Source: Hyphomonadaceae bacterium (GTDB taxonomy: Bacteria; Pseudomonadota; Alphaproteobacteria; Caulobacterales; Hyphomonadaceae). Taken from it: a DNA stretch of 64,000 nucleotides. Made by a program: the position numbers and the translations under genes. The notes beneath the pieces were generated by a model. It was not told where the DNA came from. It was given only the letters and a program-made list of their open reading frames with translations, and made no database searches. How positions within the stretch are numbered: position 1 is the first letter of the stretch; every line of letters starts with the position of its first letter. Shown here piece by piece: positions 1 through 64,000 of the stretch. The stretch is taken from NCBI GenBank assembly GCA_022844345.1, contig JALHLU010000015.1, forward strand, positions 9,680-73,679, written 5' to 3'.

Positions 1-270
1 GAAGCCTGCGCCATGCGCATCCTCGACCAGCGGATCAAGGCCACCTATCCGGAACTCGAAGAAGAAGCTGGCGCCATTCGCGAGTTGCCGACCATGTCGG
101 CCAAGGGCGCCATTGCCAAGATCCAGCTTGGACTGGCCGTCCAGGGTCCCTTCGACTGGCGGGATCACGCGCGCGAACTTCTGGAAGAGGGAGTAAAGGA
201 CCTACGCGACATGATCGGGCTGGAGCGCACCGGTCACGCCCCGGCCCATGACGAAGTTGGCGGCTTTTGA
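1..270 (+). CDS. hypothetical protein, 5'-partial (frame open to window edge)
   Basis: Frame 1 is open from nt 1 (first ATG at 13) to the stop at 268-270. Third-position GC looks coding-like. No motif recognised. The 3' end overlaps ardC convergently by 69 nt, so its reality is uncertain. Confidence 0.3.
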   Translation, partial: EACAMRILDQRIKATYPELEEEAGAIRELPTMSAKGAIAKIQLGLAVQGPFDWRDHARELLEEGVKDLRDMIGLERTGHAPAHDEVGGF

Positions 271-1113
271 AGCCAGCGATGCGGCCTGGAAGATGGCGCG
301 GTTGTCGCCCTTGAGCACGTCGAGCCACGCGCCGATGTAGTCGGCATGGCGGACGGTCGGCGCGATCCCGAGTTCGGCGCAGATGAAAGCCGAGCCCAGC
401 TCTGCGACAAGTTCCTCGCGCGCGTAGGCTTCACCCCCTCGCCTGCCGGAGAAGTCGCGGTTCAGGCGCAACGGATGTCCGGTCCAGTGCGTCAGCTCAT
501 GCAGTTTGGTGCGATACCAGTTGATGGGCTCGAAATAGGCTTCCTGCGGGGGCACCATGATGAAGTCATGTGATGGCGCATAGAACGCCATGTCGCCGCC
601 GACCCGGATGTCGGCGCCCGTCGCGGCGATAACGGCCTCGGCCATCGGGAGCACCTCAGTTCGACCCGGCAAGGGTTTGGCTTCGGGATCAGCCGGCAGC
701 CCATCGCACTGCTCGATATGGAACACCGTGAAGCGCTTCAGAAAACCGACGCGCCGGGCATCTTCTCCGGACGTGCTTGCCTTCTCCTGCTCGGCCTTGG
801 GGATGAAGGTATCGGCGTAGACGACCATCGTGCCCTTCTCCCCCTTGCGCACGGCGCCGCCAAGCGACAGCGCCTGTTTGAAGGTGAGCCAGCGCTGGGA
901 GGGCCTTCCCTGATCCAGCGCGGCCGCCCACAGCAGCAGGATGTTGACGCCGGAATAGGCCCGGCTCGTCGCCGCGTTCAGCGGCAGGCCAAGCGGCGTT
1001 GTTCCCGATGACGCCCACGGTTGCACCCACGGGATACGGCCTTGTTCGAGTTCACGAATGATACGGTTGGTGACGGTGTCGTGCAGCGACACGGTATCAG
1101 CGGCGGCAGCCAT
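202..1113 (-). CDS. ardC: ArdC-like antirestriction protein (ssDNA-binding N-domain plus zincin metalloprotease domain)
   Basis: 303 aa. N-terminal RIPWVQPW-type ArdC-N region and a C-terminal HELTHWTGH (HExxH) motif. This gene is typical of conjugative-element leading regions. Confidence 0.9.
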   Translation of the reverse strand: MAAAADTVSLHDTVTNRIIRELEQGRIPWVQPWASSGTTPLGLPLNAATSRAYSGVNILLLWAAALDQGRPSQRWLTFKQALSLGGAVRKGEKGTMVVYADTFIPKAEQEKASTSGEDARRVGFLKRFTVFHIEQCDGLPADPEAKPLPGRTEVLPMAEAVIAATGADIRVGGDMAFYAPSHDFIMVPPQEAYFEPINWYRTKLHELTHWTGHPLRLNRDFSGRRGGEAYAREELVAELGSAFICAELGIAPTVRHADYIGAWLDVLKGDNRAIFQAASLASKAANFVMGRGVTGALQPDHVA

Positions 1114-1178
1114 GCCGGCCTCCTTGATGATGATTGTCGGACAGGAAGAAGCCGGCGGCTTGCGCCGCCGGCGCTAGC

Positions 1179-1595
1179 TCAAGCCGCGCGCTTGCGCTTT
1201 TGCTTCGGAGTGTCTTCGCCGGCTGCGGCCTGCTCCGCTGGCGCTTCGGCTCTCGGTTTGCCGCGCGCGAGAATTTCGACCTCGCCGAAGCCGGTGACGA
1301 CGAACTCGATCGAGTAGCGCTTCTGGCCGCGCTCATCTTCCCAGGAGCTCGGACGCACCTGACCGACGAGCCGGAGGCGGGTGCCCATCTGCACGGCCTT
1401 CTCGATCAATGCGACCTTCGCTGGCGCGAACACCACGACGCGGTGCCAGTAGGTCTTCTCGTTCCAGTCGCCGCCTTCGGCTTTCCAGCGTTCGGAGGTG
1501 GCGAGCGAGATGATGGCGAGTTTCTTGTCGCCCTTGATCGGCTTGATCTCGAGTTTGCCGACATTGCCGATGAGTTCGAATGATGCGCGATCCAT
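1179..1595 (-). CDS. ssb: single-stranded DNA-binding protein (element-encoded, atypical basic C-terminus)
   Basis: 138 aa with an OB-fold SSB-like N-terminus (FELIGNVGK...WHRVVVF). AAGGAAG RBS 7 nt upstream. The tail is PKQKRKRAA rather than the acidic D-D-I-P-F tip. Confidence 0.8.
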   Translation of the reverse strand: MDRASFELIGNVGKLEIKPIKGDKKLAIISLATSERWKAEGGDWNEKTYWHRVVVFAPAKVALIEKAVQMGTRLRLVGQVRPSSWEDERGQKRYSIEFVVTGFGEVEILARGKPRAEAPAEQAAAGEDTPKQKRKRAA

Positions 1596-1610
1596 GATGC
1601 TCTTCCTTGT

Positions 1611-1624
1611 GATCCCGCGGGATC
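1611..1624. repeat. perfect 14-bp palindrome GATCCCGCGGGATC just upstream of ssb
   Basis: Read directly from the sequence. It lies 16 nt upstream of the ssb start codon. It could be an operator or a hairpin. Confidence 0.5.
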
Positions 1625-2151
1625 AGCCCCGCCGGGGTCGCGTTTGCGACGCCCCTCGGAAGCGGCCGGAAAGCAAGCAGAGCGGTGACCGCGCAAGGGG
1701 TTGGTGCGGCCTGCAGCGCGCAGCGCGAAGCCTCGGCCCCTTGAGCGGGCATGCGCCGGACGCTTGATGGGCGTCACAAGCAAACGCCTCCCCGAAGGCG
1801 ACACGGGAGCAGGAAAAAATCGTGGGGATCGCCCGTCGATCAACCCGGTACGATGCTGCGCACGCGGTTCAGGCGCACGACAAAACGCACAAAGAGTCGC
1901 AGAAAACCCAGGTCGCGTGGGCGCTTTTCCCAATTCAGGCGTGTGCTTATCCCCGCCTCAAAAAGGCCAGTCAGAATGTCGGGAAACACGGCGGTCCACT
2001 AAGCCGCGCCTGCGCGACCGAGCTGCGCGATCGGTGCGTAGAGGTCAGGCGGCGCTGGGCCCACCGTCAATCCGCGTCCCCCTGAACCAGGGAGACACTC
2101 ACGCAGACGTTCCGGCCGAATCAATGGCCGGGGCGTCCAAGGGACGACACG

Positions 2152-2328
2152 ATGAGCCGGCGCAAGCGACCTTCAACGCCCATCCGACCGGCGCCTCTTT
2201 CGGCTGCGGAAGCATCCGTGAAGGTGGCGCGGATCAATCGCTCCACGGCCATAGGCGTCGCGATCATCGGGGCGGCGGCAACCGTTCTCGCTGCGGGAAT
2301 CGGCGTGTGGGTGTTTCATGGCAGGTGA
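2152..2328 (+). CDS. possible 58-aa tail-anchored membrane mini-protein
   Basis: The ATG..TGA frame encodes MSRRKRPSTPIRP...TAIGVAIIGAAATVLAAGIGVWVFHGR, a basic N-terminus followed by one hydrophobic helix. GC3 is high. It falls below the ORF-track length cut-off and I recognise no homologue. Confidence 0.25.
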   Translation: MSRRKRPSTPIRPAPLSAAEASVKVARINRSTAIGVAIIGAAATVLAAGIGVWVFHGR

Positions 2329-2432
2329 GACGTCTGCGACAGGGATTGTCACCCGCATGGGCCGAGACCCCTCGGGGGCTCGGGGCGTAGCCTAAAGCCC
2401 GGCCCGCACGGCGGGGTCGCCCGCGACATCAG

Positions 2433-2780
2433 TTGGCGCCATGCGACCTAGTTATTCGCCTCCTTCCCGCCATGCCTCGACTTCGCATCGGGCGACTGGG
2501 CTTCGAGGCCTACTACACGCGCGAGCAGGATCTCGACGACAATCCGTTCCGGACCGAGAGCAAGCCCTATGTCGAAATCGGCATGATGGGCGAACGCGAC
2601 CGCGGTACATTCAGCGTGTTCGCCAACGCCGAAAACATTCTAGACGTACGCCAGACAGAAAACGATCCTCTCATTCGCCCGGTCCGCGCGCCTGCTGGCA
2701 ACTGGACGTTGGATGCGTGGTCGCCCCTGGAAGGTTTCATCCTGAACGTCGGCATGCGCTTCAAGTTCGGGGCGGAGTGA
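2433..2780 (+). pseudogene. C-terminal fragment of a TonB-dependent receptor
   Basis: Only the last barrel strands are present (FANAENILDVRQTENDPL...LNVGMRFKFGAE). No plug or N-terminal barrel lies upstream. It sits at the backbone/cargo junction. Confidence 0.7.
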
Positions 2781-2802
2781 CCAATGCCAGCTGCTGCTTC
2801 CC

Positions 2803-3207
2803 TCAGCGCGGTGACAACGCGCTGAGGATCCTGCAGTCCGCGATCGTCCCCTGCTTGCACTGACCGATCAGGCCGCTTAGCTCCCGCCGCAGCGCCTTCA
2901 GATCCGAAATCTTCCGATCGATGTCTGCCAGGTGCTCGCGCGCCAGCGCGTCGACGGTGCCGCAATCCTGCTTCTTCTGGTCGGCCAGCGCGAGCAACGC
3001 CCTGACCTGGTCCAACGTGAAGCCAAGGTCCCGCGCCCGGCGGATGAAGCTGAGACGCGCGAGATGGCCGGCAGAATAGGCACGGTAATTCCCGCTTGTC
3101 CGCTTTGGCGCGGGGAGGATGCCGATGCGCTCGTAATACCTGACCGTCTCGACCTTGGTGTCGGTCGCTTCCGCAAGTTCGCCGATCGAATGATAAGCTT
3201 TTTCCAT
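2803..3207 (-). CDS. MerR-family metal-responsive regulator (CadR/ZntR/PbrR-like)
   Basis: 134 aa counted from the internal ATG at 3207. HTH is IGELAEATDTKVETVRYYERIGIL. Cys triad with C-34aa-C-7aa-C spacing. Divergent from a CDF gene. Confidence 0.9.
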   Translation of the reverse strand: MEKAYHSIGELAEATDTKVETVRYYERIGILPAPKRTSGNYRAYSAGHLARLSFIRRARDLGFTLDQVRALLALADQKKQDCGTVDALAREHLADIDRKISDLKALRRELSGLIGQCKQGTIADCRILSALSPR

Positions 3208-3208
3208 G

Positions 3209-3239
3209 TTGACCCTGTACCGACTACAGGGTGCAGATT
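3209..3239 (+). promoter_or_regulatory. MerR-type promoter/operator for the CDF gene
   Basis: TTGACC, then a 19-bp spacer, then CAGATT. The spacer holds the perfect dyad ACCCTGTA-CCGAC-TACAGGGT. A 19-bp spacer is the MerR-family hallmark. Confidence 0.75.
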
Positions 3240-3271
3240 GACGCTCCAGGACGATTTGTCGAGAGCTGAAG

Positions 3272-3925
3272 ATGGCCGGATGTTGCGAACATGATGCCTG
3301 CGCCTCTACCGCAGGCGCGACGGTAGATCCGATATGGCGCCGCGCGCTCTGGGTCGCGCTTGTCGTCAACGCCACGATGTTCGCCGCGGAAATCGTAGCT
3401 GGTTTCGCGGCCAGCTCGTCGGCCCTCCAGGCAGACGCGCTCGATTTCTTCGCCGACGCCGCTAACTATGCGATCAGCCTCAGCGTCGCCGGCATGGGTC
3501 TGGCGGTCCGGTCGCGCACTGCCCTGTTCAAAGGCTTGACGCTTATCCTTCTGGGAGCGTGGGTGATTGGAAGCGCGGGCTGGCGCGCGGCGATGGGCGG
3601 GGCGACCCCGGAGGCGGACGTAATGGGCGTCGTCGGGTTTTTCGCCCTGCTGGCGAATGCGGGCGTGGCCTTGATGCTGTTTCGGTTCCGCCGCGGCGAT
3701 GCCGACAGGCGTTCAGTCTGGATCTGCTCGCGCAACGACGCCATCGGGAATGTGGCCGTCATGCTCGCCGCGCTGGGTGTGTTCGGAACGGGCACGCTGT
3801 GGCCCGATGTCATGGTGGCGGGCATCATGGCGGCTCTGTCGATCACGGGCGGCTGGTCAATCGTCCGGCACGCTCTCTCTGACATGCGCACGCGGCTCGC
3901 CAGCCCGACCGTCGCCGCCGAATAG
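3272..3925 (+). CDS. cation diffusion facilitator transporter, transmembrane domain only
   Basis: 217 aa with six hydrophobic segments (ALQADALDFFADAANY, SVWICSRNDAIGNVAV). N-terminal GCCEHDAC motif. No cytoplasmic C-terminal domain. Confidence 0.85.
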   Translation: MAGCCEHDACASTAGATVDPIWRRALWVALVVNATMFAAEIVAGFAASSSALQADALDFFADAANYAISLSVAGMGLAVRSRTALFKGLTLILLGAWVIGSAGWRAAMGGATPEADVMGVVGFFALLANAGVALMLFRFRRGDADRRSVWICSRNDAIGNVAVMLAALGVFGTGTLWPDVMVAGIMAALSITGGWSIVRHALSDMRTRLASPTVAAE

Positions 3926-3932
3926 CGACGCA

Positions 3933-3993
3933 TGCAGGTTCAGCAGAAATCCTGGCCTGCGTGAGCCGGCTTGAGCTGCAAGCTGAACCTACA
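3933..3993. terminator. inverted repeat between convergent CDF and ATPase genes (possible bidirectional terminator)
   Basis: TGCAGGTTCAGC pairs with GCTGAACCTACA: a 12-bp stem with 1 mismatch and a 37-nt loop. There is no U-tract, so the call is weak. Confidence 0.25.
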
Positions 3994-4008
3994 GCGCATC
4001 GTCAGGCA

Positions 4009-6048
4009 TCAAGCAGCACCCGACGATTGCTGTCTCGCGCCGGTCCGCGGAGTTGCTGACCACGGGTCCCGATAGGCCAGGAGCCGAAGCGCGTTTGCAA
4101 CAACCAGCAAGGTCGAGCCCTCGTGGAAAATGATGGCGGCGCCGATCTGCAGGCCGAACAGGGTCGATGGAATCAGGACCGCGACGACGCCAAGGCTGAC
4201 CCAGAGATTCTGCTTGATGATCGCGCTCGTCTTGCGGCTGAGGCCAACGACAAACGGCAAGTGCGTCAGGTCGTCGGCCATCAAGGCGACATCCGCCGTT
4301 TCAAGCGCGACATCCGATCCGGCGGCGCCCATCGCGATCCCGACGGTCGCCTTCGCGAGCGCGGGTGCGTCGTTGACCCCGTCACCCAGCATTGCGACCT
4401 TGCCTTCCTCCTTCACGAGGTCGCCAATCGCCGTTACCTTGTCCTCAGGCATCAGCCCGCCCTTGGCGTCGGTCAGACCGACTTCTTTCGCGATAGCATC
4501 GCCAACGCTCTGATTGTCGCCCGTCAGCATCACCATTCGTTTGATGCCGAGCTCTCGGAGGCGCGCGATAACCTCCCGCGCTTCCGGCCGGGGCGTATCC
4601 ATCAGGCCAAGAATTCCGAGAAACTCCTGATCCCGACGCACCACCATGACCGTGCGTCCAGCCTGCTCCAGCGCCAGGGCTTTCGCGCGGATATCGTCGG
4701 GCAACGCCGCGCCGCTGCTCCCGTCAAAAAGTCCGGGTTTGCCAATCCAGACTTCCCGGCCGGCCACCCTGCCCTTGACGCCCTTGCCCGTAATTCCTTC
4801 GACCCCGTCAGCTTTCGGCACGTCAACGGCGCCGAGCTTCTCACGTCCGTCGCGCACGACAGCGGCGGCTAGCGGATGATCGCTTAGCTCCTCCACAGCA
4901 ATGGCATGCTGAAGGAGTTCGACCTCCTGTATGGCGCCGAGCGGAATGACATCCGTCAGCCGTGGCTTGCCCTCAGTCAGGGTTCCGGTTTTGTCGAAGG
5001 CGATAGCTTTCAGCGTGCCGAGATTCTCAAGCGGCTCCCCTCCCTTGATCAGAACGCCGCCGCGACCCGCGCGGGCGATGCCGCTCAGGATCGCGCTTGG
5101 CACCGAGATGGCGAGGGCGCACGGGCTGGCCGCAACGAGAACCGCCATCGCGCGATAGAAACTTGCCGCAAAAGGCTCGTCGATGACGGTCCAGGCAAAC
5201 ATCAGGAGCGACACACCGATCAAGACAGCCGGCACGAAGATGCGTTCCAGACGGTCGGTAAACTGTTGAGTCGGCGAGCGCTGCGACTGCGCCTCGGCCA
5301 CAAGCTTTGCAACGCGCGCCAGGGTCGATTCCTGCGCCAGCCGCGCAACCCATACTTCGAGCGCGCCGGGTCCGTTGATCGTGCCTGCGAAGACTTTCGT
5401 CTCCGGACCAGCCTTGGCGAAGTCGTCGGCTGACGGGAGTGGTGAAGCAAACGGCCGCTTGTCGACCGGGACACTCTCCCCTGTTACCGGCGATTGATCG
5501 ATGCTGCTCTCGCCGACAATGACCAGGCCATCGGCCGGCAGGCGTTCGTTCGGTTTGACGATGACGATGTCGCCAACCACCAGCTGGGCCACAGGTATTT
5601 GCTCTGTCACGGCTCCGCGCCGCACGATCGCGAGTTCCGGAGCCAGTTTTCCCAGGGCTTCGATGGCTTTGCGCGCGCGACCCATCGCATAGCCTTCGAG
5701 CGCGTGGCCGAGACTGAAGAGCGCAAGCAGGAGCGCCCCTTCCGACCAGTGCCCAAGGATCGCCGCTCCTATCGCTGCTGCGATCATCAGCGTGTCGATC
5801 TCGAAGCGGCCGCGCCTCAGATTGTCGAGCGCTTCGCGAACGGTAAAGAAGCCACCCAGCAGATAGGCGGCGGCGTAGGCTACGATTGCGGGCTCTTTGG
5901 CCCAGGCAGTTTCGACCAGCCATCCAATCGCCAAGGCAACAGCGGACAGGATTGCGAAGGCCAGCTCAGTGCGTTCGCCCAGAATTCCCCCGTGGACGTG
6001 TTCGTCGTTGGGATGATTGGAACCCTCAGCGTGATTGTGGTCAGCCAT
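4009..6048 (-). CDS. P1B-4-type heavy-metal ATPase (Co/Zn/Cd class, CzcP/CoaT-like)
   Basis: 679 aa with DKTGTLT and [11 protein letters not shown] motif (VAASPCALAIS) instead of CPC, and HEGSTLLVV in the last TM helix. His-rich N-terminus (HNHAEGSNHPNDEHVH) and no HMA domain. Confidence 0.9.
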   Translation of the reverse strand: MADHNHAEGSNHPNDEHVHGGILGERTELAFAILSAVALAIGWLVETAWAKEPAIVAYAAAYLLGGFFTVREALDNLRRGRFEIDTLMIAAAIGAAILGHWSEGALLLALFSLGHALEGYAMGRARKAIEALGKLAPELAIVRRGAVTEQIPVAQLVVGDIVIVKPNERLPADGLVIVGESSIDQSPVTGESVPVDKRPFASPLPSADDFAKAGPETKVFAGTINGPGALEVWVARLAQESTLARVAKLVAEAQSQRSPTQQFTDRLERIFVPAVLIGVSLLMFAWTVIDEPFAASFYRAMAVLVAASPCALAISVPSAILSGIARAGRGGVLIKGGEPLENLGTLKAIAFDKTGTLTEGKPRLTDVIPLGAIQEVELLQHAIAVEELSDHPLAAAVVRDGREKLGAVDVPKADGVEGITGKGVKGRVAGREVWIGKPGLFDGSSGAALPDDIRAKALALEQAGRTVMVVRRDQEFLGILGLMDTPRPEAREVIARLRELGIKRMVMLTGDNQSVGDAIAKEVGLTDAKGGLMPEDKVTAIGDLVKEEGKVAMLGDGVNDAPALAKATVGIAMGAAGSDVALETADVALMADDLTHLPFVVGLSRKTSAIIKQNLWVSLGVVAVLIPSTLFGLQIGAAIIFHEGSTLLVVANALRLLAYRDPWSATPRTGARQQSSGAA

Positions 6049-6119
6049 GAGTTGGGCGCCTTAGGATATGCCGCCGACATCGCGTGCGAGCGTGTGACTG
6101 CTCTGCAGGCGCGTGCCGG

Positions 6120-6536
6120 TCAGTCAGAGAAATGAACCGCGCCCGCCACGACCTTGAGGCGGACTCGCGCGATAGCGTCACCGTTCGGAGACGCGAAGGT
6201 TGTCCTGAATGTCGCGGAGTGGCGAGCTCTCAGAGAGGCGATGGAGTTCCATGGAACCTCCCGCGCTTCGAGTATGGCGCCCGACTGGCTGATCGTCTCC
6301 GCATGGAGGTGTTCGTTGAAGGGCTTGTTGGGTCCGCGTGGGCGGGTCACAGATCCTGAAACGTCGACGCCTGTATCCGTGCGTGTGGACGAAACACCCC
6401 AGAGCTCGACCAGCTTTCCCTGAACGATGTCGACCGGGACAGGCGCAATGCTGACCGGCGCTGTGGCGCATCCTGCGACAAACGACAGTACCCCAGTAGC
6501 CACGAGCGTTTTCCATCTCGGCCGCACCCCCGCCAT
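6120..6536 (-). CDS. small lipoprotein of unknown function downstream of czcA (paralogue of 20346-20771)
   Basis: 138 aa counted from the ATG at 6536. Signal peptide plus lipobox (LSFVAGC). Motifs shared with the paralogue: PV..V.G....WGV, EH[LV]H.E, and a C-terminal H..D. Confidence 0.65.
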   Translation of the reverse strand: MAGVRPRWKTLVATGVLSFVAGCATAPVSIAPVPVDIVQGKLVELWGVSSTRTDTGVDVSGSVTRPRGPNKPFNEHLHAETISQSGAILEAREVPWNSIASLRARHSATFRTTFASPNGDAIARVRLKVVAGAVHFSD

Positions 6537-6703
6537 GAGGGCAAGGCAGGAATGTCGGGTCTCCACAGTCGTAGACCCTGCGTCGCGATTAATGCCTTCC
6601 ATCTGAGGTCGCTCCATCTTCCCTGGCTTGATGCAGAGCCATCCGAGATCGGGGCTCCCACAAGAATTCTTGGATCTCTCGTCGATGCCTCTGATCCATG
6701 ACC

Positions 6704-9700
6704 CTACTCTGCCGGCTGCAGCGCGGGTTCGGATCCGCCGCGTTGCCCTTGGGCCGGCTTGCGCTTGAGAACGAGCCTGCAAATTGCCGGCAGAACGAAC
6801 AGCGTGAGCGCCGTGGCGGTTATCAATCCGCCGATCACGACAGTCGCCAATGGCCGCTGCACTTCGGCGCCCGTTTCGGTCGCCAAGGCCATCGGCACGA
6901 AGCCAATGGCGGCAACGAGGGCAGTCATCAGAACAGGGCGATACCGCTCGATGGCGCCCTCGATGATCGCTACATCCAGGGCGATACCAGCGTCGAGGCG
7001 CTTGCGGATGCTGGTCATCATCACCAGACCGTTCAGCACAGCCACGCCCGACAAAGCGATGAAGCCAACTGCCGCGGAAATCGAGAAGGGCATCCCGCGG
7101 AGCACCAGCGCAAATACCCCGCCAGCAAGCGCCAACGGCACGGCCGAGAAGACTGCAAGCGCCGGCGCGATACCACCGAGAGCCATGTAGAGCAGCGCCA
7201 GGATGAGGACGAAGCAGATCGGAACGACGACTCCCAGGCGCGCCGACGCGGCCTGGAGGTTCTCGAACTGACCGCCCCACGCGATGTAGGCGCCTGCCGG
7301 AAGTTCGATCTGCGCCACTTTGGTCTGAGCTTCGGTGACAAAGCCGCCCAGGTCCCGGCCCCGGATGTTGGCCTGCACGACGATGCGCCGCTTGCCATTC
7401 TCGCGGCTGATCTGGTTCAGCCCTTCTGTGAAGGAGAACTCGGCCAGAGACCGTAGCGGGACGCTCAGTCTTTGCTGACCTTCTACGGGCGGCAGCATTA
7501 CGGGCAGCGCGCCGATCGAATTGACATCGTTGCGCAGCGAGTCCGGAACTCGGACGATGATATCGAAGCGACGGTCTCCCTCGAAGACGAGACCGGCTTC
7601 TCGTCCGCCAAGGGCGGAGGCGACAGCATCGGCAACCTCCTCGATGGTGAGCCCATTTCTTGCGATGGCGTCGCGGTTAAACTTGACGTCCAGAATCGGG
7701 AAGCCTTGGGTCTGTTCGACTTTCACATCTGCCGCGCCATCGATGGTTTGGAGCGCTTCAGCAATTTGCTGTGCGGCAGGTCCTAGTACGTCGAGATCGT
7801 CGCCATAGAGCTTGACGGCGACGTCTGAGCGAACGCCCGAGATAAGCTCATTGAAGCGCAGCTCGATCGGTTGGCTGAACTCAAAAGCATTTCCAACCTC
7901 CGCAGAAATTGCCGCCTCGATTTTGGCGACAAGCTCCTCCTTCGTGATCTTCTCCGGCCACTCATGCTCGGGCTTTACGATCACAAATCCGTCCGAGATG
8001 TTGACGGGCATTGGATCAGCAGCGACTTCCGCGGTCCCCGTCTTCGACATGACGCGTTCGACTTCCGGCAATGCCACAATGGCTTGCTCCACACGCTTTT
8101 GCATGTCGATTGACTGGTAAAGCGACGTCGACGGAATCCGAAGCGACTGAACCGCAAGATCCTTTTCGTCGAGCTGCGGCGTAAACTCCTGGCCCAGTGT
8201 GGTAAACAGATATCCGGCCACCACGAAGATAGCGGCTCCAGCTCCGATCACAGGCAAGGGCGCCCGCACGGCGGCCCGCAACAACGGCACGTAACGCGCT
8301 TTCGTAACGCGAACGACAGTCACCTCTTTCTCAGCAACCTTGCCGCGGATGAGGATCGCCACCATGGCAGGCACGAAGGTAAGCGACAGGATGAAGGCGC
8401 CAGCGAGCGCCAGCATAACGGTGATCGCCATCGGCGAAAACAATTTTGCCTCAACGCCGGTGAACGCCAGAAGCGGCACGTAGACCAGGAAAATGATCGC
8501 CTGGCCGAAGACAGTCGGCTGAATCATTTCCTTGGAGGCCTCAGTTACCTCAAACAGCCGCTCCTGGAGTGACAGCAGCCTCCCCTCATGGTGCTGTCGC
8601 TCGGCCAAGCGTCGCAGGCAGTTCTCGACAATGATGACGGCGCCATCGACAATCAGGCCGAAATCCAGCGCGCCGAGGCTCATCAGATTGCCCGACACGC
8701 CGAGTTCGTTCATGCCGATCGCGGTCATCAGCATCGAGAGGGGAATGACAAGCCCGGTGATCAGGGCAGCGCGGAAGTTACCGAGCATCACAAAGAGAAT
8801 GACAACGACGAAAAGAGCGCCTTCGGCAAGGTTCTTCTCAACAGTCGCCACAGTTGCGTTCACCAGCATCGAGCGATCGTAGGCTACGTTCGCTTCGATG
8901 CCCGGCGGCAAGGACTTTGCGACTTCTACCAGCCGCGCTCCGACATCAGATGCAACCGTTCGGCTGTTGGCGCCTGTCAGCATGAAGGCTGTGCCGATCA
9001 CGACTTCTTCGCCGTTCTTGGTGGCCGCCCCCGTGCGCAAGTCGCCGCCGATCTTGACTTCCGCGAGGTCCTGAACCGCGACCGGCACGCCTTCACGGTT
9101 GGCCACCACCGCGCGGCGAATCTCATCGAGGGTTCGCACACGCGCGTCTGCGCGGATCAGAAAGGACTCGCCTCCCCGCTGGAGGAAGTTGGCGCCGACA
9201 GACAGGTTGGCGCTCTCTAACGCCTGGGCGAGCTCCGCGAAGGACACGCCAAAGGCCGCAAGCTTGGCCGGGTCGGGTTCGATGACATACTGCTTCTCGT
9301 AGCCCCCGATAGAATCGATCCCCGCGACGTTCTCGATAGCGCGCATCTGGGGCCGGATGATCCAGTCCTGCACAGTCCGGAGGTAGGCGCCGCGCGCGAC
9401 CTCGTCTGCCAGAGTTTCACCTTCAACCGTCAGGAAGGTTCCATCAGGTTGCAAGCCAGGTTTGCCGGCGTTGGCGGCAACGAAGGCTGCATCCGGTTTG
9501 GCGAACTCGACCGTCCACATGAAGATGTCGCCAAGGCCCGTGGTGATCGGACCGATGGTCGGTTGAATGTCAGCGGGAAGCGCGTCGCGTGACTGGGCGA
9601 GGCGTTCGGTAACCTGCTGCCGCGCGAAGTAGATGTCAGTGCCTTCGGTGAACACGGCCGTCACCTGGCTGAAGCCATTGCGTGAGAGGGAGCGCGTGCT

Positions 9701-9940
9701 TTCAAGCCCGGGGATGCCCGAAAGCGCTGTCTCGATCGGGAACGTCACGCGTTTTTCGATCTCGAGAGGTCCGAGCTCGGGATCCGACGTGTTTATCTGC
9801 ACCTGTTTGTTGGTGATGTCGGGAACAGCATCGATCGGCAGTCGAATGAGGTTGTAAACGCCAAACGTTGCGACGAGCAGGGTCAGAAAGACCACGACGT
9901 AGCGGGCGCGAACCGAGAAGGACAGAATGCGGGCAATCAT
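6704..9940 (-). CDS. czcA: HME-RND inner-membrane efflux pump, CzcA family
   Basis: 1078 aa with 12-TM RND architecture. Carries the [15 protein letters not shown] signature of divalent-cation HME-RND pumps. Confidence 0.93.
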   Translation of the reverse strand: MIARILSFSVRARYVVVFLTLLVATFGVYNLIRLPIDAVPDITNKQVQINTSDPELGPLEIEKRVTFPIETALSGIPGLESTRSLSRNGFSQVTAVFTEGTDIYFARQQVTERLAQSRDALPADIQPTIGPITTGLGDIFMWTVEFAKPDAAFVAANAGKPGLQPDGTFLTVEGETLADEVARGAYLRTVQDWIIRPQMRAIENVAGIDSIGGYEKQYVIEPDPAKLAAFGVSFAELAQALESANLSVGANFLQRGGESFLIRADARVRTLDEIRRAVVANREGVPVAVQDLAEVKIGGDLRTGAATKNGEEVVIGTAFMLTGANSRTVASDVGARLVEVAKSLPPGIEANVAYDRSMLVNATVATVEKNLAEGALFVVVILFVMLGNFRAALITGLVIPLSMLMTAIGMNELGVSGNLMSLGALDFGLIVDGAVIIVENCLRRLAERQHHEGRLLSLQERLFEVTEASKEMIQPTVFGQAIIFLVYVPLLAFTGVEAKLFSPMAITVMLALAGAFILSLTFVPAMVAILIRGKVAEKEVTVVRVTKARYVPLLRAAVRAPLPVIGAGAAIFVVAGYLFTTLGQEFTPQLDEKDLAVQSLRIPSTSLYQSIDMQKRVEQAIVALPEVERVMSKTGTAEVAADPMPVNISDGFVIVKPEHEWPEKITKEELVAKIEAAISAEVGNAFEFSQPIELRFNELISGVRSDVAVKLYGDDLDVLGPAAQQIAEALQTIDGAADVKVEQTQGFPILDVKFNRDAIARNGLTIEEVADAVASALGGREAGLVFEGDRRFDIIVRVPDSLRNDVNSIGALPVMLPPVEGQQRLSVPLRSLAEFSFTEGLNQISRENGKRRIVVQANIRGRDLGGFVTEAQTKVAQIELPAGAYIAWGGQFENLQAASARLGVVVPICFVLILALLYMALGGIAPALAVFSAVPLALAGGVFALVLRGMPFSISAAVGFIALSGVAVLNGLVMMTSIRKRLDAGIALDVAIIEGAIERYRPVLMTALVAAIGFVPMALATETGAEVQRPLATVVIGGLITATALTLFVLPAICRLVLKRKPAQGQRGGSEPALQPAE

Positions 9941-9977
9941 GAGTCGATGCTCTCTACGTGTCTATTGATCACGGATG

Positions 9978-11243
9978 TCAGTGGTCGTGTCCCGCATCGC
10001 CCTTGCCGAGTTCGGCCTTCAGGACGAAAGCCTTGAGCCCGGCAATGGTCTGGCCGGCCTGTAGGCCTTCCACGATCTCGACACGCCCGCCTCCGCGCTG
10101 GCCAACAATGACGGGGGCCGCAAGGAATCCGTGTTCCGTACGCACAAACACCACGTCTCGCCCTTCGACGTTTTGCACAGCCTCTTCCGGAACAACGAAA
10201 CCGGTCCCTGTTCCCGCCTGACTGGCAGGTCGAACAAGGGCCCGCGCGTATTGCCCGGGCTGGAGCGACGCTGTTGCATTGGCGAGCTCAAGAACGACAG
10301 TCGCTGCCCGGCTCGCGGCATCCACAGAGGGCGTGACAGCCCGCACCTTGGCGGCAAATGTCTTCCCGTTTGCTTCGATTGTGGCCGGATCACCGGGCCG
10401 AATGCGCTGCGTATCCAACACGGGTACGGCGGCTTCGATCTGGATTTTCGACGGGTCAGAGATGCGGAACAATTCCGTATCCGGTGAAACATACGCGCCA
10501 AGGATTGCGGTTGGCGCAACAGCTGTGATGCGGCCGTTGATTGGGCTGGCAATCGCAACGGACTGACCGTCGGCAGAAACGCGCGCCGCGCGCGCGGACG
10601 ATTCGGCGCGACGAAACTCAGCCTCGGCTTGGGAGAGTTCGGCCTGCGCCGTCTCGAAGTCCTGGCGCGAGGTGACTTTCGATTCGAACAGCGTCTTCTC
10701 GCGTTCGAAGGTGGTCTTCGCCAGATCGAGACGGGATCTCGCGCTCGAAAGCGCGGCTGACAGGGCTGCAGCGTCGGGGCTCAGCACGAGCGCCACGGTC
10801 TCACCCCGGCTCACTGCATCGCCAAGGCGTTTGCGGATGTCGGTTATAGCTCCGGCGGCGCGCGCGGTTAGAATGGCTTCGCCGCTGGGAGCTGCGACAA
10901 CAGTCGCCTGTGCAGTGATTTCGGATCCGAGGCTGCCCGGCGCGACCGTGATCAGGGCGATGCCTGCCCGCTCGATCCCATTGGCATCAATCTCGACCTC
11001 CCCCTCCGCATGTTCTTCTCCCGCCTCGCCCTCATCTCCCTCGTGGCCGGACTCTTCGCCAGCGTGATCGTCGTGATCGGCGACGACCGAAGCGGTGGCG
11101 CCCAGTTCGGCTGCGTGCGCCTCGGGGCTTTCGCCAACATGATCACGATCACCGCCGAAGAAGACGACGCCGGCCGTCAGCCCCACCGCCAAGAGCGCCG
11201 CAGCCGCGGCCCCGATCAGCAAATTCTGCCTGGAGAAGGTCAT
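9978..11243 (-). CDS. czcB: RND periplasmic adaptor (membrane fusion protein), CzcB family
   Basis: 421 aa with an N-terminal TM anchor. His/Asp/Glu-rich stretch (DHDDHAGEESGHEGDEGEAGEEHAEGE), then an HlyD-like barrel-sandwich and beta-barrel. Confidence 0.9.
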   Translation of the reverse strand: MTFSRQNLLIGAAAAALLAVGLTAGVVFFGGDRDHVGESPEAHAAELGATASVVADHDDHAGEESGHEGDEGEAGEEHAEGEVEIDANGIERAGIALITVAPGSLGSEITAQATVVAAPSGEAILTARAAGAITDIRKRLGDAVSRGETVALVLSPDAAALSAALSSARSRLDLAKTTFEREKTLFESKVTSRQDFETAQAELSQAEAEFRRAESSARAARVSADGQSVAIASPINGRITAVAPTAILGAYVSPDTELFRISDPSKIQIEAAVPVLDTQRIRPGDPATIEANGKTFAAKVRAVTPSVDAASRAATVVLELANATASLQPGQYARALVRPASQAGTGTGFVVPEEAVQNVEGRDVVFVRTEHGFLAAPVIVGQRGGGRVEIVEGLQAGQTIAGLKAFVLKAELGKGDAGHDH

Positions 11244-11342
11244 TCTAGTTGCCCTTGGAAAGCGTCGGCGGCGTCGCTGAGCGGACTCGGCCGGGAAGAT
11301 TGAACGGGATGCGGATGGCGATGGTGCGATACATGGTGCTGA

Positions 11343-12587
11343 TCAGTTTGCGTTGGCGCGAATAAGCGCTGCAGCTGCGCGTGCGCGCGCCAGCCTGGCG
11401 TCGATCGATGCATTGCGAATGCTCGCAAAGGCATCCTCTGCGTCGAGGACGTCGATCAACTGAAAGCGACCAGCCTCGTATCCGATCTGCGCGAGGCTTA
11501 GCGCCTCCTCAGCCTGACGAACCGCCTGGTTTTCAAGCGCCGCGGCGCGCGCATCAGCCGCTTCAAAGGCGGAGCGCGCGTCGTTGATCCTTCGCACCAT
11601 TTCAGCAAGTGCGATGTTCAACTGCAGCTCCGCGGCCCTGTCGTCCGCCCGAGCGGCGGCGATGGCGCCGCCATTCATGTTCTGGATCGGGATCGGAATG
11701 CTGATGCCGGCGATCCATGCCTGTTCCCCGGTCGACTCAAATCGCCGCAGGCCCCCACTGACCGTCACATCGACCCAGGCATTGGCCTTTTCCAGCCTGA
11801 GCGCCGCTTCAGCCGCGTCGTGCTCGGCGACCGCCAGACGATAGTCCAGCGTATCTGTGGGAGAGGTGTTCAGACGTTCGTCAGGCTGCTGGAACTCCCA
11901 GGGTCCGACGGCGTCGATTGCGCTCTCGGCGCCCCCCCACAGGACCGCAAGGCCACGCTGTGCGGCAGCCAGTTCGGCAGACGCAATACTGAACTGCGCT
12001 TCTGCTTGTGCGGCCAGAGCTTGCGCCCGCAGCACGCGCAGCGGCGGCTCTCGACCTGCGTCCACAAGTGTCTGTGCGAGATCGGACAGTTTCCTCGCGC
12101 GCTCCAGCGCGGCGCGCGCCAGATCCAGACGCTCCTCGGCGGCGGATAGTTCGGCGAAGCGCTCGCGTACGGTCAGATCAAGGTCAGCCCGAGCAATACG
12201 GCCACGAACAGCGACCGCATCCGCCTGCTTGCCCGCAGTTTCGCTGCGAGCTTCGCGTTTGCCGCCGAGTTCGAGTTGCTGGGAAAGGCCGATCGTTGAC
12301 TCCGCGCTGTCCATGCCCCTCAAGACGCCGCTGCCCGAGAAATTCTCGACGGTGTAGCTGGCCTCGGGATTGATGCCCGCGCCGGCCTGGGTCTGCCGGC
12401 CGCGTGCGGCCTCGACCTGGGCGTCCGCAATCTCGACGACCGGCGAGGTCGTGCGTGCACGATCCAGCGCTTCGGCCAGCGTCAGTGGGGTTGGCGCAGC
12501 CTGCGCCCACGCTGCTCCCATCGGAACCATCGCCGCCAGCGCCCAGCTAAGCGCTACGCGTCCGCAGACGCGAGTTGTCGATTGCAT
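11343..12587 (-). CDS. czcC: outer-membrane efflux factor (TolC/CzcC family)
   Basis: 414 aa with a signal peptide. Two OEP repeats rich in A/E/R coiled-coil sequence. Sits upstream of czcBA. Confidence 0.9.
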   Translation of the reverse strand: MQSTTRVCGRVALSWALAAMVPMGAAWAQAAPTPLTLAEALDRARTTSPVVEIADAQVEAARGRQTQAGAGINPEASYTVENFSGSGVLRGMDSAESTIGLSQQLELGGKREARSETAGKQADAVAVRGRIARADLDLTVRERFAELSAAEERLDLARAALERARKLSDLAQTLVDAGREPPLRVLRAQALAAQAEAQFSIASAELAAAQRGLAVLWGGAESAIDAVGPWEFQQPDERLNTSPTDTLDYRLAVAEHDAAEAALRLEKANAWVDVTVSGGLRRFESTGEQAWIAGISIPIPIQNMNGGAIAAARADDRAAELQLNIALAEMVRRINDARSAFEAADARAAALENQAVRQAEEALSLAQIGYEAGRFQLIDVLDAEDAFASIRNASIDARLARARAAAALIRANAN

Positions 12588-12654
12588 TGGAATTGCCTGA
12601 AATCAGAGTGTCAGCTCTACGCATGCGATCATGCGCGCGCGGTTACACTTCGAG

Positions 12655-13038
12655 TCAGGCCTTCGGCGGGCGTTCGAGGCCGACGGATACGTGCACGAGG
12701 GCCGCTATCTTTGTGATCGGGGTCGCGGCGGTGGCGCTTGCTGCAGGCACCGGTGCGGTAGTGTCACTGCTCTTGAAGGGAGTCGAATGATGGCAGTGAC
12801 CATGGACGCAGTGCTGGTCTTCACCGGGCAGCCGTGACTCATGATCGGCGCCTCCTGGAGCTGGTTCAACAGATGCTCCAGCCAATTCCGGAGACGCGGC
12901 ATCGATTTCGACTGTGAGCGAGAACTCGTCGCCAGCACAGACGGCGGCATCAGCCATGGGCGCGCCAACAAGCACGACTGCAGCCAGCACAACTTGCGCC
13001 GCCTTCATCAGAGCTTGCAGGGTTGATCCAAAGGACAT
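12655..13038 (-). CDS. small secreted Cys/His-rich protein preceding czcC (CzcI-like position)
   Basis: Signal-like N-terminus (MSFGSTLQALMKAAQVVLAAVVLVGAPMADA), a DQHCVHGHCHH cluster, and a C-terminal LERPPKA. The start codon is uncertain (13071, 13038 or 13008). Confidence 0.55.
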   Translation of the reverse strand: MSFGSTLQALMKAAQVVLAAVVLVGAPMADAAVCAGDEFSLTVEIDAASPELAGASVEPAPGGADHESRLPGEDQHCVHGHCHHSTPFKSSDTTAPVPAASATAATPITKIAALVHVSVGLERPPKA

Positions 13039-13216
13039 CGCGAACCGAGATAGGAGGTATCGAAGGAGCAATCTAGACCGGAATTGCTTAAACGGACAAT
13101 AAGTCCTCCGCCTGCGCCTTCACCACTGCGTCAAAGGCGGGCGTTAGCGCCTCGGGAGTTATGTTATATCAGCGCGATCTTCGCTCATTCATTTTCAAGA
13201 TGAGTAGCCATCGGCA

Positions 13217-13621
13217 CTACCGATGTGAACGGAGAAAGACTTTCACAGTCCATTCCATTTGGCTGCCAGCGGTCGTCAGTTGAAGATCGGCGAAATTGGC
13301 GAACATGGTGCACTGGCCTGGGTCCAAAACACCCCATCGCGCCGCTGGGTCAGCCTTGACCCACCCGGGAACCTCCCCGCTCACATTGCAGACAACAGCG
13401 TCGAACCGCGCGTCGGCAGTCTGCCCCAACAACAGCGCGACAGCAGGAAAAGTTGTGACGGGGACATTGAACACTGCGTCAAACCTATCCGCGCTGACCG
13501 CGGATTCCTTGAAGCTGGGGCCAATAGTGGGAAACAAGGAGGACTGCTGGGCGTAGGCCAGCTGCGCTACCCCTACGACTGCCGTAAAGGCCAAACCGAA
13601 AAGTAGCCGCATGACATCCAT
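13217..13621 (-). CDS. secreted hypothetical protein
   Basis: Counted from the internal ATG (MDVMRLLFGLAFTAVVGVAQLAYAQQ), which gives a signal peptide. No family recognised. Confidence 0.5.
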   Translation of the reverse strand: MDVMRLLFGLAFTAVVGVAQLAYAQQSSLFPTIGPSFKESAVSADRFDAVFNVPVTTFPAVALLLGQTADARFDAVVCNVSGEVPGWVKADPAARWGVLDPGQCTMFANFADLQLTTAGSQMEWTVKVFLRSHR

Positions 13622-13773
13622 TTCCAAGAACACGTGATAGTCGCGCCGATATTGGCCGCTTTGCAATCGCAAGGTCCGACCGCGCGAGTCACCGTGGCGA
13701 AACACAACGCGCAGCACGAAATTCGTCTAGCCGAGCAGTGCGCGAGAGACCCCGTTGAATCCGTACGCTGCGC

Positions 13774-14208
13774 TTAATTCCCAAGGTTGAGCACGGCGAC
13801 AACTCCCACGACAATCAGAAGGGCGCTCGCCAACAACAGTGCACGCTTGAGCACGTCACTCCCGACGCTGAAATCCGCGAGCGGCTTGAGATCATCCGGA
13901 ATCTGCATCGGCCTCAACGCCGAGACATTGGCCCCGCCGGTGTTCCCCTTGGGAATCCAGCCGGTCACAAAGCCCGGCAAGACGGCCAGAACCCGCAACA
14001 GCTGGCCGGTGACTTCTCGGCCATCGCGCCGTCTCCAGCCGATGCGAAGCATCCACCAGTGGGTGTGTGCGTGCGGAACTAGATACCGTTGGCCCAGAAT
14101 GTGGGCGCGCTCGGCATGGTGGAAGGCATCCGAAAGCCGGTTCTGATTCCACGCCTGCTGCACATGACCCAGTTCAGCGCGAACGGCCTTGGCGAGTTCA
14201 TGATGCAT
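13774..14208 (-). CDS. DUF3703-domain membrane protein
   Basis: 144 aa. Matches the pattern I associate with DUF3703: HHAERAHILGQ, HAHTHWWML, GQLLRV, PKGNTGGANVS. C-terminal TM helix. The start overlaps the CDF stop by 11 nt. Confidence 0.75.
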   Translation of the reverse strand: MHHELAKAVRAELGHVQQAWNQNRLSDAFHHAERAHILGQRYLVPHAHTHWWMLRIGWRRRDGREVTGQLLRVLAVLPGFVTGWIPKGNTGGANVSALRPMQIPDDLKPLADFSVGSDVLKRALLLASALLIVVGVVAVLNLGN

Positions 14209-14869
14209 GTCTGCCTACCTCCAGCACGCCAACGACGCTCGTAGTTGTGGAACGCAATTCCCGGTAGGCGTGTCGCATGGTCGAGCTGCCCCCGCTGATT
14301 GCGAGCCCCGCAATCACGCCGGCCACGATCGGGTCGGGCCAGAGCGTCCCCGTGCCCAACACGCCGAGCGCCGCCAGCATGACAGCGATGTTGCCGAGTG
14401 CGTCATTGCGCGAGCAAATCCAGACCGAACGCATGTTGGCGTCACCACGGCGATAGCGGAACAGCATCAACGCGACCCCGGCGTTCGCGACCAGCGCCAG
14501 GAACCCGACCACACCCATCGTGGCGACGTGAGGAATCGCATCTCCTGCCCAGGCGCCCCATGCTGCCGAGCCCACCACGAATACGCCGAGCGCCAGAAGT
14601 GTGGCGCTCTTCAGCATTGCCGCCCACGCCCGCACGGACAACGCAAGGCCTGCGATCCCAAAACTGATCGCGTAGTTCGCCGCGTCCGCCAGGAAATCCA
14701 GCGCGTCCGCCTGCAAGGCGGAAGAGCCCGCTGTCAGCCCCGCGGCCAATTCCACGACGAACATGCTCGCATTGGCGCAAAGCGCGATGATCAACACCCG
14801 ACGCCACGCGGCATCAGGCTTGGCAACAGCGCCTGGGTTGCAGACATCCTTGTCGCAACATCCCGACAT
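14198..14869 (-). CDS. cation diffusion facilitator transporter, TMD-only (paralogue of 3272-3925)
   Basis: 223 aa, alignable end to end with CDF 3272-3925 (GCC..D.C N-terminus, SSALQADALDF.ADAANYAIS, RSVWICSRNDA.GN.AVMLAALGV.GTGTLWPD). Confidence 0.85.
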   Translation of the reverse strand: MSGCCDKDVCNPGAVAKPDAAWRRVLIIALCANASMFVVELAAGLTAGSSALQADALDFLADAANYAISFGIAGLALSVRAWAAMLKSATLLALGVFVVGSAAWGAWAGDAIPHVATMGVVGFLALVANAGVALMLFRYRRGDANMRSVWICSRNDALGNIAVMLAALGVLGTGTLWPDPIVAGVIAGLAISGGSSTMRHAYRELRSTTTSVVGVLEVGRHAS

Positions 14870-14901
14870 GAAAAACCCTCGACTCCAACGCGTACAAAGG
14901 T

Positions 14902-14932
14902 AGTCTGGACCCTGTAGTCCCTACAGGGTCAA
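14902..14932 (-). promoter_or_regulatory. MerR-type promoter/operator for CDF 14198-14869
   Basis: On the minus strand: TTGACC, 19 bp, CAGACT, with the dyad ACCCTGTAG-GGA-CTACAGGGT. Nearly identical in design to the 3209-3239 site. Confidence 0.75.
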
Positions 14933-14947
14933 GCTTTGCCGAAAGCC

Positions 14948-15340
14948 ATGTATCCAATAGTCGCGCTCGCCGAAGCCGCCGGCGCAAAGGTCGAGACGAT
15001 ACGCTATTACGAACGCATCGGCCTCCTGCCCGAACCTGGCCGCACGCGAAGCAACTATCGGAGCTATAGCGAGGTCCATCTCGGCCGTCTGAGTTTCATC
15101 CGCCGCGCCCGCGATCTCGGGTTCACACTTGATCAGAGTCGCGAGCTGCCCGAGCTGGCAGAGAGCCGGAACAGTGATTGCGGAATTGTCGACGCCATCG
15201 GGCAGGATCATCTGCGTGACGTCGAACGCAAGATCGCGGACCTGAAGGCATTGCGACGCGAACTGTGCGACCTGATTGGCCAATGTCAGAAGGGCGCGAT
15301 TGCAGAGTGCCGGATCATCGGGGCGCTTTCGCCGCGATAG
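14948..15340 (+). CDS. MerR-family metal-responsive regulator (paralogue of 2803-3207)
   Basis: The ATG at 14948 aligns with the paralogue's start; the TTG at 14936 is an alternative. HTH is LAEAAGAKVETIRYYERIGLL. Same Cys triad (DCG...QCQKGAIAEC). Confidence 0.88.
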   Translation: MYPIVALAEAAGAKVETIRYYERIGLLPEPGRTRSNYRSYSEVHLGRLSFIRRARDLGFTLDQSRELPELAESRNSDCGIVDAIGQDHLRDVERKIADLKALRRELCDLIGQCQKGAIAECRIIGALSPR

Positions 15341-15510
15341 ATGGCGGGCGCCCTGATGCGATTGTCAGGTAAAGCCGACAAGCAACTTGGCTTGGGGAAC
15401 AACGCAAGACGGACAAGAGAAGCTGCGCTTGTTGAAGCCCGCCCTGCCCGCTCATCTCCTCGCTTACTGCAAGCGCGCATTGCGTCGCCAATCTGATTTG
15501 GCTTCGCAAA

Positions 15511-16488
15511 CTATCTGCGGTCCTCGCCAACCAGCGCTCCGGGGGAGAACACGGTCCTGGCGATCTCGTTCAAGAATTTTTCGCATTCCGCGATGAGGTC
15601 ACCGTAGGCCGATGCTTCCATTGGCAGATGCGACCCCGCCCTCAGTTGAACGAAGCGTTTATTTGTCTGGATTTTGTCGAAGACCGCGAGGCTGAGCTCG
15701 GTCGGCGTCCAGACGTCTTGTCCAGGGTGCACAAGCAATAGCGGACAGTTGAGCGTCCAGTCCTTGATGCGGTGCTGATGGAGCGTCCGAAAGAAGCGCG
15801 CCGGCTTCCAGCTCTTGCCGATGTGCGGGTCATTCTGGAAGTATGCCTGCATGCGCGTATTGCTGCTCATGGCGGCGAGGGGCGTGACGAGCGAAAGCGG
15901 CAATACCATCCGATCAAAAAGCCAGGGTATGGCCGCCATGCTGAACAGGCTGAGCTGGCCCAGCCAGCGCCAGCGGGCCGCGCGGATGAAGGTGGACCGG
16001 TCCGACAGATCGAGGAGCGTCGTTGCGATGACGCCTCTGATGTTTTGGCTCGCCTGCGCTGCGAGGAAGGCCGTTAGCCCGCCCATCGACAGCCCCATAA
16101 TGACGGTCGGCGCCCGCTCGGCGTCCGCGATATCAGAGAGCACTGCCGGCCATTCAGAATACTCGCCCCTGTAACCGGTTGCGGGCTGGGTCAGCCCGTA
16201 GCCCGGCAGGTCCGGTGCAAGCACTTTCCATCCGCGTTGGGACAGGGGTTCGGCGAGTGGCGCAAGAATGCGTCCATTGCCGCCTCCGCCATGTACAAGA
16301 AGCAGCGTGCCCTTGGTGACGCCGGAAGCGGGCCAATGATCCATGCGGACCTTATGGCCCCGGATCACCAACTGGATTTCCTCCGGCTCGGTGGTGAGAA
16401 CGATCCCGAATTCTTCTGCGAGAATTTCGCGGTAGATCGTCCATGATGGGGCGTGGCGAAAGTGCTTCATGCCCCTAATGTCGAGCAA
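15511..16488 (-). CDS. alpha/beta-fold hydrolase
   Basis: 325 aa. HGGGGNG oxyanion-type motif and a GLSMGG nucleophile elbow. Resembles lysophospholipase/monoacylglycerol-lipase enzymes. Confidence 0.8.
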   Translation of the reverse strand: MLDIRGMKHFRHAPSWTIYREILAEEFGIVLTTEPEEIQLVIRGHKVRMDHWPASGVTKGTLLLVHGGGGNGRILAPLAEPLSQRGWKVLAPDLPGYGLTQPATGYRGEYSEWPAVLSDIADAERAPTVIMGLSMGGLTAFLAAQASQNIRGVIATTLLDLSDRSTFIRAARWRWLGQLSLFSMAAIPWLFDRMVLPLSLVTPLAAMSSNTRMQAYFQNDPHIGKSWKPARFFRTLHQHRIKDWTLNCPLLLVHPGQDVWTPTELSLAVFDKIQTNKRFVQLRAGSHLPMEASAYGDLIAECEKFLNEIARTVFSPGALVGEDRR

Positions 16489-16517
16489 TTACTCGGATTT
16501 GAATACTCGGATTCCCG

Positions 16518-17153
16518 ATGCCGGAAAAAAGGGCGAAAAAGAGTGCGAAGCGTCCGGTGCGCCGCGCTTTGCAGTCGCGTTCAAGGGCGACTGTGGATGC
16601 GATCGTCAAAGCCACTGCTCGGATTCTGGCGGAACGGGGATGGACGGCGCTCAATACCAATGCGATTGCAGCCCGCGCCGGCGTGTCGATCGGATCCGTT
16701 TACGAGTACTTCCCCAACAAGCAATCCATTCTCAACGTGATCATTGATCGGCACCTGGCGGCAGGCGAAGCCAAACTCGCCGAAGCCACGAGTATTCTGT
16801 CCAGCGGAAAGGACGCTGATGATATAGTCGAGGCAGTGGTCTCTGGCTTCATCCAGTTACACCAGGATGATCCGCGATTGCATCGCGCCCTGTCTACCGA
16901 AGTCCCTATTTCACCCGCCCAACGCCGCCGGATCGAAGCGCTACGCTCGAAGATCGTCATTGCAGTGACATCAGCTCTTTCCGAGTACGTCGACGGCGCA
17001 GAACTCAAAGCGACACTGCTTGTCGAAACGGCAGATGCGCTCGCTCACAGATGGTTTGTCGATAAGGTCGGCCTGCCTGTATCTGCAAGCACGATGGCCG
17101 GTGAGACTTCGACGATGCTCAAGAGTTATGTGTCTGCAGGACGGTCAGATTAG
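16518..17153 (+). CDS. TetR/AcrR-family transcriptional regulator
   Basis: 211 aa. N-terminal HTH (TNAIAARAGVSIGSVYEYFPNK). Divergent from the hydrolase gene. Confidence 0.85.
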   Translation: MPEKRAKKSAKRPVRRALQSRSRATVDAIVKATARILAERGWTALNTNAIAARAGVSIGSVYEYFPNKQSILNVIIDRHLAAGEAKLAEATSILSSGKDADDIVEAVVSGFIQLHQDDPRLHRALSTEVPISPAQRRRIEALRSKIVIAVTSALSEYVDGAELKATLLVETADALAHRWFVDKVGLPVSASTMAGETSTMLKSYVSAGRSD

Positions 17154-17454
17154 AACTGTCCGGTAAACCAAGCAGGGTTTGCTAGGCCTTTAAAAAATTC
17201 CGGGTGCTTGCCCCACCACCCTGCTCCAGACGGTTTCCGAGCGTACGCGCGGCACGAACATCGCACAATGTCTCAACAGATGTGCGGAGAACGCGTTGCG
17301 AGACACGGCATGCGTCTCGAGGAACGCAGTGCTGATGTTCGATTCTTGAACCCATGCATCTCACTATGATCCGCACGCGCGCTACAGATACCATCCGGCC
17401 AAATTACGCCGAAGTTCGGAAAAGATGTACTGGCTTGATGTTGGGTTTTCGGGA

Positions 17455-17600
17455 GGCTTCGGCGTCGAAACACGCCGACCAGTTTCTCGATGACCATTTC
17501 CCGCTCTGAAGCGTTCTTGGAGTTCATGGCGCGGTACACGCAATGGCCACGCTGCAGCCGATACGCGCTCGGGCGAAGCAGCAATTTCGATGTCGAGCAA
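17455..17600 (-). pseudogene. 3' remnant of a csoR/rcnR-family gene
   Basis: The DNA aligns with the 3' end of csoR at 30847-30960. It translates to ...GHCVYRAMNSKNASEREMVIEKLVGVFRR, versus GHCVHRAMNSKNASEQEKVIEELVGVFRR in the intact copy. The stop codon is lost, the upstream part is out of frame, and the N-terminal half is absent. Confidence 0.75.
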
Positions 17601-17614
17601 AAGATCAGGCATAG

Positions 17615-18925
17615 CTAGTTGATAGGCCATTTTGGATGCCAGGCGTCGATGACCACCGCGTGCTCGTGCTTGCGGCCATGCTCTGCCAAGTGCGGGTGGT
17701 CTGCGGGGAGTTCCTCGTGGCGATGGGGAAGAATTTCTGGATCATGAGAGGGCCATAACAGCCAAGTCGCGAGCACCCCGATCGCCGACAGAATTCCGAG
17801 CACGAAGAACGCTGCGTTTGTTCCCCATGTCGAGCTGACCAATCCGGCGACCGGATAGGCGATCAACCAGCAGGCATGCGACAACGCGAAATAGGCAGCA
17901 AACAGGCCGGGGCGGTCTTCTGCCGACGCAGAACGGCGGAGCGCCCTACTCGCAGGTGTGAGCGTCAGCGAATACCCGATCCCGATATCGAACCACATCA
18001 CCAGAAGCTCGTAGTATCCACCGTGGTGATGGAAAGCGCCTGCGACGAGACCGGCCGTCATCATCACGCCGCCCAAAATCATCACGATGCGGTCGGGCAT
18101 GTCTTCCAGCAGACGTGGCACCAGCATCGCGGCTGACATCGATCCGAGCCCGAATACAGCTAGGGCCCAGGCGGTATGCTGCTCCGACAGTGACAACTGC
18201 GTTTGCACGATCACGACGGTGTTGATGAACACCATCGCGCCACCCGCAGCCGTGGCAAGGCTGATGGCAATCAATCCGCGAAGCCTCGGCGTAAGCGCAA
18301 AAAGCCGAAATCCAATCGTCAGGCGTTGCGCGAAGGTTTTTTGCTGAGGGACGCGCACGGTCCGGAGAGCTGCACTCAAGACCATTAGGGCGGACAGGAA
18401 GAATCCGATCGCTGTGCCAGCAAACAAGTCGTTGTACGCGACGAAGGCCAGCAGCACCGCGGCAATGACAGGGCTCGCGACACTCTCCAGGTCCGACGCC
18501 AGCCGCGACAGGGAAAGCGCTTTCGTGTACTCACGCTCGTCCGTCAGAATGTCGGGAATCATCGCCTGAAATGCGGGCGTGAATGCCGCAGACGCGACGT
18601 AGAGAACGGTCATCAGAGCATAGACCTGCCAAGCCTCCACCGCAAACGGCAGCAGAGCGGCGACACCTGCTCTGACCAGATCCAAACCGATCAGAAGCGT
18701 CTTCCGGGGGAGATTGGCTGCGAGCGCACTGGCAAACGGGGCCACGGCAACGTAGGCGATCATCTTGATCGCGAACGCTATACCGAGAATTTCTCCGGCG
18801 CTCGCGCCGCCAAGACGGTGAGCCAGAAGCCCGAGCGCAACGGTGGCGAGACCTGTGCCCAGCAACGCCACCACCTGCGCCGCGAAGAGGCGTCGGTAAG
18901 TAACGTTGCTGAGCGGCGAGAGCAT
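17615..18925 (-). CDS. MFS transporter with His-rich C-terminal tail (NreB/NrsD-like, putative Ni efflux)
   Basis: 436 aa counted from the ATG at 18925, with 12 TM segments. The tail is HDPEILPHRHEELPADHPHLAEHGRKHEH. The Ni assignment rests on analogy with NreB and on context. Confidence 0.7.
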   Translation of the reverse strand: MLSPLSNVTYRRLFAAQVVALLGTGLATVALGLLAHRLGGASAGEILGIAFAIKMIAYVAVAPFASALAANLPRKTLLIGLDLVRAGVAALLPFAVEAWQVYALMTVLYVASAAFTPAFQAMIPDILTDEREYTKALSLSRLASDLESVASPVIAAVLLAFVAYNDLFAGTAIGFFLSALMVLSAALRTVRVPQQKTFAQRLTIGFRLFALTPRLRGLIAISLATAAGGAMVFINTVVIVQTQLSLSEQHTAWALAVFGLGSMSAAMLVPRLLEDMPDRIVMILGGVMMTAGLVAGAFHHHGGYYELLVMWFDIGIGYSLTLTPASRALRRSASAEDRPGLFAAYFALSHACWLIAYPVAGLVSSTWGTNAAFFVLGILSAIGVLATWLLWPSHDPEILPHRHEELPADHPHLAEHGRKHEHAVVIDAWHPKWPIN

Positions 18926-18936
18926 CGCGACGATCC

Positions 18937-19605
18937 TCAGTCGTATTGTTTCAAGTCGGTGTAGTCGCCGCTGGTACGGAGCGTGATCGTGACGGGTTGG
19001 CCGCTGCGATTGCGCCAGAACCAGCCATGGCTTCCGGTGAAGGCGGCCGTCAGCTCGCCTTCCTGACGGTCCACATTCGTGCCCTTGCCGTAGCCGTGAT
19101 AGTTGATCCCGGCGCCGTCGCCATGGGTGTCGTAGTTCACCTTGGGACCGTTGGTGAACCATTCGAAGCGTGCAGTGACACCTTTCTCCATGACCAGCTT
19201 GACCTCGTAGCCATCATCGGGCGCGAGATTGACCGTCGTCGTATCAGACCAGGTCTGGGCTTGCGGCGCTGAAGGTGCGGGGGTCGGCTGTACCGCCGCG
19301 GCCGGCAAGGCTTCTGCTGGCGCGGCGGGCGGCACGACATTGGTGGATGGCTGCGCGGCGCCTTGGGACGCAGCAACGTCTGCAGCCGCGTCCGCCTTTG
19401 CCTCTTCCGCAAGCTGCATCTTGATGCGGCCCATCTCTGTCAGGCCAAGCAGGGAGCCCACGCCTGTCGGGTCGACGCCGTACTCCGCGGGAAGCACCGT
19501 CGTCACCAGGAGTGCGCTGGCGATAACCGCTGCGATGCCTGTGGATTTGAGGAGCCTGCCAGTCGAGGGCAGCTCTGAGGGATCAGGTCTTTCTGCGTTG
19601 AACAT
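18937..19605 (-). CDS. membrane-anchored protein of unknown function (partner of the HupE/UreJ-like gene)
   Basis: 222 aa: one N-terminal TM helix, an Ala/Pro-rich linker, and a C-terminal beta-rich domain (YEVKLVMEKGVTARFEWFTNG...HGWFWRNRSGQPVTITL). Confidence 0.6.
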   Translation of the reverse strand: MFNAERPDPSELPSTGRLLKSTGIAAVIASALLVTTVLPAEYGVDPTGVGSLLGLTEMGRIKMQLAEEAKADAAADVAASQGAAQPSTNVVPPAAPAEALPAAAVQPTPAPSAPQAQTWSDTTTVNLAPDDGYEVKLVMEKGVTARFEWFTNGPKVNYDTHGDGAGINYHGYGKGTNVDRQEGELTAAFTGSHGWFWRNRSGQPVTITLRTSGDYTDLKQYD

Positions 19606-19618
19606 GGAATGTCTCCGA

Positions 19619-20353
19619 TCAAGCGACGAAGTAGCCGACGAGCTGATAGCCCATCAGGACGAAACCGAGGGTCATGACAACCGTATTGGCCAGATAGGCG
19701 TGCTTCCAGAAGCTGGGCGTCTTGCGCCAGAAACCCATCACGATGAGAATGCCACCCAGGGCCAGAAGCTGACCCAGTTCAACACCGATGTTGAAAGCGA
19801 TCAGGTTGGCGACGAGGCCGTCAGGCGACATCTCGAAGTCCTGCAGCTTGGTCGCAAGACCAAAGCCGTGGAACAGGCCAAAGACAAGCGTCGCAGCCTT
19901 GGTATTTGGCTGGAAGCCAAACCAGCGCTGGTAGGCGCCCATATTGTCGAGCGCCTTATAGACGACTGAGAGACCGATGATCGCATCCACGAGGTAAGAG
20001 CTGACGCTGATATTGCTGAGCACGCCGAACAGCAGCGTCACAGAATGTCCAATCGCGAACATCGTCACGTAGATGCCGATATCCTTCATCTTGTAGAGGA
20101 AGAAGATCACGCCAAAGAGGAAGAGCAGATGGTCGTATCCCGTCACCATGTGCTTGGCGCCAAGATAGACGAAAGGCAGGAACACGATTCCGCTCGTCTC
20201 CTGAATGTAGCCCTTGTCGCCAGCTTCAACGCCGTGGGCGAAGGCTGGCTGGGAGAACAGCAACACCAGAAGCAGCGACGCGAGGACCCACCGGTGAACG
20301 TAGATCCAGGACGCCGCTGGATACGCGGATCTTTGGAACAGTGCGTCAATCAT
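19619..20353 (-). CDS. HupE/UreJ-family membrane protein (Ni/Co transporter family)
   Basis: 244 aa counted from the ATG at 20353, with GGAG 6 nt upstream. Signal-like N-terminus ending AFAHG. Multiple TM helices, GYDHLLFLFG and GHS motifs. Confidence 0.75.
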   Translation of the reverse strand: MIDALFQRSAYPAASWIYVHRWVLASLLLVLLFSQPAFAHGVEAGDKGYIQETSGIVFLPFVYLGAKHMVTGYDHLLFLFGVIFFLYKMKDIGIYVTMFAIGHSVTLLFGVLSNISVSSYLVDAIIGLSVVYKALDNMGAYQRWFGFQPNTKAATLVFGLFHGFGLATKLQDFEMSPDGLVANLIAFNIGVELGQLLALGGILIVMGFWRKTPSFWKHAYLANTVVMTLGFVLMGYQLVGYFVA

Positions 20354-20770
20354 GCGGAACTCCATCGACGACCCGAAGCTGCAGCACGCCGCCTGCCCCA
20401 AGCGCCTCACCTGGGATAGTGGCGGACACGCGGGCCGTCCCCATCTCCCGCAAGGAAGTGAAAGGATACAGGGTGGCGTCCTGCGTTGCGACAACGACGC
20501 CTGCATCGTTGAGAACCTCGACATGAACGTGTTCACGCAGTGGCTCGCGCGGCAGCGCGCTGCGATCGACCTGCCCCGCCAGCTTGATGGTCTGCCCATC
20601 ATGTCGCGCCTCGACGCCCCATATCTTGATCTGCTCGCCAAGTACGAGTTTTACCGGAACCAGCGATTCCGAACTGGTTACGGTTGTACAGGCGGCAGCC
20701 GCGAGTAGCGCGGACAGAACCGCAGGTTTACTGACCATCGCTTCTCTCCAGAGTCTGATTTGCAGGTTCA

Positions 20771-20771
<1 letters not shown>
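20346..20771 (-). CDS. small lipoprotein of unknown function downstream of the RND gene (paralogue of 6120-6536)
   Basis: 141 aa. Its ATG overlaps the RND stop codon by 1 nt (TGATG). Lipobox-like LLAAAAC. Shares the WGV and EHVHVE motifs with the paralogue. Confidence 0.65.
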
Positions 20772-25211
<4,440 letters not shown>

Positions 25212-25215
<4 letters not shown>

Positions 25216-26471
25216 TGGACCGCGCCGGCAGCATAGCCACCGAGCAAGCGTTTGAGCGCCGTGCGGGCGCGATGATAGGAATCAAGGGCGGAGATGCGCT
25301 GGAGCCGGGCAGTCGACAGGACGCGCTGCGCATCCAGCACATCCAGGTACGAGAAGCCGCCCTGATTGTATCCTTCCCGAGCACGCTCAACCGCTTCTTC
25401 GGCCGCCGGAATCAGGCGCTCATCGATGGCGACAATCTCCCGGGCCGCGATGTTCATCTGAGACCTCGCCGACGCGGCCTGCCTTTCGATGTTCCGCTGG
25501 AGCACCTCACCTTCGAGACGGGCGCGGGAGCTTTCGGCTGAAGCCCTCGCCACCGCCCCGCTGTTGTCATCGTTGACGCCCAGAGGAATTGAGAAGCCTA
25601 CGACGAACGCTGCCTCGCTTCCGTCCCTGAAATACCGGAGACCCGCTGAAACCGTGGGGTCGAGTGTCGACCGCGCACGCTCTACGGCAATGCGGGCCTC
25701 GGCTTCCTGCTGCGCTGCTCGCGCGACGGCAATTTCAGGGGCAAGCGATGCGCTGTCCACGAAGAGCCCAGACACGGTATCGAACGTCGACATTTCGACC
25801 TGGAAATTGCTCGCCCCGCCCCAGTACGTGGCGAGATGATCGCGGGCAGCGGCGTCTGCCAGACGCGCATTTTCAACAGCAATCTCGGCGTCCGCCACCA
25901 GGGTATTCGATCGGGAAGAAGCCAGCAGCGGATCGCGCGCTGCCTCAACTCGCCGTTGAACGGTAGCTGCGACCTCACGCGCCAGCGCCAGACGCTCTTC
26001 GGCGACCTGAAGGTCGGCCTGTGCGCGCTGAACGTCGACGTAGGCAATTTCTACATCATGGAGCAGATCCTGGCGGGCAACATCGCCGAGAGCGCGGATG
26101 CTGTTCCCTTGGCGCACGGCAAGCTGCGTTCTCGCTTCACGATCTCCTCCCCATTCAAGTGTCTGGTTGAAAGTGAGCGTCGCTTCCGTGCGGTCGATAC
26201 CCTGGTACAGGCCCGTGCCGAGAGCGTTCTCGAGCAGGAAATCGATCGAGGGGTTGATGCCGCGATCCGCCTGACGAACGCCAGCGTCTGCCGCTTCACG
26301 GGCAGCTTCGCTGGCCCGGACGACAGGCGTCTCGCCCAGCGACCGCGCAAATGCGTCGGCCAGGCTGATCTGCGGGCCGTCGGCAGCAGCCTGCCCGTAC
26401 GCTACCTGCCCCGATGCGAGGCAAGCTGCGCACGCAGCCCCAACAAGGGCTGCATAGTGATGAGATGACAC
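25212..26471 (-). CDS. outer-membrane efflux factor (TolC/CzcC/CnrC family)
   Basis: 419 aa with a signal peptide and OEP repeat architecture. First large gene of the second RND operon. Confidence 0.88.
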
Positions 26472-26529
26472 GGAAAACTCCTCTGTCGCAAACCGTCAGT
26501 GCCCGCAAAACGCGGACGCATTGTCTGGA

Positions 26530-26934
26530 TCAGAGGAAAGTGCGCGGCGGCTTCTTGAGTGGCGAGAAGTGGCCGGAGACGCGAACAATGGATTGTTCGG
26601 ACCGGTTCAGAACCGCCGTGGAGATCAGTTCCGGAATTGCAGAAGACCCGCTGACGGTGGTGAAGGACGCGACCGCATGAACATGCATGCCGCCGTGTTC
26701 GGCGGGCGCGGTGTCGTTGCCGAGGTCGTCGTCGTGATGATCGAGGGCTTCGTCGTGGTCCTGGCCGTGGGGTTCATCATGATCATCATGGCCTGCATCC
26801 AGAGCGACGGCATGGATGGCGTAGCCAGTAGCGTCGTGATGATCGTGCGCATGCGCCGGGGCAGCCGCAATGAGGCCATAGCTTGCAAAGGCAAGCGTCA
26901 GGCAAAGGCTCACGAGGCGCCGGGCAAATGACAT
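26530..26934 (-). CDS. small secreted His/Asp-rich protein preceding the OMF gene
   Basis: 134 aa counted from the ATG at 26934. Signal peptide MSFARRLVSLCLTLAFASYGLIAAAPAHA. Contains HDHHD...HDDHDEPHGQDHDEALDHHDDD...HGGMHVH and ends in PLKKPPRTFL. Confidence 0.6.
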   Translation of the reverse strand: MSFARRLVSLCLTLAFASYGLIAAAPAHAHDHHDATGYAIHAVALDAGHDDHDEPHGQDHDEALDHHDDDLGNDTAPAEHGGMHVHAVASFTTVSGSSAIPELISTAVLNRSEQSIVRVSGHFSPLKKPPRTFL

Positions 26935-27311
26935 AGATTCAAACTGGCAGCGAATTGTTGCATTTTGCTGAACACGTCCCTTTAACCCCGAAATAGAGCT
27001 ACGGGAATTGCACTCGCTCAGCAGGTGCAGCAATTTCACGCCATCGTGTGCGGATTCGCTGGCATGCCCGGAGCATCAGACGCAGCTCGCAGCGCACTAC
27101 AGACGCTTGCACGCTGGTGCGCGGTTGCGGCCTTCCGCATTTTCAGCCGCCACCTGCGCTACGAGCGAGCAATGTCCCGATCCACGAAAAGACCGCTTTG
27201 AACTCACCCATGGCCTGCAAACCTGGTTGGACAATTCCCCTGGCAGGGTCGAAGGTCGATCTATGCAGGCGCCCGAACCGAGGCGACACAGTCTCGCGAA
27301 CAGTGGTGAGT

Positions 27312-28346
27312 ATGCCTATGAAAATGGCTCGTCTGTTTTGTCTGGCGTTAGCCGCAATCGGCGCGACGGCGACGGCTCAAGAGGTTTCGAAATACACTCC
27401 GTCCCGGACAAGCTGGGGGGCGCCGGACCTGCAGGGCGTGTGGAACAATACGTCGCTCACTCAACTGGAGCGACCTTCACGGATAGATAAGCTCGCGGTC
27501 AGCGCAGAAGAAGCAGCGTTTCTGGCCCGCCAGCACACCTATACACGCGCAGCCTATCAAGACGGCAGTCAGTCCAGACTGGATACAGAGTCGTCCCGGC
27601 GCTTGCTGGCCGACAAGAACACCTCACGCGCTTACAACAGTTTCTGGCTGGATCCCGGAACGGGCTACGCTCAGGTGAGAGGCGAATACCGCACGTCGTG
27701 GATCACAGAGCCAGGTGATGGCCGCATTCCCTATCGCGACCCAGCCAGCGCAACACGCCCTCGGACGCAGATATTCGATGGACCTGAAGCGCGGCCTCAG
27801 TCGGAACGATGTCTGATGAGCTTTACGGGCGGGGCCGGGCCCGTGATGAACAGCGGTCTGTACAACAGCAACTACCAGATTGTGCAGACGCCCGGCTATG
27901 TGATGATTCTCAGCGAGATGATCCATGATGTCCGCATCATCCCCATGGGAGGCCAGCATGCATCGCGCGACATTCCGAAATGGGGCGGTGATGCGATCGG
28001 CTGGTATGAGGGCGACACGCTCGTAGTCGAGACGGTGAACCCCAACCCCGGGCAGCGGTCATACATTTCCGCAGCCGGAAAGCTAACTGAGCGCTTCACC
28101 CGCTGGAGCAATGGGCAAATCGTCTATGAGTTCACCGTAGACGACCCGACGCTTTATACGAAAACATGGAACGGCGAGATTGCGCTCAACGCTTCAAAGC
28201 AGCCTTTGTATGAGTACGCATGCCATGAAGGAAACTACGCTCTCCCCAGTATACTGAACGGCGCCCGCGTCCTTGAGCGTGAAGGACGTGAGCAACCTCC
28301 GATCAAGGAACCATACCCCGGCGTTGATGTTTCGGAGGGCCAGTAG
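27312..28346 (+). CDS. secreted protein of unknown function
   Basis: 344 aa counted from the ATG at 27312. Signal peptide MPMKMARLFCLALAAIGATATAQE. A conserved-looking YEYACHEGNY motif lies near the C-terminus. No family name that I can support. Confidence 0.6.
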   Translation: MPMKMARLFCLALAAIGATATAQEVSKYTPSRTSWGAPDLQGVWNNTSLTQLERPSRIDKLAVSAEEAAFLARQHTYTRAAYQDGSQSRLDTESSRRLLADKNTSRAYNSFWLDPGTGYAQVRGEYRTSWITEPGDGRIPYRDPASATRPRTQIFDGPEARPQSERCLMSFTGGAGPVMNSGLYNSNYQIVQTPGYVMILSEMIHDVRIIPMGGQHASRDIPKWGGDAIGWYEGDTLVVETVNPNPGQRSYISAAGKLTERFTRWSNGQIVYEFTVDDPTLYTKTWNGEIALNASKQPLYEYACHEGNYALPSILNGARVLEREGREQPPIKEPYPGVDVSEGQ

Positions 28347-28864
28347 ACGAACTCGCGTAGAGGGAGCGGCTGCAACCCATTGCAAGAGATTGCTGCAAAC
28401 CCTGTAACGCGGGCAACAGATTGTTTCGCAAACGTTAGGCTCGGTTGCGTCAAAGTCTGCGTATTACAACTGGCTCGCAGTCCGGGGAGGAGGAGTTGCT
28501 CCGCGATGGGGTCAGCGCGCTTCAACAACTGCTTTCCGCTTTGACCGCTGATAGCGCGCCGTCAGCGTCAAATCGGAATTTCTCGAAAGGGCCGCGAGTT
28601 TGCCGATCCCCGAAATGTGGCGATGCGGCTGAGTCGATCCAGTTACGTCATTCAGGCGGCGGGACGTGCTGCGGCGGGAGCTCGCCCAATAAGCGTCGTT
28701 CGTAATCTTCGGGGTTTCAGGCCGGATTGGCGAGATCACAAATTAAGCCTGGGTAAGCGCTTCTCCAGCATGCCAACTGTGTCCGGAAGATGAGCAACCT
28801 CCGTAGTTAAAGCTTCGGACTTGCGGCGGCCGGCTCCCGGACAAGCTGCGCGTTCGTTGATATG

Positions 28865-29194
28865 TCAGCTTGGCGTCTTCATGCTCATCATGCCCGAATG
28901 CATTTTCATCATCGACGCGCAGCGTTCGTCTTTCGTCATCTCTGCATGAGGCATCTTGTGACACGCCATCATGACTGCCATGTCCGCTTCCGACATTTTC
29001 ATGCTGGTCATCATGCTGGTGCAACCAGGGCTCTTCATCATGTCTTCGTGCGACATGGACATGCACGATTGCATCATCATGTGATCCGCGTCGGCCATCT
29101 TCATGTCGGCTCGCGGCGCTGGAGCTTGAGCGCAGCCTGCAGCAGCGAAGGCAATCGCGGCGATTGCGAATGCAGCACGTTTTGACGAAATCAT
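28865..29194 (-). CDS. Met/Cys-rich small lipoprotein (putative periplasmic soft-metal binder)
   Basis: 109 aa. GGGAGA RBS and lipobox AAAGC. The mature part is dominated by Met, with four C-containing repeats (QSCMSM, PGCTSMM, MACHKM, RCASMM). Confidence 0.65.
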   Translation of the reverse strand: MISSKRAAFAIAAIAFAAAGCAQAPAPRADMKMADADHMMMQSCMSMSHEDMMKSPGCTSMMTSMKMSEADMAVMMACHKMPHAEMTKDERCASMMKMHSGMMSMKTPS

Positions 29195-29409
29195 GGTTAT
29201 TCTCCCTAAGGCCCGCCGGTGGGTGGGCAAATACAGAACGCCTGAAATGAGGCACATCGTGGCGTACGAACCTCGGCTGATGCTCCAAGCAAGCTATGGC
29301 CAAGCATTCGCAATAAGAGCTGGACAATGTCTTGCGTTGGATCAAGCTGACGGTCTTTGACGCGACACAATCTTGTAGGCGTTATTCACCGCACAGGAGG
29401 GCGCGCGAC

Positions 29410-30732
29410 TTGACTGACAGCGTCCTCCCTATTTCGTGCCAATCCACCGGCTGCCCGCCGGGCGACTCCGTCGCTCGCGCGCGAGAACTTGCAAACGAGT
29501 TGAATCGCAGCTGCTTCTGCATCACGCTCGACCGCCACGCTTTGGCAACGGCGATGCAGGCGGTTGCTGCTGTTCCTGATTTTTACGCGACCCATATTGT
29601 GAGCCGGCCTCATCTGTTCGCGAATGTGCCGGTGTTCCTGCCGGAGTCTGATCGTGACGCGATGCTGGCAATCGTGCTCGCGATCGAGAAAACCGCCCGG
29701 CTCCCCGCCTACATCGATGCCGTATTGAAGTGGGCGCCTGATATTGCGCTGCGCGATTTTGGTCCGGCCGGCGCATTCATGGGATACGATTTTCATCTTG
29801 GTTCAGAGGCGCCTCGCCTCATCGAAATCAACACGAACGCCGGCGGCGCTTTTTTGAATGCCTTCAGTGCGCGTGCGCAGCTGGCCTGTTGCGACATAGT
29901 CGAACCGCTCAAGAAGGGTACGACCGTGGGAGGGTTTGACGAGGCCGTGGTCACGATGTTTGAGAGCGAGTGGCGGCGGCAGCGTGGCGCGGGGCGGCCC
30001 CAGACCGTCGCGATCATCGATGATGCGCCAACGGAGCAGTATCTCTATCCCGAGTTCCTGCTGGCCCGGCAGCTGCTTGAAGCTCAGGGCGTCTCGACCA
30101 TAATAGCCGATCCAGCAGAACTTTCCTACGTGGGTGGAAAGCTTCGTGCAGGTGAAACCGCCGTCGATCTTGTCTACAACCGCCTGGTTGATTTCTCACT
30201 CACCGAGGAGCGCCACAAGACACTGCGCGATGCCTATCTTGATGGCGCTGTCGTGGTGACGCCCAACCCCCGCACGCACGCACTGTTCGCCGACAAGCGA
30301 AATTTGGTGCTACTATCGGATGTGGACCAATTGCGCGGCTGGGCCGTTGCGCCTGATGCCATCCAGACGCTGGCATCTATTCCCAAGGCAATTCACGTCA
30401 CACACGACAACGCTGAGCAACTATGGTCCCAGCGCAAAGGGTTGTTCTTCAAACCGGTTGCAGGCCACGGGGGCAAAGCGGTCTATCGCGGCGACAAGCT
30501 GACGAAATCGGTCTGGTCCGGGATACTCGTCTCCGAGTACATCGCACAGGACATCGCCCCACCCAGCGAACGCCTCGTGAAGATCGGCGATGCGCCGCTG
30601 CCAAGAAAGATCGACGTGCGCCTCTATACCTATGAGGGAAAGCTGCTGTTGGCGGCGGCTCGGCTTTACCAAGGCCAGACGACAAACTTCCGCACTGAAG
30701 GCGGCGGTTTCGCCCCTGTGCATTTTCTTTGA
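29410..30732 (+). CDS. ATP-grasp-like amide ligase candidate (glutathionylspermidine-synthase-like motif order) with Cys-rich N-terminus, paralogue 1
   Basis: The TTG start at 29410 has AGGAGG 9 nt upstream and aligns with the paralogue's MTDASLP. Motifs: NRSCFCITLDR, MGYDFHL...PRLIEINTNAGGAFL, FFKPVAGHGGKAVYRG, DVRLYTYEGKLLLAAARLYQGQTTNFRTEGGGFAPV. Confidence 0.6.
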   Translation: MTDSVLPISCQSTGCPPGDSVARARELANELNRSCFCITLDRHALATAMQAVAAVPDFYATHIVSRPHLFANVPVFLPESDRDAMLAIVLAIEKTARLPAYIDAVLKWAPDIALRDFGPAGAFMGYDFHLGSEAPRLIEINTNAGGAFLNAFSARAQLACCDIVEPLKKGTTVGGFDEAVVTMFESEWRRQRGAGRPQTVAIIDDAPTEQYLYPEFLLARQLLEAQGVSTIIADPAELSYVGGKLRAGETAVDLVYNRLVDFSLTEERHKTLRDAYLDGAVVVTPNPRTHALFADKRNLVLLSDVDQLRGWAVAPDAIQTLASIPKAIHVTHDNAEQLWSQRKGLFFKPVAGHGGKAVYRGDKLTKSVWSGILVSEYIAQDIAPPSERLVKIGDAPLPRKIDVRLYTYEGKLLLAAARLYQGQTTNFRTEGGGFAPVHFL

Positions 30733-30846
30733 GCTGACGATCTCGGTGAACGTCTTGGCCGTGACTACAGGCGGACGACGACTCCGGGCGCCCCGCGGAC
30801 AGCGGACAAACGATTTATGATTGCGACGGCATCGGGTGCGAAGCTG

Positions 30847-31113
30847 TCAGCGCCGGAAGACGCCGACGAGTTCTTCGATGACCTTTTCCTGCTCTGAAGC
30901 GTTCTTCGAGTTCATAGCGCGGTGCACGCAATGGCCAAGGTGTTGCCGCAACAGGTCGCTTTCGATGCGCGCGAGCGCAGCACGGGCCGCTTCGATCTGT
31001 GTCACCACATCAATGCAATAGCGGTCCTCCTCGACCATTTTCGCGATGCCGCGAACCTGCCCTTCTACCCGGTTCAGATTCTTCAGAACCTTCTCGGAAA
31101 CCGATTTTTCCAT
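30847..31113 (-). CDS. csoR: CsoR-family Cu(I)-sensing repressor
   Basis: 88 aa counted from the ATG at 31113, DUF156 fold. x-C-H-C ligand pattern (RYCIDV ... HLGHC). Divergent from the Cu ATPase gene. Confidence 0.88.
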   Translation of the reverse strand: MEKSVSEKVLKNLNRVEGQVRGIAKMVEEDRYCIDVVTQIEAARAALARIESDLLRQHLGHCVHRAMNSKNASEQEKVIEELVGVFRR

Positions 31114-31114
31114 A

Positions 31115-31154
31115 TACCCCTCCCGGGTACTTGATTGATACCCCCATAGGGTAT
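31115..31154. promoter_or_regulatory. two CsoR-type operator dyads in the csoR/copA intergenic region
   Basis: TACCC-CTCCC-GGGTA (31115-31129) and ATACCC-CCATA-GGGTAT (31138-31154). GC-tract-centred dyads are typical of CsoR operators. Confidence 0.7.
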
Positions 31155-31170
31155 ATGTCCGGGAGACGAA

Positions 31171-33672
31171 ATGCAAGCCCCGGAGGGCGCCATGGCGCAT
31201 ACCCACCCTGAAGGATCTGAACTGAAAGATCCCGTCTGCGGCATGACGGTGAAACCAGATACGCCCCATCGCGAAACGCACGACGGCCACGAGGTGCTGT
31301 TCTGCAGCGCGGGCTGCAAAACGAAATTCCAGGCCGAGCCTGGTCGATATCTGAAACCTGCCGCCAAGACCGAACACAGCTGCTGTTCCGCGGATGGGGC
31401 CAAGGCTGGGCACGCTAGCGGTCAGGATGCCGGGAGCCATCATCACCTCCATTCACACGCTCCATCCCCTGCACCTGCTACAGCCTCCGCTCCTGCCGGC
31501 GCGAAATGGACCTGCCCGATGCATCCGGAGATTGTGCGGGATGGGCCGGGCTCCTGCCCGATCTGCGGAATGGCGCTCGAGCCGATGATGCCGACGGCCG
31601 AAGCAGGGCCGAACCCCGAGCTCGCCGACATGTCCCGTCGCTTCTGGGTGGGTCTGGTCCTGGCGTTGCCGGTGCTAGTTCTGGAGATGGGCCGTCACTT
31701 ATTCAACGTCGATGCTCTTGTACCTCCGCAAATCAATGCGTGGATCCAGTTTGGCCTCGCGACACCGGTAGTCCTTTGGGCGGGTTGGCCATTCTTCGAA
31801 CGGGGCTATGCTTCGCTTGTCAACCGAAGCCTCAACATGTTCACGCTGATTGCGCTCGGGACGGGAGTGGCATGGACCTACAGCGTGGTCGCCCTGCTCT
31901 TCCCCTCGGCGTTTCCGCCAGAGTTCCGCGGCCCACATGGCGATGTAGCCGTCTATTTTGAAGCGGCCGCCGTCATCATAGTGCTTGTGCTCCTCGGGCA
32001 GGTTCTGGAGCTGGGCGCACGCGAGCGTACGGGGGGCGCCATCCGCGCCCTGCTCGATCTTGCTCCCAAGACTGCGCGCCGCATCAGTGACGGCGAAGAA
32101 GCGGAAGTACCGCTTGATGCAATCATGGTCGGCGATCGGTTGCGCGTCCGCCCTGGTGAGAAGACGCCGGTTGACGGCGTTGTCATCGACGGTCGCTCCA
32201 CGGTCGATGAGTCGATGGTTACCGGCGAATCCATGCCTGTCACGCGGAGCGTCGGCGACGCGGTCATTGCGGGCACGCTCAACCAGACCGGCGCGCTCGT
32301 GATCGAAGCCAAACGCGTCGGCCGCGACACCATGCTGTCGCAGATCGTCCAGCTGGTTGCCGACGCGCAGCGCAGCCGTGCGCCGATTCAGCGCCTGGCA
32401 GACAAGGTATCAGGCTGGTTCGTACCTGCAGTGATCGCTATTGCCGTCCTGGCGTTTATCGGCTGGTGGGCGTTCGGTCCGCAGCCCTCCTTCACCTATG
32501 GACTGATCGCTGCCGTTTCCGTTCTGATCATCGCGTGTCCGTGCGCGCTTGGCCTCGCCACCCCCATGTCCATCATGGCGGGTGTTGGTCGCGCAGCACG
32601 TCAGGGTGTCCTTATCCGCAACGCTGAGGCGCTGGAGCGCTTCGAGAAGGTCAATACTCTGGTTCTCGACAAGACCGGAACACTGACTGAGGGCAAGCCA
32701 GGTGTTGTCGCGATCACTACGGTTGCAGAGACAAGCGAAGCTGACCTGTTGCGCGCAGCCGCAAGTCTTGAGCAGCGCAGCGAGCACCCCCTTGCGCTTG
32801 CCGTCGTCGCAGCCGCTAAAGAACGTGGCGTCTCGCTGGTCGAGCCGACGGAATTCGATTCGCCGACTGGAAAGGGCGTCATCGGCAAGGTCGAGAGCAA
32901 GACCGTCGCGCTTGGCGCCGAACGCTATCTGGATGAACTCGGTATCGCGACATCTTCCCTTCACTCCGAAGCAGAACGTCTGCGCGCGGATGGCGTCACG
33001 GCCATTTTTGTTGCGATCGACGGCAGACTAGCTGGCGTTGTGGGCATCGCTGACCGAATCAAGGCGACCACGCCTGAGTCGCTCAAGGCGCTGCGCGCCC
33101 AAGGCATCGAACTGGTGATGCTGACCGGCGACAATCGCACGACAGCCGAAGCCGTCGGCCGGACCCTCGGCATCACGAATGTCGAGGCAGAAGTCCTGCC
33201 TGAAGACAAATCGCGCATAGTCGAAAGGCTCAAGCGAGAAGGCCGCATCGTTGCGATGGCGGGAGACGGCGTCAATGACGCGCCGGCTCTGGCGGCGGCT
33301 GACGTTGGGATCGCCATGGGGACAGGCACGGATGTCGCCATCGAAAGTGCTGGCGTCACATTGCTCCGGGGCGATCTCAGCGGGGTTGTGAAAGGCCGGG
33401 CTGTGTCGCGCGCGACAATGGCGAACATCCGGCAGAATCTGGTTTTTGCGTTCGGCTACAATGCCCTCGGGATCCCTGTTGCCGCTGGCCTTCTTTATCC
33501 AATCACGGGTCAGCTGCTGTCCCCCATGATCGCGGCGCTCGCCATGGCGTTGTCCTCGGTATCGGTAATCGTGAACTCGCTGAGGCTGGGGGCCACGCCG
33601 AACGACGGAGCACACGGGTCGGGCCAGCCACCGCTTCCGGCGCCAACCCGGTCAGGCGCTAGTTGCCACTAG
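31171..33672 (+). CDS. copA: Cu(I)-exporting P1B-1 ATPase
   Basis: 833 aa with CPC ([13 protein letters not shown]), YN (FGYNALGIP), MALSS, DKTGTLT and GDGVNDAP. The N-terminus carries a TRASH/YHS-like motif (DPVCGMTV...FCSAGC) and a CPMHPE...CPICGM ribbon instead of an HMA fold. Confidence 0.93.
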
Positions 33673-33695
33673 CGGTCCGGGGCGGAGCCCCTGGT

Positions 33696-33722
33696 GAGGG
33701 TTCTGCCCACAAGCTGCGTACT
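33696..33722 (+). promoter_or_regulatory. candidate ECF-type promoter upstream of copC
   Basis: GAGGGTTCTGCCCACAAGCTGCGTACT. It shares GAGGG-N13-CTGCGTACT with the site upstream of the oxidase copA. It resembles the CnrH-type -35 (..AGGGG..) and -10 (CCGTATA) as I recall them. Confidence 0.4.
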
Positions 33723-33777
33723 ATGTACGACCCCCTCCCCGCCGCACAAAATCTGCGGCTAGATCAACGAGCATCCG

Positions 33778-34134
33778 ATGAAAAACAAGCTTCTGACTCT
33801 CATGCTGGCGGCAACGCTCCTGGGCGCATCGCCCGCCTTCGCCCACGGCGGCATGATGGAAACCAGCATTCACGACAAGGCCAGCCTTGCGCAGGCCCCG
33901 GCCGAGTTCAAAGTGACATTCCAGCACGAGAGCGCCATCACCAGCCTGATGTTGATGACAGCGGACAAGAAGATGATCGCGGTTGATTTCAAGCCGTCGA
34001 AGGCCATGGGAAAGGAATTCACGATCCCACTGCCGACGCTCGCAAAAGGCTCCTACACGCTGTCCTGGAAGTCGATGGCGAAGGATGGCCATGCCATGCC
34101 GGGCGCCGTGCGCTTCACGGTGACAGGCCAGTAG
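33778..34134 (+). CDS. copC: periplasmic copper-binding protein CopC
   Basis: 118 aa. Signal peptide ending AFAHG (mature N-terminal His). CopC-fold pattern ...YTLSWKSMAKDGHAMPGAVRFTV. Confidence 0.88.
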   Translation: MKNKLLTLMLAATLLGASPAFAHGGMMETSIHDKASLAQAPAEFKVTFQHESAITSLMLMTADKKMIAVDFKPSKAMGKEFTIPLPTLAKGSYTLSWKSMAKDGHAMPGAVRFTVTGQ

Positions 34135-34138
34135 CACC

Positions 34139-34990
34139 GTGACCGGAGACGGACTGTCGCTGCTGCAGTTCGCCGACCGGATCGGTCTCAATCTCTTTGC
34201 GCTTCTGACGGTCGGTTTCGCGCTCCATGCTGCTTTGGGCATCGTGGAGCGCGATGCATTTCGAGGCGTGCGGTCACGCATCGCGCTTGCCGGTCTTGCC
34301 CTCGCTTTCTTCACCATGGTGCGGTTCGGCATTCTGATCGCGCAGATGGGGGATGGGACGAATGCCTTCGATCCCGAACTGATGCCACTGGCGTGGATGG
34401 TCCTCGGCGATTCGACGCTTGCGATCCTTGCAGGAGTCGCCATCTCCGTCGGAGGCGCCTGGTTCGGTTCACCACTCACTGCCGCCCTTGGAGCAGCCGC
34501 GCTCAGTTTTGGATTCGGCCTCGCGGGACACGCGCAGGGTCTGGCCGATCCTGGCCTCGCGCCGCTTGCGGTCGCCGTGCACGTCTTCATCGCCGGTTTC
34601 TGGGTGGCCGCTCCGGTCAGTCTCTATCCGGCCCCGACGCAGGAAGACCCTGAACTTCTTTCCCGTCTCCGACGGTTCAGTTCAATCGCCGTCGTCGCTA
34701 TTCCTGTTCTGATTGCACTCGGCGCATGGCTCGCCTGGACGTTGGCCGGGGGGATGGAGAAGCTATTCGGCACGACTTATGGTCTTCTTCTGCTCGCCAA
34801 GCTCGCGATCGGCATTGTCGCGATGGGCCTCGGCGCTCTCAACAAGCAGATCATAACGGTGAAGATCGCAACTGATCCGGCCATCGGCCGCAAGTGGCTG
34901 CGCGTAACGCTGCTGTGCGAGGCGACCCTGTTTGCAGCGGCCATCATTGCCGTCTCCGCCGCCACCACGATTGGTGGTCCTGCCGAGTAA
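34139..34990 (+). CDS. copD: copper resistance membrane protein CopD
   Basis: 283 aa with a GTG start. Eight hydrophobic segments. Sits immediately downstream of copC. Confidence 0.85.
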   Translation: MTGDGLSLLQFADRIGLNLFALLTVGFALHAALGIVERDAFRGVRSRIALAGLALAFFTMVRFGILIAQMGDGTNAFDPELMPLAWMVLGDSTLAILAGVAISVGGAWFGSPLTAALGAAALSFGFGLAGHAQGLADPGLAPLAVAVHVFIAGFWVAAPVSLYPAPTQEDPELLSRLRRFSSIAVVAIPVLIALGAWLAWTLAGGMEKLFGTTYGLLLLAKLAIGIVAMGLGALNKQIITVKIATDPAIGRKWLRVTLLCEATLFAAAIIAVSAATTIGGPAE

Positions 34991-35080
34991 CGGAGGCTCA
35001 GCATCCGTGCAGGATGCTTCGCTGGGCCGGCAATCCCGCCCACAGCGGCCAAGAATCGGATGCCTGTCCAATCCTTGCGT

Positions 35081-35103
35081 GAATTCCACCTCCCCTGCGT
35101 ATA
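35081..35103 (+). promoter_or_regulatory. candidate autoregulated ECF promoter upstream of the cnrY-like gene
   Basis: CCCTGCGTATAG, with CGTATA at 35098-35103, about 33 nt before the ATG. The -10 matches the CnrH-type CCGTATA at 6 of 7 positions. The -35 (GCGTG at the aligned position) is poor. Confidence 0.35.
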
Positions 35104-35135
35104 GACTGGAGAGACGTACTTATTGGGAGACCGGC

Positions 35136-35411
35136 ATGTCGCCAGAACTGGACCATTTGCTGGCGAAATTGAACCAGCAGCCGCTGGACCGTGATCTTGG
35201 CGGCATAACCGTCGAGATCGGCGAGCAGCTCTCGGAGCGTGCCAAGATTGACGGCCAGACCTGGCGGCTGCGTACCGCCGCTATGGCGCTCCTCGTAATG
35301 GGCGGCGCTGCCGTAAGCGCCTCGACCGCATCAGCCGTAGCGCCCTCCCCATCGCCATTTGCCGCCTGGTCCAGCCTTGCGCCGTCAACCCTGCTGGAGC
35401 CTTCCGAGTGA
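35136..35411 (+). CDS. small single-pass membrane protein, CnrY-like anti-sigma candidate
   Basis: 91 aa with a GGGAGA RBS. One TM helix (AAMALLVMGGAAV). GTGA overlap with the cnrX-like gene. The assignment rests on size, topology and position only. Confidence 0.55.
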   Translation: MSPELDHLLAKLNQQPLDRDLGGITVEIGEQLSERAKIDGQTWRLRTAAMALLVMGGAAVSASTASAVAPSPSPFAAWSSLAPSTLLEPSE

Positions 35412-35848
35412 AGGTTTCGGTGCGCAGCGCCATCATCACGGTTGTCCTCGCCTTCGCAGCCGGGATCGCCGGCATGTGGCTTGGCCACCAGCTGCTCGCC
35501 GCCCCACCGCAAGATCGGTCCCTGCACGCGATGGTGCATGACGAACTTTCGCTGACAGCCGAACAGGAGAAGGCGCTTCACACTCTCGAGGCGGACTTCG
35601 CAGCACGGCGGCAAGCCCTGGAGGGCGAGATGCGAGAGGCCAATGCGGAGCTGGCCGCAGCAATCCGAGCAAGCGAGACCGCAGGACCGGCCGTGGAGGC
35701 GGCTGTGCATCACTTCCACGACGCCATGGGCGCGCTTCAGACGGAGACGATCGCGCACATCTTCGCGATGCGCAACGTGCTCACCCCAGAACAGCGCAGG
35801 CAGTTCGACGACAGGATCGGCGAGGCGTTGACCGCCGACGCCAAATGA
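35408..35848 (+). CDS. cnrX: CnrX/NccX-type periplasmic metal sensor
   Basis: 146 aa with a GTG start and an N-terminal TM anchor. H40, H44, E61, H117 and M121 reproduce the spacing of the CnrX ligands H42/H46/E63/H119/M123. Blocks LHAMVHDE and HIFAMR. Confidence 0.85.
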   Translation: MKVSVRSAIITVVLAFAAGIAGMWLGHQLLAAPPQDRSLHAMVHDELSLTAEQEKALHTLEADFAARRQALEGEMREANAELAAAIRASETAGPAVEAAVHHFHDAMGALQTETIAHIFAMRNVLTPEQRRQFDDRIGEALTADAK

Positions 35849-36426
35849 GCGGAACCAATCCGGACGATAGCGACGCCGTGCTTGCCGCGCGCGCGCTGAA
35901 GGGAGATCGCTCAGCTTTCAACCTTATTGTCCGGCGCCATCAGGAGCCGCTCTACCGCTTCATCCGTCGCTACGTTGGCGATGCCGATGAAGCGTACGAT
36001 CTCCTTCAGGAAACCTTCGTTTCAGCCTGGCAGGCGCTCGGGCGTTATGATCCCGCTCGTCCCGCGGCGACCTGGCTTCGTCGGATCGCGCTCAACAAAT
36101 GCCGGGACTGGGGTCGCCGTCGCGTTGTCCGGAAGTTCTTCTACGCGGCCAAGATGCTTGATGAAACCACTGCCACGCCGGACGTTAGCGCCTCGCCAAA
36201 CTCCGAGGACAATACTGAGGTCGCGCTGACCCGCCTCGACCGGGCGATCGCCGCTCTGCCTGTTCAGCTGAAGGAGCCCCTTCTCCTTACCGCCTTCGAA
36301 GGCTTGTCCCAGGCGGCAGCTGGCGAAGCGCTCGGAATTTCTGCCAAGGCCGTCGAAACCCGCGTCTACCGCGCCCGCAAGCTGCTTGCGGAAGCGCTCA
36401 CGGCCGACGGCGTTGATGTCGACTAA
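35845..36426 (+). CDS. cnrH: ECF sigma factor (CnrH-like)
   Basis: 193 aa with sigma-70 regions 2 and 4 (DEAYDLLQETFVSAW; LSQAAAGEALGISAKAVETRVYRARKLL). ATGA overlap with the cnrX-like gene. Confidence 0.85.
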   Translation: MSGTNPDDSDAVLAARALKGDRSAFNLIVRRHQEPLYRFIRRYVGDADEAYDLLQETFVSAWQALGRYDPARPAATWLRRIALNKCRDWGRRRVVRKFFYAAKMLDETTATPDVSASPNSEDNTEVALTRLDRAIAALPVQLKEPLLLTAFEGLSQAAAGEALGISAKAVETRVYRARKLLAEALTADGVDVD

Positions 36427-36439
36427 CCTTTGGCGTCAG

Positions 36440-36940
36440 CTATGTGGCTGCGCGCGACGACCAATGAATATGCGCGATGCGCCAGCCTTCGGCGGTGTTG
36501 CGCAGGATCATCGTTTCGGTCGTTACGCGATCCACGGGCTTGTCCTTGTAATTTCCGGTCGCGCGGCTTTCGCTGACAATCCATGCGGTATCGCCATCGA
36601 CAAGGCCATTGCGCCGCGTGAGTCTTGACGGAACAGCCGCAGCGTAGGCGGCGTCGGCCCCCGCATGATGCGAAGCATATTCGGCTCTCGAGCGTTCCGC
36701 ATGGCCGCTCTCGAAGATCAGCGCATCGTCAGCAAGTAGCGCTGCAGCGGCTGCGCCATCACCTCCGGAAAGTTTGGCATGAAAGGCGTCAACCGCCTTC
36801 GCTGCCTCCTGTGCTTCTGACGACATGAGCGCGACCGGTGGCGCAAGACCGTTCTGCGCTGCGGCGACAGAGGGCGCCATCGCCAGAAGCGATGCCGCCA
36901 GAATCCAGCGATTGCGATTACGGGTCATGCCATGCTCCAA
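36440..36940 (-). CDS. secreted SnoaL-like/DUF4440 (NTF2-fold) protein
   Basis: 166 aa with a signal peptide (WILAASLLAMAPSVAAAQ). The end reads ...ETMILRNTAEGWRIAHIHWSS, typical of DUF4440. Last gene of the copA-copB string. Confidence 0.65.
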   Translation of the reverse strand: MEHGMTRNRNRWILAASLLAMAPSVAAAQNGLAPPVALMSSEAQEAAKAVDAFHAKLSGGDGAAAAALLADDALIFESGHAERSRAEYASHHAGADAAYAAAVPSRLTRRNGLVDGDTAWIVSESRATGNYKDKPVDRVTTETMILRNTAEGWRIAHIHWSSRAAT

Positions 36941-36958
36941 TCCTGTCCAGGCCGCACG

Positions 36959-37978
36959 TCAGTACCACGCCCGCAGGCCGATGACGAAGCTCGTCGTCTC
37001 CGCGCTCTCTCCGTCGGCCCGCGCATAGTCGGCCGTATCCCCGAATTTGCGTTCCCACGAGACGCCGATGTAGGGGGCGAACTCGCGCTGAAACTCGTAA
37101 CGGAGACGCAGGCCCACTTCCGCGTCGGAAAGCCCGGAGCCAAGGCCAATGGCAGCATCGTCTTTGGCGGCGAAGTTCACTTCGGCGCGTGGCTGGAGGA
37201 CGAGGCGCTGCGTGAGCTGGAAATCGTAGTTGCCATCGAGACGCCCAAGCACCTGCCCGCGTTCGCCGACGAACAGCGCTCCCTCCACTTCGAACCAGTA
37301 AGGCAGGACTGTTTCAAAGCCCAGCGCGAGGTAAGTACGCGAAGGATTGGGTTCGATGTCCTGTCGGATGCCAATCTGAAGGTCAGTGACGTGATCCCAG
37401 GCGCGCGAGTAGAGCGCCTGGATTTCTGCGCTCTCGATATCTTCGCCACCTTCGCCTTCGGTCTTGATGACAAAGCGATCGATGTCGCCGCCGAACCATG
37501 CCTCGCCATTCCATGCATAGCCATCCTCGCCGTCCTGGCTGCGATACTCGATCATATCGCCCATGATCTTGTAGGTCAGCGCACCGCCATGCTCGTCGCG
37601 CAGGATGCCGCGCGCCCGGTTCATGTCGTCCACTCCAAAGAAGCGGTCGGCCGCAAATTCAGCTGGCGCGTCAGGCGGTACATCATTGCCAGCCTCCGGC
37701 GGATCAACGAACTCCTCGGCCATCTTGTGGCCAGCATGCGGGTCCAGCGCAGCAGCAGCGGGTTTACCGCCGTGATCATGCTGTGCGTGCGGTTCAGCAG
37801 GCGCTGCCCGTTGCGGTTGCGGCACTGGGGTCTTTGGCGTGGGCGTTTGGGGCGCGGGCTTTGGGGCCGCGGGCGCCTGAGGAGCCGGCGTCTGTATCGT
37901 CCCATGGCCTTCGTGCTGCGCGAGCGCCGGAGCTGCTATGCCAAGGGATAGAGCGGCAAGAAGAAGATACCGGTTCAT
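36959..37978 (-). CDS. copB: outer-membrane copper resistance protein CopB/PcoB
   Basis: 339 aa with a signal peptide. His/Pro-rich N-terminus. The C-terminal barrel ends in ...SFVIGLRAWY. ATGA overlap with copA. Confidence 0.9.
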   Translation of the reverse strand: MNRYLLLAALSLGIAAPALAQHEGHGTIQTPAPQAPAAPKPAPQTPTPKTPVPQPQRAAPAEPHAQHDHGGKPAAAALDPHAGHKMAEEFVDPPEAGNDVPPDAPAEFAADRFFGVDDMNRARGILRDEHGGALTYKIMGDMIEYRSQDGEDGYAWNGEAWFGGDIDRFVIKTEGEGGEDIESAEIQALYSRAWDHVTDLQIGIRQDIEPNPSRTYLALGFETVLPYWFEVEGALFVGERGQVLGRLDGNYDFQLTQRLVLQPRAEVNFAAKDDAAIGLGSGLSDAEVGLRLRYEFQREFAPYIGVSWERKFGDTADYARADGESAETTSFVIGLRAWY

Positions 37979-39786
37979 GCGGCAGCTCCATCGAGCGGGC
38001 GTACAGTGAAGACCTGAAACATCCCTGCGTGCATGTGGTAGAGCATGTGGCAGTGGAAGGCCCAGTCGCCGGGCTCGGCCGTGAAGTCGAACTTCACAAT
38101 CCCGCCCGGAGCGGCAATGACCGTGTGCTTGCGCGGCATGTGGCCTAGAGGGGCCCGGTGGACCAACTCAAAAAAGTGACCATGCAAGTGAATGGGGTGC
38201 GCCATCATGGTGTCGTTGACGAGGCTGACGCGGACACGTTCGTTTTTGCGAAAGGCGTAGGGTGCCGGCTTGTCGGAGAACTTCTTGCCGTCGAAGCCCC
38301 ACATGAATCGCTCCATGTTGCCGGTGAGGCGGATCTCCAGTTCGCGCGAGGGCGCACGTGTGTCGGCGTTCGGCTCCAGTGCGATGAGGTCCTTGTAGAC
38401 AAGAACACGATGGCCAACGCTCTCAAGGCCCTGCCCGGTCTCCCCGGTGCGATCCATCGGCATGGGGGCAATTGACTGCACACCCGGCCCAAGCTCGACC
38501 TGCGGCGCGTTCATCCAGTTTCGCATGGACATGTCCATGCCTTCCATCCCAGCCATATCGCCCATCACATCCGACCCGCGCACGCGCGGCGCCGCCATCC
38601 CAGGTACAGCCACCGCAGCCATACCCGCATGGCCAGCATGCTCGCCCCCGCTCATGCCGCCCATGTCGTGCGCCATGCCCATATCTTTCATGGTCCCCAG
38701 AGGGCGCTCCCGCAGCGGTGGGACCTCCGCTGTCATGCCAAGGCGTGGCGCAAGCGTTGCGCGCGCCATCCCCGAACGATCGACGGCCTCAGCAACCAGC
38801 GTGAAGGCCCGATCTTCGGTCGGCGTGACGATGACGTCATACGTCTCGGCGTTACCGATCTGGAACTCGTCAACCGTGACCGGACGCACATTCTGCCCGT
38901 CGGTCGCCACGACACTAAGCTTCAGGCCGGGAATGCGCACATTGAAAATGGTCTGCGCCGCGGCGTTGATGAAGCGCAGACGGACGCGCTCGCCGGGCGT
39001 GAAGAGACCCGTCCAGTTGTCGGCAGGTCCGCGACCGTTGACGAGGAAGGAATAGACCGCCCCGGTAATGTCCGAGATGTCGGTCGGATCCATGAGCTCG
39101 CGGGCCCACTCCATGCGCTCGGCAAGCGACTGGTCCTGGCCAGCCAGAAGCCCCGCGATGGTCTGCTTCTGAAAATTGAACACACCCGCTTCCTGCTTCA
39201 GCTTTTGGAACAGGCGGTGCGGGTGGATGAAGCTGTAGTCCGACAAAACGATCACATGCTCGCGGTCGTAGGCCACCGGATCGGGACCGGCCGGATCAAC
39301 GATCATCGCTGCGTAGTGTCCCTCCTGCTCCTGCAGTCCGGAGTGACTGTGAAACCAGTAGGTGCCCGACTGTTTCACGGGGAATTCGTAAGTGAAGGTC
39401 TCACCAGCCCGGATTCCCGGAAAGCTGACGCCGGGCACGCCATCCATTTCGAACGGCACCAGCAGCCCGTGCCAGTGGATCGACGTATCTTCTTCAAGCG
39501 TGTTGGTAATATGCAGGCGAACGGTCTGGCCTTCCCTGAGCCGAATGATTGGGCCAGGGACAGTTCCGTTGATGGCGACTGCATGACCCGTCCTGCCATC
39601 AATCGTGATCTGGCTGTGGCCGATCGTCAGGTGGATGTCCGAGCCGGACAGGGTCTGGGTCTCCATGGCGGCAGCAGCGGGTTGCTGGGCCCAAGCGCCG
39701 GGTCCGAACGCCGCAGCGACACTCGAAAGCGCCGTACCAACTAAAAATTGCCGCCGGCCAAGGCCTCGCATCGCCCTGTCGCCCAT
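37975..39786 (-). CDS. copA: multicopper oxidase CopA/PcoA
   Basis: Start at 39786 with GAGGAG 6 nt upstream. Tat signal (GRRQFLVGTAL). HWHG, HSH and HCHMLYHM copper sites. Met/His/Gly-rich insert (MKDMGMAHDMGGMSGGEHAGHAGM...). Confidence 0.92.
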   Translation of the reverse strand: MGDRAMRGLGRRQFLVGTALSSVAAAFGPGAWAQQPAAAAMETQTLSGSDIHLTIGHSQITIDGRTGHAVAINGTVPGPIIRLREGQTVRLHITNTLEEDTSIHWHGLLVPFEMDGVPGVSFPGIRAGETFTYEFPVKQSGTYWFHSHSGLQEQEGHYAAMIVDPAGPDPVAYDREHVIVLSDYSFIHPHRLFQKLKQEAGVFNFQKQTIAGLLAGQDQSLAERMEWARELMDPTDISDITGAVYSFLVNGRGPADNWTGLFTPGERVRLRFINAAAQTIFNVRIPGLKLSVVATDGQNVRPVTVDEFQIGNAETYDVIVTPTEDRAFTLVAEAVDRSGMARATLAPRLGMTAEVPPLRERPLGTMKDMGMAHDMGGMSGGEHAGHAGMAAVAVPGMAAPRVRGSDVMGDMAGMEGMDMSMRNWMNAPQVELGPGVQSIAPMPMDRTGETGQGLESVGHRVLVYKDLIALEPNADTRAPSRELEIRLTGNMERFMWGFDGKKFSDKPAPYAFRKNERVRVSLVNDTMMAHPIHLHGHFFELVHRAPLGHMPRKHTVIAAPGGIVKFDFTAEPGDWAFHCHMLYHMHAGMFQVFTVRPLDGAAA

Positions 39787-39833
39787 CCGTAGCTCCTCGT
39801 CGGAAAGAGTTGCGCGATTGCGCGCCTGCAAAC

Positions 39834-39860
39834 AGTACGCAGGGCGCGCCATAATCCCTC
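39834..39860 (-). promoter_or_regulatory. candidate ECF-type promoter upstream of the multicopper oxidase copA
   Basis: The minus strand reads GAGGGATTATGGCGCGCCCTGCGTACT. It has the same GAGGG-N13-CTGCGTACT layout as 33696-33722, about 49 nt before the ATG. Confidence 0.4.
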
Positions 39861-40069
39861 GGCAAAGTCGCATTGGGGCGCCTGCCCACGCTGCCGTTCG
39901 CGGTCAGCGATCCTGAGACGAATAAGGGCGCCGTTCGCCCGGGGCCCATTCCATCCGCAGCGCCAAATTGGGGGTATGGCCTTCGCAGCAATGGCGGGAC
40001 AGGTCCCCGCTGCCAGCGCTCACGCGGGCGCCTCGATCACCGTGCATCGGCATGAGGCCCGTCAAGCCC

Positions 40070-40570
40070 TCACTGACTGCCGGTATAGCGGCTGAAGACA
40101 CTCTGGCTTCCGTCCGCCCCGAAGGCGACGACCTCATAAGGATCGACGGCCCCGTTGGGTTGCTCCATCCCGGGTGATCCGCGTGGCATCCCCGGCACCG
40201 CGATCCCCTTCACGCCGGCGGGGCGCAGGTCCAGCAAGCGCAGTATATCCTCAGCGGGCACATGGCCTTCGACGACAAGGCTTTCGACCAGAGCGGTGTG
40301 ACAAGACCCGAGGCCAGCTGGAACGCCCAGTCTGCGTTTGAAAGCCGGGAGATCCGGTGCATCAATCATCGTCACGCGAAAGCGGCCCGTCGTCTGTACG
40401 ATCTCTGTCCAGACATGGCAGCAGGGACAGCCAGTATCCCGGCTGACCTGCATGTCATAGATCCGCGGCGCTTGCTGGCACGCGACAACACCCGCAGTGG
40501 CGCCGAGCACGGTTGAGGCGGACAGCCACCGTAGCACCGTCCGCCGTCCGAGTTGTACGTTTTCGGCCAT
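40070..40570 (-). CDS. copG: CopG-family (DUF411) periplasmic metal-binding protein
   Basis: 166 aa with a Tat/Sec-like leader. CPCCHVW motif and the GMPRGSPGME motif typical of DUF411. Confidence 0.85.
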   Translation of the reverse strand: MAENVQLGRRTVLRWLSASTVLGATAGVVACQQAPRIYDMQVSRDTGCPCCHVWTEIVQTTGRFRVTMIDAPDLPAFKRRLGVPAGLGSCHTALVESLVVEGHVPAEDILRLLDLRPAGVKGIAVPGMPRGSPGMEQPNGAVDPYEVVAFGADGSQSVFSRYTGSQ

Positions 40571-40591
40571 TTGGTCTCTTCCTGAACTCGC

Positions 40592-40975
40592 CTACTGCTT
40601 CACAATCCGGCTGATCTTCGTGGGCTCAGCGGCGCTCATGAGATCGAACACGACCATGTCGCCGACCTTGAGGTCCTTCAGCATGGCTGGATCGGTCGTG
40701 GTGAAGCCCATGCTCATGGCATCCCATTTCACTTCGGGTATGGCCTGATGTTCCAGCGTTACCGCGCCTGCTTCGGCATTGATCGCAACGATCTTGCCCA
40801 TGCTGGTGATGGGACCGGCCGCAGCTGGCGCCTCGGCTGCCATGGGCATGTCAGCCATGGCAGGCGCGGACTGCGTTTCAGCGACAGGCGCCGAAGCTGC
40901 GGGCTCCGGCGCCTGAGGTGAACACGCCGCCATCGCCAGAACGCTCAATGTCATCATCAACGTGGTCTTCTGCAT
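40592..40975 (-). CDS. cusF: CusF-like periplasmic Cu(I)/Ag(I) chaperone
   Basis: 127 aa. Lipoprotein-type signal (LAMAAC) and Met-rich linker. Core is GKIVAINAEAGAVTLEHQAIPEVKWDAMSMGF. Begins 1 nt after the cusA stop. Confidence 0.85.
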   Translation of the reverse strand: MQKTTLMMTLSVLAMAACSPQAPEPAASAPVAETQSAPAMADMPMAAEAPAAAGPITSMGKIVAINAEAGAVTLEHQAIPEVKWDAMSMGFTTTDPAMLKDLKVGDMVVFDLMSAAEPTKISRIVKQ

Positions 40976-40976
40976 C

Positions 40977-43900
40977 TTAATCTCCAGAGGGTGCGATCCG
41001 GGTTGTTGCCGACGCGATGTGGGCGCGGCCGCGGCGCCGGATCATGAGGTAAGCCGCGGGAATAACAAAGAGAGACAGCAGCGGGGCGGTGATCATGCCG
41101 CCAACCAGCGGAGCAGCAATCCGGCGCATGACTTCCCCGCCTGCACCGTCTGTCCAGAGAATAGGCAGGAGGCCTGCAAGGACGACGGCGACGGTCATGG
41201 TTTTCGGCCGCAAGCGCAGCAGCGCCCCCTCACGGATCGCCGCCAGGATGGTCACCCCGTCAAGCGCTTCGCCCCGCCGTATGCGATCGTCCAGGGCGTT
41301 GCGCAGATAGAGAAGCATCACCACGCCGAACTCGGCAGCAAGGCCTGCAAGCGCAATGAAGCCCACCCCGACAGCCACCGACAGGTCATAGCCAAGGAGG
41401 TAGACCAGCCAGACGCCGCCGGTCAGCGCGAACGGGATGCTGGCCATGACAATGAGGGCTTCATCGAAGCGCCGGAAGGTCAGGAAGAGCAGCACGAAGA
41501 CGATGGTGAGCGTCACCGGGCCGATCACGGCGAGACGTTCGCCGGCGCGGGCGAGATACTCGAACTGTCCTGCAAACGAGGCCGTGACCCCGGCTGGAAG
41601 TTTTGCCTGCGCGACCGCATCACTCAGCTCCCCAACGACTGAAGCGATGTCGCGGCCGCGTACGTCGACATAGACGAAAGCGGCGAGGCGCCCATTCTCG
41701 CTCCGGATCATCGAAGGCCCGTCCGAGATGCTGATGCGCGCAACATCGTTCAAGGTCAGCAGCAGTCCCATGTCGGTAATGATCGGCAGCTGAGCCAGCC
41801 GCTCCGGCGTGTCCCGTAGCTCGCGCGGATAGCGCAGACTGATCGGATAGCGCGCCCTGCCCTCGACAAACTGACCGATCACCTCGCCGCCTACGGCCCC
41901 GGACACGATCTCCTGCACATCGGCAATGTTGAGGCCAAGGCGGCTTGCGGCCACACGATCAATCTCGATGTCGAGAAAGCGGCCGCTCCCCAGGCGTTCA
42001 GCGGCAGCCGACGAAACGCCGGGCACGCGCTTCGCCAACTGTTCCACAAGGCGAGCAGCTTCGTCGAGCGCGCCCAGTCCTGCCCCGCTGAGCTTTACGC
42101 CGATCGGGCTTTTGACGCCTGTCGCCTGCATGTCGATACGGTTTCGGATCGGAGGGACCCAGACATTGGTCAGGCCCGGGACCCGGACGCGTGCATCGAG
42201 CTCTGCGATGATCCGCTCAGTCGTCATGCCGGCGCGCCATTCAGACATTGGACGCAACCGGATCGTCGTCTCGAACATCTCGATCGGCGCGGGGTCAGTG
42301 GCCGTCTCGGCGCGTCCTGCCTTGCCGAAGACACGCTCGACTTCCGGGACTGTTTTGATGAGCCGGTCCGTCTGCTGAAGGAGTTCGGAGGCCTTGGCAG
42401 CCGACAGGCCAGGTTGCGCGGTCGGCATGTAGAGCAGATCGCCCTCGTCCATCGCCGGCATGAACTCCGCGCCAGAGCGCACCAGTGGCCACGCCGCAGT
42501 TGCAAGCACCAGAACCGCGGCCACAATGACGAGCGCCGGCCGCTTGAGTGCAAGGTCGAGCGCCGGACGGTAGGCAGAAGCCAAGGCCCTGTTCACCGGA
42601 TTTGCGTGCTCGTCCGGTATGCGTCCCCGGATCCAGTAGCCCATCAGCACCGGCGTCAGCGTGACAGCGAGGGCGGCCGCCGCCGCCATCGCGTAGGTCT
42701 TGGTGAAGGCAAGCGGTGCAAACAGCCTTCCCTCCTGAGCCTCCAGCGTAAACACGGGGAGGAAGGAGAGCGTGATGATCATGAGACTGAAGAACAGCGC
42801 CGGGCCGACCTCCAGCGAGGCCTGCGTAATGACCTGCCAGTGGTCGGTTCCAGACGGCATTTGTCCGTCATGATCTGCGCGCCACTGTTCGAGCCGCTTG
42901 TGGGCATTCTCGACCATGACAATCGCGGCATCCACCATCGCGCCGATGGCAATGGCGATGCCGCCGAGCGACATGATGTTGGCCTCGACGCCTTGTGCGC
43001 GCATGACCAGGAACGCCGCTGCGATCCCGAGCGGCAAGGTGACGATGGCCACGAGCGCCGACCTCAGGTGGAAGAGGAAGAGCGCGCACACGATCGCGAC
43101 GACGATGAATTCCTCGATCAGCTTGTGGGACAGGTTTTCGACTGCCCGATCGATCAGGATCGAACGATCATAGGTGGTGACAATCTCGACGCCTTGCGGG
43201 AGGCGCTCTTTCAGGCTCGCCAGCTTCGCCTCGACGCCAGCAATCACCTCGCGCGGGTTGGCGCCGGTGCGCATGACAATGACACCGCCGGCGACCTCGC
43301 CTTCGCCATCGAGTTCGGCAATCCCACGCCGCATCTGGGGTCCGACTTCGACCCAGGCCACATCGCCAAGCGTCACCGCCGTGCTGGCGCCAGCCGCCTT
43401 GACCGGGATGCTCTGAAAATCCTCCAGGGTCCGCAGATAGCCGCTTGCGCGCACGACGTGGTCCGCCTCAGCGATCTCGATGGATGCGCCGCCGGCTTCC
43501 TGGTTGGCGCGCGCGACAGCCTCCGCCACCATGCGCTGCGAGATCGCGTAGGCGGCCATCTTCTGCGGATCGAGGACGATCTGATACTGCCGGACCATGC
43601 CGCCAATGGACGCGACTTCAGCGACGCCGGGCACGGATTTGAGTTCGAACGCGAGCAGCCAGTCCTGCAGGGCGCGGAGCTGGCCCAGGTCGTGGGCGCC
43701 GGTGCGATCGACCAACGCATACTGGTAGATCCACCCGACGCCGGTGGCGTCCGGTCCAATGCTCGAGCGGGCCGCCTCGGGCAAGCGCTCGCGGGCCTGA
43801 CTCATGTATTCGAGCACGCGCGAGCGCGCCCAATAGAGATCAACACCTTCCTCGAAGATCACATAGACGAAGCTGTCGCCGAAGAAGGAATAGCCGCGCA

Positions 43901-44144
43901 CGCTGCGCGCACCTGGCACGGACAGCATGGCCGCGCTCATCGGATAAGTAATCTGATCCTCGACGATCTGCGGCGCCTGTCCTGGATAACTGGTCCGCAC
44001 CACGACCTGGACATCCGAGAGGTCCGGCAAGGCGTCGACGGGTGCTGACCTGATCGCCAACGCGCCTGCACCCGCAAGCGCAAGTGCTGCGAGCACGACG
44101 AGGAAGCGGTTGGCGACCGACCAGCGGATGATTGCGGCGATCAT
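40977..44144 (-). CDS. cusA: Cu(I)/Ag(I) HME-RND efflux pump CusA
   Basis: 1055 aa. [15 protein letters not shown] signature of the monovalent-cation class rather than DFG..DGA. Typical CusA N-terminus. Confidence 0.93.
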
Positions 44145-45577
44145 CGCGCAGCGTCCGCTTTGCGAAGCGCCGTCAGTTCATAGCTCGAGCCGACCTTGCG
44201 AAACGAGAATTCGACCGCATCCCCCACGGCAATGCCGCGATCGACCTCGCCCCAGCCGAACGCCATTGTCATCTCGGGCCAGGCGAGTTGGGGCACAGGC
44301 GCGTGGGAAAGCGTGACGCCGCTGGCGTCGATGGCGGTCACCCGCCCGGTCGACGAATAGACATCGAGTGCCGCGGAGGACGAACCACGCAGGCGTTCAA
44401 GCACGCCTGTCAGGTTGGCTTCGGAGTCGATCAGGAACTGGCCTGACGCGACAACACGCTGGCCTTCGCTGACACCTGACACGATCTGGAGACGGTCGCC
44501 GATCGCGGCGCCCAGCGTCACCTCCACAGGCTCAAAGCCACCGCCTTCGTTCGCGACGATGACAAGCGACCGGCGTCCCGTCCGGATCACCGCCTCGGAG
44601 GGTACGGTGATCGCGGCCTCCCTGCTAGCGCCCGACAGGGTCACGTCGCCTGTCATGCCGGGACGAAGACGCCCGTCGCGATTGTCGAGCGTGACCCTCA
44701 CTTCGACCGTTCGATTGACGAGGTTTGCGCCTGGAAGCAGCGCATCGATCCGGCCGGTGAATGCTTCTCCGTCAAACGCGGGAAAGGTCGCGCGTGCGGA
44801 GGCGCCGGCCTTTAGTCCGCCGAGCGAGCCCTGCGGGACCGATGCGACCAGCCACACGGGCGACAGTCCGCTGATCGTGGCGATCGGCTCGCCCGCACCG
44901 AGCGCAGCGCCGGGACGCGCGTCGAGCGCCATAACGGCACCCGCTACAGGCGCGCGCACCGTGAAGGTGGTCGGTGCGAGATTGCGCCTTTCGGCGGCTG
45001 CAATCGCATCGCCTGGAACGCCCAGCGCATCGAGCCGGAGGCGCGCTGCGGTCGCAAGCCTTGCCTCTGATCCCGCGCGCAGCGCCAGATATTCCGCCAG
45101 CGCCCCACTCCACGCCGGCACACGCATGTCGATCAAGGGATCGCCTGCGCGCACAACGTCACCGACGGCTCGGCCATGGCCGCGATCGACGAAGCCGTCC
45201 TGCTTGGCCTGCACTGTTGCGAGCGACCGATCATTGTAGATGAGCGTGCCCGACGCCCGAATCTCTGCGCCCGCTGATGTCAGCTCGACGGCGGCAAGGC
45301 GGATGCCCAGATTCTGGACCATGCCAGGACTGATCGCGACGCCGGCCTGCGCCTGGGCTTCGCCCGCAAAACGCGGCACAAGATCCATGTCCATGAAGGG
45401 CGACTTGCCGGGCTTGTCGAAATGGGTATCCGGCATCATCGGATCGTACCAGTAGAGGACAGCCCGCTCATCCACCGCTGCCGCGGGCTGCTGTCGTCCC
45501 AGCCAAAAGCCAGTCGCGCCGACAAATGCTGTTGCGAACGCGAGGGACACCGCGATCAAAACGCGCCTGCGTGTCAT
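44141..45577 (-). CDS. cusB: CusB periplasmic adaptor
   Basis: 478 aa. The [27 protein letters not shown] motif is characteristic of CusB. ATGA overlaps on both sides. Confidence 0.9.
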
Positions 45578-46806
45578 TGTGCGCCCTCGCCGTATTCAAG
45601 GATCAGATAGGCGCCGGCCCGGCTCAGCAGCCGCTCAAGTTCGAGACGGTCAAGGTCGACTTCACGTGCTTCGAGACGCAGGCCGAACACTGCCTCAAGT
45701 TGAGCTGCGCCAGCGGCAAGTTGAGCAACAGCAATCTCTTCCCGCTTCGCCGCCAGCGGCGCGACGACCTCCGTCAGGCGTGTGAGTCGCTGCCGCAGAC
45801 TTGCATGTTCGGCCAGGCGCGATTCCAGCATGGCGAGATGCTCGCGCAGCACAGCGTCTTTCAGCAGACCCGCGCGCCGCACATCGGCCCTGCGAGCATC
45901 GATGATGGGGGCCTGACGATCCGACTGGAAGAGCGGCAGGCTGAACTTCAAACCGAACGAGACCATGTCGCCGAAATCGGGGTCGCGGCGGCCATACATG
46001 AGCGACCACGACCAGTCCGGGTCTCGGGCTGCCCGGGCCAGGGCCAGCGCCGCTTCGGCGCGCCCCACATCAGCCTTTGCCCCTGCCAGTTCAACATGGT
46101 GTTCGACGTGCGCGCGGAGCGCGGCCGCATCGATCCAAAATGCTGGCGCCGATGCGCCGATCCCGTCCGCCCCGACTGGTCCAATCCACCGCTCAAGCTC
46201 GGCGCGGGCCATCACCCGCTCCGCCTGCGCATCAGCAATACGGTCCTGAAGGCGTGCAAGGCTCAACCTGACGGCCAGCGCGCCGTCTGACGTGGAAGAG
46301 CCGGCGCCGGCGCCTGCGACAGTGGCCCGCTCAAGTTCCATCGCCTGGCGCTCGAGGTCGGCAAGCGCCTGCAGCTTCGCCTCGGCATAGTAGAGATCGA
46401 TCCAGGCATAGGCAGCAGCGCGCTGCGCCTCCAGTTGCGCGACGCCGACACCTGCTTCCGAGGCGCGGACATCGGCTTGGGCGACGCCTTCCCGCGCGCG
46501 GCGTGTAGCATCGCTTGGCACATCCTGCATGACGCCAATACTGGCCATCGTCATGTCGTCACGGTTGAGCCTGAACCTGTCGGGGCCGCTGACAGGTACA
46601 TTGTCGAGGCCCAACGCCAGTTGCGGATCAGGCAATTGCCCCGCGGGCCTTACAGAGCCTCGCGCACTATCGAGCGCCGCTCGCTCCGCTTCGACGGTGG
46701 GAGAGGTGCTTGCCGCGCGCTCAAGAGCCTGAGCGAAGGTGACGGGATCCGCCCACGCGGTCGGCGCGAGGCCGACGGCGCAGGACAATAGCCATGCCTG
46801 ACGCAT
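45574..46806 (-). CDS. cusC: CusC outer-membrane factor
   Basis: 410 aa, TolC/OEP family. First large gene of the cus operon. Confidence 0.88.
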   Translation of the reverse strand: MRQAWLLSCAVGLAPTAWADPVTFAQALERAASTSPTVEAERAALDSARGSVRPAGQLPDPQLALGLDNVPVSGPDRFRLNRDDMTMASIGVMQDVPSDATRRAREGVAQADVRASEAGVGVAQLEAQRAAAYAWIDLYYAEAKLQALADLERQAMELERATVAGAGAGSSTSDGALAVRLSLARLQDRIADAQAERVMARAELERWIGPVGADGIGASAPAFWIDAAALRAHVEHHVELAGAKADVGRAEAALALARAARDPDWSWSLMYGRRDPDFGDMVSFGLKFSLPLFQSDRQAPIIDARRADVRRAGLLKDAVLREHLAMLESRLAEHASLRQRLTRLTEVVAPLAAKREEIAVAQLAAGAAQLEAVFGLRLEAREVDLDRLELERLLSRAGAYLILEYGEGAQ

Positions 46807-46868
46807 GTGATGTCCATGTATCGATGTGGATGCTTGCGACGCACGTCTTGCGCATCGCGCTCAAGCAA

Positions 46869-47216
46869 TCACGCCGTACGCGGCGGCCGCCAGAGCCCGG
46901 CTGGCGCCGTGGCATGCACCGCCTGCTGGTCGCGTGGAGATATGGCGACGGCGACCTCCACCCTTGCGGACTTCAGGATCGGCACGAGCGGTTCGACGGC
47001 ATGAGTCGCGCGGCAAGACTGTCCGAGCTGACACTCGATTGAATTGTCGTGATGGTCTGACGGCTGGGGCGCAGGCTGCTGGTCGGGGCAGCAATCATGC
47101 GAGGCCGAAGCAGCCTCGGCCTGCTTGTAGGGACAGGCTTGGCCCGCCCAAGCGCTCGCAGTCGCGCTGACGGCGAGTGAAATAACGAGCAGAATGGCGA
47201 ACCATAGACGGCGCAT
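46869..47216 (-). CDS. small secreted Cys/His-rich protein preceding cusC
   Basis: 115 aa counted from the ATG at 47216. Signal peptide MRRLWFAILLVISLAVSATASAWA. Contains SHDCCPDQQ...DHHDNSIECQLGQSC and ends in GLWRPPRTA. Confidence 0.6.
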   Translation of the reverse strand: MRRLWFAILLVISLAVSATASAWAGQACPYKQAEAASASHDCCPDQQPAPQPSDHHDNSIECQLGQSCRATHAVEPLVPILKSARVEVAVAISPRDQQAVHATAPAGLWRPPRTA

Positions 47217-47469
47217 CGTCCGGCAAACCTGATCCCTCGCGCCGGTCTGGTCAAGGCGCGCGACAGTCGCAATGTAGTGAGTGCGCTTCGACACGGCGTT
47301 AGTGGGGCAACCCAAATTGCGGGCGGGACATGTCTCGCGATCCCACGCCAGCACGTTAACCAACACGCGATGGTCGCCACTCTCGCTGCGGCCTTGGCGA
47401 CTGCACAAGCTCTTTCGCCGCGTGCGCGCGAAACGGGGAGCAGCCTTCCCGGCCGCTCCCCTTCCCGGT

Positions 47470-49389
47470 TCACTCAGCCGCCACGGCGGCGTAACCAGCA
47501 TCCGTCACTTCGAAGGAACCGGCTGCCATTGCCGTGATGATAAAGTCCGGCAGGTAGGCGACGCCGGCAAATGCCTCCTCGACTTTCGTCGCAAGCTCGT
47601 CGCGCTTCAACTTCGCGTAGGCCTTCAAGACGTCCGCGCGCTGGTCACAGGCCATGGCCTCGATGCGCGGGGCTGTCTCGACAGCTGCGATCAGTTGGGC
47701 CTTCGACAAGCGTGACCAGTAGCTGGCATCCGCCCGCCAGTGATGGCTCATGTCAATGTCCAGCGCCATCGCCAGGCGATCGGCACACGCACGTCGCGAA
47801 GCGTCCCCGGAGGCGCCCTTCTCATGCGTCAGATCAATCGCGGCAGCCGTCAAAACCGCGAGGATGCCGAGGAGGTCCGGCGCCGGTCGGGAAAGACACC
47901 ATTCCAGGACGTCGGCCTCCTGCGGAAGCCGGGCCGCCAAGCTGCCACGGGTGTCAGCAAACGCGTCATCGTCCTCGACAGACGCTGCGTGCGCGGAGAT
48001 GCCCACACCGGCGAGGTCGCACCTGAACGCGGACCGAGAGATGAACGCCGCGACCGCGACAGCCAGCGCCGTTTCAGGTCGCTCGGCGAGCCTCATCCGG
48101 ATTGCACGCGTGCGCGCCAGCGACAGGTCTCGGATAACCGTCTTCGGCAGATCAATATCAGAGGCAGGCCCCTGTCCTGCGGGCTCGACGTCAGGGATAT
48201 CCTCGTCCGTCTGACCCGCTTCCTCCCTGGCGGCCTTCGCAAGGAGCGCACGCACAGTCTTCTCATCGTCCTGCCGAATGAACCCGCATGTGGCGCATGA
48301 ATGTCCGTCGAAATCGATCGAAAGCACGACGCCCGCATGGGCGATCAGCGTCGGCGGCCAGACGCGTGCGGCTTGACGGATGGTTTCCAGTTGGCCGGCG
48401 AGCGTGTCACGGGCTTCCCAGCGCGGATCGTCCTCGACGCTGTCCTGGTCAAGCGCTTCGTCGAGCGTGTCGATCTCGGATTGCAAACGCTGAAGTTCCG
48501 CCTCTTCTTCCGGCGTCGCGTCGCGCCAGATGGGCTGAAGGCGTGAAGCCGCATAGCCATCAGGGCGTCCCTGTCCAAGATGGGCGTCGACCCAGCCCCA
48601 TCCCTGATCAAGCCAGGCTTGTCGCCCGGCTTCGAGTTTTTCTTCGGCCAGTCGGGCAACCAACGCTGGATCATCGATATACACTGCATCAGCATCAAAC
48701 AGATCACGTGTGACCGCGCCGCCTGCGCGTTCGTAGGCCTCGAGTCCAATGTATTTCACGAGACGGTCTGACGCGCGAACGCGCCCTTCCATGAGCCTTG
48801 CGCGCACCGACGTCGCGTGAGTCACGGGCTTTCCCAGGCTCTTGAACACCGCGTCCTGCTGCGCGTGATCCTCGACCAGGCAGAAGGCGCGCGCCGCATC
48901 GAGGCTGACATCGCCCCGCTTCCACGCAGCCTTGATCCGGGGCGACAATCCCGAAAGCGCGAGTCGCTGATCGACGTGGCGGCGTGTCACGCCAAAGCGA
49001 CGCGCAACATCCTCAGGTGTCCCGCCATCGGCGATCAGCGCGCCGTAGGCTTCCACCTCGTCAATCGCGTCCATGCCAACGCGATGAACATTCTCGGTCA
49101 GCGAAACTTCTCGCCCCTCTCCGATCGTCACAATATTGCAGGCAACCGGATGATCTTTCGGAATGATCTTGTCGCGCGCCAGCTGCTTCAATGCCGCCAG
49201 CCTGCGCCCGCCTGCGTCGACTTCGAATTTTCCATCTTGATTCGCGACGACGCAGAGGTTCTGCAGAAGACCGCATGCAGCGATGGAGGCGGCAAGCGCA
49301 TCGACATCGATCTTGCGATCCGTCTTTCTGACATTGCGCGGTGAAGCAACGAGCTTGTTGAGTGGAATCATTTGAAGAGCGGACGTCAT
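47470..49389 (-). CDS. large ParB/Srx-domain protein of conjugative elements
   Basis: 639 aa counted from the ATG at 49389, with an AAGGAG RBS. N-terminal ParB box (LVASPRNVRK...GGRRLAAL) and a long C-terminal extension. Confidence 0.85.
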   Translation of the reverse strand: MTSALQMIPLNKLVASPRNVRKTDRKIDVDALAASIAACGLLQNLCVVANQDGKFEVDAGGRRLAALKQLARDKIIPKDHPVACNIVTIGEGREVSLTENVHRVGMDAIDEVEAYGALIADGGTPEDVARRFGVTRRHVDQRLALSGLSPRIKAAWKRGDVSLDAARAFCLVEDHAQQDAVFKSLGKPVTHATSVRARLMEGRVRASDRLVKYIGLEAYERAGGAVTRDLFDADAVYIDDPALVARLAEEKLEAGRQAWLDQGWGWVDAHLGQGRPDGYAASRLQPIWRDATPEEEAELQRLQSEIDTLDEALDQDSVEDDPRWEARDTLAGQLETIRQAARVWPPTLIAHAGVVLSIDFDGHSCATCGFIRQDDEKTVRALLAKAAREEAGQTDEDIPDVEPAGQGPASDIDLPKTVIRDLSLARTRAIRMRLAERPETALAVAVAAFISRSAFRCDLAGVGISAHAASVEDDDAFADTRGSLAARLPQEADVLEWCLSRPAPDLLGILAVLTAAAIDLTHEKGASGDASRRACADRLAMALDIDMSHHWRADASYWSRLSKAQLIAAVETAPRIEAMACDQRADVLKAYAKLKRDELATKVEEAFAGVAYLPDFIITAMAAGSFEVTDAGYAAVAAE

Positions 49390-49653
49390 TTGGAACTCCT
49401 TCGAATTCCCGGGTGCATAGGCAATGCCGGGGGCCGCTCCGGCGGCCGACAGCGGTGGGCGCCTGCCGGTCAGGACGGCGCTCAAGGGCGAAGAGCGCAG
49501 CGTCCCTTGAACGGCGGACGCGGCAGGTGATGACGCAGAGGCCACGCCGAGCGGCTGAAGGCAGCACCGCGGCAAAGAGCCAAGCGCTTGCTCAAGCTGC
49601 AGTCAGCTGACCCATTTTAATGTCCGCTAGTCGCCGGAAAAGGGCACGAGGTC

Positions 49654-49977
49654 TTATCGACCGGTCATCGGATCGCAGCTTCCACCTACACCACAGCTCA
49701 CGCCATCTGCGGTGGCAGGCTCGCACGCGCACGACGCAGCACGCTTGCGCTTCGCCTGCCCTCGCAGCCATAGGAACAGCGCCGACGCCGCCAGCGCCAC
49801 CAGGATGGCGTCGCAAGCCAGCTGCCCCCACGACCTTCCGAACAGTCCGCTTGCAGCAGCACCCGCGGCTCCGGCGCCACCTGCCACGCCCAACAGGGGC
49901 AGTAGCAGCGGGGCACAGCACGCCGCGCACGCTACGCCAAGGCCAGCAATGACCTTCCAGCGTCCTGGCTTAACCAT
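49654..49977 (-). CDS. MerF-like two-helix membrane protein with vicinal cysteines
   Basis: 107 aa counted from the ATG at 49977; the ATG at 49986 is an alternative. TM1 carries CAACCAPLLLP and TM2 follows. Basic stretch KRKRAA, then a Cys-rich tail SCACEP...CGVGGSC. Divergent from a MerR gene. Confidence 0.55.
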   Translation of the reverse strand: MVKPGRWKVIAGLGVACAACCAPLLLPLLGVAGGAGAAGAAASGLFGRSWGQLACDAILVALAASALFLWLRGQAKRKRAASCACEPATADGVSCGVGGSCDPMTGR

Positions 49978-50016
49978 TCGCAGCATCCCTTCGCGTTGTT
50001 GACAGGACGACGGTGC

Positions 50017-50037
50017 ATCCTCAGGTAACATGAGGAT
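50017..50037. promoter_or_regulatory. dyad ATCCTCA-N7-TGAGGAT in the MerR/MerF-like intergenic region
   Basis: Perfect 7-bp arms. On the minus strand the dyad starts inside a TTGATC -35-like hexamer, giving MerR-type geometry. The -10 is weak. Confidence 0.5.
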
Positions 50038-50063
50038 CAAGCGGAAAGTGCGGTGTAGGCGTC

Positions 50064-50483
50064 ATGACAGGCATGAGCATTGGCCAAGCGGCGCAAAGGT
50101 CAGGCTGCACGGTCGCAACCGTGCGCCATTACGAAGACGAGGGCTTGCTGAAGGCCATCGGCCGCGCACCGAATGGCCGCCGCGTGTATGGCTGGCCCGA
50201 CATTCACCGATTGCGTTTCGTTCGCCGGTGTCGTGACCTGGGCTTCAGCGTTGACGACGTGCGCTCGCTCCTGGGCGCGACCGATGCGCCATCACCTGAC
50301 TGTCTGGCTGTGCGTGACATGGCCGTTGCCCACATGAAGCGGCTGCGGGTCATGCGTGCGGAAATCGACGCGTTGGAGCAGTCCCTGTCGTCGCTGGCGA
50401 ATACCTGCAATGAGGCATGCGCCATCGGCCGGTCACCCGCCTGCACCATCGTGGAAGACCTGGGCGCGACAGCCTCAGGCTGA
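50064..50483 (+). CDS. MerR-family regulator with Hg-type Cys pattern
   Basis: 139 aa. HTH is [24 protein letters not shown]. Cys pattern is C-34aa-C-x3-C-x7-C (PDC...[14 protein letters not shown]). Confidence 0.85.
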
Positions 50484-50822
50484 CCTGGGCGCGAACAGGA
50501 TCACGGCCGCGCCTGCCATGCTCAGGACAGCGCCTACAGCGTCCCAGTTGTCGGGTCGCGTTTTCTCCACCGTCCACATCCAGGCCAACGACGCGACGAT
50601 GTAGACTCCGCCATAGGCCGCGAAGGCCCGACCCGCCGCAGCTGTGGGCACCAGCGTCAGGAGCCATGCGAATGCAATAAGGGAGGCAATCCCCGGAAAG
50701 ACCCACCAAGCTGACTGTCCGTTGCGAAGCCACGCCCAGAACGCAAAGCACCCTGCGATCTCGGCAAGTGCGGCGGCGACGTAGATGGCGATAACTGATG
50801 CGCTCATACCGATTGCGTACAT
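50475..50822 (-). CDS. ynfA: YnfA-family (UPF0060) small membrane protein
   Basis: 115 aa with four TM segments. Contains [15 protein letters not shown] and [16 protein letters not shown], typical of YnfA. Confidence 0.8.
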
Positions 50823-50854
50823 TGGACTTGTTCGTCAGCGCAACATTGCCGCTA

Positions 50855-51250
50855 TCAACTCAAACCTAGAAGCCGCCTGAATTTGTTTTTGAACTCGTTG
50901 TCGATGCAACGCAGTAAGCTGCCCCCGGGATCGATGAGCGTGAATAGACGAATGCCGTACGGCTCCACTTCGATCTTGCCCATGCTTGGCATGGCTCCGC
51001 AGTAATCGGGAAGCCCAGCTTTTGAAAACTCGGCATACAGCCCGTCCAGGTCATCGACACGCAAGCAAGCGGAGAAGCAGCTCTCCTTGGGATTGTGGTT
51101 CGCCAAGTGGAAAAACTCTAGCTGGATGCCGCCTCGGTCCAGGATCATCCAGTTTTCTGTCTTGAGCCTCACCGTGAAACCCAACGCCTCGCAAAATCGC
51201 GCGGTGGGATTCAAGTCGCGGGTCGGAAGGTTCGACGTCGCGCGGTCCAT
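50855..51250 (-). CDS. bleomycin-resistance-protein family (Tn5 Ble-like, VOC fold), copy 2
   Basis: The start at MDRATSNLPTRDL aligns with copy 1. Contains ...FCEALGF...WMILDRGGIQLEFFH...CFSACLRVDDLDGLY. Confidence 0.75.
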   Translation of the reverse strand: MDRATSNLPTRDLNPTARFCEALGFTVRLKTENWMILDRGGIQLEFFHLANHNPKESCFSACLRVDDLDGLYAEFSKAGLPDYCGAMPSMGKIEVEPYGIRLFTLIDPGGSLLRCIDNEFKNKFRRLLGLS

Positions 51251-51261
51251 TGTCAGACCAT

Positions 51262-51627
51262 CTAACGGTTTTCGATGCAACGGATCAGGCTGCCGTTATG
51301 ATCGATCAACGCAAACATACGAAGCCCGAATGGCTCCAGCTTCGGTGGGCCTTGGAGTCGGGGCATTGACCAACAGTCCTTCGGCAAGCCCGCTTTCTCA
51401 AAATCCGCGTAGAGGCCGTCCAGATCATCAACGCGAAAACAGGCTGAGAAGCAGCTGGTCTTCGGATCAACATCCTGATGAGAAAAGAACTCCAACTCCA
51501 TTGCGCCCCTGTTCAAGATCATCCATCCGTCATCCTTGAATCCGACCGTGAAACCGAGCCGTTGATAGAAGGCGGCGGTTTCGTCCATGTCACGGGCAGG
51601 AAGGTTAGCTGTTATGCGGTTGGTCAT
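51262..51627 (-). CDS. bleomycin-resistance-protein family (Tn5 Ble-like, VOC fold), copy 1
   Basis: 121 aa. ITANLPARDMDETAAFYQRLGFTVGFKDDGWMILNRGAMELEFFSH...CFSACFRVDDLDGLY aligns along its length with Tn5 Ble as I remember it. Confidence 0.8.
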   Translation of the reverse strand: MTNRITANLPARDMDETAAFYQRLGFTVGFKDDGWMILNRGAMELEFFSHQDVDPKTSCFSACFRVDDLDGLYADFEKAGLPKDCWSMPRLQGPPKLEPFGLRMFALIDHNGSLIRCIENR

Positions 51628-52070
51628 CAGTGGCTCAGCGCCTCCACAATTGCGCAGCCTGGGGATGCTCCCTTGCTGCAGCGGTCAGCTGCTTCGGTAA
51701 GAGTGCGCTCCAATCGTCGCAAGTCGCGAATGCTCGCCCTCACGGCATCGCGATGCTTGACGGCCAGTGCGTGGGCATCTTTGCAAGCCCGAGCTCCCTT
51801 AGCGACATCCAGCAACGACCTAATCTCGTCAGTTGAAAAGCCGAGTTGCCTTGCTCTCCGAACGAAGGACAGGCGCTGCACGTCGTCGGTGTCGAACACG
51901 CGGCGTCCACCTGCGGACCTGTGTGCAGGTGGGATCAGTCCGATGCGTTCGTAGTACCGCACCGTTTCGATGTTCACGCCCGTTTGCTCGCTGAGCGCAC
52001 CAATCGTGATTCCTGCACCCGACAAGCCGCTTGCTCCTGTAGCCACTACAGGAGTTAAGGCTAGGTCCAT
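51627..52070 (-). CDS. merR: MerR-family Hg(II)-type regulator (true start probably TTG at 52025)
   Basis: HTH is IGALSEQTGVNIETVRYYERIGLI. Cys spacing C-34aa-C-7aa-C. The ATG at 52070 lies beyond its own operator, so the in-frame TTG at 52025 is more plausible. Confidence 0.85.
   Translation of the reverse strand: MDLALTPVVATGASGLSGAGITIGALSEQTGVNIETVRYYERIGLIPPAHRSAGGRRVFDTDDVQRLSFVRRARQLGFSTDEIRSLLDVAKGARACKDAHALAVKHRDAVRASIRDLRRLERTLTEAADRCSKGASPGCAIVEALSH
52031..52061 (+). promoter_or_regulatory. mer-type promoter/operator for merT
   Basis: TTGCTC, 19 bp, TAAGGC, with the perfect dyad CTCCTGTAG-CCA-CTACAGGAG. Compare Tn501/Tn21 merOP, TTGACT-19-TAAGGT. Confidence 0.75.
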
Positions 52071-52428
52071 GGACCAGAACTCTCAACCCCCTCGGCGTGG
52101 ACTAGGCGGCCTATTTGCAGGAACAGGCGCGTTAGCCGGGCTTGCCAGCCTGATAGGTGCGTCGTGCTGTGTTCTGCCATTGTTGCTCGCACAGATCGGC
52201 CTGGGTACGGCTCTCGTTTCCCAGCTTTCGTTTCTCGCTCAAGCCAAGCCATACCTTCTTGCGGCCACGCTTGTTCTTATAGTCGCGGGCCTGGTCGCTT
52301 CGTTCTGGAATGGTCGCCGGCCGCGACCCATTGTGGTGGTTATGCTGATAGGCGCAGCGGCGCTCGCGATCGCAGCAGAGATTCTTCCACAATACGAGGG
52401 GCAAATGATGCGCTGGATCGGCTACTGA
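52069..52428 (+). CDS. merT: MerT-like mercuric-ion transport protein
   Basis: 119 aa. GLFAGTGALAGLASLIGASCCVLPLLL matches the MerT TM1 vicinal-Cys region. The ATG lies only 7 nt after the -10, so the mRNA may be leaderless. Confidence 0.75.
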   Translation: MDQNSQPPRRGLGGLFAGTGALAGLASLIGASCCVLPLLLAQIGLGTALVSQLSFLAQAKPYLLAATLVLIVAGLVASFWNGRRPRPIVVVMLIGAAALAIAAEILPQYEGQMMRWIGY

Positions 52429-52649
52429 TGACGACGACCACAATTCTACAATCCACGCTCACCTGTCCGTCATGTGGGCAAAGCAAGCAGGAGACGATGC
52501 CCACGAACGCCTGCCAATGGCTTTACACATGCGCCGGATGCGGGGTGACGCTGCGGCCCAACGCCGGAGATTGCTGTGTCTTCTGTTCCTTCGGTGATGT
52601 TCCCTGTCCACCGATCCAAGCCGGCGATTGCTGCCGAGCAGGTAACTAA
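52428..52649 (+). CDS. GDCCVxC-domain small Cys-rich protein
   Basis: 73 aa. CPSCG...CAGCG...GDCCVFCSFGDVPCPP. TGATG overlap with merT. Confidence 0.7.
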   Translation: MTTTTILQSTLTCPSCGQSKQETMPTNACQWLYTCAGCGVTLRPNAGDCCVFCSFGDVPCPPIQAGDCCRAGN

Positions 52650-52702
52650 GGGGCGGCAATGGCGGCGTTCCAAGCGCCCCACTCGATTGTGAAGCGTGGT
52701 GA

Positions 52703-53329
52703 TCATCGCCCCAGCGCCAGCCCGCGCTGGACAGCAGGACGCTCGCCGACCTCTGCGAACCAGCGCCGGACGTTGGGCGTCTCACCGACAAGATCCGGAG
52801 TGTTGCGCGCCATTGAGTCCAGCGCCACCCGTATCCAGGGAAATACCGCGATGTCAGCAATCGAGTAGTCGCCGGCAAGAAACGCCTTCTCTCCCAGTTG
52901 CCTCTCCATCACACGCACCAGTCGCGCAGCTTCCTTCGAGAAGCGCGTGATTGCATAGGGACATTTTTCCGGAGCAATGCTGCGGAAGTGGTGGGACTGC
53001 CCGAACATCGGGCCGACATTGGCGACCTGCCAGACCGTCCAGCTGATGCACTCGGCCCTTCCTGCAGGCGTCCTGGGCATCAATCGATCGAACTTCTCGG
53101 CAAGGTAGATCAGAATCGACGCGGATTCGAAGACGGTCGCCGGCGTGTCCGTCCCATTGTCGATTATCGCAGGGATTTTCGAGTTCGGGTTGATCCGCCT
53201 GAATTCTGGCTTGAACTGCTCGCCCTGCTCCAGATTGACGAAGTGGACGCGATAGGCCGCTTCACACTCCTCCAGCATGATGGATATCTTGCGCCCGTTC
53301 GGGCTCCGTGCGGCGTAGAAATCAATCAT
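52703..53329 (-). CDS. Nu-class glutathione S-transferase (YfcG-like)
   Basis: The start at MIDFYAARSPNGRKISIMLEE aligns with the YfcG N-terminus. Contains NSKIPAIIDN and FESASILIYLAEK. Divergent from arsR. Confidence 0.8.
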   Translation of the reverse strand: MIDFYAARSPNGRKISIMLEECEAAYRVHFVNLEQGEQFKPEFRRINPNSKIPAIIDNGTDTPATVFESASILIYLAEKFDRLMPRTPAGRAECISWTVWQVANVGPMFGQSHHFRSIAPEKCPYAITRFSKEAARLVRVMERQLGEKAFLAGDYSIADIAVFPWIRVALDSMARNTPDLVGETPNVRRWFAEVGERPAVQRGLALGR

Positions 53330-53420
53330 CGCGTCTGCCCCTTCATGGCTTTCCAACGCGACCATCGAAAATCGCGACTCCATCTTGCGTCGGCATCCAT
53401 ATTTCTATATTTCCCGAAAC

Positions 53421-53768
53421 ATGAAAGCAAAGCAAGCGATAACCGCTCTGTCCGCGCTTGCCCACGATGGGCGGCTCGCGGCCTTTCGGCTCTTGATCAA
53501 GGCGGGCCCGGAAGGCATGGCGGCAGGTGACATTGCCGCGCGCCTCAAGATGCCGCCGTCATCGCTTTCAACAAACCTGCTGCTTCTTTCGAACGCTGGC
53601 CTTGTCTCTTCGCGTCGCGATGGCCGCTCCATCATCTATCGCGCAGATTACGGCGCAATGCGCGACCTGCTCGGCTTCCTCATCGAAGACTGCTGCAACG
53701 GCTCATCTGAAATCTGCACACCACTCGCCGTAACACTCGCAACCTGCGCTCCTGGAAAGTGCCGCTGA
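53421..53768 (+). CDS. arsR: ArsR/SmtB-family As(III)-responsive repressor
   Basis: Start at MKAKQAITAL. wHTH is DIAARLKMPPSSLSTNLLLLSNAGLV. C-terminal Cys cluster EDCCNGSSEIC, resembling the A. ferrooxidans-type site. Confidence 0.85.
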   Translation: MKAKQAITALSALAHDGRLAAFRLLIKAGPEGMAAGDIAARLKMPPSSLSTNLLLLSNAGLVSSRRDGRSIIYRADYGAMRDLLGFLIEDCCNGSSEICTPLAVTLATCAPGKCR

Positions 53769-54292
53769 TGTCCAATGATCGCGTCTATAACGTGCTGTTC
53801 CTCTGCACCGGCAACTCAGCCCGCTCCATTCTCGCGGAGGTCTTGCTCAATCAAGGTGGCAGGGGGCGGTTCAAGGCCTATTCGGCGGGATCGTTTCCGA
53901 AGGGCGAGGTGAACCCTCATGCAATCCAGCTGCTGAAGACCCTGAAGCTGCCGACGGACGACCTTCGGTCGAAGTCCTGGGACGAGTTCGCCAAGCCGGG
54001 CGCACCACCGCTCGATTTCATCATCACCGTCTGCGACAATGCTGCGGGCGAGGTATGCCCGATCTGGCCAGGCAAGCCGGTGACCGCGCACTGGGGCATT
54101 CCTGATCCAGCCGCCGCCGAAGGATCGGACGCGGAGATTGCCGCGACGTTTGCAGCGGCAGCCCGCCAGCTCCGCACGCGGATTGACCTGCTTCTCAACC
54201 TGCCGCTGGCGTCGATTGATCGCATGGCGATCCAGAACCGCTTGAAGGATATCCAGGCCAAGGCAAGCCAATCCGACAACGGCGCCGCATGA
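53768..54292 (+). CDS. arsC: arsenate reductase, LMW-PTPase type
   Basis: CTGNSARS P-loop and a downstream VCDNAAGEVCP Cys pair. The ATG overlaps the arsR stop by 1 nt; GTG at 53759 is an alternative start. Confidence 0.88.
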   Translation: MSNDRVYNVLFLCTGNSARSILAEVLLNQGGRGRFKAYSAGSFPKGEVNPHAIQLLKTLKLPTDDLRSKSWDEFAKPGAPPLDFIITVCDNAAGEVCPIWPGKPVTAHWGIPDPAAAEGSDAEIAATFAAAARQLRTRIDLLLNLPLASIDRMAIQNRLKDIQAKASQSDNGAA

Positions 54293-54960
54293 CGACCGCG
54301 CTGTCTCGTCAAGTCGCCGCCGAACTCCTCGGCTCCATACTTCTCACAGGCGTTGTTATCGGCTCGGGCATCCTCGCGAGCCGTCTAGCCGGCGGCAACG
54401 ATGCGGTCGCGCTACTCGGCAATACGCTGGCCACGGCGGCAATCCTCTACGTTCTAATCCACGCGCTCGGCCCCGTCTCCGGCGCGCACTTCAACCCGGC
54501 CGTCACGCTGATCATGGCCCTGCGGCGTCAACTGACGCCAACGGCGGCCATCGTCTATGTGCTTGCGCAGATCGCCGGCTGCATTCTCGGGGCCTGGCTG
54601 GCGCACGCCATGTTCGAATTGCCGGTCCTGCAGGCCTCGACGCATGTCCGGGCTGGGCCCGCGCAAGTGTTGAGCGAAGCCGTCGCAACCTTTGCCCTGC
54701 TCTTCGCCATCCTGTTTGTGTCGCGATGGAAAGCTGAGGCCGTCCCCGCAGCGGTCGCGCTTGTGATCACGGCTGGCTATTGGTGGACGGCCAGCACATC
54801 CTTCGCCAACCCCGCCATCAGCATTGCGCGCGCGATGAGCGATACGTTCGCGGGCGTTCGTCCGGCAGACGTGCCCGGCTTCATCGCCGGTCAGATCGCG
54901 GGCGCCTTGCTCGCCTGGGCCGCCAGCGTCGCACTCCTTCCGAAGGACAAGCAAACGTGA
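54289..54960 (+). CDS. aqpS: MIP-family aquaglyceroporin, As(III) channel (AqpS-like)
   Basis: 223 aa with two NPA boxes (HFNPAVT, ANPAISIARA). ATGA overlap with arsC. Confidence 0.88.
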   Translation: MTTALSRQVAAELLGSILLTGVVIGSGILASRLAGGNDAVALLGNTLATAAILYVLIHALGPVSGAHFNPAVTLIMALRRQLTPTAAIVYVLAQIAGCILGAWLAHAMFELPVLQASTHVRAGPAQVLSEAVATFALLFAILFVSRWKAEAVPAAVALVITAGYWWTASTSFANPAISIARAMSDTFAGVRPADVPGFIAGQIAGALLAWAASVALLPKDKQT

Positions 54961-54985
54961 GCGCGAATTTCCCGGTCATCAGACG

Positions 54986-55408
54986 ATGAGCACATTGCTC
55001 GAATACACTGTGAGCGCCCGGCGTGTGGACAGCTCCGGCAGCGTTGCGAACGCCAAGAAAGCCGAGATAGCGCTCGACACTGGTCTTGGAGGCAGGTCCG
55101 ACGCGCTGAATCCTGCAGAGTTGCTTTTGGCTTCGCTTGCCGCCTGCATGATCAAGGGCGCCGAGCGCGTCGCTCCCATGCTCAATTTTGACCTTCACGG
55201 CATGACGGTCCGGCTGCACGCCGTCAGAATTGATGCGCCGCCTTCGATCAAGACGATCGACTATGAAATCGTGGTTGAATGTGACGAACCCGAACGACGC
55301 CTTGAGCTGCTGCATGCAAACATCCGTAGATACGGCACGATCTCCAATACATTGGCGTCTGTTGTCCAACTCACTGGTTCGATTCGACGCGCGGATGCCG
55401 AAGAATGA
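54986..55408 (+). CDS. OsmC/Ohr-family protein
   Basis: 140 aa. The LNPAELLLASLAACMIKG motif is typical of OsmC-family thiol peroxidases. Confidence 0.75.
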   Translation: MSTLLEYTVSARRVDSSGSVANAKKAEIALDTGLGGRSDALNPAELLLASLAACMIKGAERVAPMLNFDLHGMTVRLHAVRIDAPPSIKTIDYEIVVECDEPERRLELLHANIRRYGTISNTLASVVQLTGSIRRADAEE

Positions 55409-56736
55409 CCGATGCCTCCCTTCCCGACTGCGAAAGATCACCGTGCGCATCGCGCGAGTTGGCAGCCGAACTCAATCGAACCTGCTTCTGCATTTCTCTG
55501 GATCGGGAGGGTCTGGCCGACGCCATGCGAAAGGCGTCCGGCGACGACGACTTTTTCGTGAAATACATCGAGAGCCGCCCACATCTCTTCTCGAACCTGC
55601 CGATTTTCCTGCCGCGCGCCGATCTCGACAGCATGATGGCGACGGTGGCTGCAATCGAAGATGTCGCCCGGCTGCCCGGCTACCAGGAAGCCGCAGCCGC
55701 GTGGGCTCCAGCCATCGCTCGCCAAGACCACGGCCCGCGCGGCGCAATGATGGGCTATGACTTTCACCTGGCGGGTGACGCACCTCGCCTCATCGAGATC
55801 AATACCAATGCCGGCGGCGCGTTCCTGAACGCCTTCAGCGCGAAGGCGCAGCTCGCTTGCTGCGCGGAGGTTGCAACGGCAATTGCGGATGCACGGGCAT
55901 CGAATTTCGACAGCGATGCGATCGCAATGTTCGAGGCTGAGTGGCGGCTGCAGGGGCGCGCTGGCCGACCAAAGACCATAGCCATCGTCGATGACGCGCC
56001 CGAAGCGCAGTATCTCCATCCAGAATTTCTTCTGGCGCAGCGACTGTTCGAGGCCAACGGCATGGTCTCAATGATCGCCGACCCAACCGAGCTGGCTTAT
56101 GATGGCCACGTCCTTACCTGCCGCGGTGAAGCGATCGCTGTCGTCTACAACCGGCTGGTGGATTTTGATCTGTCCCAGCCGCAACATGATGCATTGCGCC
56201 GGGCCTATAACGATGGCGCCATCGTCCTGACGCCCACCCCACACAATCACGCGACACTCGCCGACAAGCGCAATCTCACCTTGCTGACGGACGCCAACCT
56301 TCTTCGGAACTGGGGCGTCTCCGAAGCGACGCGCACCGCTTTGGCGAGCATACCGAAGGCTGTCCTTGTAACACCTGATAATGCCGCCGACCTCTGGCAA
56401 AGGCGCAAGTCTCTGTTCTTCAAGCCGGTTGCCGGACACGGCGGCAAGGCCGTCTATCGTGGGGACAAGCTCACCCGATCAACCTGGACTGACATTCTTG
56501 GAACGGCCTACATCGCCCAGGATCTGGCCCCGCCTGGAGAGCGGTTGATCAAGCTGGGAGGCGAGACAGTGGCGCGAAAGGTTGATGTGCGCCTGTACAC
56601 CTATGACGGGCGGCTGCTGCTCGCGGCTGCTCGCTTGTATCACGGCCAGACGACCAACTTCAGAACCGAGGGGGGTGGTTTTGCGCCGGTGTTCTTTCTC
56701 CGGGCCAACAACGGAGGCTCTTCCAGCAACTTCTGA
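55405..56736 (+). CDS. ATP-grasp-like amide ligase candidate (GspS-like motif order) with Cys-rich N-terminus, paralogue 2
   Basis: 443 aa. ATGA overlap with the OsmC-like gene. Shares long identical blocks with 29410-30732 (NRTCFCISLDR, PRLIEINTNAGGAFLNAFSAKAQLACC, FFKPVAGHGGKAVYRGDKLT, GQTTNFRTEGGGFAPV). Confidence 0.6.
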   Translation: MTDASLPDCERSPCASRELAAELNRTCFCISLDREGLADAMRKASGDDDFFVKYIESRPHLFSNLPIFLPRADLDSMMATVAAIEDVARLPGYQEAAAAWAPAIARQDHGPRGAMMGYDFHLAGDAPRLIEINTNAGGAFLNAFSAKAQLACCAEVATAIADARASNFDSDAIAMFEAEWRLQGRAGRPKTIAIVDDAPEAQYLHPEFLLAQRLFEANGMVSMIADPTELAYDGHVLTCRGEAIAVVYNRLVDFDLSQPQHDALRRAYNDGAIVLTPTPHNHATLADKRNLTLLTDANLLRNWGVSEATRTALASIPKAVLVTPDNAADLWQRRKSLFFKPVAGHGGKAVYRGDKLTRSTWTDILGTAYIAQDLAPPGERLIKLGGETVARKVDVRLYTYDGRLLLAAARLYHGQTTNFRTEGGGFAPVFFLRANNGGSSSNF

Positions 56737-56738
56737 AA

Positions 56739-57305
56739 TCAGAACAACATCAAGATGGCTGCGCGCCCGACAATGTCTCCAGTCGACGTGGCGCCAAAAT
56801 ACCGCCCGTCATACGAGTCGGCCCCCTCGCCCAACAGAAAAACGTGCCGATCGGTGAGCGTCACACACCCCTGCCAGAACGGCAGCGCCACACCGTCCGA
56901 CCCTTTGAGCTTTGCATGGGCCACAGCGCGACCGTTGACCGTCACCACTTCCTGATGTCTGCAGACTGTTTCGCCCGCTGAGGCTGCAAGCGTTTTGATC
57001 AGCAGTTTGCCCCTTGGAAGGATGCCGCGATTCTCCAAGTCTTCGGCCAATTCGGGCGAAGGTAAGACGACAACGCGGTCGCCAACTGCCCAACCTGATC
57101 GCTCGACACTGTAGACTCCAGCTGGCGCGCTGGCCGACGTATTCCAGACAAGTTGCGCCGAGCGAGCCGTCGCCGGAATCGCAAGCATCGCAACACAGAC
57201 CGCGGACACGCCAAGGACAGCAGTCTGACGGCCTCGCGATTTACTTGAACGGCTTCCGTTTCGCGGTTGTGGCTCCAAGAGGGCTGTTCGAATGTTATCG
57301 ACCAT
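56739..57305 (-). CDS. traF: conjugative transfer signal peptidase TraF (S26 family)
   Basis: 188 aa with a TM anchor. NTSASAPAGVY (Ser nucleophile region) and DSYDGRYFG motifs. Confidence 0.85.
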   Translation of the reverse strand: MVDNIRTALLEPQPRNGSRSSKSRGRQTAVLGVSAVCVAMLAIPATARSAQLVWNTSASAPAGVYSVERSGWAVGDRVVVLPSPELAEDLENRGILPRGKLLIKTLAASAGETVCRHQEVVTVNGRAVAHAKLKGSDGVALPFWQGCVTLTDRHVFLLGEGADSYDGRYFGATSTGDIVGRAAILMLF

Positions 57306-57311
57306 TGCGGA

Positions 57312-58307
57312 TCACATGCCCGGCGCCAGCCGCCCGTAGCTTGTGTCCGGCGGCGCCACGTCATTAGCCGCCTCGCTAGCCAATCGGGGACGCACCGGCG
57401 GGACATAGATTTCCCGGAAGCACGGGTTGCGCGTGGGATCGAAGCACGACCTGATCCAGTGCAGCACAGGCTGGCTCACGTCCATGTTTCGCACGCGCTC
57501 GGTGTACGCCAACCAGAACCGGACGGTCGCAAGCGGCTTGATGTTGGTGAGCGGCGTCAGTCTGTCCTCAATCTCGGACACATAGCTCGGCATGGCGGCG
57601 ATCCCGGCGCCGGCTGCGCATGCTTCCACCAGCACAGTGCTCGCATCGGTCGCCATCGTCTGCGGCAAGATCGCGCCCCATGCAGTAGCCGCTTTCTTCC
57701 AGCATTCTGTCTGGTATTCCTCGCTCGAAAGCCGCAGGCACTTGTGCGACTGGAGATCGGACATGCTCTTGGGCTCGCCGTGGGTCGCGATGTACCCCGG
57801 CGCGGCGTAGAGAATGTAGTGCAGCCATCCGAGCTGACGTGCGACGATGTTGGCCGCGGTAGGCTTCTCGAACTGAATGGCGATGTCGGCATCACCGTCG
57901 GACAGGTTCGGCGTCGTTGGCATCACCTTGATGAAAATTCCCACGTCCGGCTGAAGCTGAAGCAGTTCAGGAAGGCGACGAGCCAGCCAGTAGGATGCTA
58001 TACCCTCTCGCGCGCAGATCACGAGCTGATCGGGATTCCGTTCGCTGGCCCGATCAGCAATGGCCTGCACGGCATCCGCCATGGTGCGCGCTGTTCTCAG
58101 GACTTCTTCGCCAACCAGCGTCAATCCAAGTCCCCTCGGCGAGCGTTCGAACAGCCTGTGACCAAGCGCACGTTCGAGCTCTTCCAGGTCAGTCGATACC
58201 TTGCCGTAGCTTCGGCCCAGTGATTTGGCGGCAGCATTAATGCTTCCCGTTTCGGCTATGGTCTGAAAGACCTTTAGCCGATCCCAATCCAGTTTTGCCC
58301 CCAACAC
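57312..58307 (-). CDS. LysR-family transcriptional regulator
   Basis: 331 aa. N-terminal HTH (WDRLKVFQTIAETGSINAAAKSLG) and a LysR substrate-binding domain. Divergent from traG. Confidence 0.85.
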   Translation of the reverse strand: MLGAKLDWDRLKVFQTIAETGSINAAAKSLGRSYGKVSTDLEELERALGHRLFERSPRGLGLTLVGEEVLRTARTMADAVQAIADRASERNPDQLVICAREGIASYWLARRLPELLQLQPDVGIFIKVMPTTPNLSDGDADIAIQFEKPTAANIVARQLGWLHYILYAAPGYIATHGEPKSMSDLQSHKCLRLSSEEYQTECWKKAATAWGAILPQTMATDASTVLVEACAAGAGIAAMPSYVSEIEDRLTPLTNIKPLATVRFWLAYTERVRNMDVSQPVLHWIRSCFDPTRNPCFREIYVPPVRPRLASEAANDVAPPDTSYGRLAPGM

Positions 58308-58603
58308 AGTTCGCTCCTTTTTGACGACCCCATCGTCGATTTTCTGGGAAGCGAAGCGCGCACCGTCTCGCTTATGCCTGGCCTATCGATTGGCTGGACG
58401 TGCGCGATGGACTGGTCTCAACCCCCATTAAGGACTTCGGGATGCAAAGGACAAACCAGCCTTGCCGCTAAACAAAGGCTAAGCCCCGCTAACGAATACA
58501 TTGATCAGCACAAGACCAGCGCGAGCACACACAGCGACAGTGCAAGACAAGCGCACGGTGAGCGCGATGCCTGCATCGGCGACGTCTCCAAGGCGATCGT
58601 CCG

Positions 58604-60592
58604 ATGAGCGCGGGTCGGATCTACTGGGGCCAGATTCTGTGTGTATTCACCGCGCTTTTCGCGAGCATGTGCCTCACCACACAGTGGGTTGCAGAAGCGC
58701 TCGGCCACCAGCCGCAACTCGGCGCGCCTGACGCCACCCTTTGGGGCGTGCGCCTGTATGCGCCGTGGAAGTTTTTCGGCTGGTGGTACGCCTATGACGT
58801 TTACGCACGCGAGATATTCGAAACGGGCGCGCTGATTTTCCTGGGCGGCGTTGCTGTTTCAGTTTGCACCGCCTTCGGCTTCTCGCTGTGGCGGGCGCGC
58901 GAAGCCAGCCAGTCCGACACCTATGGAAGCGCACGCTGGGCCAATGCGCGCGACATCAAGAGACTGGGGCTTCTGCACGGTGACGGCGTCGTTCTGGGCG
59001 CCTGGGACCAGAAGCTGCTGCGCCATGATGGCGACGAGCACGTCCTCGTTGTTGCGCCGACGAATACCGGAAAAAGCGTCGGTGTTTCGCTACCGACGGG
59101 TCTCGTCTGGCGGCATTCATACATTGCCCTCGACCTCAAGGGAGAAAACTGGAACGTCACGTCTGGCCTGCGGGCGTCCTTTGGACCCGTTTACCGCTTT
59201 GCGCCGACTGAATCCGGCTCGCACCGCTACAATCCCCTTACCCAGATCCGTCGTGGCGAGGCTGAAGTCCGCGACGCGCAAGTCCTGGCGGACATGCTTG
59301 TCGACCCCGAAGGCGCCCTTCAGGCGCGCAGCCACTGGCAGCTGCGCGCCTTCGAGCTTCTTGTCGCAGTAATTCTCTGGACGCTCTACGCCGAAGAAAG
59401 AAAGACACTGGCGCGCGTCGCAGAGCTGCTTGCCGATCCCAACAGGCCGGTTCTGGACCTCTTCGAGGAGATGCTGAAGCGTCCGATCAAGGCCGACGCT
59501 GCCCACCCTGTCGTCGCAGCCGGTGCGCGTCAGTTGCTCGACATGGCAGATGCCGAGCGTTCCGGCGTCGTGTCGACCGCACTGGGCTTCCTGTCCCTGT
59601 ACCGGGATCCAATTCTGGCGCGCGCGACGGAAGCCTCCGACTTCTCGATCGCCGACATCATCACCGGCGACAAGCCGGTCTCGCTCTACCTGGTGATACC
59701 GCCGGAAGAGATTTCGCGGCTGAAGGCGTTGCTGCGCCTGGTCATGAACCAGGTCCTCAAGCGCCTGACCGAGATCGCGTCACATCAGACGTCCAACCGT
59801 CGTGTGCTGCTGATGCTCGACGAGTTTCCGCAACTTGGAAGGCTCGACTTCTTCGAACATGCGCTGGCCTACATCCGAGGCTACCGCATCAAGGCCTGCC
59901 TCGTGGCGCAATCGCTCAATCAGATTGTCCAGGCGTATGGCGAGCACTCGTCCATTCTCGACAATGCCCATGTGCGAATCGCGTTCGCCTGCAATGACGA
60001 GCGAACCGCGAGGCGCATCTCGGACATGCTGGGCGTCACTACCGAGACACGCGCCCAGATGAACTATGCAGGATCGCGTATGGCGCCATGGCTGGGCCAT
60101 ACAATGGTCTCGCGCCAGGAAGTTCCGCGACCCCTGCTGACGCCCGGCGAAGTGATGCAGCTGCCAGCATCCGACGCTCTGGTCCTCACAGGCGGATCAC
60201 CGCCTATCCGCGCGCGCAAGATTCGTTACTTCAACGAGCCGGCATTCATCGCGCGGCTCAGGCCCAAGGTCGCGTTCCCGCCGCCGACTGGCGCCGGGAT
60301 CGCCACGCCCTGGGATGGGCAGATCGCACCGATCCCGCCAGCGGCGCCCTCCCCGGCTGCCAAGCCAGCAGCGCGGGCGGTCCACGCGACTCCAAAATCT
60401 ATGAGCCGGCGCGAAAAGGATGTTCACCAGAAGGCATTCGACTTCGCAATCCCTGCGCTTCCCCGCGCAGCACTTGCGCCTGCCCGCCAAGACAACGCGG
60501 AGACCGCATCCGACGAGGATAGGTCCGGATCGCTTGATCCTGCCCGTGTTCTCTTCGGGATCGATCCCGACGCCTTCGAGTCCGGCCAGTGA
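58604..60592 (+). CDS. traG: type IV coupling protein TraG/VirD4
   Basis: 662 aa with N-terminal TM helices. Walker A-like APTNTGKS and LLMLDEF (Walker B). Confidence 0.92.
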   Translation: MSAGRIYWGQILCVFTALFASMCLTTQWVAEALGHQPQLGAPDATLWGVRLYAPWKFFGWWYAYDVYAREIFETGALIFLGGVAVSVCTAFGFSLWRAREASQSDTYGSARWANARDIKRLGLLHGDGVVLGAWDQKLLRHDGDEHVLVVAPTNTGKSVGVSLPTGLVWRHSYIALDLKGENWNVTSGLRASFGPVYRFAPTESGSHRYNPLTQIRRGEAEVRDAQVLADMLVDPEGALQARSHWQLRAFELLVAVILWTLYAEERKTLARVAELLADPNRPVLDLFEEMLKRPIKADAAHPVVAAGARQLLDMADAERSGVVSTALGFLSLYRDPILARATEASDFSIADIITGDKPVSLYLVIPPEEISRLKALLRLVMNQVLKRLTEIASHQTSNRRVLLMLDEFPQLGRLDFFEHALAYIRGYRIKACLVAQSLNQIVQAYGEHSSILDNAHVRIAFACNDERTARRISDMLGVTTETRAQMNYAGSRMAPWLGHTMVSRQEVPRPLLTPGEVMQLPASDALVLTGGSPPIRARKIRYFNEPAFIARLRPKVAFPPPTGAGIATPWDGQIAPIPPAAPSPAAKPAARAVHATPKSMSRREKDVHQKAFDFAIPALPRAALAPARQDNAETASDEDRSGSLDPARVLFGIDPDAFESGQ

Positions 60593-60606
60593 GGAACACA
60601 TAACAG

Positions 60607-61050
60607 ATGGCCCGCACGAAAATCACTGTATATGTCACGCCTGACATGGCCGACGCGCTCAAGCGGCTCGCCGCTGCGGACGACCGCAGCATGTCCGATA
60701 TCATCGAAGACGCCATCACCCGGCGCCTCTCCGACCTGGGCCGCGACGTCGAGCATGCCGCGGTCATGTCCAAGTTCGAGCAGGTCTTGCGGCGGCTTGG
60801 CGTCATCGAAAAGGGTGTCGAATCCCACTTTGAGCTGACCGCTCATGCGGCGCGATTCAGCATGAGTGTCGCGCCAGAGATTCCCGAGACGCAGCTCGTC
60901 GCCGTCAATGCACGCGGCGCCGAACGCTTCAGAAGCATTCTTGCGGCGATCACCACAAGGCTGACGTCTGGACGGAGCTTCTGGCGCGAAACACTGTCGG
61001 GCGCGCACCAGGCGCAAGCGCAACACGCTGCGGGAGTCGCCGCAGAATGA
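60607..61050 (+). CDS. ribbon-helix-helix (CopG-like) protein between traG and trbB
   Basis: 147 aa. The N-terminal KITVYVTPDMADALKRLAAADDRSMSDIIEDAI is RHH-like. ATGA overlap with trbB. Confidence 0.7.
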   Translation: MARTKITVYVTPDMADALKRLAAADDRSMSDIIEDAITRRLSDLGRDVEHAAVMSKFEQVLRRLGVIEKGVESHFELTAHAARFSMSVAPEIPETQLVAVNARGAERFRSILAAITTRLTSGRSFWRETLSGAHQAQAQHAAGVAAE

Positions 61051-62036
61051 CCGCGCTCTCCCCGCTCGGCCACGACCCCTCACGCGGACTCGCCATGCTG
61101 GCGACCGCCCTGGGCCCTTCGATCGCGGCGATGCTCGATGCTTCGGACACGATCGAAGTCATCGCGAACCCTGACGGGCGTTTGTGGCTTGAACAGGTCG
61201 GCAAAGGCCGCATCCCGACGACACACCGGCTGGATGGTGTCGAGATCGAACGCGTGATCCGGCTCGTGGCAACGCTGACTGGCGCAGAGGTCACCCGCGA
61301 CAAGCCCATCATCTCTGCAGAGCTGCCGCCACGGGGTGAGCGGTTCGAGGGTGTCTTGCCCCCCGTTTCCCGTGGACCCTGCTTCGCCATCCGCAAACCA
61401 GCGGGGCGGATCTTCTCGCTCGATGACTACGCCGCCGCCGGCGTGCTTGCGTCAGACCAGGCAGCCACGCTGAAGGCCGCCATCGCCCAGCGCGCCAACA
61501 TCATCGTCGCGGGCGGCACGGGCTCGGGCAAGACAACGCTCGCCAACGCCCTGCTCCAGGAGATTGCGCGCCGCAATGAGCGGGTCGTCATCCTGGAAGA
61601 TACGCGCGAGTTGCAGTGTGCCGCCGAAGACGTCGTTGCGCTGCGAACACAACCGGGATCAGTGAGCCTGTCCGATCTCGTGCGCTCAACGCTAAGGCTG
61701 CGCCCGGATCGCATCATCGTTGGCGAAGTCCGCGGGCCCGAGGCCCTCGACCTGCTCAAGGCCTGGAACACTGGCCATCCGGGCGGCGTCGCGACACTCC
61801 ACGCCAACTCGGCCCGGGCTGTGCTCGCGCGTCTCGAACAGCTCACCATGGAAGTCTGTGAGACGCCTCCTCGGGCGCTGATCGCAGAAGCCATCGACCT
61901 CGTCGTCTTCATCGAGCGCGGCGGTCCGGCTGGCCGCCGCATATCCGAAATCTTCGCGCCCAAGCTCACGCAAGCGCAGGACCCCATCGCGCGAGGGGGA
62001 CACGCGCATCATGACACCAACAGGAGCGACTTATGA
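61047..62036 (+). CDS. trbB: T4SS ATPase TrbB (VirB11 family)
   Basis: 329 aa with Walker A GGTGSGKTT. Also has the RIIVGEVRG and GHPG motifs. Confidence 0.92.
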   Translation: MTALSPLGHDPSRGLAMLATALGPSIAAMLDASDTIEVIANPDGRLWLEQVGKGRIPTTHRLDGVEIERVIRLVATLTGAEVTRDKPIISAELPPRGERFEGVLPPVSRGPCFAIRKPAGRIFSLDDYAAAGVLASDQAATLKAAIAQRANIIVAGGTGSGKTTLANALLQEIARRNERVVILEDTRELQCAAEDVVALRTQPGSVSLSDLVRSTLRLRPDRIIVGEVRGPEALDLLKAWNTGHPGGVATLHANSARAVLARLEQLTMEVCETPPRALIAEAIDLVVFIERGGPAGRRISEIFAPKLTQAQDPIARGGHAHHDTNRSDL

Positions 62037-62362
62037 GACTGGAGATAGCGCGCACAGCGGTGCGCGCGGCGGGGCTGTGCGCCGCGGTCATTCTGACGAG
62101 CGGCGCAGCACATGCCGCGACCGGCGGCGGCGGCATGCCCTGGGAAGGTCCGCTGACAGCGGTCATGGATTCAATCACCGGCCCGGTCGCCAGGATTGTC
62201 GCCATTCTGATCATTGTCGCGACCGGCATGACGCTCGCCTTTGGCGATGTCGGCCAGGGATTCAAGAAGCTGCTGCAGATCCTGTTCGGTCTCGCCATCG
62301 CGTTTGCGGCGGCCAGCTTCTTCCTGCCGCTCGTCGGCGGTGGCGGCGCGGTCATCCAGTAA
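62033..62362 (+). CDS. trbC: T4SS pilin-like protein TrbC (VirB2 family)
   Basis: 109 aa: a signal peptide, MPWEGPL...ITGPVARIVAILII, and two hydrophobic helices. Confidence 0.85.
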   Translation: MRLEIARTAVRAAGLCAAVILTSGAAHAATGGGGMPWEGPLTAVMDSITGPVARIVAILIIVATGMTLAFGDVGQGFKKLLQILFGLAIAFAAASFFLPLVGGGGAVIQ

Positions 62363-62367
62363 GAGCA

Positions 62368-62640
62368 ATGACCATGCGCGATCCCCGCGATGTTCCAGGC
62401 TATATGGCGCCGGTCCGACAGGCGTTGACCCAACCCATTCTGATGGGCGGCGCGCCGCGGTCCTACGCCATCCTCAACGGTACGCTGGCGGCCATCGTCG
62501 CTTTTGCTGGCGCCATCGTGCCGGGGGTTATCCTGGGCATTGCGGGCCACGTGCTCGGCGTCTTCCTCGCGCGACGCGACCCCGACGTGATCGAGGTTCT
62601 GAAGCGGGCAATGCGCATCAGCGGGCGGCTTGAGTACTGA
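62368..62640 (+). CDS. trbD: T4SS protein TrbD (VirB3 family)
   Basis: 90 aa. LTQPILMGGAPR and a following TM hairpin. Positioned between trbC and trbE. Confidence 0.8.
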   Translation: MTMRDPRDVPGYMAPVRQALTQPILMGGAPRSYAILNGTLAAIVAFAGAIVPGVILGIAGHVLGVFLARRDPDVIEVLKRAMRISGRLEY

Positions 62641-62661
62641 ACTTTCAACCGGACAAGGCAG

Positions 62662-64000
62662 ATGATCAGTTTTCAACCCTATAGCCACACGCCCAATCGT
62701 CTTGAGGATTACCTCCCCTGGGCGATGCTCGTCGCGCCTGGGGTCGTCCTCAACAAGGACGGCTCGTTCCAGACTACGGCCCGCTTCCGCGGACCGGACG
62801 TCCGCTCATCGACGCCCGAAGAGCTTGTCTCGTTCACGGCCCGCGCGAACAATGTGTTTCGTCGTCTCGGCCGCGGCTGGGCGGCTTACATCGAGGCCGA
62901 CCGGCGGGAGATCACTGACTACCCGCAAGGCGCGTTCAACGACGACCTCTCCCGTCTCGTCGATTCCGAACGCGCGGCGGAGTTCGAACAGGCTGGGGCG
63001 CAATTTGAAACCGTCCATCACCTGACGCTGCAATGGACGCCTGACACGGACTCCAGCCGCAAAGCGTCGGCGTTCTTCTTTGAAGTCGACCAGAAAAAGA
63101 AAGTGCCTGAGCCCAACATTCCAACGGCCGTCGGCGGCAAAGCCAGCCCAAAGAACCGCAGCAAAGTCAGGGACGCCCTCGACCAGCGCGTCGCACGTGA
63201 TGCGCTGACAAGCTTCCAGCGCAGCATTGGGCATGCATTCGGAATGTTCGAGGGCGTCGTGGCGGAGTTTCACCGGCTCAGCGATGACGAGACGCTGACC
63301 TATCTCAAACGCCAGGTGTCGCCCCGCGCGACGAATGTCCGCGCGCCGGCAGGTCCTGCCTTCCTCGATGGATATCTCTGCGATGCTCCGCTGGTCGGCG
63401 GCGTGAAGCCGCTGCTCGGCGACCGGCACTTACGGGTCCTCACCATCAAGGGCTTCCCGCCCTTCACCCACCCGGGCGTCCTCGACGATCTCAACTCCGC
63501 GGCAATGACCTATCGCTGGATGACGCGCTATCTCTGCCTCGACCGCGACGGCGCCGAGCGCGAACTCGTCAAATGGCGCCGGCTCTGGTTTTCGAAGCAC
63601 AAGTCGATGGGCGCGTTGGTCAAGGAGATGATGACCAAAGAGGCCTCGACGTTCTCCAATCCCGACGCAATCGCCAAGACAGAAGAAGTCGAGGAAGCGC
63701 TGCAGGAACTCGGCTCCGAACTGGTTGGCTTCGGCTTCCTGACCTCAACTCTGGTCGTGCTGGGCGCCACGGCAGAGGAAGCCGACGAAAAGCTCCGCAC
63801 GGCGGAACGGATCATCGCGTCACGGGGCTTCGTCACTGTTGCAGAAGGTCTCAACGCCGTCGAAGCGTGGCTGTCGAGCATCGCTGGACACGCTTACGCC
63901 AATGTCCGCCACCCGATGGTGTCGACGCTAAACCTCTCCCATGTGGCCCCTCTCTCGACGGCCTGGGCAGGCGACGCTTGGAACAGGCATCTTGATGCAC
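62662..64000 (+). CDS. trbE: T4SS ATPase TrbE (VirB4 family), 3'-partial
   Basis: ATG at 62662 and open to the window end, so it is absent from the ORF track. The N-terminus LEDYLPWAMLVAPGVVLNKDGSFQTTARFRGPD is typical of TrbE. Confidence 0.88.
   Translation, partial: MISFQPYSHTPNRLEDYLPWAMLVAPGVVLNKDGSFQTTARFRGPDVRSSTPEELVSFTARANNVFRRLGRGWAAYIEADRREITDYPQGAFNDDLSRLVDSERAAEFEQAGAQFETVHHLTLQWTPDTDSSRKASAFFFEVDQKKKVPEPNIPTAVGGKASPKNRSKVRDALDQRVARDALTSFQRSIGHAFGMFEGVVAEFHRLSDDETLTYLKRQVSPRATNVRAPAGPAFLDGYLCDAPLVGGVKPLLGDRHLRVLTIKGFPPFTHPGVLDDLNSAAMTYRWMTRYLCLDRDGAERELVKWRRLWFSKHKSMGALVKEMMTKEASTFSNPDAIAKTEEVEEALQELGSELVGFGFLTSTLVVLGATAEEADEKLRTAERIIASRGFVTVAEGLNAVEAWLSSIAGHAYANVRHPMVSTLNLSHVAPLSTAWAGDAWNRHLDA

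Follow-up and report, generated by a model that had tools for sequence, protein, structure and literature searches.

The window, the whole 64,000-nt stretch of DNA that was analysed, contains three operons encoding heavy-metal RND pumps. As a sequence-only reading of this DNA had noted, a small open reading frame (ORF) lies on the minus strand upstream of each outer-membrane-factor (OMF) gene. These ORFs encode the peptides called here leaders A, B, and C, and each is separated from its same-strand OMF gene by a short gap of 67 nt (A), 58 nt (B), or 62 nt (C). Together with the genes for the adaptor (MFP) and the RND protein, the operons comprise:

12655..13038, minus strand: leader A, a 127-aa, apparently exported Cys/His peptide with C34 and H76-C-V-H-G-H-C-H-H84, ending in GLERPPKA
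11343..12587, minus strand: OMF gene of operon A (IhpA-like/TolC), a putative regulated target
9978-11243, minus strand: MFP gene of operon A (CzcB/NccB)
6704-9940, minus strand: RND gene of operon A, which follows the MFP gene (TIGR00914 at 1525 bits; TM4 motif present)
26530..26934, minus strand: leader B, a 134-aa, apparently exported His/Asp-only peptide with H28-A-H30 and H84-V-H86, ending in PLKKPPRTFL
25212..26471, minus strand: OMF gene of operon B, with a 4-nt overlap with the MFP gene (23950-25215)
20771-24058, minus strand: RND gene of operon B, downstream of the MFP gene (TM4 motif DFGxxxDGAxxxVEN, divalent-type)
19619-20641: HupE/UreJ gene of operon B (HupE_UreJ_2 at 189.8 bits)
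46869..47216, minus strand: leader C, a 115-aa, apparently exported Cys-rich peptide with C28-P, H40-D-C-C-P, and C62..L-G-Q-x-C68-R, ending in GLWRPPRTA
45574..46806, minus strand: OMF gene of operon C, followed by the CusB-like MFP gene and the RND gene
44141-45577 and 40977-44144: CusB-like MFP gene (CusB 301 bits) and RND gene of operon C, each overlapping the preceding gene by 4 nt

The TM4 motif of the operon C RND protein is AIGxxxDAAxxxVEN (Cu/Ag-type). Judged by these motifs and profile scores, the pump of operon A is of the CzcB/NccB divalent-cation type, that of B is divalent-type, and that of C is a cus-type Cu/Ag pump. The chemistry of the leader follows that of the pump, as had been proposed: the Cys-rich leader C precedes the CusB pump, the His/Asp leader B precedes the divalent-type pump and its HupE/UreJ gene, and the mixed leader A precedes CzcB-NccB. 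Among CutF-like leader peptides, His-only clusters are known to associate with HupE/UreJ (PMC9973294).

The N-termini of all three leaders are Sec-like by inspection, with a basic n-region, a hydrophobic stretch, and ADA, AHA, or AWA sites; AlphaFold places a helix at residues 3-25 of leader A and 2-18 of leader C, in agreement with the signal peptides claimed earlier. No fold is predicted for A or C (pLDDT 54 and 53; pTM 0.19), the model of leader A showing nothing but the helix of the signal peptide and, around the HCH motif, a small hairpin, and both leaders are predicted to be disordered. The ligand cores that had been picked out by eye are present and invariant in homologues. HCxHGHCH and GLERPPK do not vary in the leader A homologues (n=19), HAH, HVH, and PLKxPPR..L are constant in the B family (27 sequences), and the Cys residues (C..HDCCP..C.LGQ.CR) and WRPP are constant in the C family (18 sequences). 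Outside the two motifs, sequence divergence is faster in the leaders than in the OMFs (48-57% vs 70-78% aa identity in family A). The start codons of A, B, and C are backed by homologue alignments; no strong Shine-Dalgarno (SD) sequence was found in front of them. By these features, the three ORFs are real genes for exported-looking, ligand-rich peptides of one common architecture.

Each leader ends in [RK]-P-P-[KR], with 2-4 residues after the PP, and this tail is invariant within each family. The codons concerned are:

12661..12672, minus strand: R-P-P-K codons of leader A (CGC CCG CCG AAG), a putative site of ribosome pausing that lies 2 codons ahead of the stop
26542..26553, minus strand: K-P-P-R codons of leader B, a putative pausing site 4 codons before the stop
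46878..46889, minus strand: R-P-P-R codons of leader C, a putative pausing site 3 codons before the stop

In relatives these codons change synonymously while the peptide is kept: CGC/CGT/CGG, CCG/CCC/CCA, and AAG/AAA/AGG/CGA occur in family A, CCG/CCC/CCT and AAG/AAA/CGG in family B, and CGG/CGT/CGA/CGC, CCG/CCT/CCC/CCA, and CGT/CGA/AGG/CGC/CGG in family C. The tail is conserved at the level of the peptide, that is, by peptide-level selection. Among the 27,059 stop-to-stop frames of the same genome that reach 80 aa or more, only 282 (~1.0%) have an [RK]PP within the last 10 residues; the motif is present in 3/3 window leaders, where the shared tail had already been pointed out, and in 9/9 ORFs that precede metal-pump OMF genes genome-wide. 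The earlier reading had also described a spacer of about 40 aa between ligands and tail, which proves to be sharper than that: in A, B, and C and in most of the seven other paralogues of the genome, 40-45 residues separate the last ligand from the first Pro (35-39 in two).

The same ruler is seen at much greater distances. A combined profile of the leaders finds 316 cluster representatives at E<=1e-3, and 142 of the best 144 of these carry [RK]PP within their last 15 residues (2-4 residues after the PP in 135 of the 142). Among these 142 divergent proteins the ligand clusters lie at -41 to -49, with a Cys or His at -43 from the first Pro in 117, and Cys/His is nearly absent from -20 to -38. 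The form of the tail is [RK]PP[KR]; an R[AG]PP tail occurs in 0/144 superfamily sequences. In all homologues of the window leaders the C-terminal motif is conserved.

The linkage of leader and OMF gene is equally regular. Leader-OMF synteny was observed in 31/31 usable related loci and, by family, in 9/9 loci (A), in 9/9 loci (B), and in 12/12 loci with enough flank (C). A census of the genome gives nine leaders, one before each metal-pump OMF gene, and 0 before the 3 other OMF genes. One further paralogue, C4, precedes a non-OMF gene; the name "CopB-like" was considered for this gene and dropped, there being no supporting Pfam match.

Direct comparison of the three leaders is weak. Pairwise BLASTP among A, B, and C gives E values of 0.001-0.14 and hhalign among the families 0.006-0.16, the hits of both being to the tail or marginal in score, and the family C profile alone finds no match to A or B in the genome. 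Therefore, the homology of the three rests on iterative search. Starting from any one leader, jackhmmer gathers the other two families together with CzcI and SilD of Cupriavidus metallidurans (E 1e-6 to 1e-8), with 0 false matches to 47,882 decoy frames, in a database pre-enriched by the combined profile. The common architecture claimed for the leaders is confirmed directly; their common descent becomes visible only through iterative search. The comparison with CzcI stands as to gene position, but in sequence the leaders are not unrelated to CzcI.

Curated families do not yet cover these proteins. In scans of Pfam and NCBIfam, no curated threshold is reached by A, B, or C. None of them matches PF11162 (DUF2946; gathering threshold 23.7 bits) at E<=10, and the C4 paralogue stays below this threshold with 15.4 bits. 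CopL_fam (NF033807; cut-off 40 bits) is the sole curated model touched by window proteins or paralogues: A and B have no match, leader C scores 16.9 bits, below the cut-off, and five genome paralogues score 14-28 bits, the alignments in each case running end to end. The CzcI families NF045614 and NF045615 (100 bits) do not match A, B, or C, with CzcI of strain CH34 at 172.5 bits as positive control. When 144 sequences were scanned (the 3 window proteins and 141 of the representatives), CopL_fam matched 31, the CzcI family 4, and DUF2946 3 (E<=0.01). A tblastn search of A, B, and C against 72,556 plasmids gave no match, so there are no annotated names to borrow. The family comparison suggested by the sequence-only reading thus has two sides: the leaders fail the CzcI and DUF2946 thresholds, yet they are remotely linked to CzcI by jackhmmer. 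Taken by their sequences, A, B, and C are new, unannotated members of the known CutF-like (DUF2946-like; CutF/CruR/CopL/SilD/CzcI) class of leader peptides (Ozturk 2023; Roy 2022).

That an exported leader peptide can sense periplasmic metal before it leaves the ribosome has been discovered only recently. To our knowledge, CutF and CruR, both responsive to copper, are the only examples dissected so far, and neither of them governs an efflux pump; we know of no pump-linked member of the CutF-like class that has been tested. CutF-like proteins have been defined as having fewer than 150 aa, a Sec signal peptide, a Cys/His site, a PP no more than 15 residues from the C-terminus, and a same-strand gene downstream across a short spacer [Ozturk et al. 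2023 (PMC9973294)]. Leaders A, B, and C (127, 134, and 115 aa) have all of these: a Sec signal peptide by inspection, a putative Cys/His site that is invariant in homologues, a near-C-terminal PP, and a same-strand gene across a short spacer. In genomes, the class is most often found next to RND pumps, and the OEP/OMF gene of RND systems is the commonest downstream neighbor (PMC9973294).

CutF of Rhodobacter capsulatus (cutFOG), compared here by description, is a 118-aa protein with a Sec signal peptide and a Cys motif ~41-45 residues before its Pro run. It also resembles the present leaders in having a basic residue plus 1-2 residues after the Pro run and in being the first gene of a detoxification operon with a short spacer. 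CutF ends in GPPPRL*, and changing PPP to PAP abolishes regulation by Cu; its stalling melts a stem-loop that masks the cutO SD (bioRxiv 10.1101/2025.02.05.636593). However, its tail alone does not stall when moved into a LepB reporter (PMC9973294). CutF differs from the leaders here in its tail (PPP rather than [RK]-P-P-[KR], two Pro residues preceded by Arg or Lys) and in its target (a multicopper oxidase rather than the OMF genes of RND pumps); in addition, the ligands of leader B are only His and Asp, and in A and B the leader itself supplies the anti-SD with its final codons and stop.

CruR (Bp2923 of Bordetella pertussis, DUF2946) is likewise an exported upstream ORF that heads a metal-homeostasis operon, and a constant distance separates its ligand motif from a Pro-Pro arrest motif. 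Its RAPP lies 3 residues before the C-terminus, the ligand-RAPP spacing is kept within 1-2 residues in >2000 proteins, and changing this spacing by +/-5 residues breaks regulation (PMC9426467); arrest has been demonstrated in the PURE system (PMC12992588). CruR has RAPP and a CXXC with 45 intervening residues, whereas the ruler here peaks at -43 and the ligand motifs are others; the studied arrest motifs are PPP (CutF) and RAPP (CruR), and that of the present leaders would be R-P-P-[KR]. In CruR, moreover, the spacer is 162 nt, the leader acts through Rho, and copper relieves the stall and represses an uptake receptor.

Other relatives are closer in gene order. CzcI, SilD, and CusD of C. metallidurans CH34 match the leaders in size and likewise possess a signal peptide and a Cys/His core, and CzcI and SilD lie directly upstream of czcC and silC, as the leaders do of the OMF genes. 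The core is C-G-V-C-H in CzcI and C-Q-A-H-C-H in SilD (compare H-C-H-H in leader A). SilD carries P-R-P-P-P-R near its end, but with the Pro run 11-12 residues from the end, and CzcI, which ends in RAPDRPQWQRLA, has no Pro-Pro. CopL (Xanthomonas/Stenotrophomonas) is cis-acting and needed for Cu-induced expression of copA; it precedes a multicopper oxidase gene, not an OMF gene. SecM, VemP, and MifM, and the RAPP-type ApdA and ApdP, follow the same logic, in which an exported nascent chain with a C-terminal arrest exposes the next ribosome binding site (RBS) by stalling. However, these monitor the secretion machinery rather than metal, and there is no sequence relationship.

The RNA between leader and OMF gene contains the following elements:

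12588..12654, minus strand: intergenic RNA A, 67 nt, a GC hairpin inside an outer stem
26531..26538, minus strand: anti-SD UUCCUCUG of leader B, formed by its two final codons (TTC CTC) together with the first two stop-codon bases
26472..26529, minus strand: intergenic RNA B, 58 nt, with the inner hairpin GUCCGC/GCGGRC and a variable loop
26478-26485: OMF SD CAGAGGAG of operon B, which pairs with the end of leader B
46807..46868, minus strand: intergenic RNA C, 62 nt, a GC-rich hairpin of varying sequence that starts 1-2 nt past the stop

In RNA A, the outer stem is formed by the last codon and stop of leader A (CCUGA, 12654-12659), which pair with UUUCAGG (12596-12602), a strand that overlaps the OMF SD. 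Within the alignment 93.7% of cells are paired, against 25-50% when the structure is slid, and the spacer is 69-84% identical, compared with 64-69% for the leader A ORF. In operon B, the anti-SD makes 8 consecutive pairs with the SD and is invariant in 9 distinct sequences, even the third positions of the last two leader codons being frozen. Here 97.4% of cells are paired (36-52% when slid), the consensus energy is -29.5 kcal/mol, and the spacer is 82-98% identical, its conservation being at least that of both flanking genes in most loci. No covariation is detected in the alignments of A and B because the sequences are too conserved; therefore, the two structures are conserved and compatible with the alignments, rather than proven. 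Fold energies of the RNAs do not differ significantly from those of shuffled sequences (z -0.98 to -1.27), and Rfam contains no known RNA family that matches anywhere in the window. The hairpins following the stop codons were also considered as intrinsic terminators, a reading rejected for lack of a U-run after them.

Accessibility of the SD was modelled with a ribosome that masks only its own footprint, in preference to one that masks everything upstream of it. In A, the probability that the SD is unpaired is 0.30-0.35 until the first Pro codon reaches the P site and then 0.49; in B, it is 0.21 until the Pro codons are in the P site and then 0.37. This modelled opening is modest. Family C does not fit such a model: the end of the ORF is not predicted to sequester the SD, and the footprint calculation gives no opening (0.46-0.51). 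An unmasking of the SD in C was seen when everything upstream was masked, which gave opening in all three families, but it disappeared with the footprint alone, while that in A and B was kept. The hairpin of RNA C has 3 pairs with changes on both sides, and the OMF start codon is buried in a CAUGC..GCAUG mini-hairpin in 12/14 loci.

Together, these observations suggest that A, B, and C are probably cis-acting, exported, metal-sensing leader peptides of the CutF-like class, one for each heavy-metal RND operon, and the Arg-Pro-Pro tail most likely serves to pause the ribosome and thereby turn on the pump genes, rather than as a docking site. In the mechanism proposed after the example of CutF, the leader would be translated and threaded co-translationally through SecYEG, and peptide-bond formation would become slow at the near-terminal [RK]-Pro-Pro-[KR] codons. 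By then the Cys/His cluster, ~41-49 residues behind the P site, would be out of the ribosome tunnel, although at 43 positions from the P site a residue may not yet have passed from SecYEG into the periplasm. Loading of the cluster with metal (Cu/Ag for the Cys-rich C; Zn/Co/Cd or Ni/Co for A and the His/Asp-only B) would remove the pull that helps the chain through the pause, and the pause would lengthen. The paused ribosome would cover the last codons and the stop, which in A and B form the anti-SD strand, so that the OMF RBS would open. The OMF would then be translated, followed by the adaptor and pump genes via the 4-nt overlaps in operons B and C. In this scheme we infer the stalling, the binding of metal and its specificity, the sign of the regulation, and the coupling of family C to its OMF gene.

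The same RNA pairing could also serve ordinary translational coupling, in which the leader acts as nothing more than an upstream ORF, the OMF RBS being opened constitutively by its translation or termination, with metal control residing in transcription and the Cys/His core having another role or none. Indeed, the anti-SD overlaps the stop codon, as it does in ordinary coupling, and in the model the SD opens to much the same extent wherever the ribosome stands between the Pro codons and the last sense codon. However, coupling of this kind leaves unexplained why the PP tail stays invariant while its codons change synonymously, why the ligand clusters keep a fixed distance in 142 divergent proteins, and why ligand chemistry matches pump type, and in CutF both motifs are needed for regulation. 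We therefore regard metal-independent coupling as unlikely.

The sequence-only reading took the conserved tail for a common docking site on the OMF or adaptor, which would make the leader a stable periplasmic metal-binding protein (chaperone or regulator) that attaches to its own pump. The signal peptide, the ligand-rich core, and the strict linkage to OMF genes fit such a protein, and CzcI, a remote relative, has traditionally been called a periplasmic czc regulator (PMC9973294). However, the tail and ruler are also found in relatives that head operons without an OMF gene, namely CutF-cutO and CopL-copA (PMC9973294) and, in this genome, the C4 paralogue; no fold is predicted, and the leaders diverge faster than the OMFs outside the two motifs. 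CutF, for its part, cannot be detected in vivo and works in cis only. The tail shows the characteristic features of the arrest motifs of CutF and CruR: a Pro-Pro by a basic residue, fixed at 2-4 residues from the stop and ~43 from the ligands, as an arrest peptide needs and a docking peptide does not obviously need. Therefore, docking is not supported, and we consider it improbable.

A second regulatory logic is that of CruR, a studied member of the family, in which a default stall, here at RPP, shields the transcript from Rho termination or decay, and metal relieves the stall and lowers expression (PMC9426467). In family C, the conserved post-stop hairpin without SD sequestration means that control at the level of RNA polymerase, Rho, or RNA stability is possible. 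Nevertheless, the sign is wrong, as one expects metal to induce an efflux pump; the spacers measure 58-67 nt, compared with 162 nt and a rut site in CruR; and the conserved pairing in A and B involves the SD itself. This logic, too, has a low probability for the present operons. Finally, that the ORFs are chance open frames in GC-rich leader regions, as the missing strong SD before the three starts and the missing curated family hits of A and B might suggest, is hardly credible given the end-to-end conservation in homologues, the motifs that stay invariant under synonymous change, the 316 cluster representatives, and the 9/9 association in the genome against a 1% background.

For the preferred reading, metal-sensing arrest by exported leaders, this genome provides a compact natural panel of nine or ten paralogues with differing ligand sets and pumps of differing predicted specificity. 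Such a panel could reveal whether nascent-chain sensing reaches Zn, Co, Ni, or Cd and what sets its specificity, and families A and B offer a simple putative RNA switch whose anti-SD consists of the final codons of the leader. More tentatively, the R-P-P-[KR] tail and the ruler at -43 might mark a distinct, largely unannotated branch of nascent-chain metal sensors, diversified by ligand (Cys for Cu/Ag; His/Asp for Ni/Co/Zn) so that each of the nine RND systems of one genome has a pump-specific translational switch of its own; we hold this to be possible, though doubtful. If it were true, the leaders would replace the two-component sensors that usually control such pumps, and leader B would be the first arrest-peptide sensor for a non-copper, divalent metal pinned to an RND pump. 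As to annotation, Pfam and NCBIfam miss families A and B altogether, and one homologue carries the wrong name, GTPase. With a model based on the combination of tail and ruler, several hundred protein clusters would receive a label.

Each of the three heavy-metal RND operons is headed by a small ORF, and these ORFs (leaders A, B and C) lie on the minus strand exactly where the sequence-only reading had placed them, next to the outer-membrane-factor (OMF) genes:

12655-13038, minus strand: leader A, 127 aa, 67 nt to the OMF gene
11343-12587, minus strand: OMF gene of operon A, directly after leader A
26530-26934, minus strand: leader B, 134 aa, 58 nt to the OMF gene
25212-26471, minus strand: OMF gene of operon B, directly after leader B
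46869-47216, minus strand: leader C, 115 aa, 62 nt to the OMF gene
45574-46806, minus strand: OMF gene of operon C, directly after leader C

Downstream of each OMF gene are a CusA/CzcA-family RND gene (TIGR00914 scores of 1525, 1561 and 1275 bits for A, B and C) and an adaptor gene. RND pumps A and B share one type of TM4 motif and C has another; the adaptors are CzcB/NccB-like (A), IhpB-like (B) and CusB-like (C), and operon B includes a HupE/UreJ gene (PF13795, 190 bits). Judged by these features, the proposal that ligand chemistry tracks the type of pump stands: the Cys-rich leader C heads a Cu/Ag-type pump operon, the His/Asp-only leader B a divalent pump operon with a Ni/Co-flavoured accessory gene, and the mixed Cys/His leader A a czc-type pump operon. 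The OMF and adaptor genes overlap by 4 nt in operons B (25212-25215) and C (45574-45577), as do the adaptor and RND genes of operon C (44141-44144). Such overlaps would suit a pump whose translation is coupled as a whole to its first gene, so that control of OMF translation could propagate to the rest.

In a large protein collection, each ORF has 17-26 homologues that align end to end. Loss of the C-terminal motif among relatives had been named as grounds for abandoning the idea; instead, it is invariant inside each family, together with the ligand core: HCxHGHCH and GLERPPK in family A; HAH, HVH and PLKxPPR..L in B; C-P, HDCCP, C..LGQxCR and WRPP in C. Among relatives the tail codons vary synonymously (CGC/CGT/CGG/CGA; CCG/CCC/CCA/CCT; AAG/AAA/AGG/CGA), and therefore selection acts on the peptide. 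All 31 of the related loci with sufficient flank, mostly from Hyphomonadaceae/Caulobacterales MAGs, have the small ORF followed by the orthologue of its own OMF. One homologue of leader B (P0037; 134 aa, His-rich, 85% identical) is named "G3E family GTPase" in one public source, evidently a low-complexity His-tract misannotation.

The association extends across the genome from which the window comes, in which nine RND genes pass the TIGR00914 cut-off and 12 OMF genes are present. Before all nine OMF genes in heavy-metal RND clusters lies a small leader-type ORF, which encodes a signal peptide and Cys/His residues and closes with an [RK]PP tail (RPPKA, KPPRTFL, RPPRTA, WRPPRSI, KPPRPFL, RPPVPPPLA, LRPPRSS, PPIRPPLA and KPPIHPPSA); upstream of the other three OMF genes (C11:1393, C1:134479, C18:25136) a leader ORF was looked for and none was found. 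As background, of the genome's 27,059 frames that reach 80 aa or more, 282 (1.0%) have [RK]PP within their last ten residues. The shared tail and the pairing of leader with OMF gene are thus confirmed as observations. The leader-like ORFs outside the window are:

C13:60520-60870: before the OMF gene of a heavy-metal RND cluster
C13:79952-80380: before the OMF gene of a heavy-metal RND cluster
C17:4685-5125: before a heavy-metal RND-cluster OMF gene
C17:11603-12085: before a heavy-metal RND-cluster OMF gene
C17:48150-48644: before a heavy-metal RND-cluster OMF gene
C17:47720-48052, minus strand: before a heavy-metal RND-cluster OMF gene
C4:198284-198646, minus strand: tenth leader-like ORF, 120 aa, ending GLRPPRA (DUF2946 15.4 bits, CopL_fam 17.9 bits)

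The leader at C17:4685-5125 is parted from its OMF gene by a secreted 151-aa ORF (5133-5588), and that at C17:11603-12085 sits between an RND gene (8451-11579) and a second, lipoprotein-type OMF gene (from 12259). The ORF on contig C4 precedes a non-OMF gene, so in this genome the tail is also found in that setting; 69 nt downstream lies a secreted His/Met-rich protein of 461 aa with no Pfam match.

Pairwise BLASTP among the three leaders is weak (E 0.001-0.14), hhalign between the families aligns barely more than the tail, and a Pfam scan of the three gives no match. Their sole NCBIfam signal is an end-to-end alignment of leader C to CopL_fam at 16.9 bits, below the cut-off of 40 bits; CopL_fam is likewise the top, sub-threshold match (14-28 bits) for five other paralogues in the genome, and DUF2946 is touched by one (15.4 bits). 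A combined profile of the three families, searched against 1.84 billion cluster representatives, retrieved 316 proteins at E<=1e-3, nearly all of them 108-145 aa long and matched end to end. When the three window proteins and 141 of these representatives were scanned against curated models, 31 of the 144 matched CopL_fam (best E 2.7e-9), four the Cupriavidus CzcI family (best E 1.4e-9) and three DUF2946; about 105 had no curated match. Jackhmmer was run against the superfamily sequences, 47,882 decoy frames of the same genome, and CzcI and SilD (pMOL30, C. metallidurans CH34). Starting from any single window protein it reaches the same set, namely families A, B and C, 146 others, CzcI and SilD, and among the decoy frames recruits true paralogues only; this evidence has an element of circularity, the database having been enriched by means of the combined profile, and it is of the type that defines "CutF-like proteins". 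We conclude from these profile comparisons that A, B and C are probable remote relatives inside a CopL/CzcI/SilD/DUF2946-like superfamily, and that none of them belongs to a curated model. The czcI gene of pMOL30 (locus L038:15176-15523) carries the RefSeq product name "CDF family cobalt-zinc-cadmium transporter CzcI", a name at odds with a secreted 115-aa peptide; the peptide's C-terminus, RAPDRPQWQRLA, resembles a RAPP-type motif that has decayed.

The single architecture and CzcI-like position seen in the initial reading were both right, and its spacer of about 40 aa has become a family "ruler". The ligand cluster ends 40-45 residues before the first Pro in the window proteins and in most of the genome's seven further paralogues (35-39 in two). 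Among 142 representatives of <=50% mutual identity, a Cys/His is present at -43 from the first Pro in 117, at -42 in 77 and at -41 in 67; a shoulder reaches -49, Cys/His is nearly absent from -20 to -38, and 135 of the 142 have 2-4 residues after PP. A fixed ruler is expected if the ligands need a defined position relative to the ribosome during decoding of the Pro codons.

Such geometry is known from exported leader peptides. CutF, a small exported protein of Rhodobacter capsulatus, combines a CxxxC site with a Pro-rich C-terminus and requires export and translation in cis; copper slows its co-translational export, opening a stem-loop over the cutO Shine-Dalgarno (SD) (Ozturk et al., mBio 2023, PMC9973294). 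The accompanying survey of 5,334 CutF-like proteins (<150 aa, signal peptide, PP <=15 residues from the end, same-strand neighbour) found an RND-system OMF gene to be the commonest downstream neighbour and His-only clusters to adjoin HupE/UreJ genes, and placed SilD, CusD, CopL and CruR in the network, with CzcI lacking the Pro motif (PMC9973294). The CutF tail is P-E-P-E-G-P-P-P-R-L-stop; changing PPP to PAP abolishes regulation, and EF-P is involved (2025 preprint, bioRxiv 10.1101/2025.02.05.636593). In CruR, a RAPP motif lies three residues from the end, its spacing from the ligands is constant to 1-2 residues in >2000 proteins, and regulation fails when this spacing is changed by 5 (Roy et al. 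2022, PMC9426467); arrest occurs in the PURE system with the two Pro codons occupying the P and A sites (EMBO J 2025, PMC12992588). By the published numbering, C45 of mature CutF is 41 residues from the first Pro, the same geometry as in the window families. The tail here is strictly [RK]-P-P-[KR], and R[AG]PP occurs in 0 of 144 sequences.

The tail had been read as a common docking site, for example on the OMF or MFP, and this is the least supported part of the sequence-only reading. Relatives from operons that lack an OMF share the tail-plus-ruler signature, the distance from the tail to the stop codon is fixed, the peptides look disordered in models, and the Pro motif of the two studied relatives works inside the ribosome. 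Given the family alignments of A and C, AlphaFold models nothing beyond the signal-peptide helix, apart from a tiny hairpin in A at HCVHGHCH (mean pLDDT 54 and 53 for A and C; pTM 0.19); with alignments this shallow, the result is weak evidence, and it lends no weight to a folded docking protein. Taken together, the non-OMF relatives, stop distance, predicted disorder and ribosomal Pro motif lead us to file A, B and C, by architecture, as very probably new members of the CutF-like class that have so far gone unannotated. The kind is already known, the published survey having named RND OMF genes as its main partners. Specific here are the strict tail combined with the -43 ruler, the fact that neither Pfam nor NCBIfam sees families A and B, a leader (B) with only His/Asp ligands on a divalent-metal pump, a predicted anti-SD built from the leader's own last codons, and a single genome with nine leaders, one per metal pump.

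As CutF-like leaders, A, B and C would sense metal during their own translation: metal would prolong a pause at the R/K-P-P codons, and the prolonged pause would expose the OMF ribosome-binding site. By analogy, we consider this somewhat favoured for A and B and less likely for C. For B, the stop and the two codons before it (UUCCUCUG) are predicted to pair with the OMF SD CAGAGGAG, enclosing an inner hairpin, whose loop varies, and a second helix (consensus -29.5 kcal/mol). Paired cells make up 97%, versus 36-52% in slid controls, and the codons TTC CTC do not vary even at their third positions. In family A, CCUGA (end of the last codon plus stop) is predicted to pair with UUUCAGG at the SD, in an extended stem surrounding a GC hairpin (94% versus 25-50%). 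Both spacers are at least as conserved as the flanking genes; no covariation was found in either structure because the spacers barely vary, and fold energies are no better than those of shuffles. Both are conserved and plausible candidate structures. When a 28-nt ribosome footprint is moved codon by codon, the modelled probability that the SD is unpaired rises in A from 0.30-0.35 over twenty codons to 0.49, beginning with the first Pro codon in the P site, and in B from 0.20-0.22 to 0.37. In family C this model gives no SD opening (0.46-0.51 throughout). Family C has a conserved hairpin 1-2 nt past the stop, with compensatory changes, and the cus-type OMF gene has its start codon inside a conserved CAUGC-N5-GCAUG mini-hairpin (window 46795-46810; loci L002 and L025-L036), the modelled unpaired probability of the AUG being 0.00-0.17 in 12 of 14 loci. 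The conserved N-terminus of this OMF, M-R-x-A-W, may be kept for the RNA, not for the protein.

Follow-up and report, generated by a model that had tools for sequence, protein, structure and literature searches.

The window analysed here, a stretch of 64,000 nucleotides from a Hyphomonadaceae bacterium, encodes two paralogous proteins which are best read as circularly permuted ATP-grasp ligases, a known kind of enzyme, of a so far uncharacterised family and in a new biological role. The copper and the arsenic resistance modules of one mobile element each house one of the paralogues (Table 1), and relatives recurring in proteobacterial islands of this kind suggest that metal resistance includes an enzymatic part not studied so far. 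In bacteria, the inventory of islands against copper, arsenic and mercury, with its efflux pumps, oxidases, reductases, chaperones and regulators, is generally considered well known. A gene that is widespread, has no Pfam or NCBIfam family and is predicted to encode a ligase of the glutathione synthetase fold recurs in these islands.

Both open reading frames, described in an initial annotation of this DNA as two paralogues of about 440 aa with shared blocks, are present, and their products of 440 aa (copy 1) and 443 aa (copy 2) are 61% identical over their full length (BLASTP, E = 0). Copy 1 lies between the gene of a Met/Cys-rich lipoprotein and csoR/copA, in agreement with the position beside the lipoprotein and csoR given there. 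Copy 1 groups with the genes of two other loci (L007 and L008), the common context being CsoR-CopA-CopC-CopD. Control of copy 1 by CsoR was considered and rejected, since the only TACCC-N5-GGGTA boxes are those of the csoR/copA promoter, where the operators found compare with an expectation of 0.22 matches at up to one mismatch; the stretch upstream of copy 1 showed neither an operator nor an inverted repeat, and no conserved block or convincing sigma-70 promoter either. A plasmid megablast with the region around this copy matched only the P-type ATPase gene. Copy 2 closes an operon of the order arsR-arsC-MIP-osmC and is coupled to the OsmC-like gene, as had been proposed; similar OsmC coupling is found at three further loci (L005, L010 and L014).

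Table 1 Features of the two paralogue loci in the window, with sequence motifs numbered for copy 2
Feature	Position	Strand	Remarks
Met/Cys/His-rich lipoprotein gene	28865-29257	-	divergent from copy 1; lipobox AAAGC in translation; no Pfam match
Shine-Dalgarno sequence AGGAGG of copy 1	29395-29400	+	9 nt before TTG; read from sequence
Copy 1, predicted circularly permuted ATP-grasp protein, copper module	29410-30732	+	440 aa; TTG start at 29410
csoR	30847-31113	-	convergent with copy 1; Pfam Trns_repr_metal, E 6e-27
Two CsoR-type operators TACCC-N5-GGGTA	31115-31153	.	csoR/copA promoter; 2 exact matches
Cu P1B-type ATPase gene	31171-33672	+	YHS and HMBD domains (Pfam); the family's commonest neighbour, orthologous cluster in 32/80 loci
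Glutathione S-transferase gene	52703-53383	-	divergent from arsR; orthologous cluster is GST; 5 set-1 loci
arsR	53385-53768	+	Pfam; same tightly packed operon as copy 2
arsC, LMW-PTP type	53759-54292	+	Pfam; 10-nt overlap with arsR
MIP channel gene	54289-54960	+	Pfam; 4-nt overlap with arsC, 25-nt gap to osmC
OsmC-like gene	54986-55408	+	Pfam OsmC, E 2e-13; 4-nt overlap (ATGA) with copy 2
Copy 2, predicted circularly permuted ATP-grasp protein, last ars operon gene	55405-56736	+	443 aa; ATG start
Copy 2 N24-x-x-C27-x-C29-x-x-L-D33	55474-55503	+	candidate soft-metal or redox site, first half
Copy 2 Y118-D-F-H...L-I-E131-I-N133-T-N-A-G-G	55756-55818	+	predicted Mg/ATP-binding E-x-N strand; N-terminal to Lys/Gly loop, i.e. 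circular permutation
Copy 2 vicinal C152-C153	55858-55863	+	candidate soft-metal or redox site, second half
Copy 2 K340-P-x-x-G-x-G-G-K348	56422-56448	+	predicted ATP-binding Lys and Gly-rich loop
Copy 2 D394-x-R396...Q415-T-T-N418-x-R420-x-x-G-G-G425	56584-56679	+	C-terminus; predicted second Mg ligand and acyl-phosphate/substrate motif

The shared blocks follow each other in both copies in the order previously read from the sequence, i.e. Y-D-F-H...P-R-L-I-E-I-N-T-N-A-G-G, F-F-K-P-V-A-G-H-G-G-K-A-V-Y, Y-I-A-Q-D and, finally, D-V-R-L-Y-T-Y...G-Q-T-T-N-F-R-T-E-G-G-G-F-A-P-V. In residues of copy 2 this gives E131 < K340 < D394 < R420, the E-x-N strand coming before the Lys/Gly loop and the R-x-x-G-G substrate motif standing at the C-terminus. 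The same arrangement had been given for GspS and YgiC, and the real E. coli sequences bear this out: R316-M-D-F and E330-Y-N-A-D precede K533-P-I-A-G-R-C-G in GspS, while E115-N-N-A-D-T-P precedes K302-P-I-F-S-R-E-G in YgiC. Moreover, the spacing from Asp to Glu amounts to 12 residues in GspS and the present family alike. The classical, non-permuted order of GshB and RimK (Lys/Gly loop, D-x-R, R-x-N-x-x-x-G-G, E-x-N), already discounted in the initial annotation, was rejected on account of the E-x-N motif at residue 131 ahead of all other motifs, and RimK and GSH-S_ATP models gave no match. Conservation was followed in 139 diverse representatives sharing 36-52% identity and in a second alignment of 87 sequences (A2). 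D119, H121, E131, N133, N135 and G137 are invariant or nearly so in both alignments, which likewise conserve G344 and G346 of the Gly-rich loop; K340 and P341 are found in 138 of the 139 representatives (one gap) and are invariant in A2. Towards the C-terminus, D394 (135/139), R396 (138), N418 (135), R420 (132) and G425 (137) are retained, all of them except R420 being listed as invariant in A2. The Lys/Gly loop and the acidic/Asn Mg ligands of ATP-grasp enzymes are present with roles predicted by analogy, and the stretch from D394 to G425 presumably corresponds to the D-x-R and R-x-N-x-x-x-G-G motifs of RimK/GshB-type enzymes.

An AlphaFold2 model of copy 2 (pLDDT 86.7, pTM 0.88) was compared with the PDB using Foldseek, yielding 66 matches at E <= 0.001, and the best 50 of these 66, with a probability of 1.00, are all circularly permuted ATP-grasp-type ligases or entries so annotated. 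As modelled, the fold is that of the circularly permuted ATP-grasp group comprising GspS, YgiC, YjfC and eukaryotic glutathione synthetase. The strongest matches are human, yeast and plant glutathione and homoglutathione synthetases (E 1e-15 to 1e-13, TM-score up to 0.60), and further ones include 3n6x, Cp1B (9cjn, TM 0.60), E. coli GspS, YjfC/YgiC and trypanothione synthetase. The GspS-like ATP-grasp fold postulated earlier is recovered at the level of the fold group (probability 1.00, whole-chain E 1e-15 to 1e-10), whereas the best structural match is a eukaryotic-type glutathione/homoglutathione synthetase and not GspS.

Sequence comparison assigns the window proteins, whose family comprises 3078 clusters at 50% identity, to no curated family. 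All annotated records read "hypothetical protein"; the UniRef label of one Azospira member is 'Circularly permuted type 2 ATP-grasp protein'. Scans of both paralogues against Pfam and NCBIfam gave nothing above threshold. Pfam CP_ATPgrasp_2 (PF14403) is matched by 22 of 87 diverse members at E <= 0.1 (best E 2.7e-07), which supports the fold independently from sequence; copy 2 reaches 11.5 bits (E 0.15) against a gathering threshold of 32 bits, and copy 1 has no match. The window proteins thus appear to be at best a divergent outlier of CP_ATPgrasp_2, below the curated cut-off. One relative carries a precomputed PF14403 match, most members are without any precomputed Pfam domain, and weak Pfam matches to four ATP-grasp models are scattered across members. 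Membership in the GspS sequence family was rejected: GSP_synth is matched by neither paralogue at E <= 1, and hhalign (E 0.12 against YgiC, 0.19 against GspS) as well as unfiltered hmmsearch (E 0.15) gave no significant result; the non-significant hhalign alignment sets the E-x-N block on D318...E330-x-N332 of GspS. The eukaryotic glutathione synthetase models of Pfam (GSH_synth_ATP, GSH_synthase) and NCBIfam were not matched, and PDB sequence searches with single sequence and profile returned nothing relevant, a match to MobB at E 0.09 being taken as chance; the likeness to glutathione synthetases is confined to structure. Domain fusions were sought in unusually long members, revealing only low-complexity or unassignable extensions. 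No paper on this ligase family was found in the literature searched; one reporting a 'new arsenic determinant' in Brevundimonas concerns folE and was set aside.

The genomic surroundings connect the family to metal resistance. Among close relatives of the window proteins (set 1), copper or arsenic genes lie within 6 kb in at least 50 of 80 genome loci (63%), with P1B-type ATPase (32 loci), ArsR (14), ICMT (12) and MCO (11) as counted neighbours, joined by DUF2933, CopC, ACR3, CusB and MerR. In an independent set (set 2), a mixed sample formed by a sub-alignment which was aimed at Cys-less members and is mostly Cys-bearing, metal neighbours occur in 16 of 50 Cys-bearing members versus 1 of 21 others (Fisher p = 0.011), so that the link to metal(loid) resistance supposed in the initial annotation appears as a strong association with such genes in both sets. 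Copper- and arsenic-linked members are intermixed on the tree, and the association with metal modules recurs independently in Alpha-, Beta- and Gammaproteobacteria and in Tn3-type units. Curated plasmid records provide further examples (X denoting the family gene): pcoAB-DUF305-copA-tatABC-X in Moraxella, merTPFAB...X on pMR68, and also pSinB, while H. neptunium carries CsoR-CusF-MCO-CopB-CopA-X-DUF305. The gene resides inside operons under metal regulators (for example arsR-arsC-MIP-osmC-X, ArsR-X, ArsR-ACR3-X, CopA-X), and the regulator nearby varies by locus between CsoR, MerR-type, ArsR and a two-component histidine kinase. Plasmid pMR68 is the only mercury case, no mer genes being found near other members; 'MerA' matches at 27% identity proved to be dihydrolipoyl dehydrogenases and give no mercury link. 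Recruitment of this single gene into copper, arsenic and occasionally mercury islands has been repeated and independent.

Translational coupling to thiol/redox enzymes such as OsmC, GST and an ArsH-like protein is frequent, with thioredoxin as another translationally coupled gene; in one locus a GST gene overlaps the start of the family gene. A recurrent small partner or precursor-peptide gene was not found beside homologues. Metal islands are not the only setting of the family. In a Rhodocyclales clade, the gene shares a transcription unit with Moco genes and the gene of a DinG/XPD-like helicase, overlaps of 4-8 nt with the helicase gene being found in at least six loci, and another clade as well as distant members occur in unrelated contexts. 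PPK2 lies immediately upstream in four loci, and phosphoketolase (seven loci), acetate kinase (four) and AMP/thymidine-phosphorylase-like genes (five) recur as well; the recurrent PPK2, acetate kinase and phosphoketolase neighbours point to energy metabolism rather than thiols.

The second trait of the family is its cysteine motifs. C27 is found in 111 and C29 in 107 of the 139 diverse representatives, the vicinal CC pair in about 60% of them, and the pair co-varies with C-x-C across the family. Both N-x-x-C-x-C and CC are present in 69 of 70 metal-linked members, but also in 53 to 55 of 64 members without identified context and in 8 to 9 of 11 helicase-linked ones. The N-terminal Cys cluster and CC pair had been called unique to the two paralogues; the motifs exist, while their uniqueness does not hold, N-x-x-C-x-C and CC being ancestral to most of the family. 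The C-x4-C at the extreme N-terminus, assigned to the same cluster, turned out to be clade-specific (5 of 70 metal-linked members) and sits in a low-confidence tail of the model. C-x-C and vicinal CC motifs resemble the As(III)/Cu(I) sites of ArsR and ArsD. The motifs are common outside metal contexts as well, and could instead bind structural Zn or an Fe-S cluster.

Based on these findings, the paralogues are tentatively regarded as a cytoplasmic, catalytically competent, stand-alone amide ligase acting on thiol or peptide metabolites and bearing a Cys metal/redox site, a reading which may well be correct but falls somewhat short of being probable. From the chemistry of all structural relatives, we infer that the ligase would activate a carboxylate as acyl-phosphate and join it to an amine. 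Both substrates would have to be ubiquitous host metabolites because the gene travels without any conserved partner gene. The likeliest thiol substrate would be gamma-Glu-Cys, glutathione or Cys, with an amino acid or a polyamine as co-substrate. Cu(I), As(III) and Hg(II) attack the thiol buffer, which the product would raise or alter. N-x-x-C-x-C and the vicinal CC may form one soft-metal-binding or redox-sensitive site, tuning ligase activity or stability under metal stress. The thiol link is inferred from guilt by association and from the chemistry of the structural relatives. A bolder version, which we consider doubtful, would see in the family a new enzymatic resistance class: a soft-metal-activated ATP-grasp ligase whose C-x-C/CC site senses the metal, while its product, an unrecognised thiol peptide or thiol-amine conjugate, buffers or detoxifies Cu(I)/As(III)/Hg(II). 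Transposons, plasmids and ICEs would carry the gene through the proteobacteria as a single unit.

Some ATP-grasp enzymes modify proteins, and a ligase of RimK/tubulin-tyrosine-ligase type attaching amino acids to host proteins at a side-chain or C-terminal carboxylate is an alternative that we regard as unlikely. In Rhodocyclales the target might be the DinG-like helicase, and in the islands an enzyme of metal handling or of thiols, in keeping with the tight coupling to the helicase in at least six loci and to OsmC, GST or the ArsH-like protein elsewhere, and the Pfam models TTL and R2K are weakly matched by single members. However, the coupled partner varies by locus and many island copies are without one, every close structural match is a ligase of small molecules or short peptides, and there is no conserved small ORF nearby; a dedicated protein substrate encoded in the neighbourhood is disfavoured because the search for a conserved gene of a partner protein or peptide gave none. 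Less likely still is a general stress or housekeeping ligase unrelated to thiols and metals, brought into the islands by hitch-hiking on mobile DNA or belonging to a generic stress regulon. Such an enzyme might act together with the products of neighbouring genes for PPK2, acetate kinase, phosphoketolase and nucleoside phosphorylase, whose recurrence, together with the non-metal contexts of several clades, speaks for it. Its weakness lies in the repeated, independent association with copper, arsenic and mercury genes, the metal neighbours of 63% of close relatives, and the embedding of the gene in metal-regulated operons such as arsR-arsC-MIP-osmC-X with overlapping stop and start codons.

The structural data would also suit an alternative glutathione or homoglutathione synthetase, condensing gamma-Glu-Cys with Gly or beta-Ala to provide extra glutathione under metal stress, as eukaryotic enzymes of this type are the top whole-chain Foldseek matches, GST genes recur nearby (one overlapping the start) and the E-I-N-T motif presumably resembles the Mg site of eukaryotic glutathione synthetase. 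This explanation is nevertheless improbable, and more so than the preceding ones: Pfam models and PDB sequences of these enzymes are unmatched at sequence level, the TM-score is only 0.55-0.60 and equally shared with Cp1B and 3n6x, no gshA partner travels with the gene, and glutathione synthetases are without comparable Cys motifs. Additionally, the hosts (Pseudomonas, Moraxella, alphaproteobacteria) normally already own GshB. Finally, a catalytically dead ATP-grasp scaffold might serve as cytoplasmic soft-metal-binding protein, chaperone or sensor through C-x-C/CC, given the likeness to ArsR/ArsD sites and the near-universal presence of both motifs in metal-linked members. A dead enzyme is not expected, since every ATP, Mg and substrate motif is invariant or nearly so among sequences of only 36-52% identity, and six to seven Cys per about 440 aa afford a low binding capacity; this is by far the least credible explanation.

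If the preferred ligase makes or modifies a thiol metabolite, a biosynthetic arm would be added to bacterial soft-metal defence, with a logic comparable to that of phytochelatin or trypanothione in eukaryotes. This would also explain why the gene accompanies resistance determinants on mobile elements, among them plasmids from human-associated Moraxella. As a single, portable gene with clear catalytic and Cys residues to mutate, it is directly testable, Cu- and As-hypersensitive E. coli hosts being standard.

Compared with known systems, ArsR (C-x-C) and ArsD (vicinal Cys pairs) carry like short Cys motifs in like islands, but their folds are unrelated to the ligase family, and the analogy makes metal binding by the family a candidate property. 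Apart from the weak touches in single members, CP_ATPgrasp_2 and CP_ATPgrasp_1 are the only curated models touched by family sequences, which differ in their contexts here, namely metal islands and a DinG/Moco operon. The nearest whole-chain structural match is eukaryotic-type glutathione synthetase (2hgs/8fbz human, 1m0w yeast, 3kal soybean, 5oes potato), alike over about 480 aligned columns (E 1e-15 to 1e-13, TM 0.55-0.60), in size (about 440-470 aa) and in placing the E-x-N strand before the Lys/Gly-rich loop. In contrast to it, at an identity of only 12-15%, the family is bacterial, encoded in mobile metal islands, and has N-x-x-C-x-C plus CC. The E. coli GspS domain and YgiC/YjfC display the same fold (Foldseek E 1e-11 to 1e-10) and the sequence D-F, 12 residues, E-x-N, about 200 residues, K-P-x-x-G/S, whereas the family has no amidase domain and a K-P-x-x-G-x-G-G-K loop instead of K-P-x-x-S-R-E-G. 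Another strong structural match is 3n6x (Mfla_0391, CP_ATPgrasp; E 8e-13). Fungal Cp1B, with its equal-best TM-score of 0.60, differs in belonging to a biosynthetic gene cluster and, at 16% identity, in having neither Cys motifs nor a metal link. Acting in E-64 biosynthesis, Cp1B works as a stand-alone ligase and forms an amide between a small carboxylic acid and an amino acid (PMC12568646). According to that paper, in which YgiC/YjfC are covered by a citation of Pederick 2023, every characterised relative is an amide ligase of small molecules or peptides.

The two paralogous proteins under study, copy 1 and copy 2 (residue numbers refer to copy 2), share 61% identity over their whole length and are encoded by full-length ORFs, with AGGAGG preceding the TTG of copy 1 by 9 nt. 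Both ORFs lie where the initial annotation had placed them, and the sequence blocks named there follow the given order in either protein. The order it gives for GspS and YgiC, with E-x-N ahead of the K-P loop, is borne out by the E. coli K-12 sequences: GspS carries R316-M-D-F, E330-Y-N-A-D and K533-P-I-A-G-R-C-G, and YgiC carries E115-N-N-A-D-T-P and K302-P-I-F-S-R-E-G with no D-F motif, while the family of copies 1 and 2 displays Y118-D-F-H, E131-I-N-T-N and K340-P-V-A-G-H-G-G-K. GspS also shares with the family the 12-residue spacing from D to E.

Pfam and NCBIfam scans of both proteins reached no threshold and left only faint traces of ATP-grasp models, among them CP_ATPgrasp_2 (E 0.15, Pfam), and searching PDB sequences with a single sequence and a 35-sequence profile found no relative. 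An AlphaFold2 model of copy 2 on a 35-sequence alignment (mean pLDDT 86.7, pTM 0.88) gave 66 Foldseek matches in the PDB at E <= 0.001; every one of the 50 matches listed is a ligase of the circularly permuted ATP-grasp type, or an entry so annotated, and aligns over nearly the whole chain. Among the matches listed are human, yeast, potato and soybean glutathione or homoglutathione synthetases (E 1e-15 to 1e-13, TM up to 0.60), the CP-ATP-grasp protein 3n6x, the E-64 ligase Cp1B (TM 0.60), E. coli GspS, YjfC, YgiC and trypanothione synthetase. PMC12568646 describes all characterised members of this set as coupling an amine to a small carboxylate or a peptide via an acyl-phosphate and, citing Pederick et al. 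2023, YgiC and YjfC as peptide-spermidine ligases. At the sequence level, the family shows no significant similarity to GspS or YgiC; CP_ATPgrasp_2 is touched by 22 of 87 diverse relatives (best E 2.7e-07), one relative has a precomputed PF14403 match, and an Azospira member bears the corresponding UniRef label. From the structural matches and these weak or insignificant sequence matches, both proteins are predicted with near certainty to possess a circularly permuted ATP-grasp fold. They form a distinct family, which falls outside the curated bounds of GSP_synth and CP_ATPgrasp_2 and of the eukaryotic GS models. The GspS-like ATP-grasp assignment originally made thus stands as to fold, and not as to sequence relationship.

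The family is large: a word-indexed search scored at least 8000 candidates, and an exhaustive profile search returned 3078 representatives of clusters at 50% identity (1061 at E <= 1e-30); where any source names the protein, it is a "hypothetical protein". In 139 representatives that share just 36-52% identity with copy 2, the invariant or nearly invariant residues are D119-F-H121, E131, N133, N135, G137-G138, R250, D253-F254, P277, P279, K288, K340-P341, G353, Q372, D394, R396, R410, G414-Q415, N418, R420 and G425. Such conservation is what an active enzyme would show, and the family is very probably catalytically active. Roles can be proposed from the corresponding motifs of RimK/GshB-type enzymes: K340, together with the Gly-rich loop, presumably binds ATP, D394, E131 and N133 presumably bind Mg, and we take the C-terminal N-x-R-x-x-G-G-G to hold the acyl-phosphate or carboxylate substrate.

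Among diverse representatives, about 80% carry N-x-x-C27-x-C29 and about 60% the vicinal pair C152-C153. The two motifs co-vary: one or both Cys of the pair are retained in 80 of 103 C-x-C sequences, many of the others having one a few residues further downstream, and the pair is absent in 20 of 25 sequences without C-x-C. In two independent samples of homologue loci (set 1 and set 2), each motif is present in 69 of the 70 metal-linked members. The additional C-x4-C at the extreme N-terminus of copies 1 and 2, which the initial annotation had included in its Cys cluster, proved clade-specific (5 of these 70) and lies in a disordered tail of the copy 2 model.

Metal determinants crowd the window, namely three RND pumps, two P-type ATPases, a multicopper oxidase, CopC, CopD, CsoR, MerR and an ars operon. 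ParB-like, TraF, VirD4/TraG and VirB11 genes show that a conjugative element carries the entire metal-resistance region as cargo. Copy 2 ends a tightly packed arsR-arsC(LMWP)-MIP-osmC-X operon (X denoting the family gene), with a 4-nt overlap of its ATG and the OsmC-like gene's stop codon, in agreement with the coupling noted earlier; a Hyphomonadaceae MAG (L005) is 99% identical at copy 2. Copy 1 is convergent with csoR, beside a YHS/HMBD P1B-ATPase gene, and divergent from a Met/Cys-rich lipoprotein gene; csoR and the lipoprotein gene are the neighbours that the initial annotation had named. This lipoprotein, extremely rich in Met and containing Cys and His, matches no Pfam family and may bind Cu(I) in the periplasm. 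The two TACCC-N5-GGGTA palindromes of the csoR/copA promoter, likely CsoR operators, are the only ones in the window, against a chance expectation of 0.22; upstream of copy 1 neither this box nor another operator-like element was found.

Positions of the features discussed (window coordinates unless a plasmid is named)
Feature	Position	Strand	Remarks
Secreted His/Asp-rich protein gene	26530-27039	-	169 aa; long runs (HDHHD..., HDDHDEPHGQDHDEALDHHDDD); no Pfam family; adjoins outer-membrane efflux protein gene
ORF	27048-28346	+	335-432 aa, start uncertain; no Pfam match; between His-rich protein and Met-rich lipoprotein genes
Met-rich lipoprotein gene	28865-29257	-	130 aa; lipobox AAAGC; divergent from copy 1
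Copy 1	29410-30732	+	440 aa; TTG start
TACCC-N5-GGGTA palindromes (two, exact)	31115-31129; 31139-31153		divergent csoR/copA promoter
ParB-like gene	47470-49575		conjugative element
GST gene	52703-53383	-	divergent from arsR
Copy 2	55405-56736	+	443 aa; ATG start
TraF (S26 peptidase) gene	56739-57305		conjugative element
VirD4/TraG coupling protein gene	58604-60592		conjugative element
VirB11-type ATPase gene	61047-62036		conjugative element
tatABC between copA and X	5272-8251		L085, Moraxella osloensis plasmid p1
CoaC/HFCD-type flavoprotein gene	6326-6862		L086, pMR68

Set 1 comprised 80 species-representative genome loci whose homologues share 52% identity or more with copy 2; all ORFs within 6 kb of the homologue were clustered. 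The leading clusters are metal(loid) genes nearly throughout: YHS/HMBD P1B-ATPase (32 of 80 loci), ArsR (14), ICMT/PEMT-type methyltransferase (12), multicopper oxidase (11), DUF2933 (8), CopC, ACR3 and CusB (7 each), MerR, DUF302 and histidine kinase (6 each), and GST, ArsC, DUF305 and RND (5 each). The expected metal-gene neighbourhood was thus recovered, with a Cu- or As-type neighbour at no fewer than 50 of the 80 loci, though many contigs are truncated. Curated records of H. neptunium (CsoR-CusF-MCO-CopB-CopA-X-DUF305), a Moraxella osloensis plasmid (pcoA-pcoB-DUF305-copA-tatABC-X, in a Tn3-type unit), Pseudomonas K-62 pMR68 (merT/P/F/A/B, a CoaC-like flavoprotein, then X) and Sinorhizobium M14 pSinB agree with this setting. 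In set 2, an independent, more divergent metagenomic set, Cu/As neighbours accompany 16 of the 50 members that carry both Cys motifs and 1 of the 21 with partial motifs or none (Fisher p = 0.011); three further distant members lie in non-metal contexts. The association with Cu/As, rarely Hg, resistance modules is strong, repeated and found under different regulators. On a neighbour-joining tree, the window copies fall into sister subclades, each with its own orthologues (copy 1 with L007/L008, sharing a CsoR-CopA-CopC-CopD arrangement; copy 2 with L005/L006). Cu-linked and As-linked members are interspersed; therefore, the gene is recruited repeatedly into different soft-metal modules without per-metal specialisation.

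The Moraxella host of the plasmid-borne tatABC set is associated with human skin and CSF; several other plasmids from Moraxella and Psychrobacter harbour near-identical copies. The pair of ICMT/PEMT-type membrane methyltransferase and DUF2933 is a very frequent, apparently uncharacterised copper-island module (L018, L025, L057, L059, L064, L075, L087 and others; in pSinB also with DUF5676).

Same-strand overlapping or abutting neighbours are OsmC (window, L005, L010, L014), GST (L017), thioredoxin (L082), ArsH-like flavoprotein (L054, L055), ArsR, ACR3, P1B-ATPase and PPK2. A GST gene recurs beside ArsR and X (window, L005, L006, L012, L017, L022), at L017 overlapping the family member's start by 4 nt. 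PPK2 (polyphosphate kinase 2) lies directly upstream of X at four loci (L021, L028, L034, L052), and alphaproteobacterial islands place phosphoketolase (7 loci), acetate kinase (4) or an AMP/thymidine-phosphorylase-like gene (5) beside it (L035, L038, L065, L073 and others), an unexplained association with energy or nucleotide metabolism.

As a whole, the thiol-metabolite model we favour is tentative. Here, the proteins would be active amide ligases, and their substrates would be ubiquitous metabolites because the gene is mobilised alone. Owing to the relatives' chemistry and the coupled thiol-dependent enzymes, the carboxylate substrate is most plausibly a Cys-containing low-molecular-weight thiol or peptide, Cys being alternatively plausible as the amine, and the C-x-C and CC site is a plausible candidate for a soft-metal or redox switch. 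A protein-modifying ligase is rather unlikely; the close structural relatives all act on small molecules or short peptides, and no conserved partner gene or recurrent small ORF was found beside family members at the homologue loci.

That the family is a general stress or metabolic ligase merely hitch-hiking appears unlikely. One tree clade has no recognisable metal neighbours, and a different setting is seen at Rhodocyclales and metagenome loci (L156, L161, L168, L123, L109), where a DinG/XPD-type (Helicase_C_2) helicase gene overlaps the homologue's start by 4-8 nt and, in Rhodocyclales, MobB, MoeA and a ThiS/MoaD-like gene come after it; this wholly different, non-mobile context, co-transcribed with a helicase, must be explained by any functional model. 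Less probable still is a plain glutathione synthetase isozyme, such synthetases standing among the structural matches and the family outside the eukaryotic GS models. A dead metal-binding scaffold is very improbable, given how well the putative catalytic residues are conserved.

Curated families do not cover the copy 1/copy 2 family, annotated records do not name its members, and literature searches found nothing on it. Its function is readily testable. At pMR68, the flavoprotein directly upstream of X is of the cysteine-decarboxylase type and matches the N-terminal part of TIGR00521 (E 2e-38), an arrangement seen at this locus only; ligase plus Cys-decarboxylase would resemble CoaB/CoaC logic for a cysteamine-type thiol. 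The kind of enzyme is already known, and in a few relatives automated sources give a hint of it; the link of a GS-fold ligase to bacterial Cu/As/Hg islands, together with the conserved Cys site, appears undescribed.

Follow-up and report, generated by a model that had tools for sequence, protein, structure and literature searches.

We propose, with a probability of roughly 0.8 judged from sequence comparison, that three sites in a 64,000-nucleotide stretch of a Hyphomonadaceae genome (the whole stretch of DNA analysed here, hereafter the window) are promoters of the ECF291 (CnrH) type, recognised by the product of the sigma gene at 35845-36426 and by that of its paralog on contig C13. One site lies before copC, one before the multicopper oxidase gene copA, and the third before the sigma gene's own operon, and a membrane sensor module of the nickel/cobalt type very probably switches on periplasmic copper-resistance genes in this arrangement, which is common to many alphaproteobacteria.

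Copper genes and candidate promoters in the window

Searches with Pfam and NCBIfam models found CopA, CopB, CopC and CopD all encoded in the window (Table 1). The oxidase scored 797.8 bits against the NCBIfam model TIGR01480 (copper_res_A), for which the cut-off is 479, and has three Cu-oxidase domains. The SnoaL-like gene follows copB on the same strand after 19 nt and is probably third in the copAB operon. The window also holds arsenic genes, a CDF transporter and several RND pumps, making it as a whole a mixed metal island; an Rfam scan of positions 33400-40200 gave no match.

Table 1 Features of the copper-resistance region and of the candidate promoters within it
Feature	Position	Strand	Form or basis of annotation
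CsoR-like repressor gene	30847-31452	-	Divergent, beside the ATPase gene
Cu-type P-ATPase	31171-33672	+	Pfam/NCBIfam
P_copC	33695-33722	+	-35 T-GAGGG-TT at 33695-33702; -10 CTGCGTAC(T) at 33714-33722
copC, periplasmic copper-binding protein, first gene after P_copC	33778-34134	+	Pfam CopC, 2e-17
copD, inner-membrane copper protein	34139-34990	+	Pfam CopD, 1.2e-15
P_cnrY, variant promoter	35076-35104	+	TTGCGTGAAT-N12-CTGCGTATAG
CnrY-like anti-sigma candidate, 91 aa, single-pass	35136-35411	+	Position, topology
CnrX-like periplasmic metal sensor, 146 aa	35408-35848	+	Pfam Metal_resist, 3.7e-21
ECF sigma factor, CnrH type (ECF291-like)	35845-36426	+	Pfam Sigma70_r2 and r4_2
SnoaL/DUF4440-like gene	36440-36940	-	Pfam SnoaL_3, 3e-13
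copB, outer-membrane copper-resistance protein, second gene of the copA operon	36959-37978	-	Pfam CopB, 1e-84
copA, multicopper oxidase with Tat signal, first gene after P_copA	37975-39786	-	TIGR01480
P_copA	39834-39861	-	-35 C-GAGGG-AT; -10 CTGCGTAC(T)
Terminator-like hairpin between the DUF411 gene and P_copA	39926-39940	-	GGGCGAACGGCGCCC, then T-rich tail
DUF411 gene	40070-40570	-	Pfam/NCBIfam
cusCBA-like pump genes	40977-46806	-	

The motif common to P_copC and P_copA, GAGGG-N13-CTGCGTACT, is exact at both, reading GAGGGTTCTGCCCACAAGCTGCGTACT on the plus strand before copC (33696-33722) and GAGGGATTATGGCGCGCCCTGCGTACT on the minus strand before the oxidase gene (39834-39860). The original prediction had described identical GAGGG and -10 blocks at the two sites with exactly 16 nt from GAGGG to CGT, and both statements hold to the letter. 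The distances that it gave from the motif to the start codon needed correction, from 58 to 55 nt for copC (ATG at 33778) and from about 49 to 47 nt for copA (ATG at 39786). An in-frame ATG further upstream, at 39873, was offered by the ORF finder as the start of copA; we rejected it and placed the start at 39786, because a twin-arginine signal, MGDRAMRGLGRRQFL, directly follows that ATG and the TIGR01480 family model aligns from residue 6 of the protein that begins there, so the motif lies upstream of copA and not inside it. The related element that had been noticed before the sigma operon, CCCTGCGTATAG, was found at 35093-35104. This third site has the consensus -10, with TGCGTG as its -35 where the others have TGAGGG.

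The surroundings of the sites bear on how the genes might be transcribed. The terminator-like hairpin upstream of P_copA fits a promoter of copA's own. Terminator prediction returned nothing between copD and cnrY, and because the canonical site is separated from cnrY by copC and copD, the genes probably form the unit copC-copD-cnrY-cnrX-sigma, with P_cnrY as a secondary internal promoter; in the clade of the window, the copC promoter probably drives cnrYXH along with copCD in one transcript. Since the same prediction gave no terminator between the upstream ATPase gene and copC, transcripts begun at the CsoR-controlled promoter may run on into copC and raise its expression.

Recurrence of the motif in the genome and in related loci

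When up to two mismatches were allowed, the window contained 3 matches to the motif against 0.40 expected, and none of 100 shuffled sequences reached 3. Exact copies number four in the whole 4.19-Mb genome, where base composition predicts about 0.06. Two of them are the sites in the window and the other two occupy the equivalent positions of a paralogous cop cluster on contig C13 (14.7 kb, 84.6% identity), in which both motifs keep the same relative positions; the four copies thus form two paralogous pairs and amount to only two independent sequences within the genome.

A scan of the whole genome with a weight matrix, of the kind that the original prediction had suggested, was run with a matrix built from the loci of sigma-factor relatives and with reversed-sequence controls. 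It gave five sites of at least 20 bits, compared with none in the control, and four of the five are cop promoters. P_copC, at 22.7 bits, is the second-best site of the genome and P_copA scores 21.5 bits. P_cnrY, which is identical in the C13 paralog, scores 16.1 bits; at this threshold the genome has 9 sites and the control 7, so the score does not reach genome-wide significance. The suggestion that further sites might stand before the RND operons was not borne out, as the window's RND operons all lack an upstream site of 12 bits or more.

The fifth strong site of the genome (C6:279451, 20.3 bits) lies before a gene for a PCuAC copper chaperone. It is absent before 19 homologous genes (38-65% identical) in related genomes, 7 of them sigma-carrying, and we keep it only as a candidate. 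Three further matches in the window were set aside. A third exact core match, at 28335-28359, extends across a stop codon and is missing the conserved T that precedes GAGGG, and we judged it to be chance given a chance rate of about one per Mb; the two-mismatch match at 35250-35276 falls inside the cnrY coding sequence, scores 12.9 bits and was likewise judged to be chance; and an isolated CTGCGTATTA at 28458-28467 has no -35 at the right distance.

Comparison with other genomes ties the motif to the sigma factor. We confirmed at least 421 relatives of the sigma factor and examined 80 loci (0.90 Mb) that encode such relatives; Hyphomonadaceae, Caulobacteraceae, Sphingomonadales and Micropepsaceae are represented, along with a few other groups. 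With 181 occurrences in these loci, the core GAGGG-N15-GCGTA stands apart from each of the spacings N10-N14 and N16-N20, which occur 0-6 times; the baseline for the same core in the window's own 4.19-Mb genome is 2-11 per spacing. The consensus across the 80 loci reads T-GAGGG-(A/G)-T ... (T/C)-GCGTA-T, and the sites run in the same direction as the gene downstream, 30-60 nt before its start codon. Among the 180 exact sites for which we tallied that gene, about 50 precede the anti-sigma/sensor operon, 42 the copA oxidase and 29 CopC, followed by genes for CusF-like (7), DUF6152 (5), DUF411 (4), DUF2231 (4), PepSY_TM (4), Cu ATPase (2) and DUF305 (2) proteins.

The converse count, in which each gene family of the sigma-linked loci was examined for an upstream site of at least 16 bits, places the sites at the first genes of operons. 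Such a site is present upstream of copC in 13 of 16 cases and within 300 nt upstream of copA in 47 of 63, and it is found before none of 56 copB genes, none of 16 copD genes (internal to the operon, as expected), none of 79 sigma genes, none of 14 SnoaL-like homologues and 2 of 41 P-ATPase genes. The order of the genes varies, from copCD-YXH with convergent copAB in the clade of the window to copC<>YXH>copAB in sphingomonads, and the link between site and gene is kept across these different orders, as a regulon predicts.

Alignments of upstream regions isolate the same two boxes. The nine aligned regions upstream of copA have no invariant blocks besides GAGGGAT and GCGTA, and in 11 orthologous regions upstream of copC a varying spacer separates TGAGGG from GCGTA, neither of which changes. 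Upstream of cnrY, TGCGTGAA and TGCGTATA.ACT are invariant in 12 orthologs with differing spacers, so P_cnrY is a conserved element whose -10 is consensus and whose -35 is a variant. At the cnrY position of more distant relatives the site is a canonical GAGGG one, and in most relatives a canonical site stands directly before the anti-sigma gene. Caulobacter sp. FWC26, an isolate that has the module on a plasmid, shows a variant, TTGCGGGAT-N..-GCGTATAG, that is similar to P_cnrY, and no canonical site was found there. The motif accompanies the sigma gene through many genera and on plasmids; within the genus of the window the module is patchy, occurring in 9 of the 18 genomes searched, a distribution that fits a mobile island or self-contained mobile unit.

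Correspondence to the CnrH system and the nature of the signal

The sites resemble the promoters of CnrH, as the original prediction had proposed, in both ECF291 geometry and sequence, with a spacing that is fixed across the 80 loci. The -10 of cnrYp, CCGTATA, had been verified earlier by primer extension and run-off transcription, and a 2026 study of Cupriavidus start sites mapped the cnrYp start 23 bp before cnrY (PMC13492112). On the pMOL28 sequence of Cupriavidus metallidurans CH34 this start is 9 nt downstream of the A in CCGTA, cnrYp reads CAAGGGGGAG-N12-CCGTATAAG, and cnrCp reads CGAGGGGAAG-N12-CCGTATAGAG, giving the two a core of (A/G)AGGG-N16-CCGTA(T), which agrees with the form given in the original prediction (CRAGGGGRAG and CCGTATA). 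Four other genomes of the CnrH clade show the same form with N15 or N16. Transferred to the window, the cnrYp geometry predicts transcription starts at about 33729 ± 2 (+) for P_copC, about 39827 ± 2 (-) for P_copA and about 35110 (+) for P_cnrY.

In both systems, therefore, the sites are bipartite, (A/G)AGGG forming part of a G-rich -35 and CGTAT part of the -10, and both have one site before the anti-sigma operon and another before a resistance operon. The spacer is N15 here and N16 in cnrYp and cnrCp, and the -10 is (T/C)GCGTA here and CCGTAT there, differing in its first base (G versus C). The targets are cop genes here, as against an RND Ni/Co pump, and in the clade of the window the canonical site precedes copC whereas the cnrY site has the variant -35. 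The consensus tabulated from the ECF Hub for ECF291 (the CnrH group, formerly ECF20) gives ATACGC as the -35 and CCCTCA as the -10 (PMC13492112); these are the reverse complement of TGAGGG/GCGTAT. The tabulated consensus thus appears to be reverse-oriented, which may affect the promoter assignments of that study.

The proteins encoded between the sites point to the same system. The sigma factor consists of sigma-2 and sigma-4 regions only (Pfam), and its best solved relative is CnrH (4cxf, E 2.5e-33; next best 7e-20), with which it shares 39% identity; the paralog on contig C13 is 92% identical to it. The sensor matches NccX (4clv) at E 4.4e-17 and CnrX at about 1e-15, with 33% identity to CnrX. 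Its residues H40, H44, E61, H117 and M121 correspond to the CnrX ligands H42, H46, E63, H119 and M123, so that all five are kept, and the same HHEHM pattern occurs in 65 of 78 related sensors. The 91-aa protein is encoded two genes before the sigma gene, by a gene that overlaps the sensor gene by 4 nt, and has one hydrophobic segment and a C-terminal SPF...LAPSTLL motif common to 58 relatives. From this position and topology we infer an anti-sigma role for it. Gene order (Y-X-H), overlapping genes and a small single-pass protein in the CnrY position are all shared with CnrYXH and NccYXH, but the 91-aa protein has no detectable sequence similarity to CnrY, a class II anti-sigma factor, since phmmer returned no match and hhalign a probability of 5%.

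With the CnrX ligand set for nickel and cobalt unchanged, copper specificity is not proven by sequence. Other positions of the sensor differ between the two kinds of module. His104 and Met107 are present in 65 of 65 copper-linked HHEHM sensors and in the sensor of Caulobacter sp. FWC26, and position 74 is Glu or Asp in 61 of the 65, whereas the five Ni/Co-clade sensors that we checked have Glu and Ala at the positions of 104 and 107 and mostly Arg at that of 74. Helix periodicity suggests that the helical hairpin brings residues 74 and 104 opposite each other, and the swap of charges between the two positions fits such an arrangement.

These observations bear on the alternative that the promoters are genuine and sigma-dependent but answer to nickel or cobalt, to another metal (Zn, Ag) or to envelope or metal stress, with the cop genes as part of a broader output. 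The full H/H/E/H/M set of CnrX in the sensor would suit such a signal, as would the RND pumps, CDF transporter and arsenic genes of the metal island in which the module lies. We nevertheless consider it unlikely, because copper proteins (CopA, CopC, CusF, DUF411, Cu ATPase and DUF305) make up nearly all predicted targets in the 80 loci, because the RND pumps of the window have no site before them, and because the copper-linked sensors have an invariant H104/M107 pair and an acidic residue 74 where the five Ni/Co-clade sensors have E, A and mostly R. We infer that copper is the signal. The output, too, would differ from that of CnrYXH and NccYXH, which control an adjacent Ni/Co RND operon (cnrCBA/nccCBA); here the sites precede copC and copA, and the output would be periplasmic copper detoxification.

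The original prediction had framed this arrangement as a rewiring of a Ni/Co-type module onto cop genes. The link to the cop genes is supported by the comparison, but it is not a local event, as the copper-linked form is widespread and many more relatives were recovered for it than for the Ni/Co form: pattern-limited scans yielded at least 421 sigma relatives of the copper-linked form and, for the Ni/Co form, at least five genomes at 58% or more identity to CnrH. We put at about even odds the broader idea that the alphaproteobacterial CnrYXH-like modules form a distinct class of periplasmic copper sensors, which would owe their selectivity to a clade-specific (E/D)74-H104-M107 site in the hairpin that supplements or modulates the ancestral site of CnrX and which, often carried on mobile metal islands, would stand in for CopRS/CusRS as the master switch of copAB and copCD in many members of the Caulobacterales and Sphingomonadales.

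Other readings concern the sites themselves. The bipartite motif could be the operator of a DNA-binding activator or repressor instead of a -35/-10 pair, and the variant upstream of cnrY can indeed be read as a direct repeat, TGCGT-N15-TGCGT. The two boxes are, however, different from each other and non-palindromic, the motif is directional with respect to its gene and holds one fixed spacing at 30-60 nt from the start codon, and its -10 includes CGT, as ECF promoters typically do, and agrees with CCGTATA, the -10 verified for CnrH. It is also always found with the sigma gene, with no conserved DNA-binding regulator encoded beside it; among the 12 OmpR-family (Trans_reg_C) regulators of the genome none is encoded on contigs C15 or C13, the two that carry the cop clusters, and no CopRS or PcoRS pair is adjacent. 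An operator is accordingly a very improbable account of these sites.

We give equally little credence to the idea that the promoters belong to another sigma factor of the host, such as the ECF sigma factors on contigs C11 or C8, and that the local CnrH-like sigma factor has other targets. The genome does encode further ECF sigma factors, which are 30-32% identical, and starts assigned to ECF291 have been reported in a strain without CnrH (PMC13492112), though with the apparently reverse-complemented consensus. Against this, the motif travels with the sigma gene through many genera and on plasmids and precedes the sigma factor's own operon in most relatives, and the module is patchy in its genus (9 of 18 genomes), as expected of a self-contained mobile unit. 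A sigma-70 scan found no sigma-70-like promoter upstream of copC or copA. That the two sites agree by chance or as a functionless by-product of recent duplication is scarcely credible even though the four exact copies are two paralogous pairs, because the regions upstream of copC and copA share 14 specified bases without being paralogous to each other, the favoured spacing outnumbers the others by 181 to 0-6, and the boxes are kept in orthologs whose flanks have diverged.

Proposed circuit and relation to known copper systems

Under the reading that we prefer, in which all three sites are promoters of the CnrH-like sigma factor, the circuit might work as follows. At rest, the sigma factor would be held at the membrane by the CnrY-like protein, paired with the CnrX-like periplasmic sensor. 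Binding of a metal in the periplasm, most likely copper, would release it, and the free sigma factor would presumably act at P_copA to express copA-copB-snoaL and at P_copC to express copC-copD and, by read-through, cnrY-cnrX-sigma. Such read-through from copCD into cnrYXH would couple output and feedback. The conserved, weaker-looking P_cnrY could serve as the module's own entry point.

The neighbouring Cu ATPase, under CsoR control, would handle cytoplasmic Cu(I), and the position of the CsoR gene beside that of the ATPase suggests that the sensing of cytoplasmic Cu(I) is split from periplasmic sensing. With the cytoplasm served by CsoR and the ATPase, the module would take the place held elsewhere by CopRS or CusRS.

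In textbook accounts, copper-resistance operons of the copABCD/pco kind are controlled by two-component systems. CopRS, PcoRS and CusRS likewise use a sensor that faces the periplasm to switch on copA-copB and copC-copD, but they do so through a histidine kinase and an OmpR-type regulator, whereas an ECF sigma factor and a putative anti-sigma factor would take these roles here. The only copper-responsive ECF sigma factors named in the reviews consulted are CorE (ECF44/ECF238) and CarQ of Myxococcus xanthus (PMC6851896, PMC10141476). Both resemble the system proposed here as ECF sigma factors that control a multicopper oxidase and copper export genes. CorE differs in binding copper through its own Cys-rich C-terminal extension, without an anti-sigma factor, and CarQ in being held by CarR, in contrast to the separate periplasmic CnrX-type sensor and CnrY-like protein of the window. 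The ECF reclassification ties ECF291 to efflux pumps, and our search of the literature for a cop system under CnrX/ECF (CnrYX) control found no paper.

If correct, the circuit would represent a new and widespread class of copper-responsive sigma signalling, the third ECF kind after CorE and CarQ. Copper-linked and Ni/Co-linked sensors, which have the CnrX fold and the same five ligands and differ in the His/Met pair, offer a natural comparison for the study of metal selectivity. The consensus T-GAGGG-N15-GCGTAT and the predicted starts are directly testable, and the sigma factor and its promoter may serve together as an orthogonal part.

A second cop cluster and the spread of the sigma module

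The genome carries a second complete copy of the cop cluster on contig C13, a paralog with 84.6% identity to the cluster in the window, which lies on contig C15. It too has the two canonical promoters (GAGGG-N15-GCGTA, ECF291 or CnrH-group type, before copC and copA), and its variant site upstream of the cnrY-like gene is identical to that of the window. Given that the CnrH-like sigma factors of the two clusters are 92% identical, each would likely cross-activate both clusters. The whole genome encodes 12 OmpR-family (Trans_reg_C) regulators, none of them on C15 or C13, and both cop clusters therefore lack a CopRS/CusRS-type system in their vicinity. The cnrYXH-like sigma module was found in only 9 of the 18 same-genus genomes searched. 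It also occurs in a cultured isolate, Caulobacter sp. FWC26, on conjugative plasmid p1, where it adjoins DUF305, cueR and Cu-ATPase genes, is preceded by a variant promoter of its own, TTGCGGGAT-N..-GCGTATAG, and has no oxidase gene within 6 kb.

Coordinates of the promoter matches, leader hairpins, genes and clusters discussed here
Feature	Location	Strand	Sequence or content
Cop cluster, window copy	window 30847-45459
Cop cluster, second copy	C13 ~62299-76902		csoR fragment, ATPase, copCD, cnrYXH-like genes, snoaL, copBA, DUF411, pump genes
Sigma module, FWC26 p1	226437-227742
Further genome site	C6 279451-279480	+	TTGAGGGGACATACGGAGATGTGCGTAA
PCuAC gene	C6 279487-279912		copper-chaperone lipoprotein
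ORF before ORF-free stretch	window 27048-28346
Exact core	window 28335-28359	+	GAGGG-N15-GCGTA
Nearby element	window 28458-28467	+	CTGCGTATTA
Two-mismatch match	window 35250-35276	+	GACGG-N13-CTGCGTACC
copC-leader hairpin	window 33741-33759	+	GCCGCA-CAAAATC-TGCGGC
copA-leader hairpin	window 39811-39825	-	GCGCG-CAAT-CGCGC
CnrX-like sensor	window 35408-35848
Motif at cnrYp and cnrCp	pMOL28 sequence (L089) 353-382 and 1727-1756

Further promoter matches and leader hairpins

Only one further site in the genome reached a weight-matrix score of at least 20 bits. It lies on contig C6, 11 nt upstream of the start codon (ATG) in a PCuAC gene, and as a promoter it would yield a nearly leaderless mRNA; no conservation of the site was seen upstream of the homologous genes identified in 19 related genomes. 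In the window, an exact core without the conserved T preceding GAGGG spans the stop codon of an ORF at the head of a 520-bp ORF-free stretch, and close to it is the element CTGCGTATTA, with no -35 at the correct distance; both are probably chance matches. The two-mismatch match (12.9 bits) falls within the cnrY-like coding sequence and is probably not a promoter, its recurrence in a related locus (L012) being due to conservation of that coding sequence.

The predicted copC and copA leaders each contain a short hairpin or palindrome, neither of which matched an Rfam family. The copC-leader stem is retained with differing loops in two relatives (L016 and L017), and the copA-leader palindrome is confined to close relatives.

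Consensus orientation and sensor residues

A published start-site study uses an ECF291 (CnrH) consensus (-35 ATACGC, -10 CCCTCA; Table 4 of PMC13492112) that is reverse-complemented relative to the motif upstream of ECF291 operons, cnrYp and cnrCp of pMOL28 among them. This reversal may account for two results of that study: the absence of an ECF291 match at cnrYp, and the assignment of 'ECF291' starts in a strain that lacks CnrH (PMC13492112).

Three residues of the CnrX-like sensor, 74, 104 and 107, are of note. Among 65 copper-linked sensors with the HHEHM set of five metal ligands, all have His104 and Met107, and 61 have Glu or Asp at position 74. At the positions of His104, Met107 and residue 74, the Ni/Co-clade sensors (n = 5, CnrX among them) carry Glu, Ala and, in most cases, Arg, respectively. 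In the copper-linked sensors, these three residues might make up a second site of the copper type, or else act as a selectivity switch.

Follow-up and report, generated by a model that had tools for sequence, protein, structure and literature searches.

A CnrYXH-type signalling module in an alphaproteobacterial copper cluster with predicted outputs at copCD and copAB

Introduction

The CnrYXH system serves as a textbook example of how metals are selected in the periplasm and of class II anti-sigma factors. The sensors CnrX and NccX are activated specifically by Ni(II) and Co(II), with Zn acting as an antagonist, and CnrY and NccY are anti-sigma factors of ~95 residues that hold their cognate sigma factor by binding, comprising a cytoplasmic amino-terminus, one transmembrane helix and a short periplasmic tail. 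To our knowledge, the only described role of CnrYXH is that of a Ni/Co switch controlling an RND pump. On pMOL28 and on Ralstonia and Cupriavidus plasmids the YXH genes precede genes of the TolC family, for an adaptor and of the CzcA family. Based on published work (PMC13492112, PMC9045368) and the pMOL28 sequence, which we used as the cnr promoter reference, cnrYp and cnrCp read (A/G)AGGGG-N16-CGTATA. For the cnr promoters, the −10 element CCGTATA is reported to have been confirmed using primer extension as well as run-off transcription (PMC13492112). The definition of the sigma factor group ECF291 calls for an anti-sigma gene of the CnrY type at position −2 (PMC7826278).

For copper, two reviews of the related signalling cover one-component regulators, two-component systems, CorE and CarQ only (PMC6851896, PMC10141476), and a copper transcriptome paper on Caulobacter crescentus assigns the core of the Cu response to SigF, without mention of a CnrX-like regulator for pcoAB. 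We found no description of a cop-linked CnrX/ECF system in the searchable literature. Here, we describe such a locus in a 64,000-nt stretch of DNA (the window), whose numbering is used for all positions.

Results

Gene layout of the Y-X-H module

The module comprises three genes:
35136-35411, forward strand: Y, ATG start, 91 aa, single-pass membrane protein, with a GGGAGA Shine-Dalgarno sequence 6 nt upstream
35408-35848, forward strand: X, GTG start, 146 aa, membrane-anchored periplasmic sensor with the CnrX/NccX fold
35845-36426, forward strand: H, ATG start, 193 aa, CnrH-type ECF sigma factor with ECF291-like architecture

The stop of Y (TGA) and the start of X (GTG) share bases in GTGA and an ATGA overlap joins X to H, so that coordinates and junctions agree with the three translationally overlapped genes of the initial annotation. 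Its proposal of a complete CnrYXH-type module is likewise confirmed by the gene order and by the matches of X and H described below. The positions of Y (−2), X (−1) and H follow the ECF291 layout, with the homology of Y to CnrY being marginal.

Upstream of the module lie copC and copD, downstream and on the opposite strand copB and copA, with a SnoaL/DUF4440-like gene as the immediate neighbour 3′ of H, yielding a convergent snoaL-copB-copA unit. Farther away we found a copper P-type ATPase and a cusCBA-cusF-DUF411 block, the cus RND operon being 4.5 kb off and free of the promoter motif outlined below. A CsoR-family repressor gene (PF02583, 2.6e-27) is divergent from the Cu ATPase gene, which carries no such motif, and a scan of ~45 window ORFs revealed no two-component regulator. 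An RND operon of the divalent-cation type, with HupE/UreJ and MFS accessory genes, is located at 20.8-26.5 kb, 9 kb from the module. The layout typical for cnr/ncc, with YXH followed by a CBA-type HME-RND pump, was absent in the window and in 82 of 83 related loci, bearing out the earlier observation that a cnrCBA-like pump is not adjacent and that copCD and copAB are the neighbours.

Sensor X retains the CnrX fold and ligand set

X matched the Pfam family PF13801 (Metal_resist) with 3.7e-21 and 76 bits (cutoff 29.2), and a PDB sequence search yielded NccX (4.2e-17) and CnrX (3.5e-15) as the closest solved structures. The alignment with CnrX/NccX was gap-free across residues 38-141, placing H40, H44, E61, H117 and M121 of X onto H42, H46, E63, H119 and M123 of CnrX at equal spacing. 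The five-ligand correspondence claimed initially is thus exact, as judged by ungapped alignment and residue mapping.

The AlphaFold model of X, with pLDDT >90 for residues 50-130, shows a transmembrane helix (5-31; hydrophobic segment 8-26) followed by four helices comprising residues 39-46, 51-88, 94-124 and 127-142. Its 15 best Foldseek hits were CnrXs/NccX throughout with target-normalised TM-scores of 0.68-0.85 (14 CnrXs chains at 0.76-0.85; NccX, 4clv, at 0.68 with an rmsd of 5.2), and only after a gap did VirG-like proteins, Spy, CpxP and ZraP appear. Judged from this model, X probably shares the architecture of CnrX/NccX, an amino-terminal anchor and a periplasmic four-helix hooked hairpin.

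Analysis of 76 distinct cop-linked sensors showed that the CnrX ligands are kept in all of them, with the Met in 75. The initial annotation had implied that the conserved Met121 marks Ni/Co selectivity; as the ligand set is equally kept in the cop-linked sensors, it does not separate the Ni/Co from the copper-linked clade and does not demonstrate Ni/Co specificity. All 76 sensors furthermore carry an invariant His104/Met107 pair, where CnrX and NccX have Glu/Ala. The CnrX site itself is able to hold copper, as evidenced by PDB entry 3epv, in which CnrX has copper bound.

Sigma factor H and the candidate anti-sigma factor Y

H contains sigma-70 regions 2 and 4 only (Pfam Sigma70_r2 and Sigma70_r4_2). 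Its best PDB match was CnrH (4cxf_A) at 2.5e-33, far ahead of the next ECF sigma factor at 7e-20, so that the alignments to CnrH as well as to CnrX/NccX uphold the initial assignment.

Y yielded zero matches in Pfam, NCBIfam and PDB, and a BLAST comparison with CnrY was not significant (E=15). Y nevertheless resembles CnrY in size, in its single hydrophobic segment (residues 50-68, compared to 46-64 in CnrY) and in its place two genes before the sigma factor, and a carboxy-terminal P-x-x-L-L is common to both. When a profile of 74 alpha-clade Y sequences was searched against 1127 sequences, 1000 of them shuffles, three CnrY/NccY sequences ranked 2nd, 4th and 5th, and a profile comparison by hhalign placed the amino-termini in register with P=5.9e-4 and a probability of 29%, which is suggestive at most. 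As sequence similarity to CnrY is not significant, the presumed function of Y as an anti-sigma factor of the CnrY kind rests on position, size and topology.

A CnrH-type promoter motif precedes the module and the cop genes

The cnr, ncc and alpha-clade loci share GAGGG at −35 and (C/G)CGTAT at −10, which are the experimentally established promoter elements of CnrH and the predicted ones of H. In Sphingomonas, Sphingobium and Caulobacter segnis both elements are present upstream of Y and copA, with the spacer shortened by 1 nt. We built a position weight matrix (PWM) from 83 related loci of Hyphomonadaceae, Caulobacter, Brevundimonas, Phenylobacterium and sphingomonads, using seeds from distant loci that were consistent with the mapped cnr promoters, followed by iterative refinement. 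Over the 915 kb of these loci the PWM detected 251 sites versus 3 in shuffles, site counts being somewhat circular because the matrix was refined on the same loci. The motif was found upstream of Y/X in 74 of 83 loci. Of the 56 loci having copA, 49 carry it no more than 400 nt upstream of this gene, and for copC the count was 18 of 32, with more sites in front of divergent copC genes. Further motif-bearing genes in the related loci were copper-typical, encoding CopC-like, DUF305, DUF411 and His/Met-rich membrane proteins, and in another 7 loci SnoaL-like genes had a motif of their own. No motif preceded cusC, cusA or czcA among the 83 loci.

Within the window exactly three sites exceeded 14 bits (0.1 expected by chance), located in front of copC, Y and copA:
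33693..33725, forward strand: P_copC, predicted H-dependent promoter, GGTGAGGGTT-N-CTGCGTACT, PWM 25.7 bits, flexible-spacer scan 21.6
33778..34134, forward strand: copC, predicted target, 118 aa, NCBIfam copper_CopC 6e-13, below the curated cutoff, orthologues carrying Pfam CopC
34139..34990, forward strand: copD, predicted target, 283 aa, NCBIfam copper_CopD 2e-14, below the curated cutoff, orthologues carrying Pfam CopD
35074..35106, forward strand: P_Y, predicted autoregulatory promoter, CTTGCGTGAAT-N-CTGCGTATAGAC, PWM 20.4 bits
36440..36940, reverse strand: SnoaL_3/DUF4440-like gene (Pfam), 166 aa, convergent with H, last gene of the predicted copA-copB-snoaL unit
36959..37978, reverse strand: copB, predicted target, outer-membrane protein of 339 aa, Pfam CopB 1e-84
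37975..39771, reverse strand: copA, predicted target, multicopper oxidase, TIGR01480 copper_res_A 6.9e-240
39831..39863, reverse strand: P_copA, predicted H-dependent promoter, GCCGAGGGATT-N-CTGCGTACT, PWM 23.5 bits, flexible-spacer scan 21.6
39926..39940, reverse strand: terminator-like hairpin, GGGCG-AACGG-CGCCC then TTATT, consensus match only

P_copC lies within the 105 nt that separate the stop codon of the ATPase gene from copC, its −10 element ending 56 nt before the copC ATG, and copD is predicted to be co-transcribed with copC. The −35 element of P_Y deviates from the consensus (GCGTGA instead of GAGGGA), and its −10 element GCGTAT ends 33 nt before the ATG of Y, a geometry resembling that of cnrYp, whose transcription start site is 23-24 nt before cnrY. 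P_copA precedes the copA start by ~60 nt, the ATG at 39771 being the likely start (MRGLGRRQFLVG, a Tat-type signal); the longest copA ORF extends to 39873 and would overlie P_copA. The hairpin, which follows the DUF411 stop and precedes P_copA, would keep the transcript of cus/DUF411 apart from copAB. We found no sigma-70-like promoter in the motif-carrying intergenic regions.

Of the 83 loci, 13 are window-like (X identity 61-98%), and in these the promoter positions are kept despite diverging spacers. The P_copC element is found at equal distance in 13/13, and P_Y retains TGCGTGAAT and TGCGTATAGA(C/T) (GCGTATTAGA in locus L025) in 12 of 13 with a variable spacer. P_copA is kept in the 10 window-like loci whose sequence reaches copA; likewise, the position of the SnoaL_3/DUF4440-like gene is kept.

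None of the three RND operons of the window has a CnrH-type motif upstream, with a best block score of ≤0.1 bits compared to 17-22 for the three sites. The only weak match near the 20.8-26.5 kb RND operon, at 20454-20422, was at noise level (8.3 bits, 1.4 expected); a regex match at 28335-28360 and a match to the −10 element only at 12623-12617, before the first RND operon, were both lost in the PWM scans.

Related loci are associated with copper genes

Copper genes were present within 6 kb in 77 of the 83 loci and a Czc-type pump in one, indicating that the arrangement, initially called unusual, is standard for the family among Alphaproteobacteria. H is directly followed by copA-copB in 29 of the loci. 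Species-representative genomes contain at least 465 relatives, and among plasmids we counted 68 cop-linked relatives versus 9 true cnr/ncc loci. The plasmid collection held no DNA near-identical to the window, the best match reaching ~74% identity and being confined to copA/copB of Caulobacter plasmids.

Discussion

Our sequence-based analysis makes it probable that YXH is an intact autoregulated module of the CnrYXH kind whose outputs are periplasmic copper-handling genes and not an RND pump. The pathway is best read as a periplasmic ECF route that senses metal, probably copper, and would control copCD and copAB. In analogy to CnrYXH, the cytoplasmic amino-terminus of Y would keep H at the membrane in the resting state. 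Metal binding at the periplasmic four-helix domain of an X dimer, at the His40/His44/Glu61/His117/Met121 site, would alter the X-Y contact, upon which Y would release H, and the H-RNA polymerase holoenzyme would then transcribe from promoters of the type TGAGGG(A)T-N13-(T/C)GCGTA(T/C). P_copC would thereby drive copCD, possibly with read-through into YXH, P_Y would provide positive autoregulation of Y-X-H and P_copA would drive copA-copB-snoaL.

The most likely physiological inducer is periplasmic copper, which we infer from the regulon, from an apparent sharing of tasks with the CsoR-family repressor beside the cytoplasmic Cu ATPase and from the clade-specific His104/Met107 pair. The unaltered CnrX ligands would fit a response to nickel or cobalt equally well, so that either metal could serve as trigger too. 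A module driving the cop genes in response to nickel/cobalt, or to a broad or mixed range of divalent metals, would fit the five ligands kept across the clade (the Met in 75/76) and the up-regulation of copA, copB and copC by Ni(II) in Sphingobium sp. ba1 (PMC5557971). The Ni-induced cluster of ba1 has the order ALDH-AdhP-copA-copB-MFS, and a cluster of the same order on S. baderi pDE1 lacks an H-type promoter, such that the Ni induction in ba1 probably does not proceed via an H-type sigma factor; we thus discarded the link between the two. Together with a predicted regulon that is copper-typical across loci and the replacement of Glu/Ala by the invariant His104/Met107, pointing to altered metal chemistry, this renders an inducer other than copper unlikely, though it is the alternative to be taken most seriously.

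The initial annotation had left open whether the module acts at a distance on the Ni/Co operon or has been co-opted for copper genes, and the motif in front of copC, Y and copA speaks for co-option, whereas the motif-free RND operons speak against distance action. A module that serves as a genuine Ni/Co sensor for the Czc/Cnr-like RND operon at 20.8-26.5 kb, acting in trans, would be in line with ligands identical to those of CnrX, Met included, and with a HupE/UreJ gene in a divalent-cation operon 9 kb away. This reading is nonetheless highly improbable considering that neither this operon nor the other two RND operons are preceded by a CnrH-type promoter (≤0.1 bits), that the sole nearby match is noise, and that only one of the 83 related loci has a Czc-type pump within 6 kb. 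Similarly little credence can be given to X being a Spy/CpxP-like periplasmic stress adaptor instead of a metal sensor, with the module reporting general envelope damage: X does share its fold with Spy, CpxP, ZraP and the LTXXQ family and gives weak sub-threshold matches to them, but its Foldseek E-values are ~1e-5 for CnrX/NccX versus ≥0.1 for Spy/CpxP, the PDB sequence search reached 1e-17 for CnrX/NccX with no Spy/CpxP match, the metal ligands are kept in 76 distinct sequences (Met in 75) and the genomic context consists exclusively of metal genes.

Extending the copper-linked reading to the lineage, we lean slightly towards the view that Caulobacterales and Sphingomonadales sense periplasmic copper via a CnrYXH-type relay and not a CopRS-type one, with a sensor that keeps the CnrX ligands and adds His104/Met107. 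If true, the Ni/Co system of Cupriavidus would be a minor branch within a family linked chiefly to copper, and the 'selectivity' residue Met123 would not set which metal is signalled. The evidence points to a large plasmid- and island-borne relative of CnrYXH controlling multicopper-oxidase copper resistance; this would supply the missing copAB/copCD regulator of many sphingomonads and caulobacters and would offer a natural experiment on retuning an unchanged His3-Glu-Met site from Ni/Co to another metal. The compact, predictable promoters (TGAGGG-N15-GCGTAT) could be used in biosensor design.

Among systems with the same presumed job, CopRS, PcoRS and CusRS sense periplasmic copper and turn on copAB/pcoAB-type genes (PMC10141476) using a histidine kinase and a response regulator, neither of which turned up in the scanned ORFs of the window. 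With CorE of Myxococcus xanthus and CarQ/CarR, the copper-linked ECF systems reported to date, it is a sigma factor of this type that activates multicopper oxidase or copper genes (PMC6851896, PMC10141476), as predicted for H. CorE binds copper itself in the cytoplasm via a Cys-rich extension and works without an anti-sigma factor, whereas H lacks a CorE-like extension and has as its partners a candidate anti-sigma factor in the membrane and a distinct sensor protein in the periplasm. Spy, CpxP and ZraP of the LTXXQ superfamily have a helical hairpin fold distantly related to X, but are chaperones or adaptors, soluble in the periplasm, that lack the CnrX ligands, and their matches to X are far weaker.

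The closest systems are CnrYXH of Cupriavidus metallidurans CH34 (pMOL28) and NccYXH (31A, Ralstonia plasmids), assigned to ECF291, formerly ECF20, which have the same Y-X-H order with overlapping stop and start codons. The protein sizes are similar (Y/X/H of 91/146/193 aa here versus 95/148/191 aa in CnrYXH), X shares the fold and the five ligands with CnrX, and CnrH is the closest solved relative of H. Also in common are the −35 GAGGG and −10 CGTAT elements, with an autoregulatory promoter ~25-35 nt before Y and a second one before the resistance genes, although the spacer here is 1 nt shorter than in cnr. X is only ~32-39% identical to CnrX, with invariant H104, M107, Q53 and Q129 in place of its E, A, E and H, whereas Y, missed by the NCBIfam and Pfam models, has no detectable sequence similarity to CnrY. 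The hosts are Alphaproteobacteria instead of the Burkholderiales that carry CnrYXH and NccYXH, and the predicted outputs are copCD and copAB, a multicopper oxidase system, in contrast to the RND pump CBA operon of cnr and ncc.

A CnrYXH-type module among copper genes

The module comprises three forward-strand ORFs, in which neighbours share 4 bases each and which are intact and under purifying conservation.

35136-35411, +, Y, 91 aa, ATG start preceded by the ribosome-binding site GGGAGA
35408-35848, +, X, 146 aa, GTG start, GTGA overlap with the Y stop
35845-36426, +, H, 193 aa, ATGA overlap with the X stop

X scored 76 bits against the Pfam family Metal_resist (PF13801; cutoff 29.2), and the only solved structures matching it were NccX (4.2e-17) and CnrX (3.5e-15). 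Residues 38-141 align without gaps, X residue n corresponding to CnrX residue n+2, so that H40, H44, E61, H117 and M121 are the counterparts of CnrX H42, H46, E63, H119 and M123, as initially proposed. The AlphaFold model of X consists of a transmembrane helix and four further helices (pLDDT >90 across residues 50-130), for which the best 15 Foldseek matches were all CnrX or NccX structures (target-normalised TM-score 0.68-0.85, NccX 4clv lowest), followed after a gap by VirG-like, Spy, CpxP and ZraP proteins. The only sigma-70 regions in H are 2 and 4, and among solved ECF sigma factors it matched CnrH at 2.5e-33, the next nearest at 7e-20. Together, these comparisons establish the fold and ligands of X and the CnrH-type nature of H, confirming Y-X-H as a bona fide CnrYXH-type system.

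Y yielded no match in Pfam, NCBIfam or PDB searches and no significant BLAST match to CnrY. The two proteins agree in length, in the placement of their one hydrophobic segment, in gene position and in a carboxy-terminal P-x-x-L-L, and profile-profile comparison brought the amino termini into register (P=6e-4, probability 29%). Y is a candidate anti-sigma factor, mainly on the basis of this architecture.

The neighbours of the module are cop genes, and it has no adjoining Ni/Co pump.

30847-31113, -, CsoR/RcnR-family repressor, 88 aa, PF02583 at 2.6e-27, YC...HxxxC motif, divergent from the ATPase
31171-33672, +, copper P-type ATPase, upstream of the module
33778-34134, +, copC, upstream of the module
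34139-34990, +, copD, upstream of the module
6.7-12.6 kb and 20.8-26.5 kb, two further HME-RND operons, the latter adjoined by HupE/UreJ and MFS genes
47470-49575, ParB-like gene flanking the island

Downstream of H, the opposite strand carries a SnoaL_3/DUF4440-like gene, copB and the multicopper oxidase gene copA, and past copA lie a DUF411 gene, cusF and cusABC. The longest copA ORF (37975-39873, -, 632 aa) would start at 39873, overlying its own promoter; the true start is likely the ATG at 39771 (MRGLGRRQFLVG, Tat-type signal RRQFL), with a second in-frame ATG at 39786. No two-component regulator was found among the ~45 window ORFs scanned. The entire window (1-64000) looks like a mobile metal-resistance island, carrying three HME-RND operons and two or more CDF (Cation_efflux) genes together with a HupE/UreJ gene, a GST gene and ars-like genes (LMW phosphatase/ArsC-type, MIP channel). 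A similar ParB-like gene stands beside a T4SS coupling protein in the related locus L003.

Copper linkage across the clade

X has 162 close relatives in a protein collection and at least 465 in a scan limited to one genome for each species, the best 80 of which belong to Hyphomonadaceae MAGs, Caulobacter, Brevundimonas, Phenylobacterium, Terricaulis and many sphingomonads. The Hyphomonadaceae MAG sensors reach 98% identity to X and probably represent the window's own lineage. We mapped the window's proteins onto 83 relative loci and found copper genes within 6 kb in 77 of them and a Czc-type pump nearby in one. The stored flank includes copA in 56/83 loci; H is directly followed by copA-copB on the same strand in 29/83, and the window's order (ATPase-copC-copD-Y-X-H, convergent snoaL-copB-copA) recurs in 13/83. 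The cop-linked arrangement, initially considered unusual, is thus the norm for the clade.

Predicted promoters of the module and the cop genes

On pMOL28, AAGGGGGAG-N-GCCGTATAA precedes cnrY and GAGGGGAAG-N-TCCGTATAG precedes cnrC, and these elements also occur in ncc-like loci. Primer extension identified the cnrYp -10 element CCGTATA, which run-off transcription verified (PMC13492112), and the cnrY and cnrC start sites each lie 24-25 nt upstream of the gene (PMC9045368). In Sphingomonas, Sphingobium and C. segnis the two cnr elements recur ahead of both Y and copA, with a GAGGG(N)-to-CGTA gap of 15 nt in contrast to 16 nt in the cnr promoters. A weight matrix that started from seven such sites, with refinement on the same 83 loci later counted, gave the motif (T/C)GAGGG(a)(t)-N13-(T/C)GCGTA(t), with 251 sites in 915 kb versus 3 in shuffled sequence. 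In the window exactly three sites exceeded 14 bits, where 0.1 were expected.

33693-33725, +, predicted copC promoter, 25.7 bits, end 56 nt before copC
35074-35106, +, predicted Y promoter, 20.4 bits, end 33 nt before Y
39863-39831, -, predicted copA promoter, 23.5 bits, ~60 nt ahead of the probable copA start (39771)

A flexible-spacer scan recovered the same sites plus one threshold-level match within cusA, whereas ahead of the ATPase and of each of the three RND operons the best motif score was ≤0.1 bits. This lends no support to the suggestion that the module acts at a distance on the operon at 20.8-26.5 kb. No sigma-70-type promoter was found in the intergenic gaps holding the three sites. 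A hairpin resembling a terminator separates the DUF411 gene from the predicted copA promoter; a small hairpin 3' of copD was not significant.

Phylogenetic footprinting in the 13 loci with the window's gene order (sensor identity 61-98%) recovered all three sites, the -35 and -10 blocks keeping constant distances to copC and Y, and to copA in the 10 loci whose stored DNA extends to it, with spacers that vary. In the Hyphomonadaceae clade, the predicted promoter for autoregulation has a conserved non-consensus -35, TGCGTGAAT instead of TGAGGGAT, at 35076-35084 in the window and at the same place in L012-L021, L025, L034 and L071; the variant is kept in 12/13 window-like loci and may keep basal expression of the regulator genes below that of copA and copC.

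Counted within 400 nt upstream across the 83 loci, the motif precedes copA in 49/56, Y/X in 74/83, copC in 18/32 (plus 16 divergent CopC-like genes outside the query), DUF411 in 10/42 and the Cu ATPase in 5/44 loci; it was absent from this range before cusC, cusA and czcA. Where the motif sits in the window, and its conservation along with that of the synteny across the family, support the alternative that the module was co-opted for the cop genes. Further motif-preceded genes, encoding DUF305, SnoaL-like, methyltransferase-like and His/Met-rich membrane proteins, are candidate new members of a copper regulon. They occur in L072, L073, L085, L048, L052, L053, L055 (~400 nt upstream of X, - strand), L010 (13965-13997), L042, L043, L070 and L079; among them is the gene for a 222-aa membrane protein whose amino terminus is rich in His and Met. 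In Caulobacter segnis CP027850 (L001; sites 9623-9655, 16893-16925 and 19328-19360, all -) the motif also stands before the Cu ATPase, before copC and before a pair of small genes at the head of the cusCBA operon; since it is absent before the ATPase and the cus operon in the window, the predicted regulon differs in size between lineages.

We compared the window sites (33693-33725, 35074-35106, 39863-39831) and those of L009 (1240-1290, 2620-2660) with the ECF Hub consensus for ECF291 (-35 xATACGC, -10 xxCCCTCA; PMC13492112 Table 4). The latter is the exact reverse complement of the TGAGGG ... GCGTAT motif and of the cnrYp/cnrCp elements, and therefore looks strand-flipped, possibly owing to a divergent copC promoter within many Y upstream regions (L010, L011).

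Sensor residues and the metal signal

H40, H44, E61 and H117 are kept in all 76 distinct cop-linked sensors and M121 in 75, so the argument that Met121 implies Ni/Co selectivity fails. Q53, H104, M107 and Q129 are likewise invariant (76/76), whereas CnrX has E55, E106, A109 and H131 there and NccX likewise carries E and A opposite H104 and M107. Assuming an ideal helix and the predicted helix boundaries, H104 and M107 would share the helix 3 face of H117 and M121, ~10-13 residues nearer the hairpin tip. His/Met pairs are typical of periplasmic copper sites (CusF, CopC, PcoC), and His104/Met107 is a candidate second or copper-specific site; CnrX's own site can hold copper, as in PDB 3epv. From the genomic context we infer that the signal is copper. 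A Ni/Co or mixed-metal response is possible, as Ni-induced copA/B/C expression is reported for Sphingobium sp. ba1, but the cluster of the same order on S. baderi pDE1 (L092, 167500-179500), where a second copA-copB pair lies inside an ALDH-AdhP-copA-copB-MFS operon, carries no H-type promoter motif.

With copper as the presumed signal, and by analogy with CnrYXH (PMC6851896), X would sense periplasmic metal, Y would sequester H and free it on signal, and H would transcribe copCD, YXH and copAB-snoaL. The repressor gene divergent from an ATPase without an H-type promoter suggests separate control arms, the periplasmic one (YXH to copAB and copCD) presumably complementing a cytoplasmic one (CsoR-family repressor to Cu ATPase).

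Comparison with known systems

Two reviews of metal- and copper-responsive signalling name no copper-linked ECF systems other than CorE and CarQ (PMC6851896, PMC10141476), and we found no description of a cop-linked CnrX-type system in the searchable literature, subscription journals and ECF Hub subgroup notes apart. Genome annotations label the products of such modules 'periplasmic heavy metal sensor', 'RNA polymerase sigma factor' and 'hypothetical protein'. Among 77 plasmid records with a CnrX relative, nine are true cnr/ncc loci with an RND pump behind (Cupriavidus and Ralstonia, ≥80% identity) and the remaining 68 are alphaproteobacterial. In Sphingomonas sp. NY01 p1, Sphingobium baderi pDE1 and Caulobacter segnis (annotated), copD-copC diverges from Y-X-H-copA-copB, a layout mirroring cnrYXH-CBA with copAB in place of the pump. 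The cop-linked module is the same relay as CnrYXH, but its predicted target genes differ and so, probably, does its signal.
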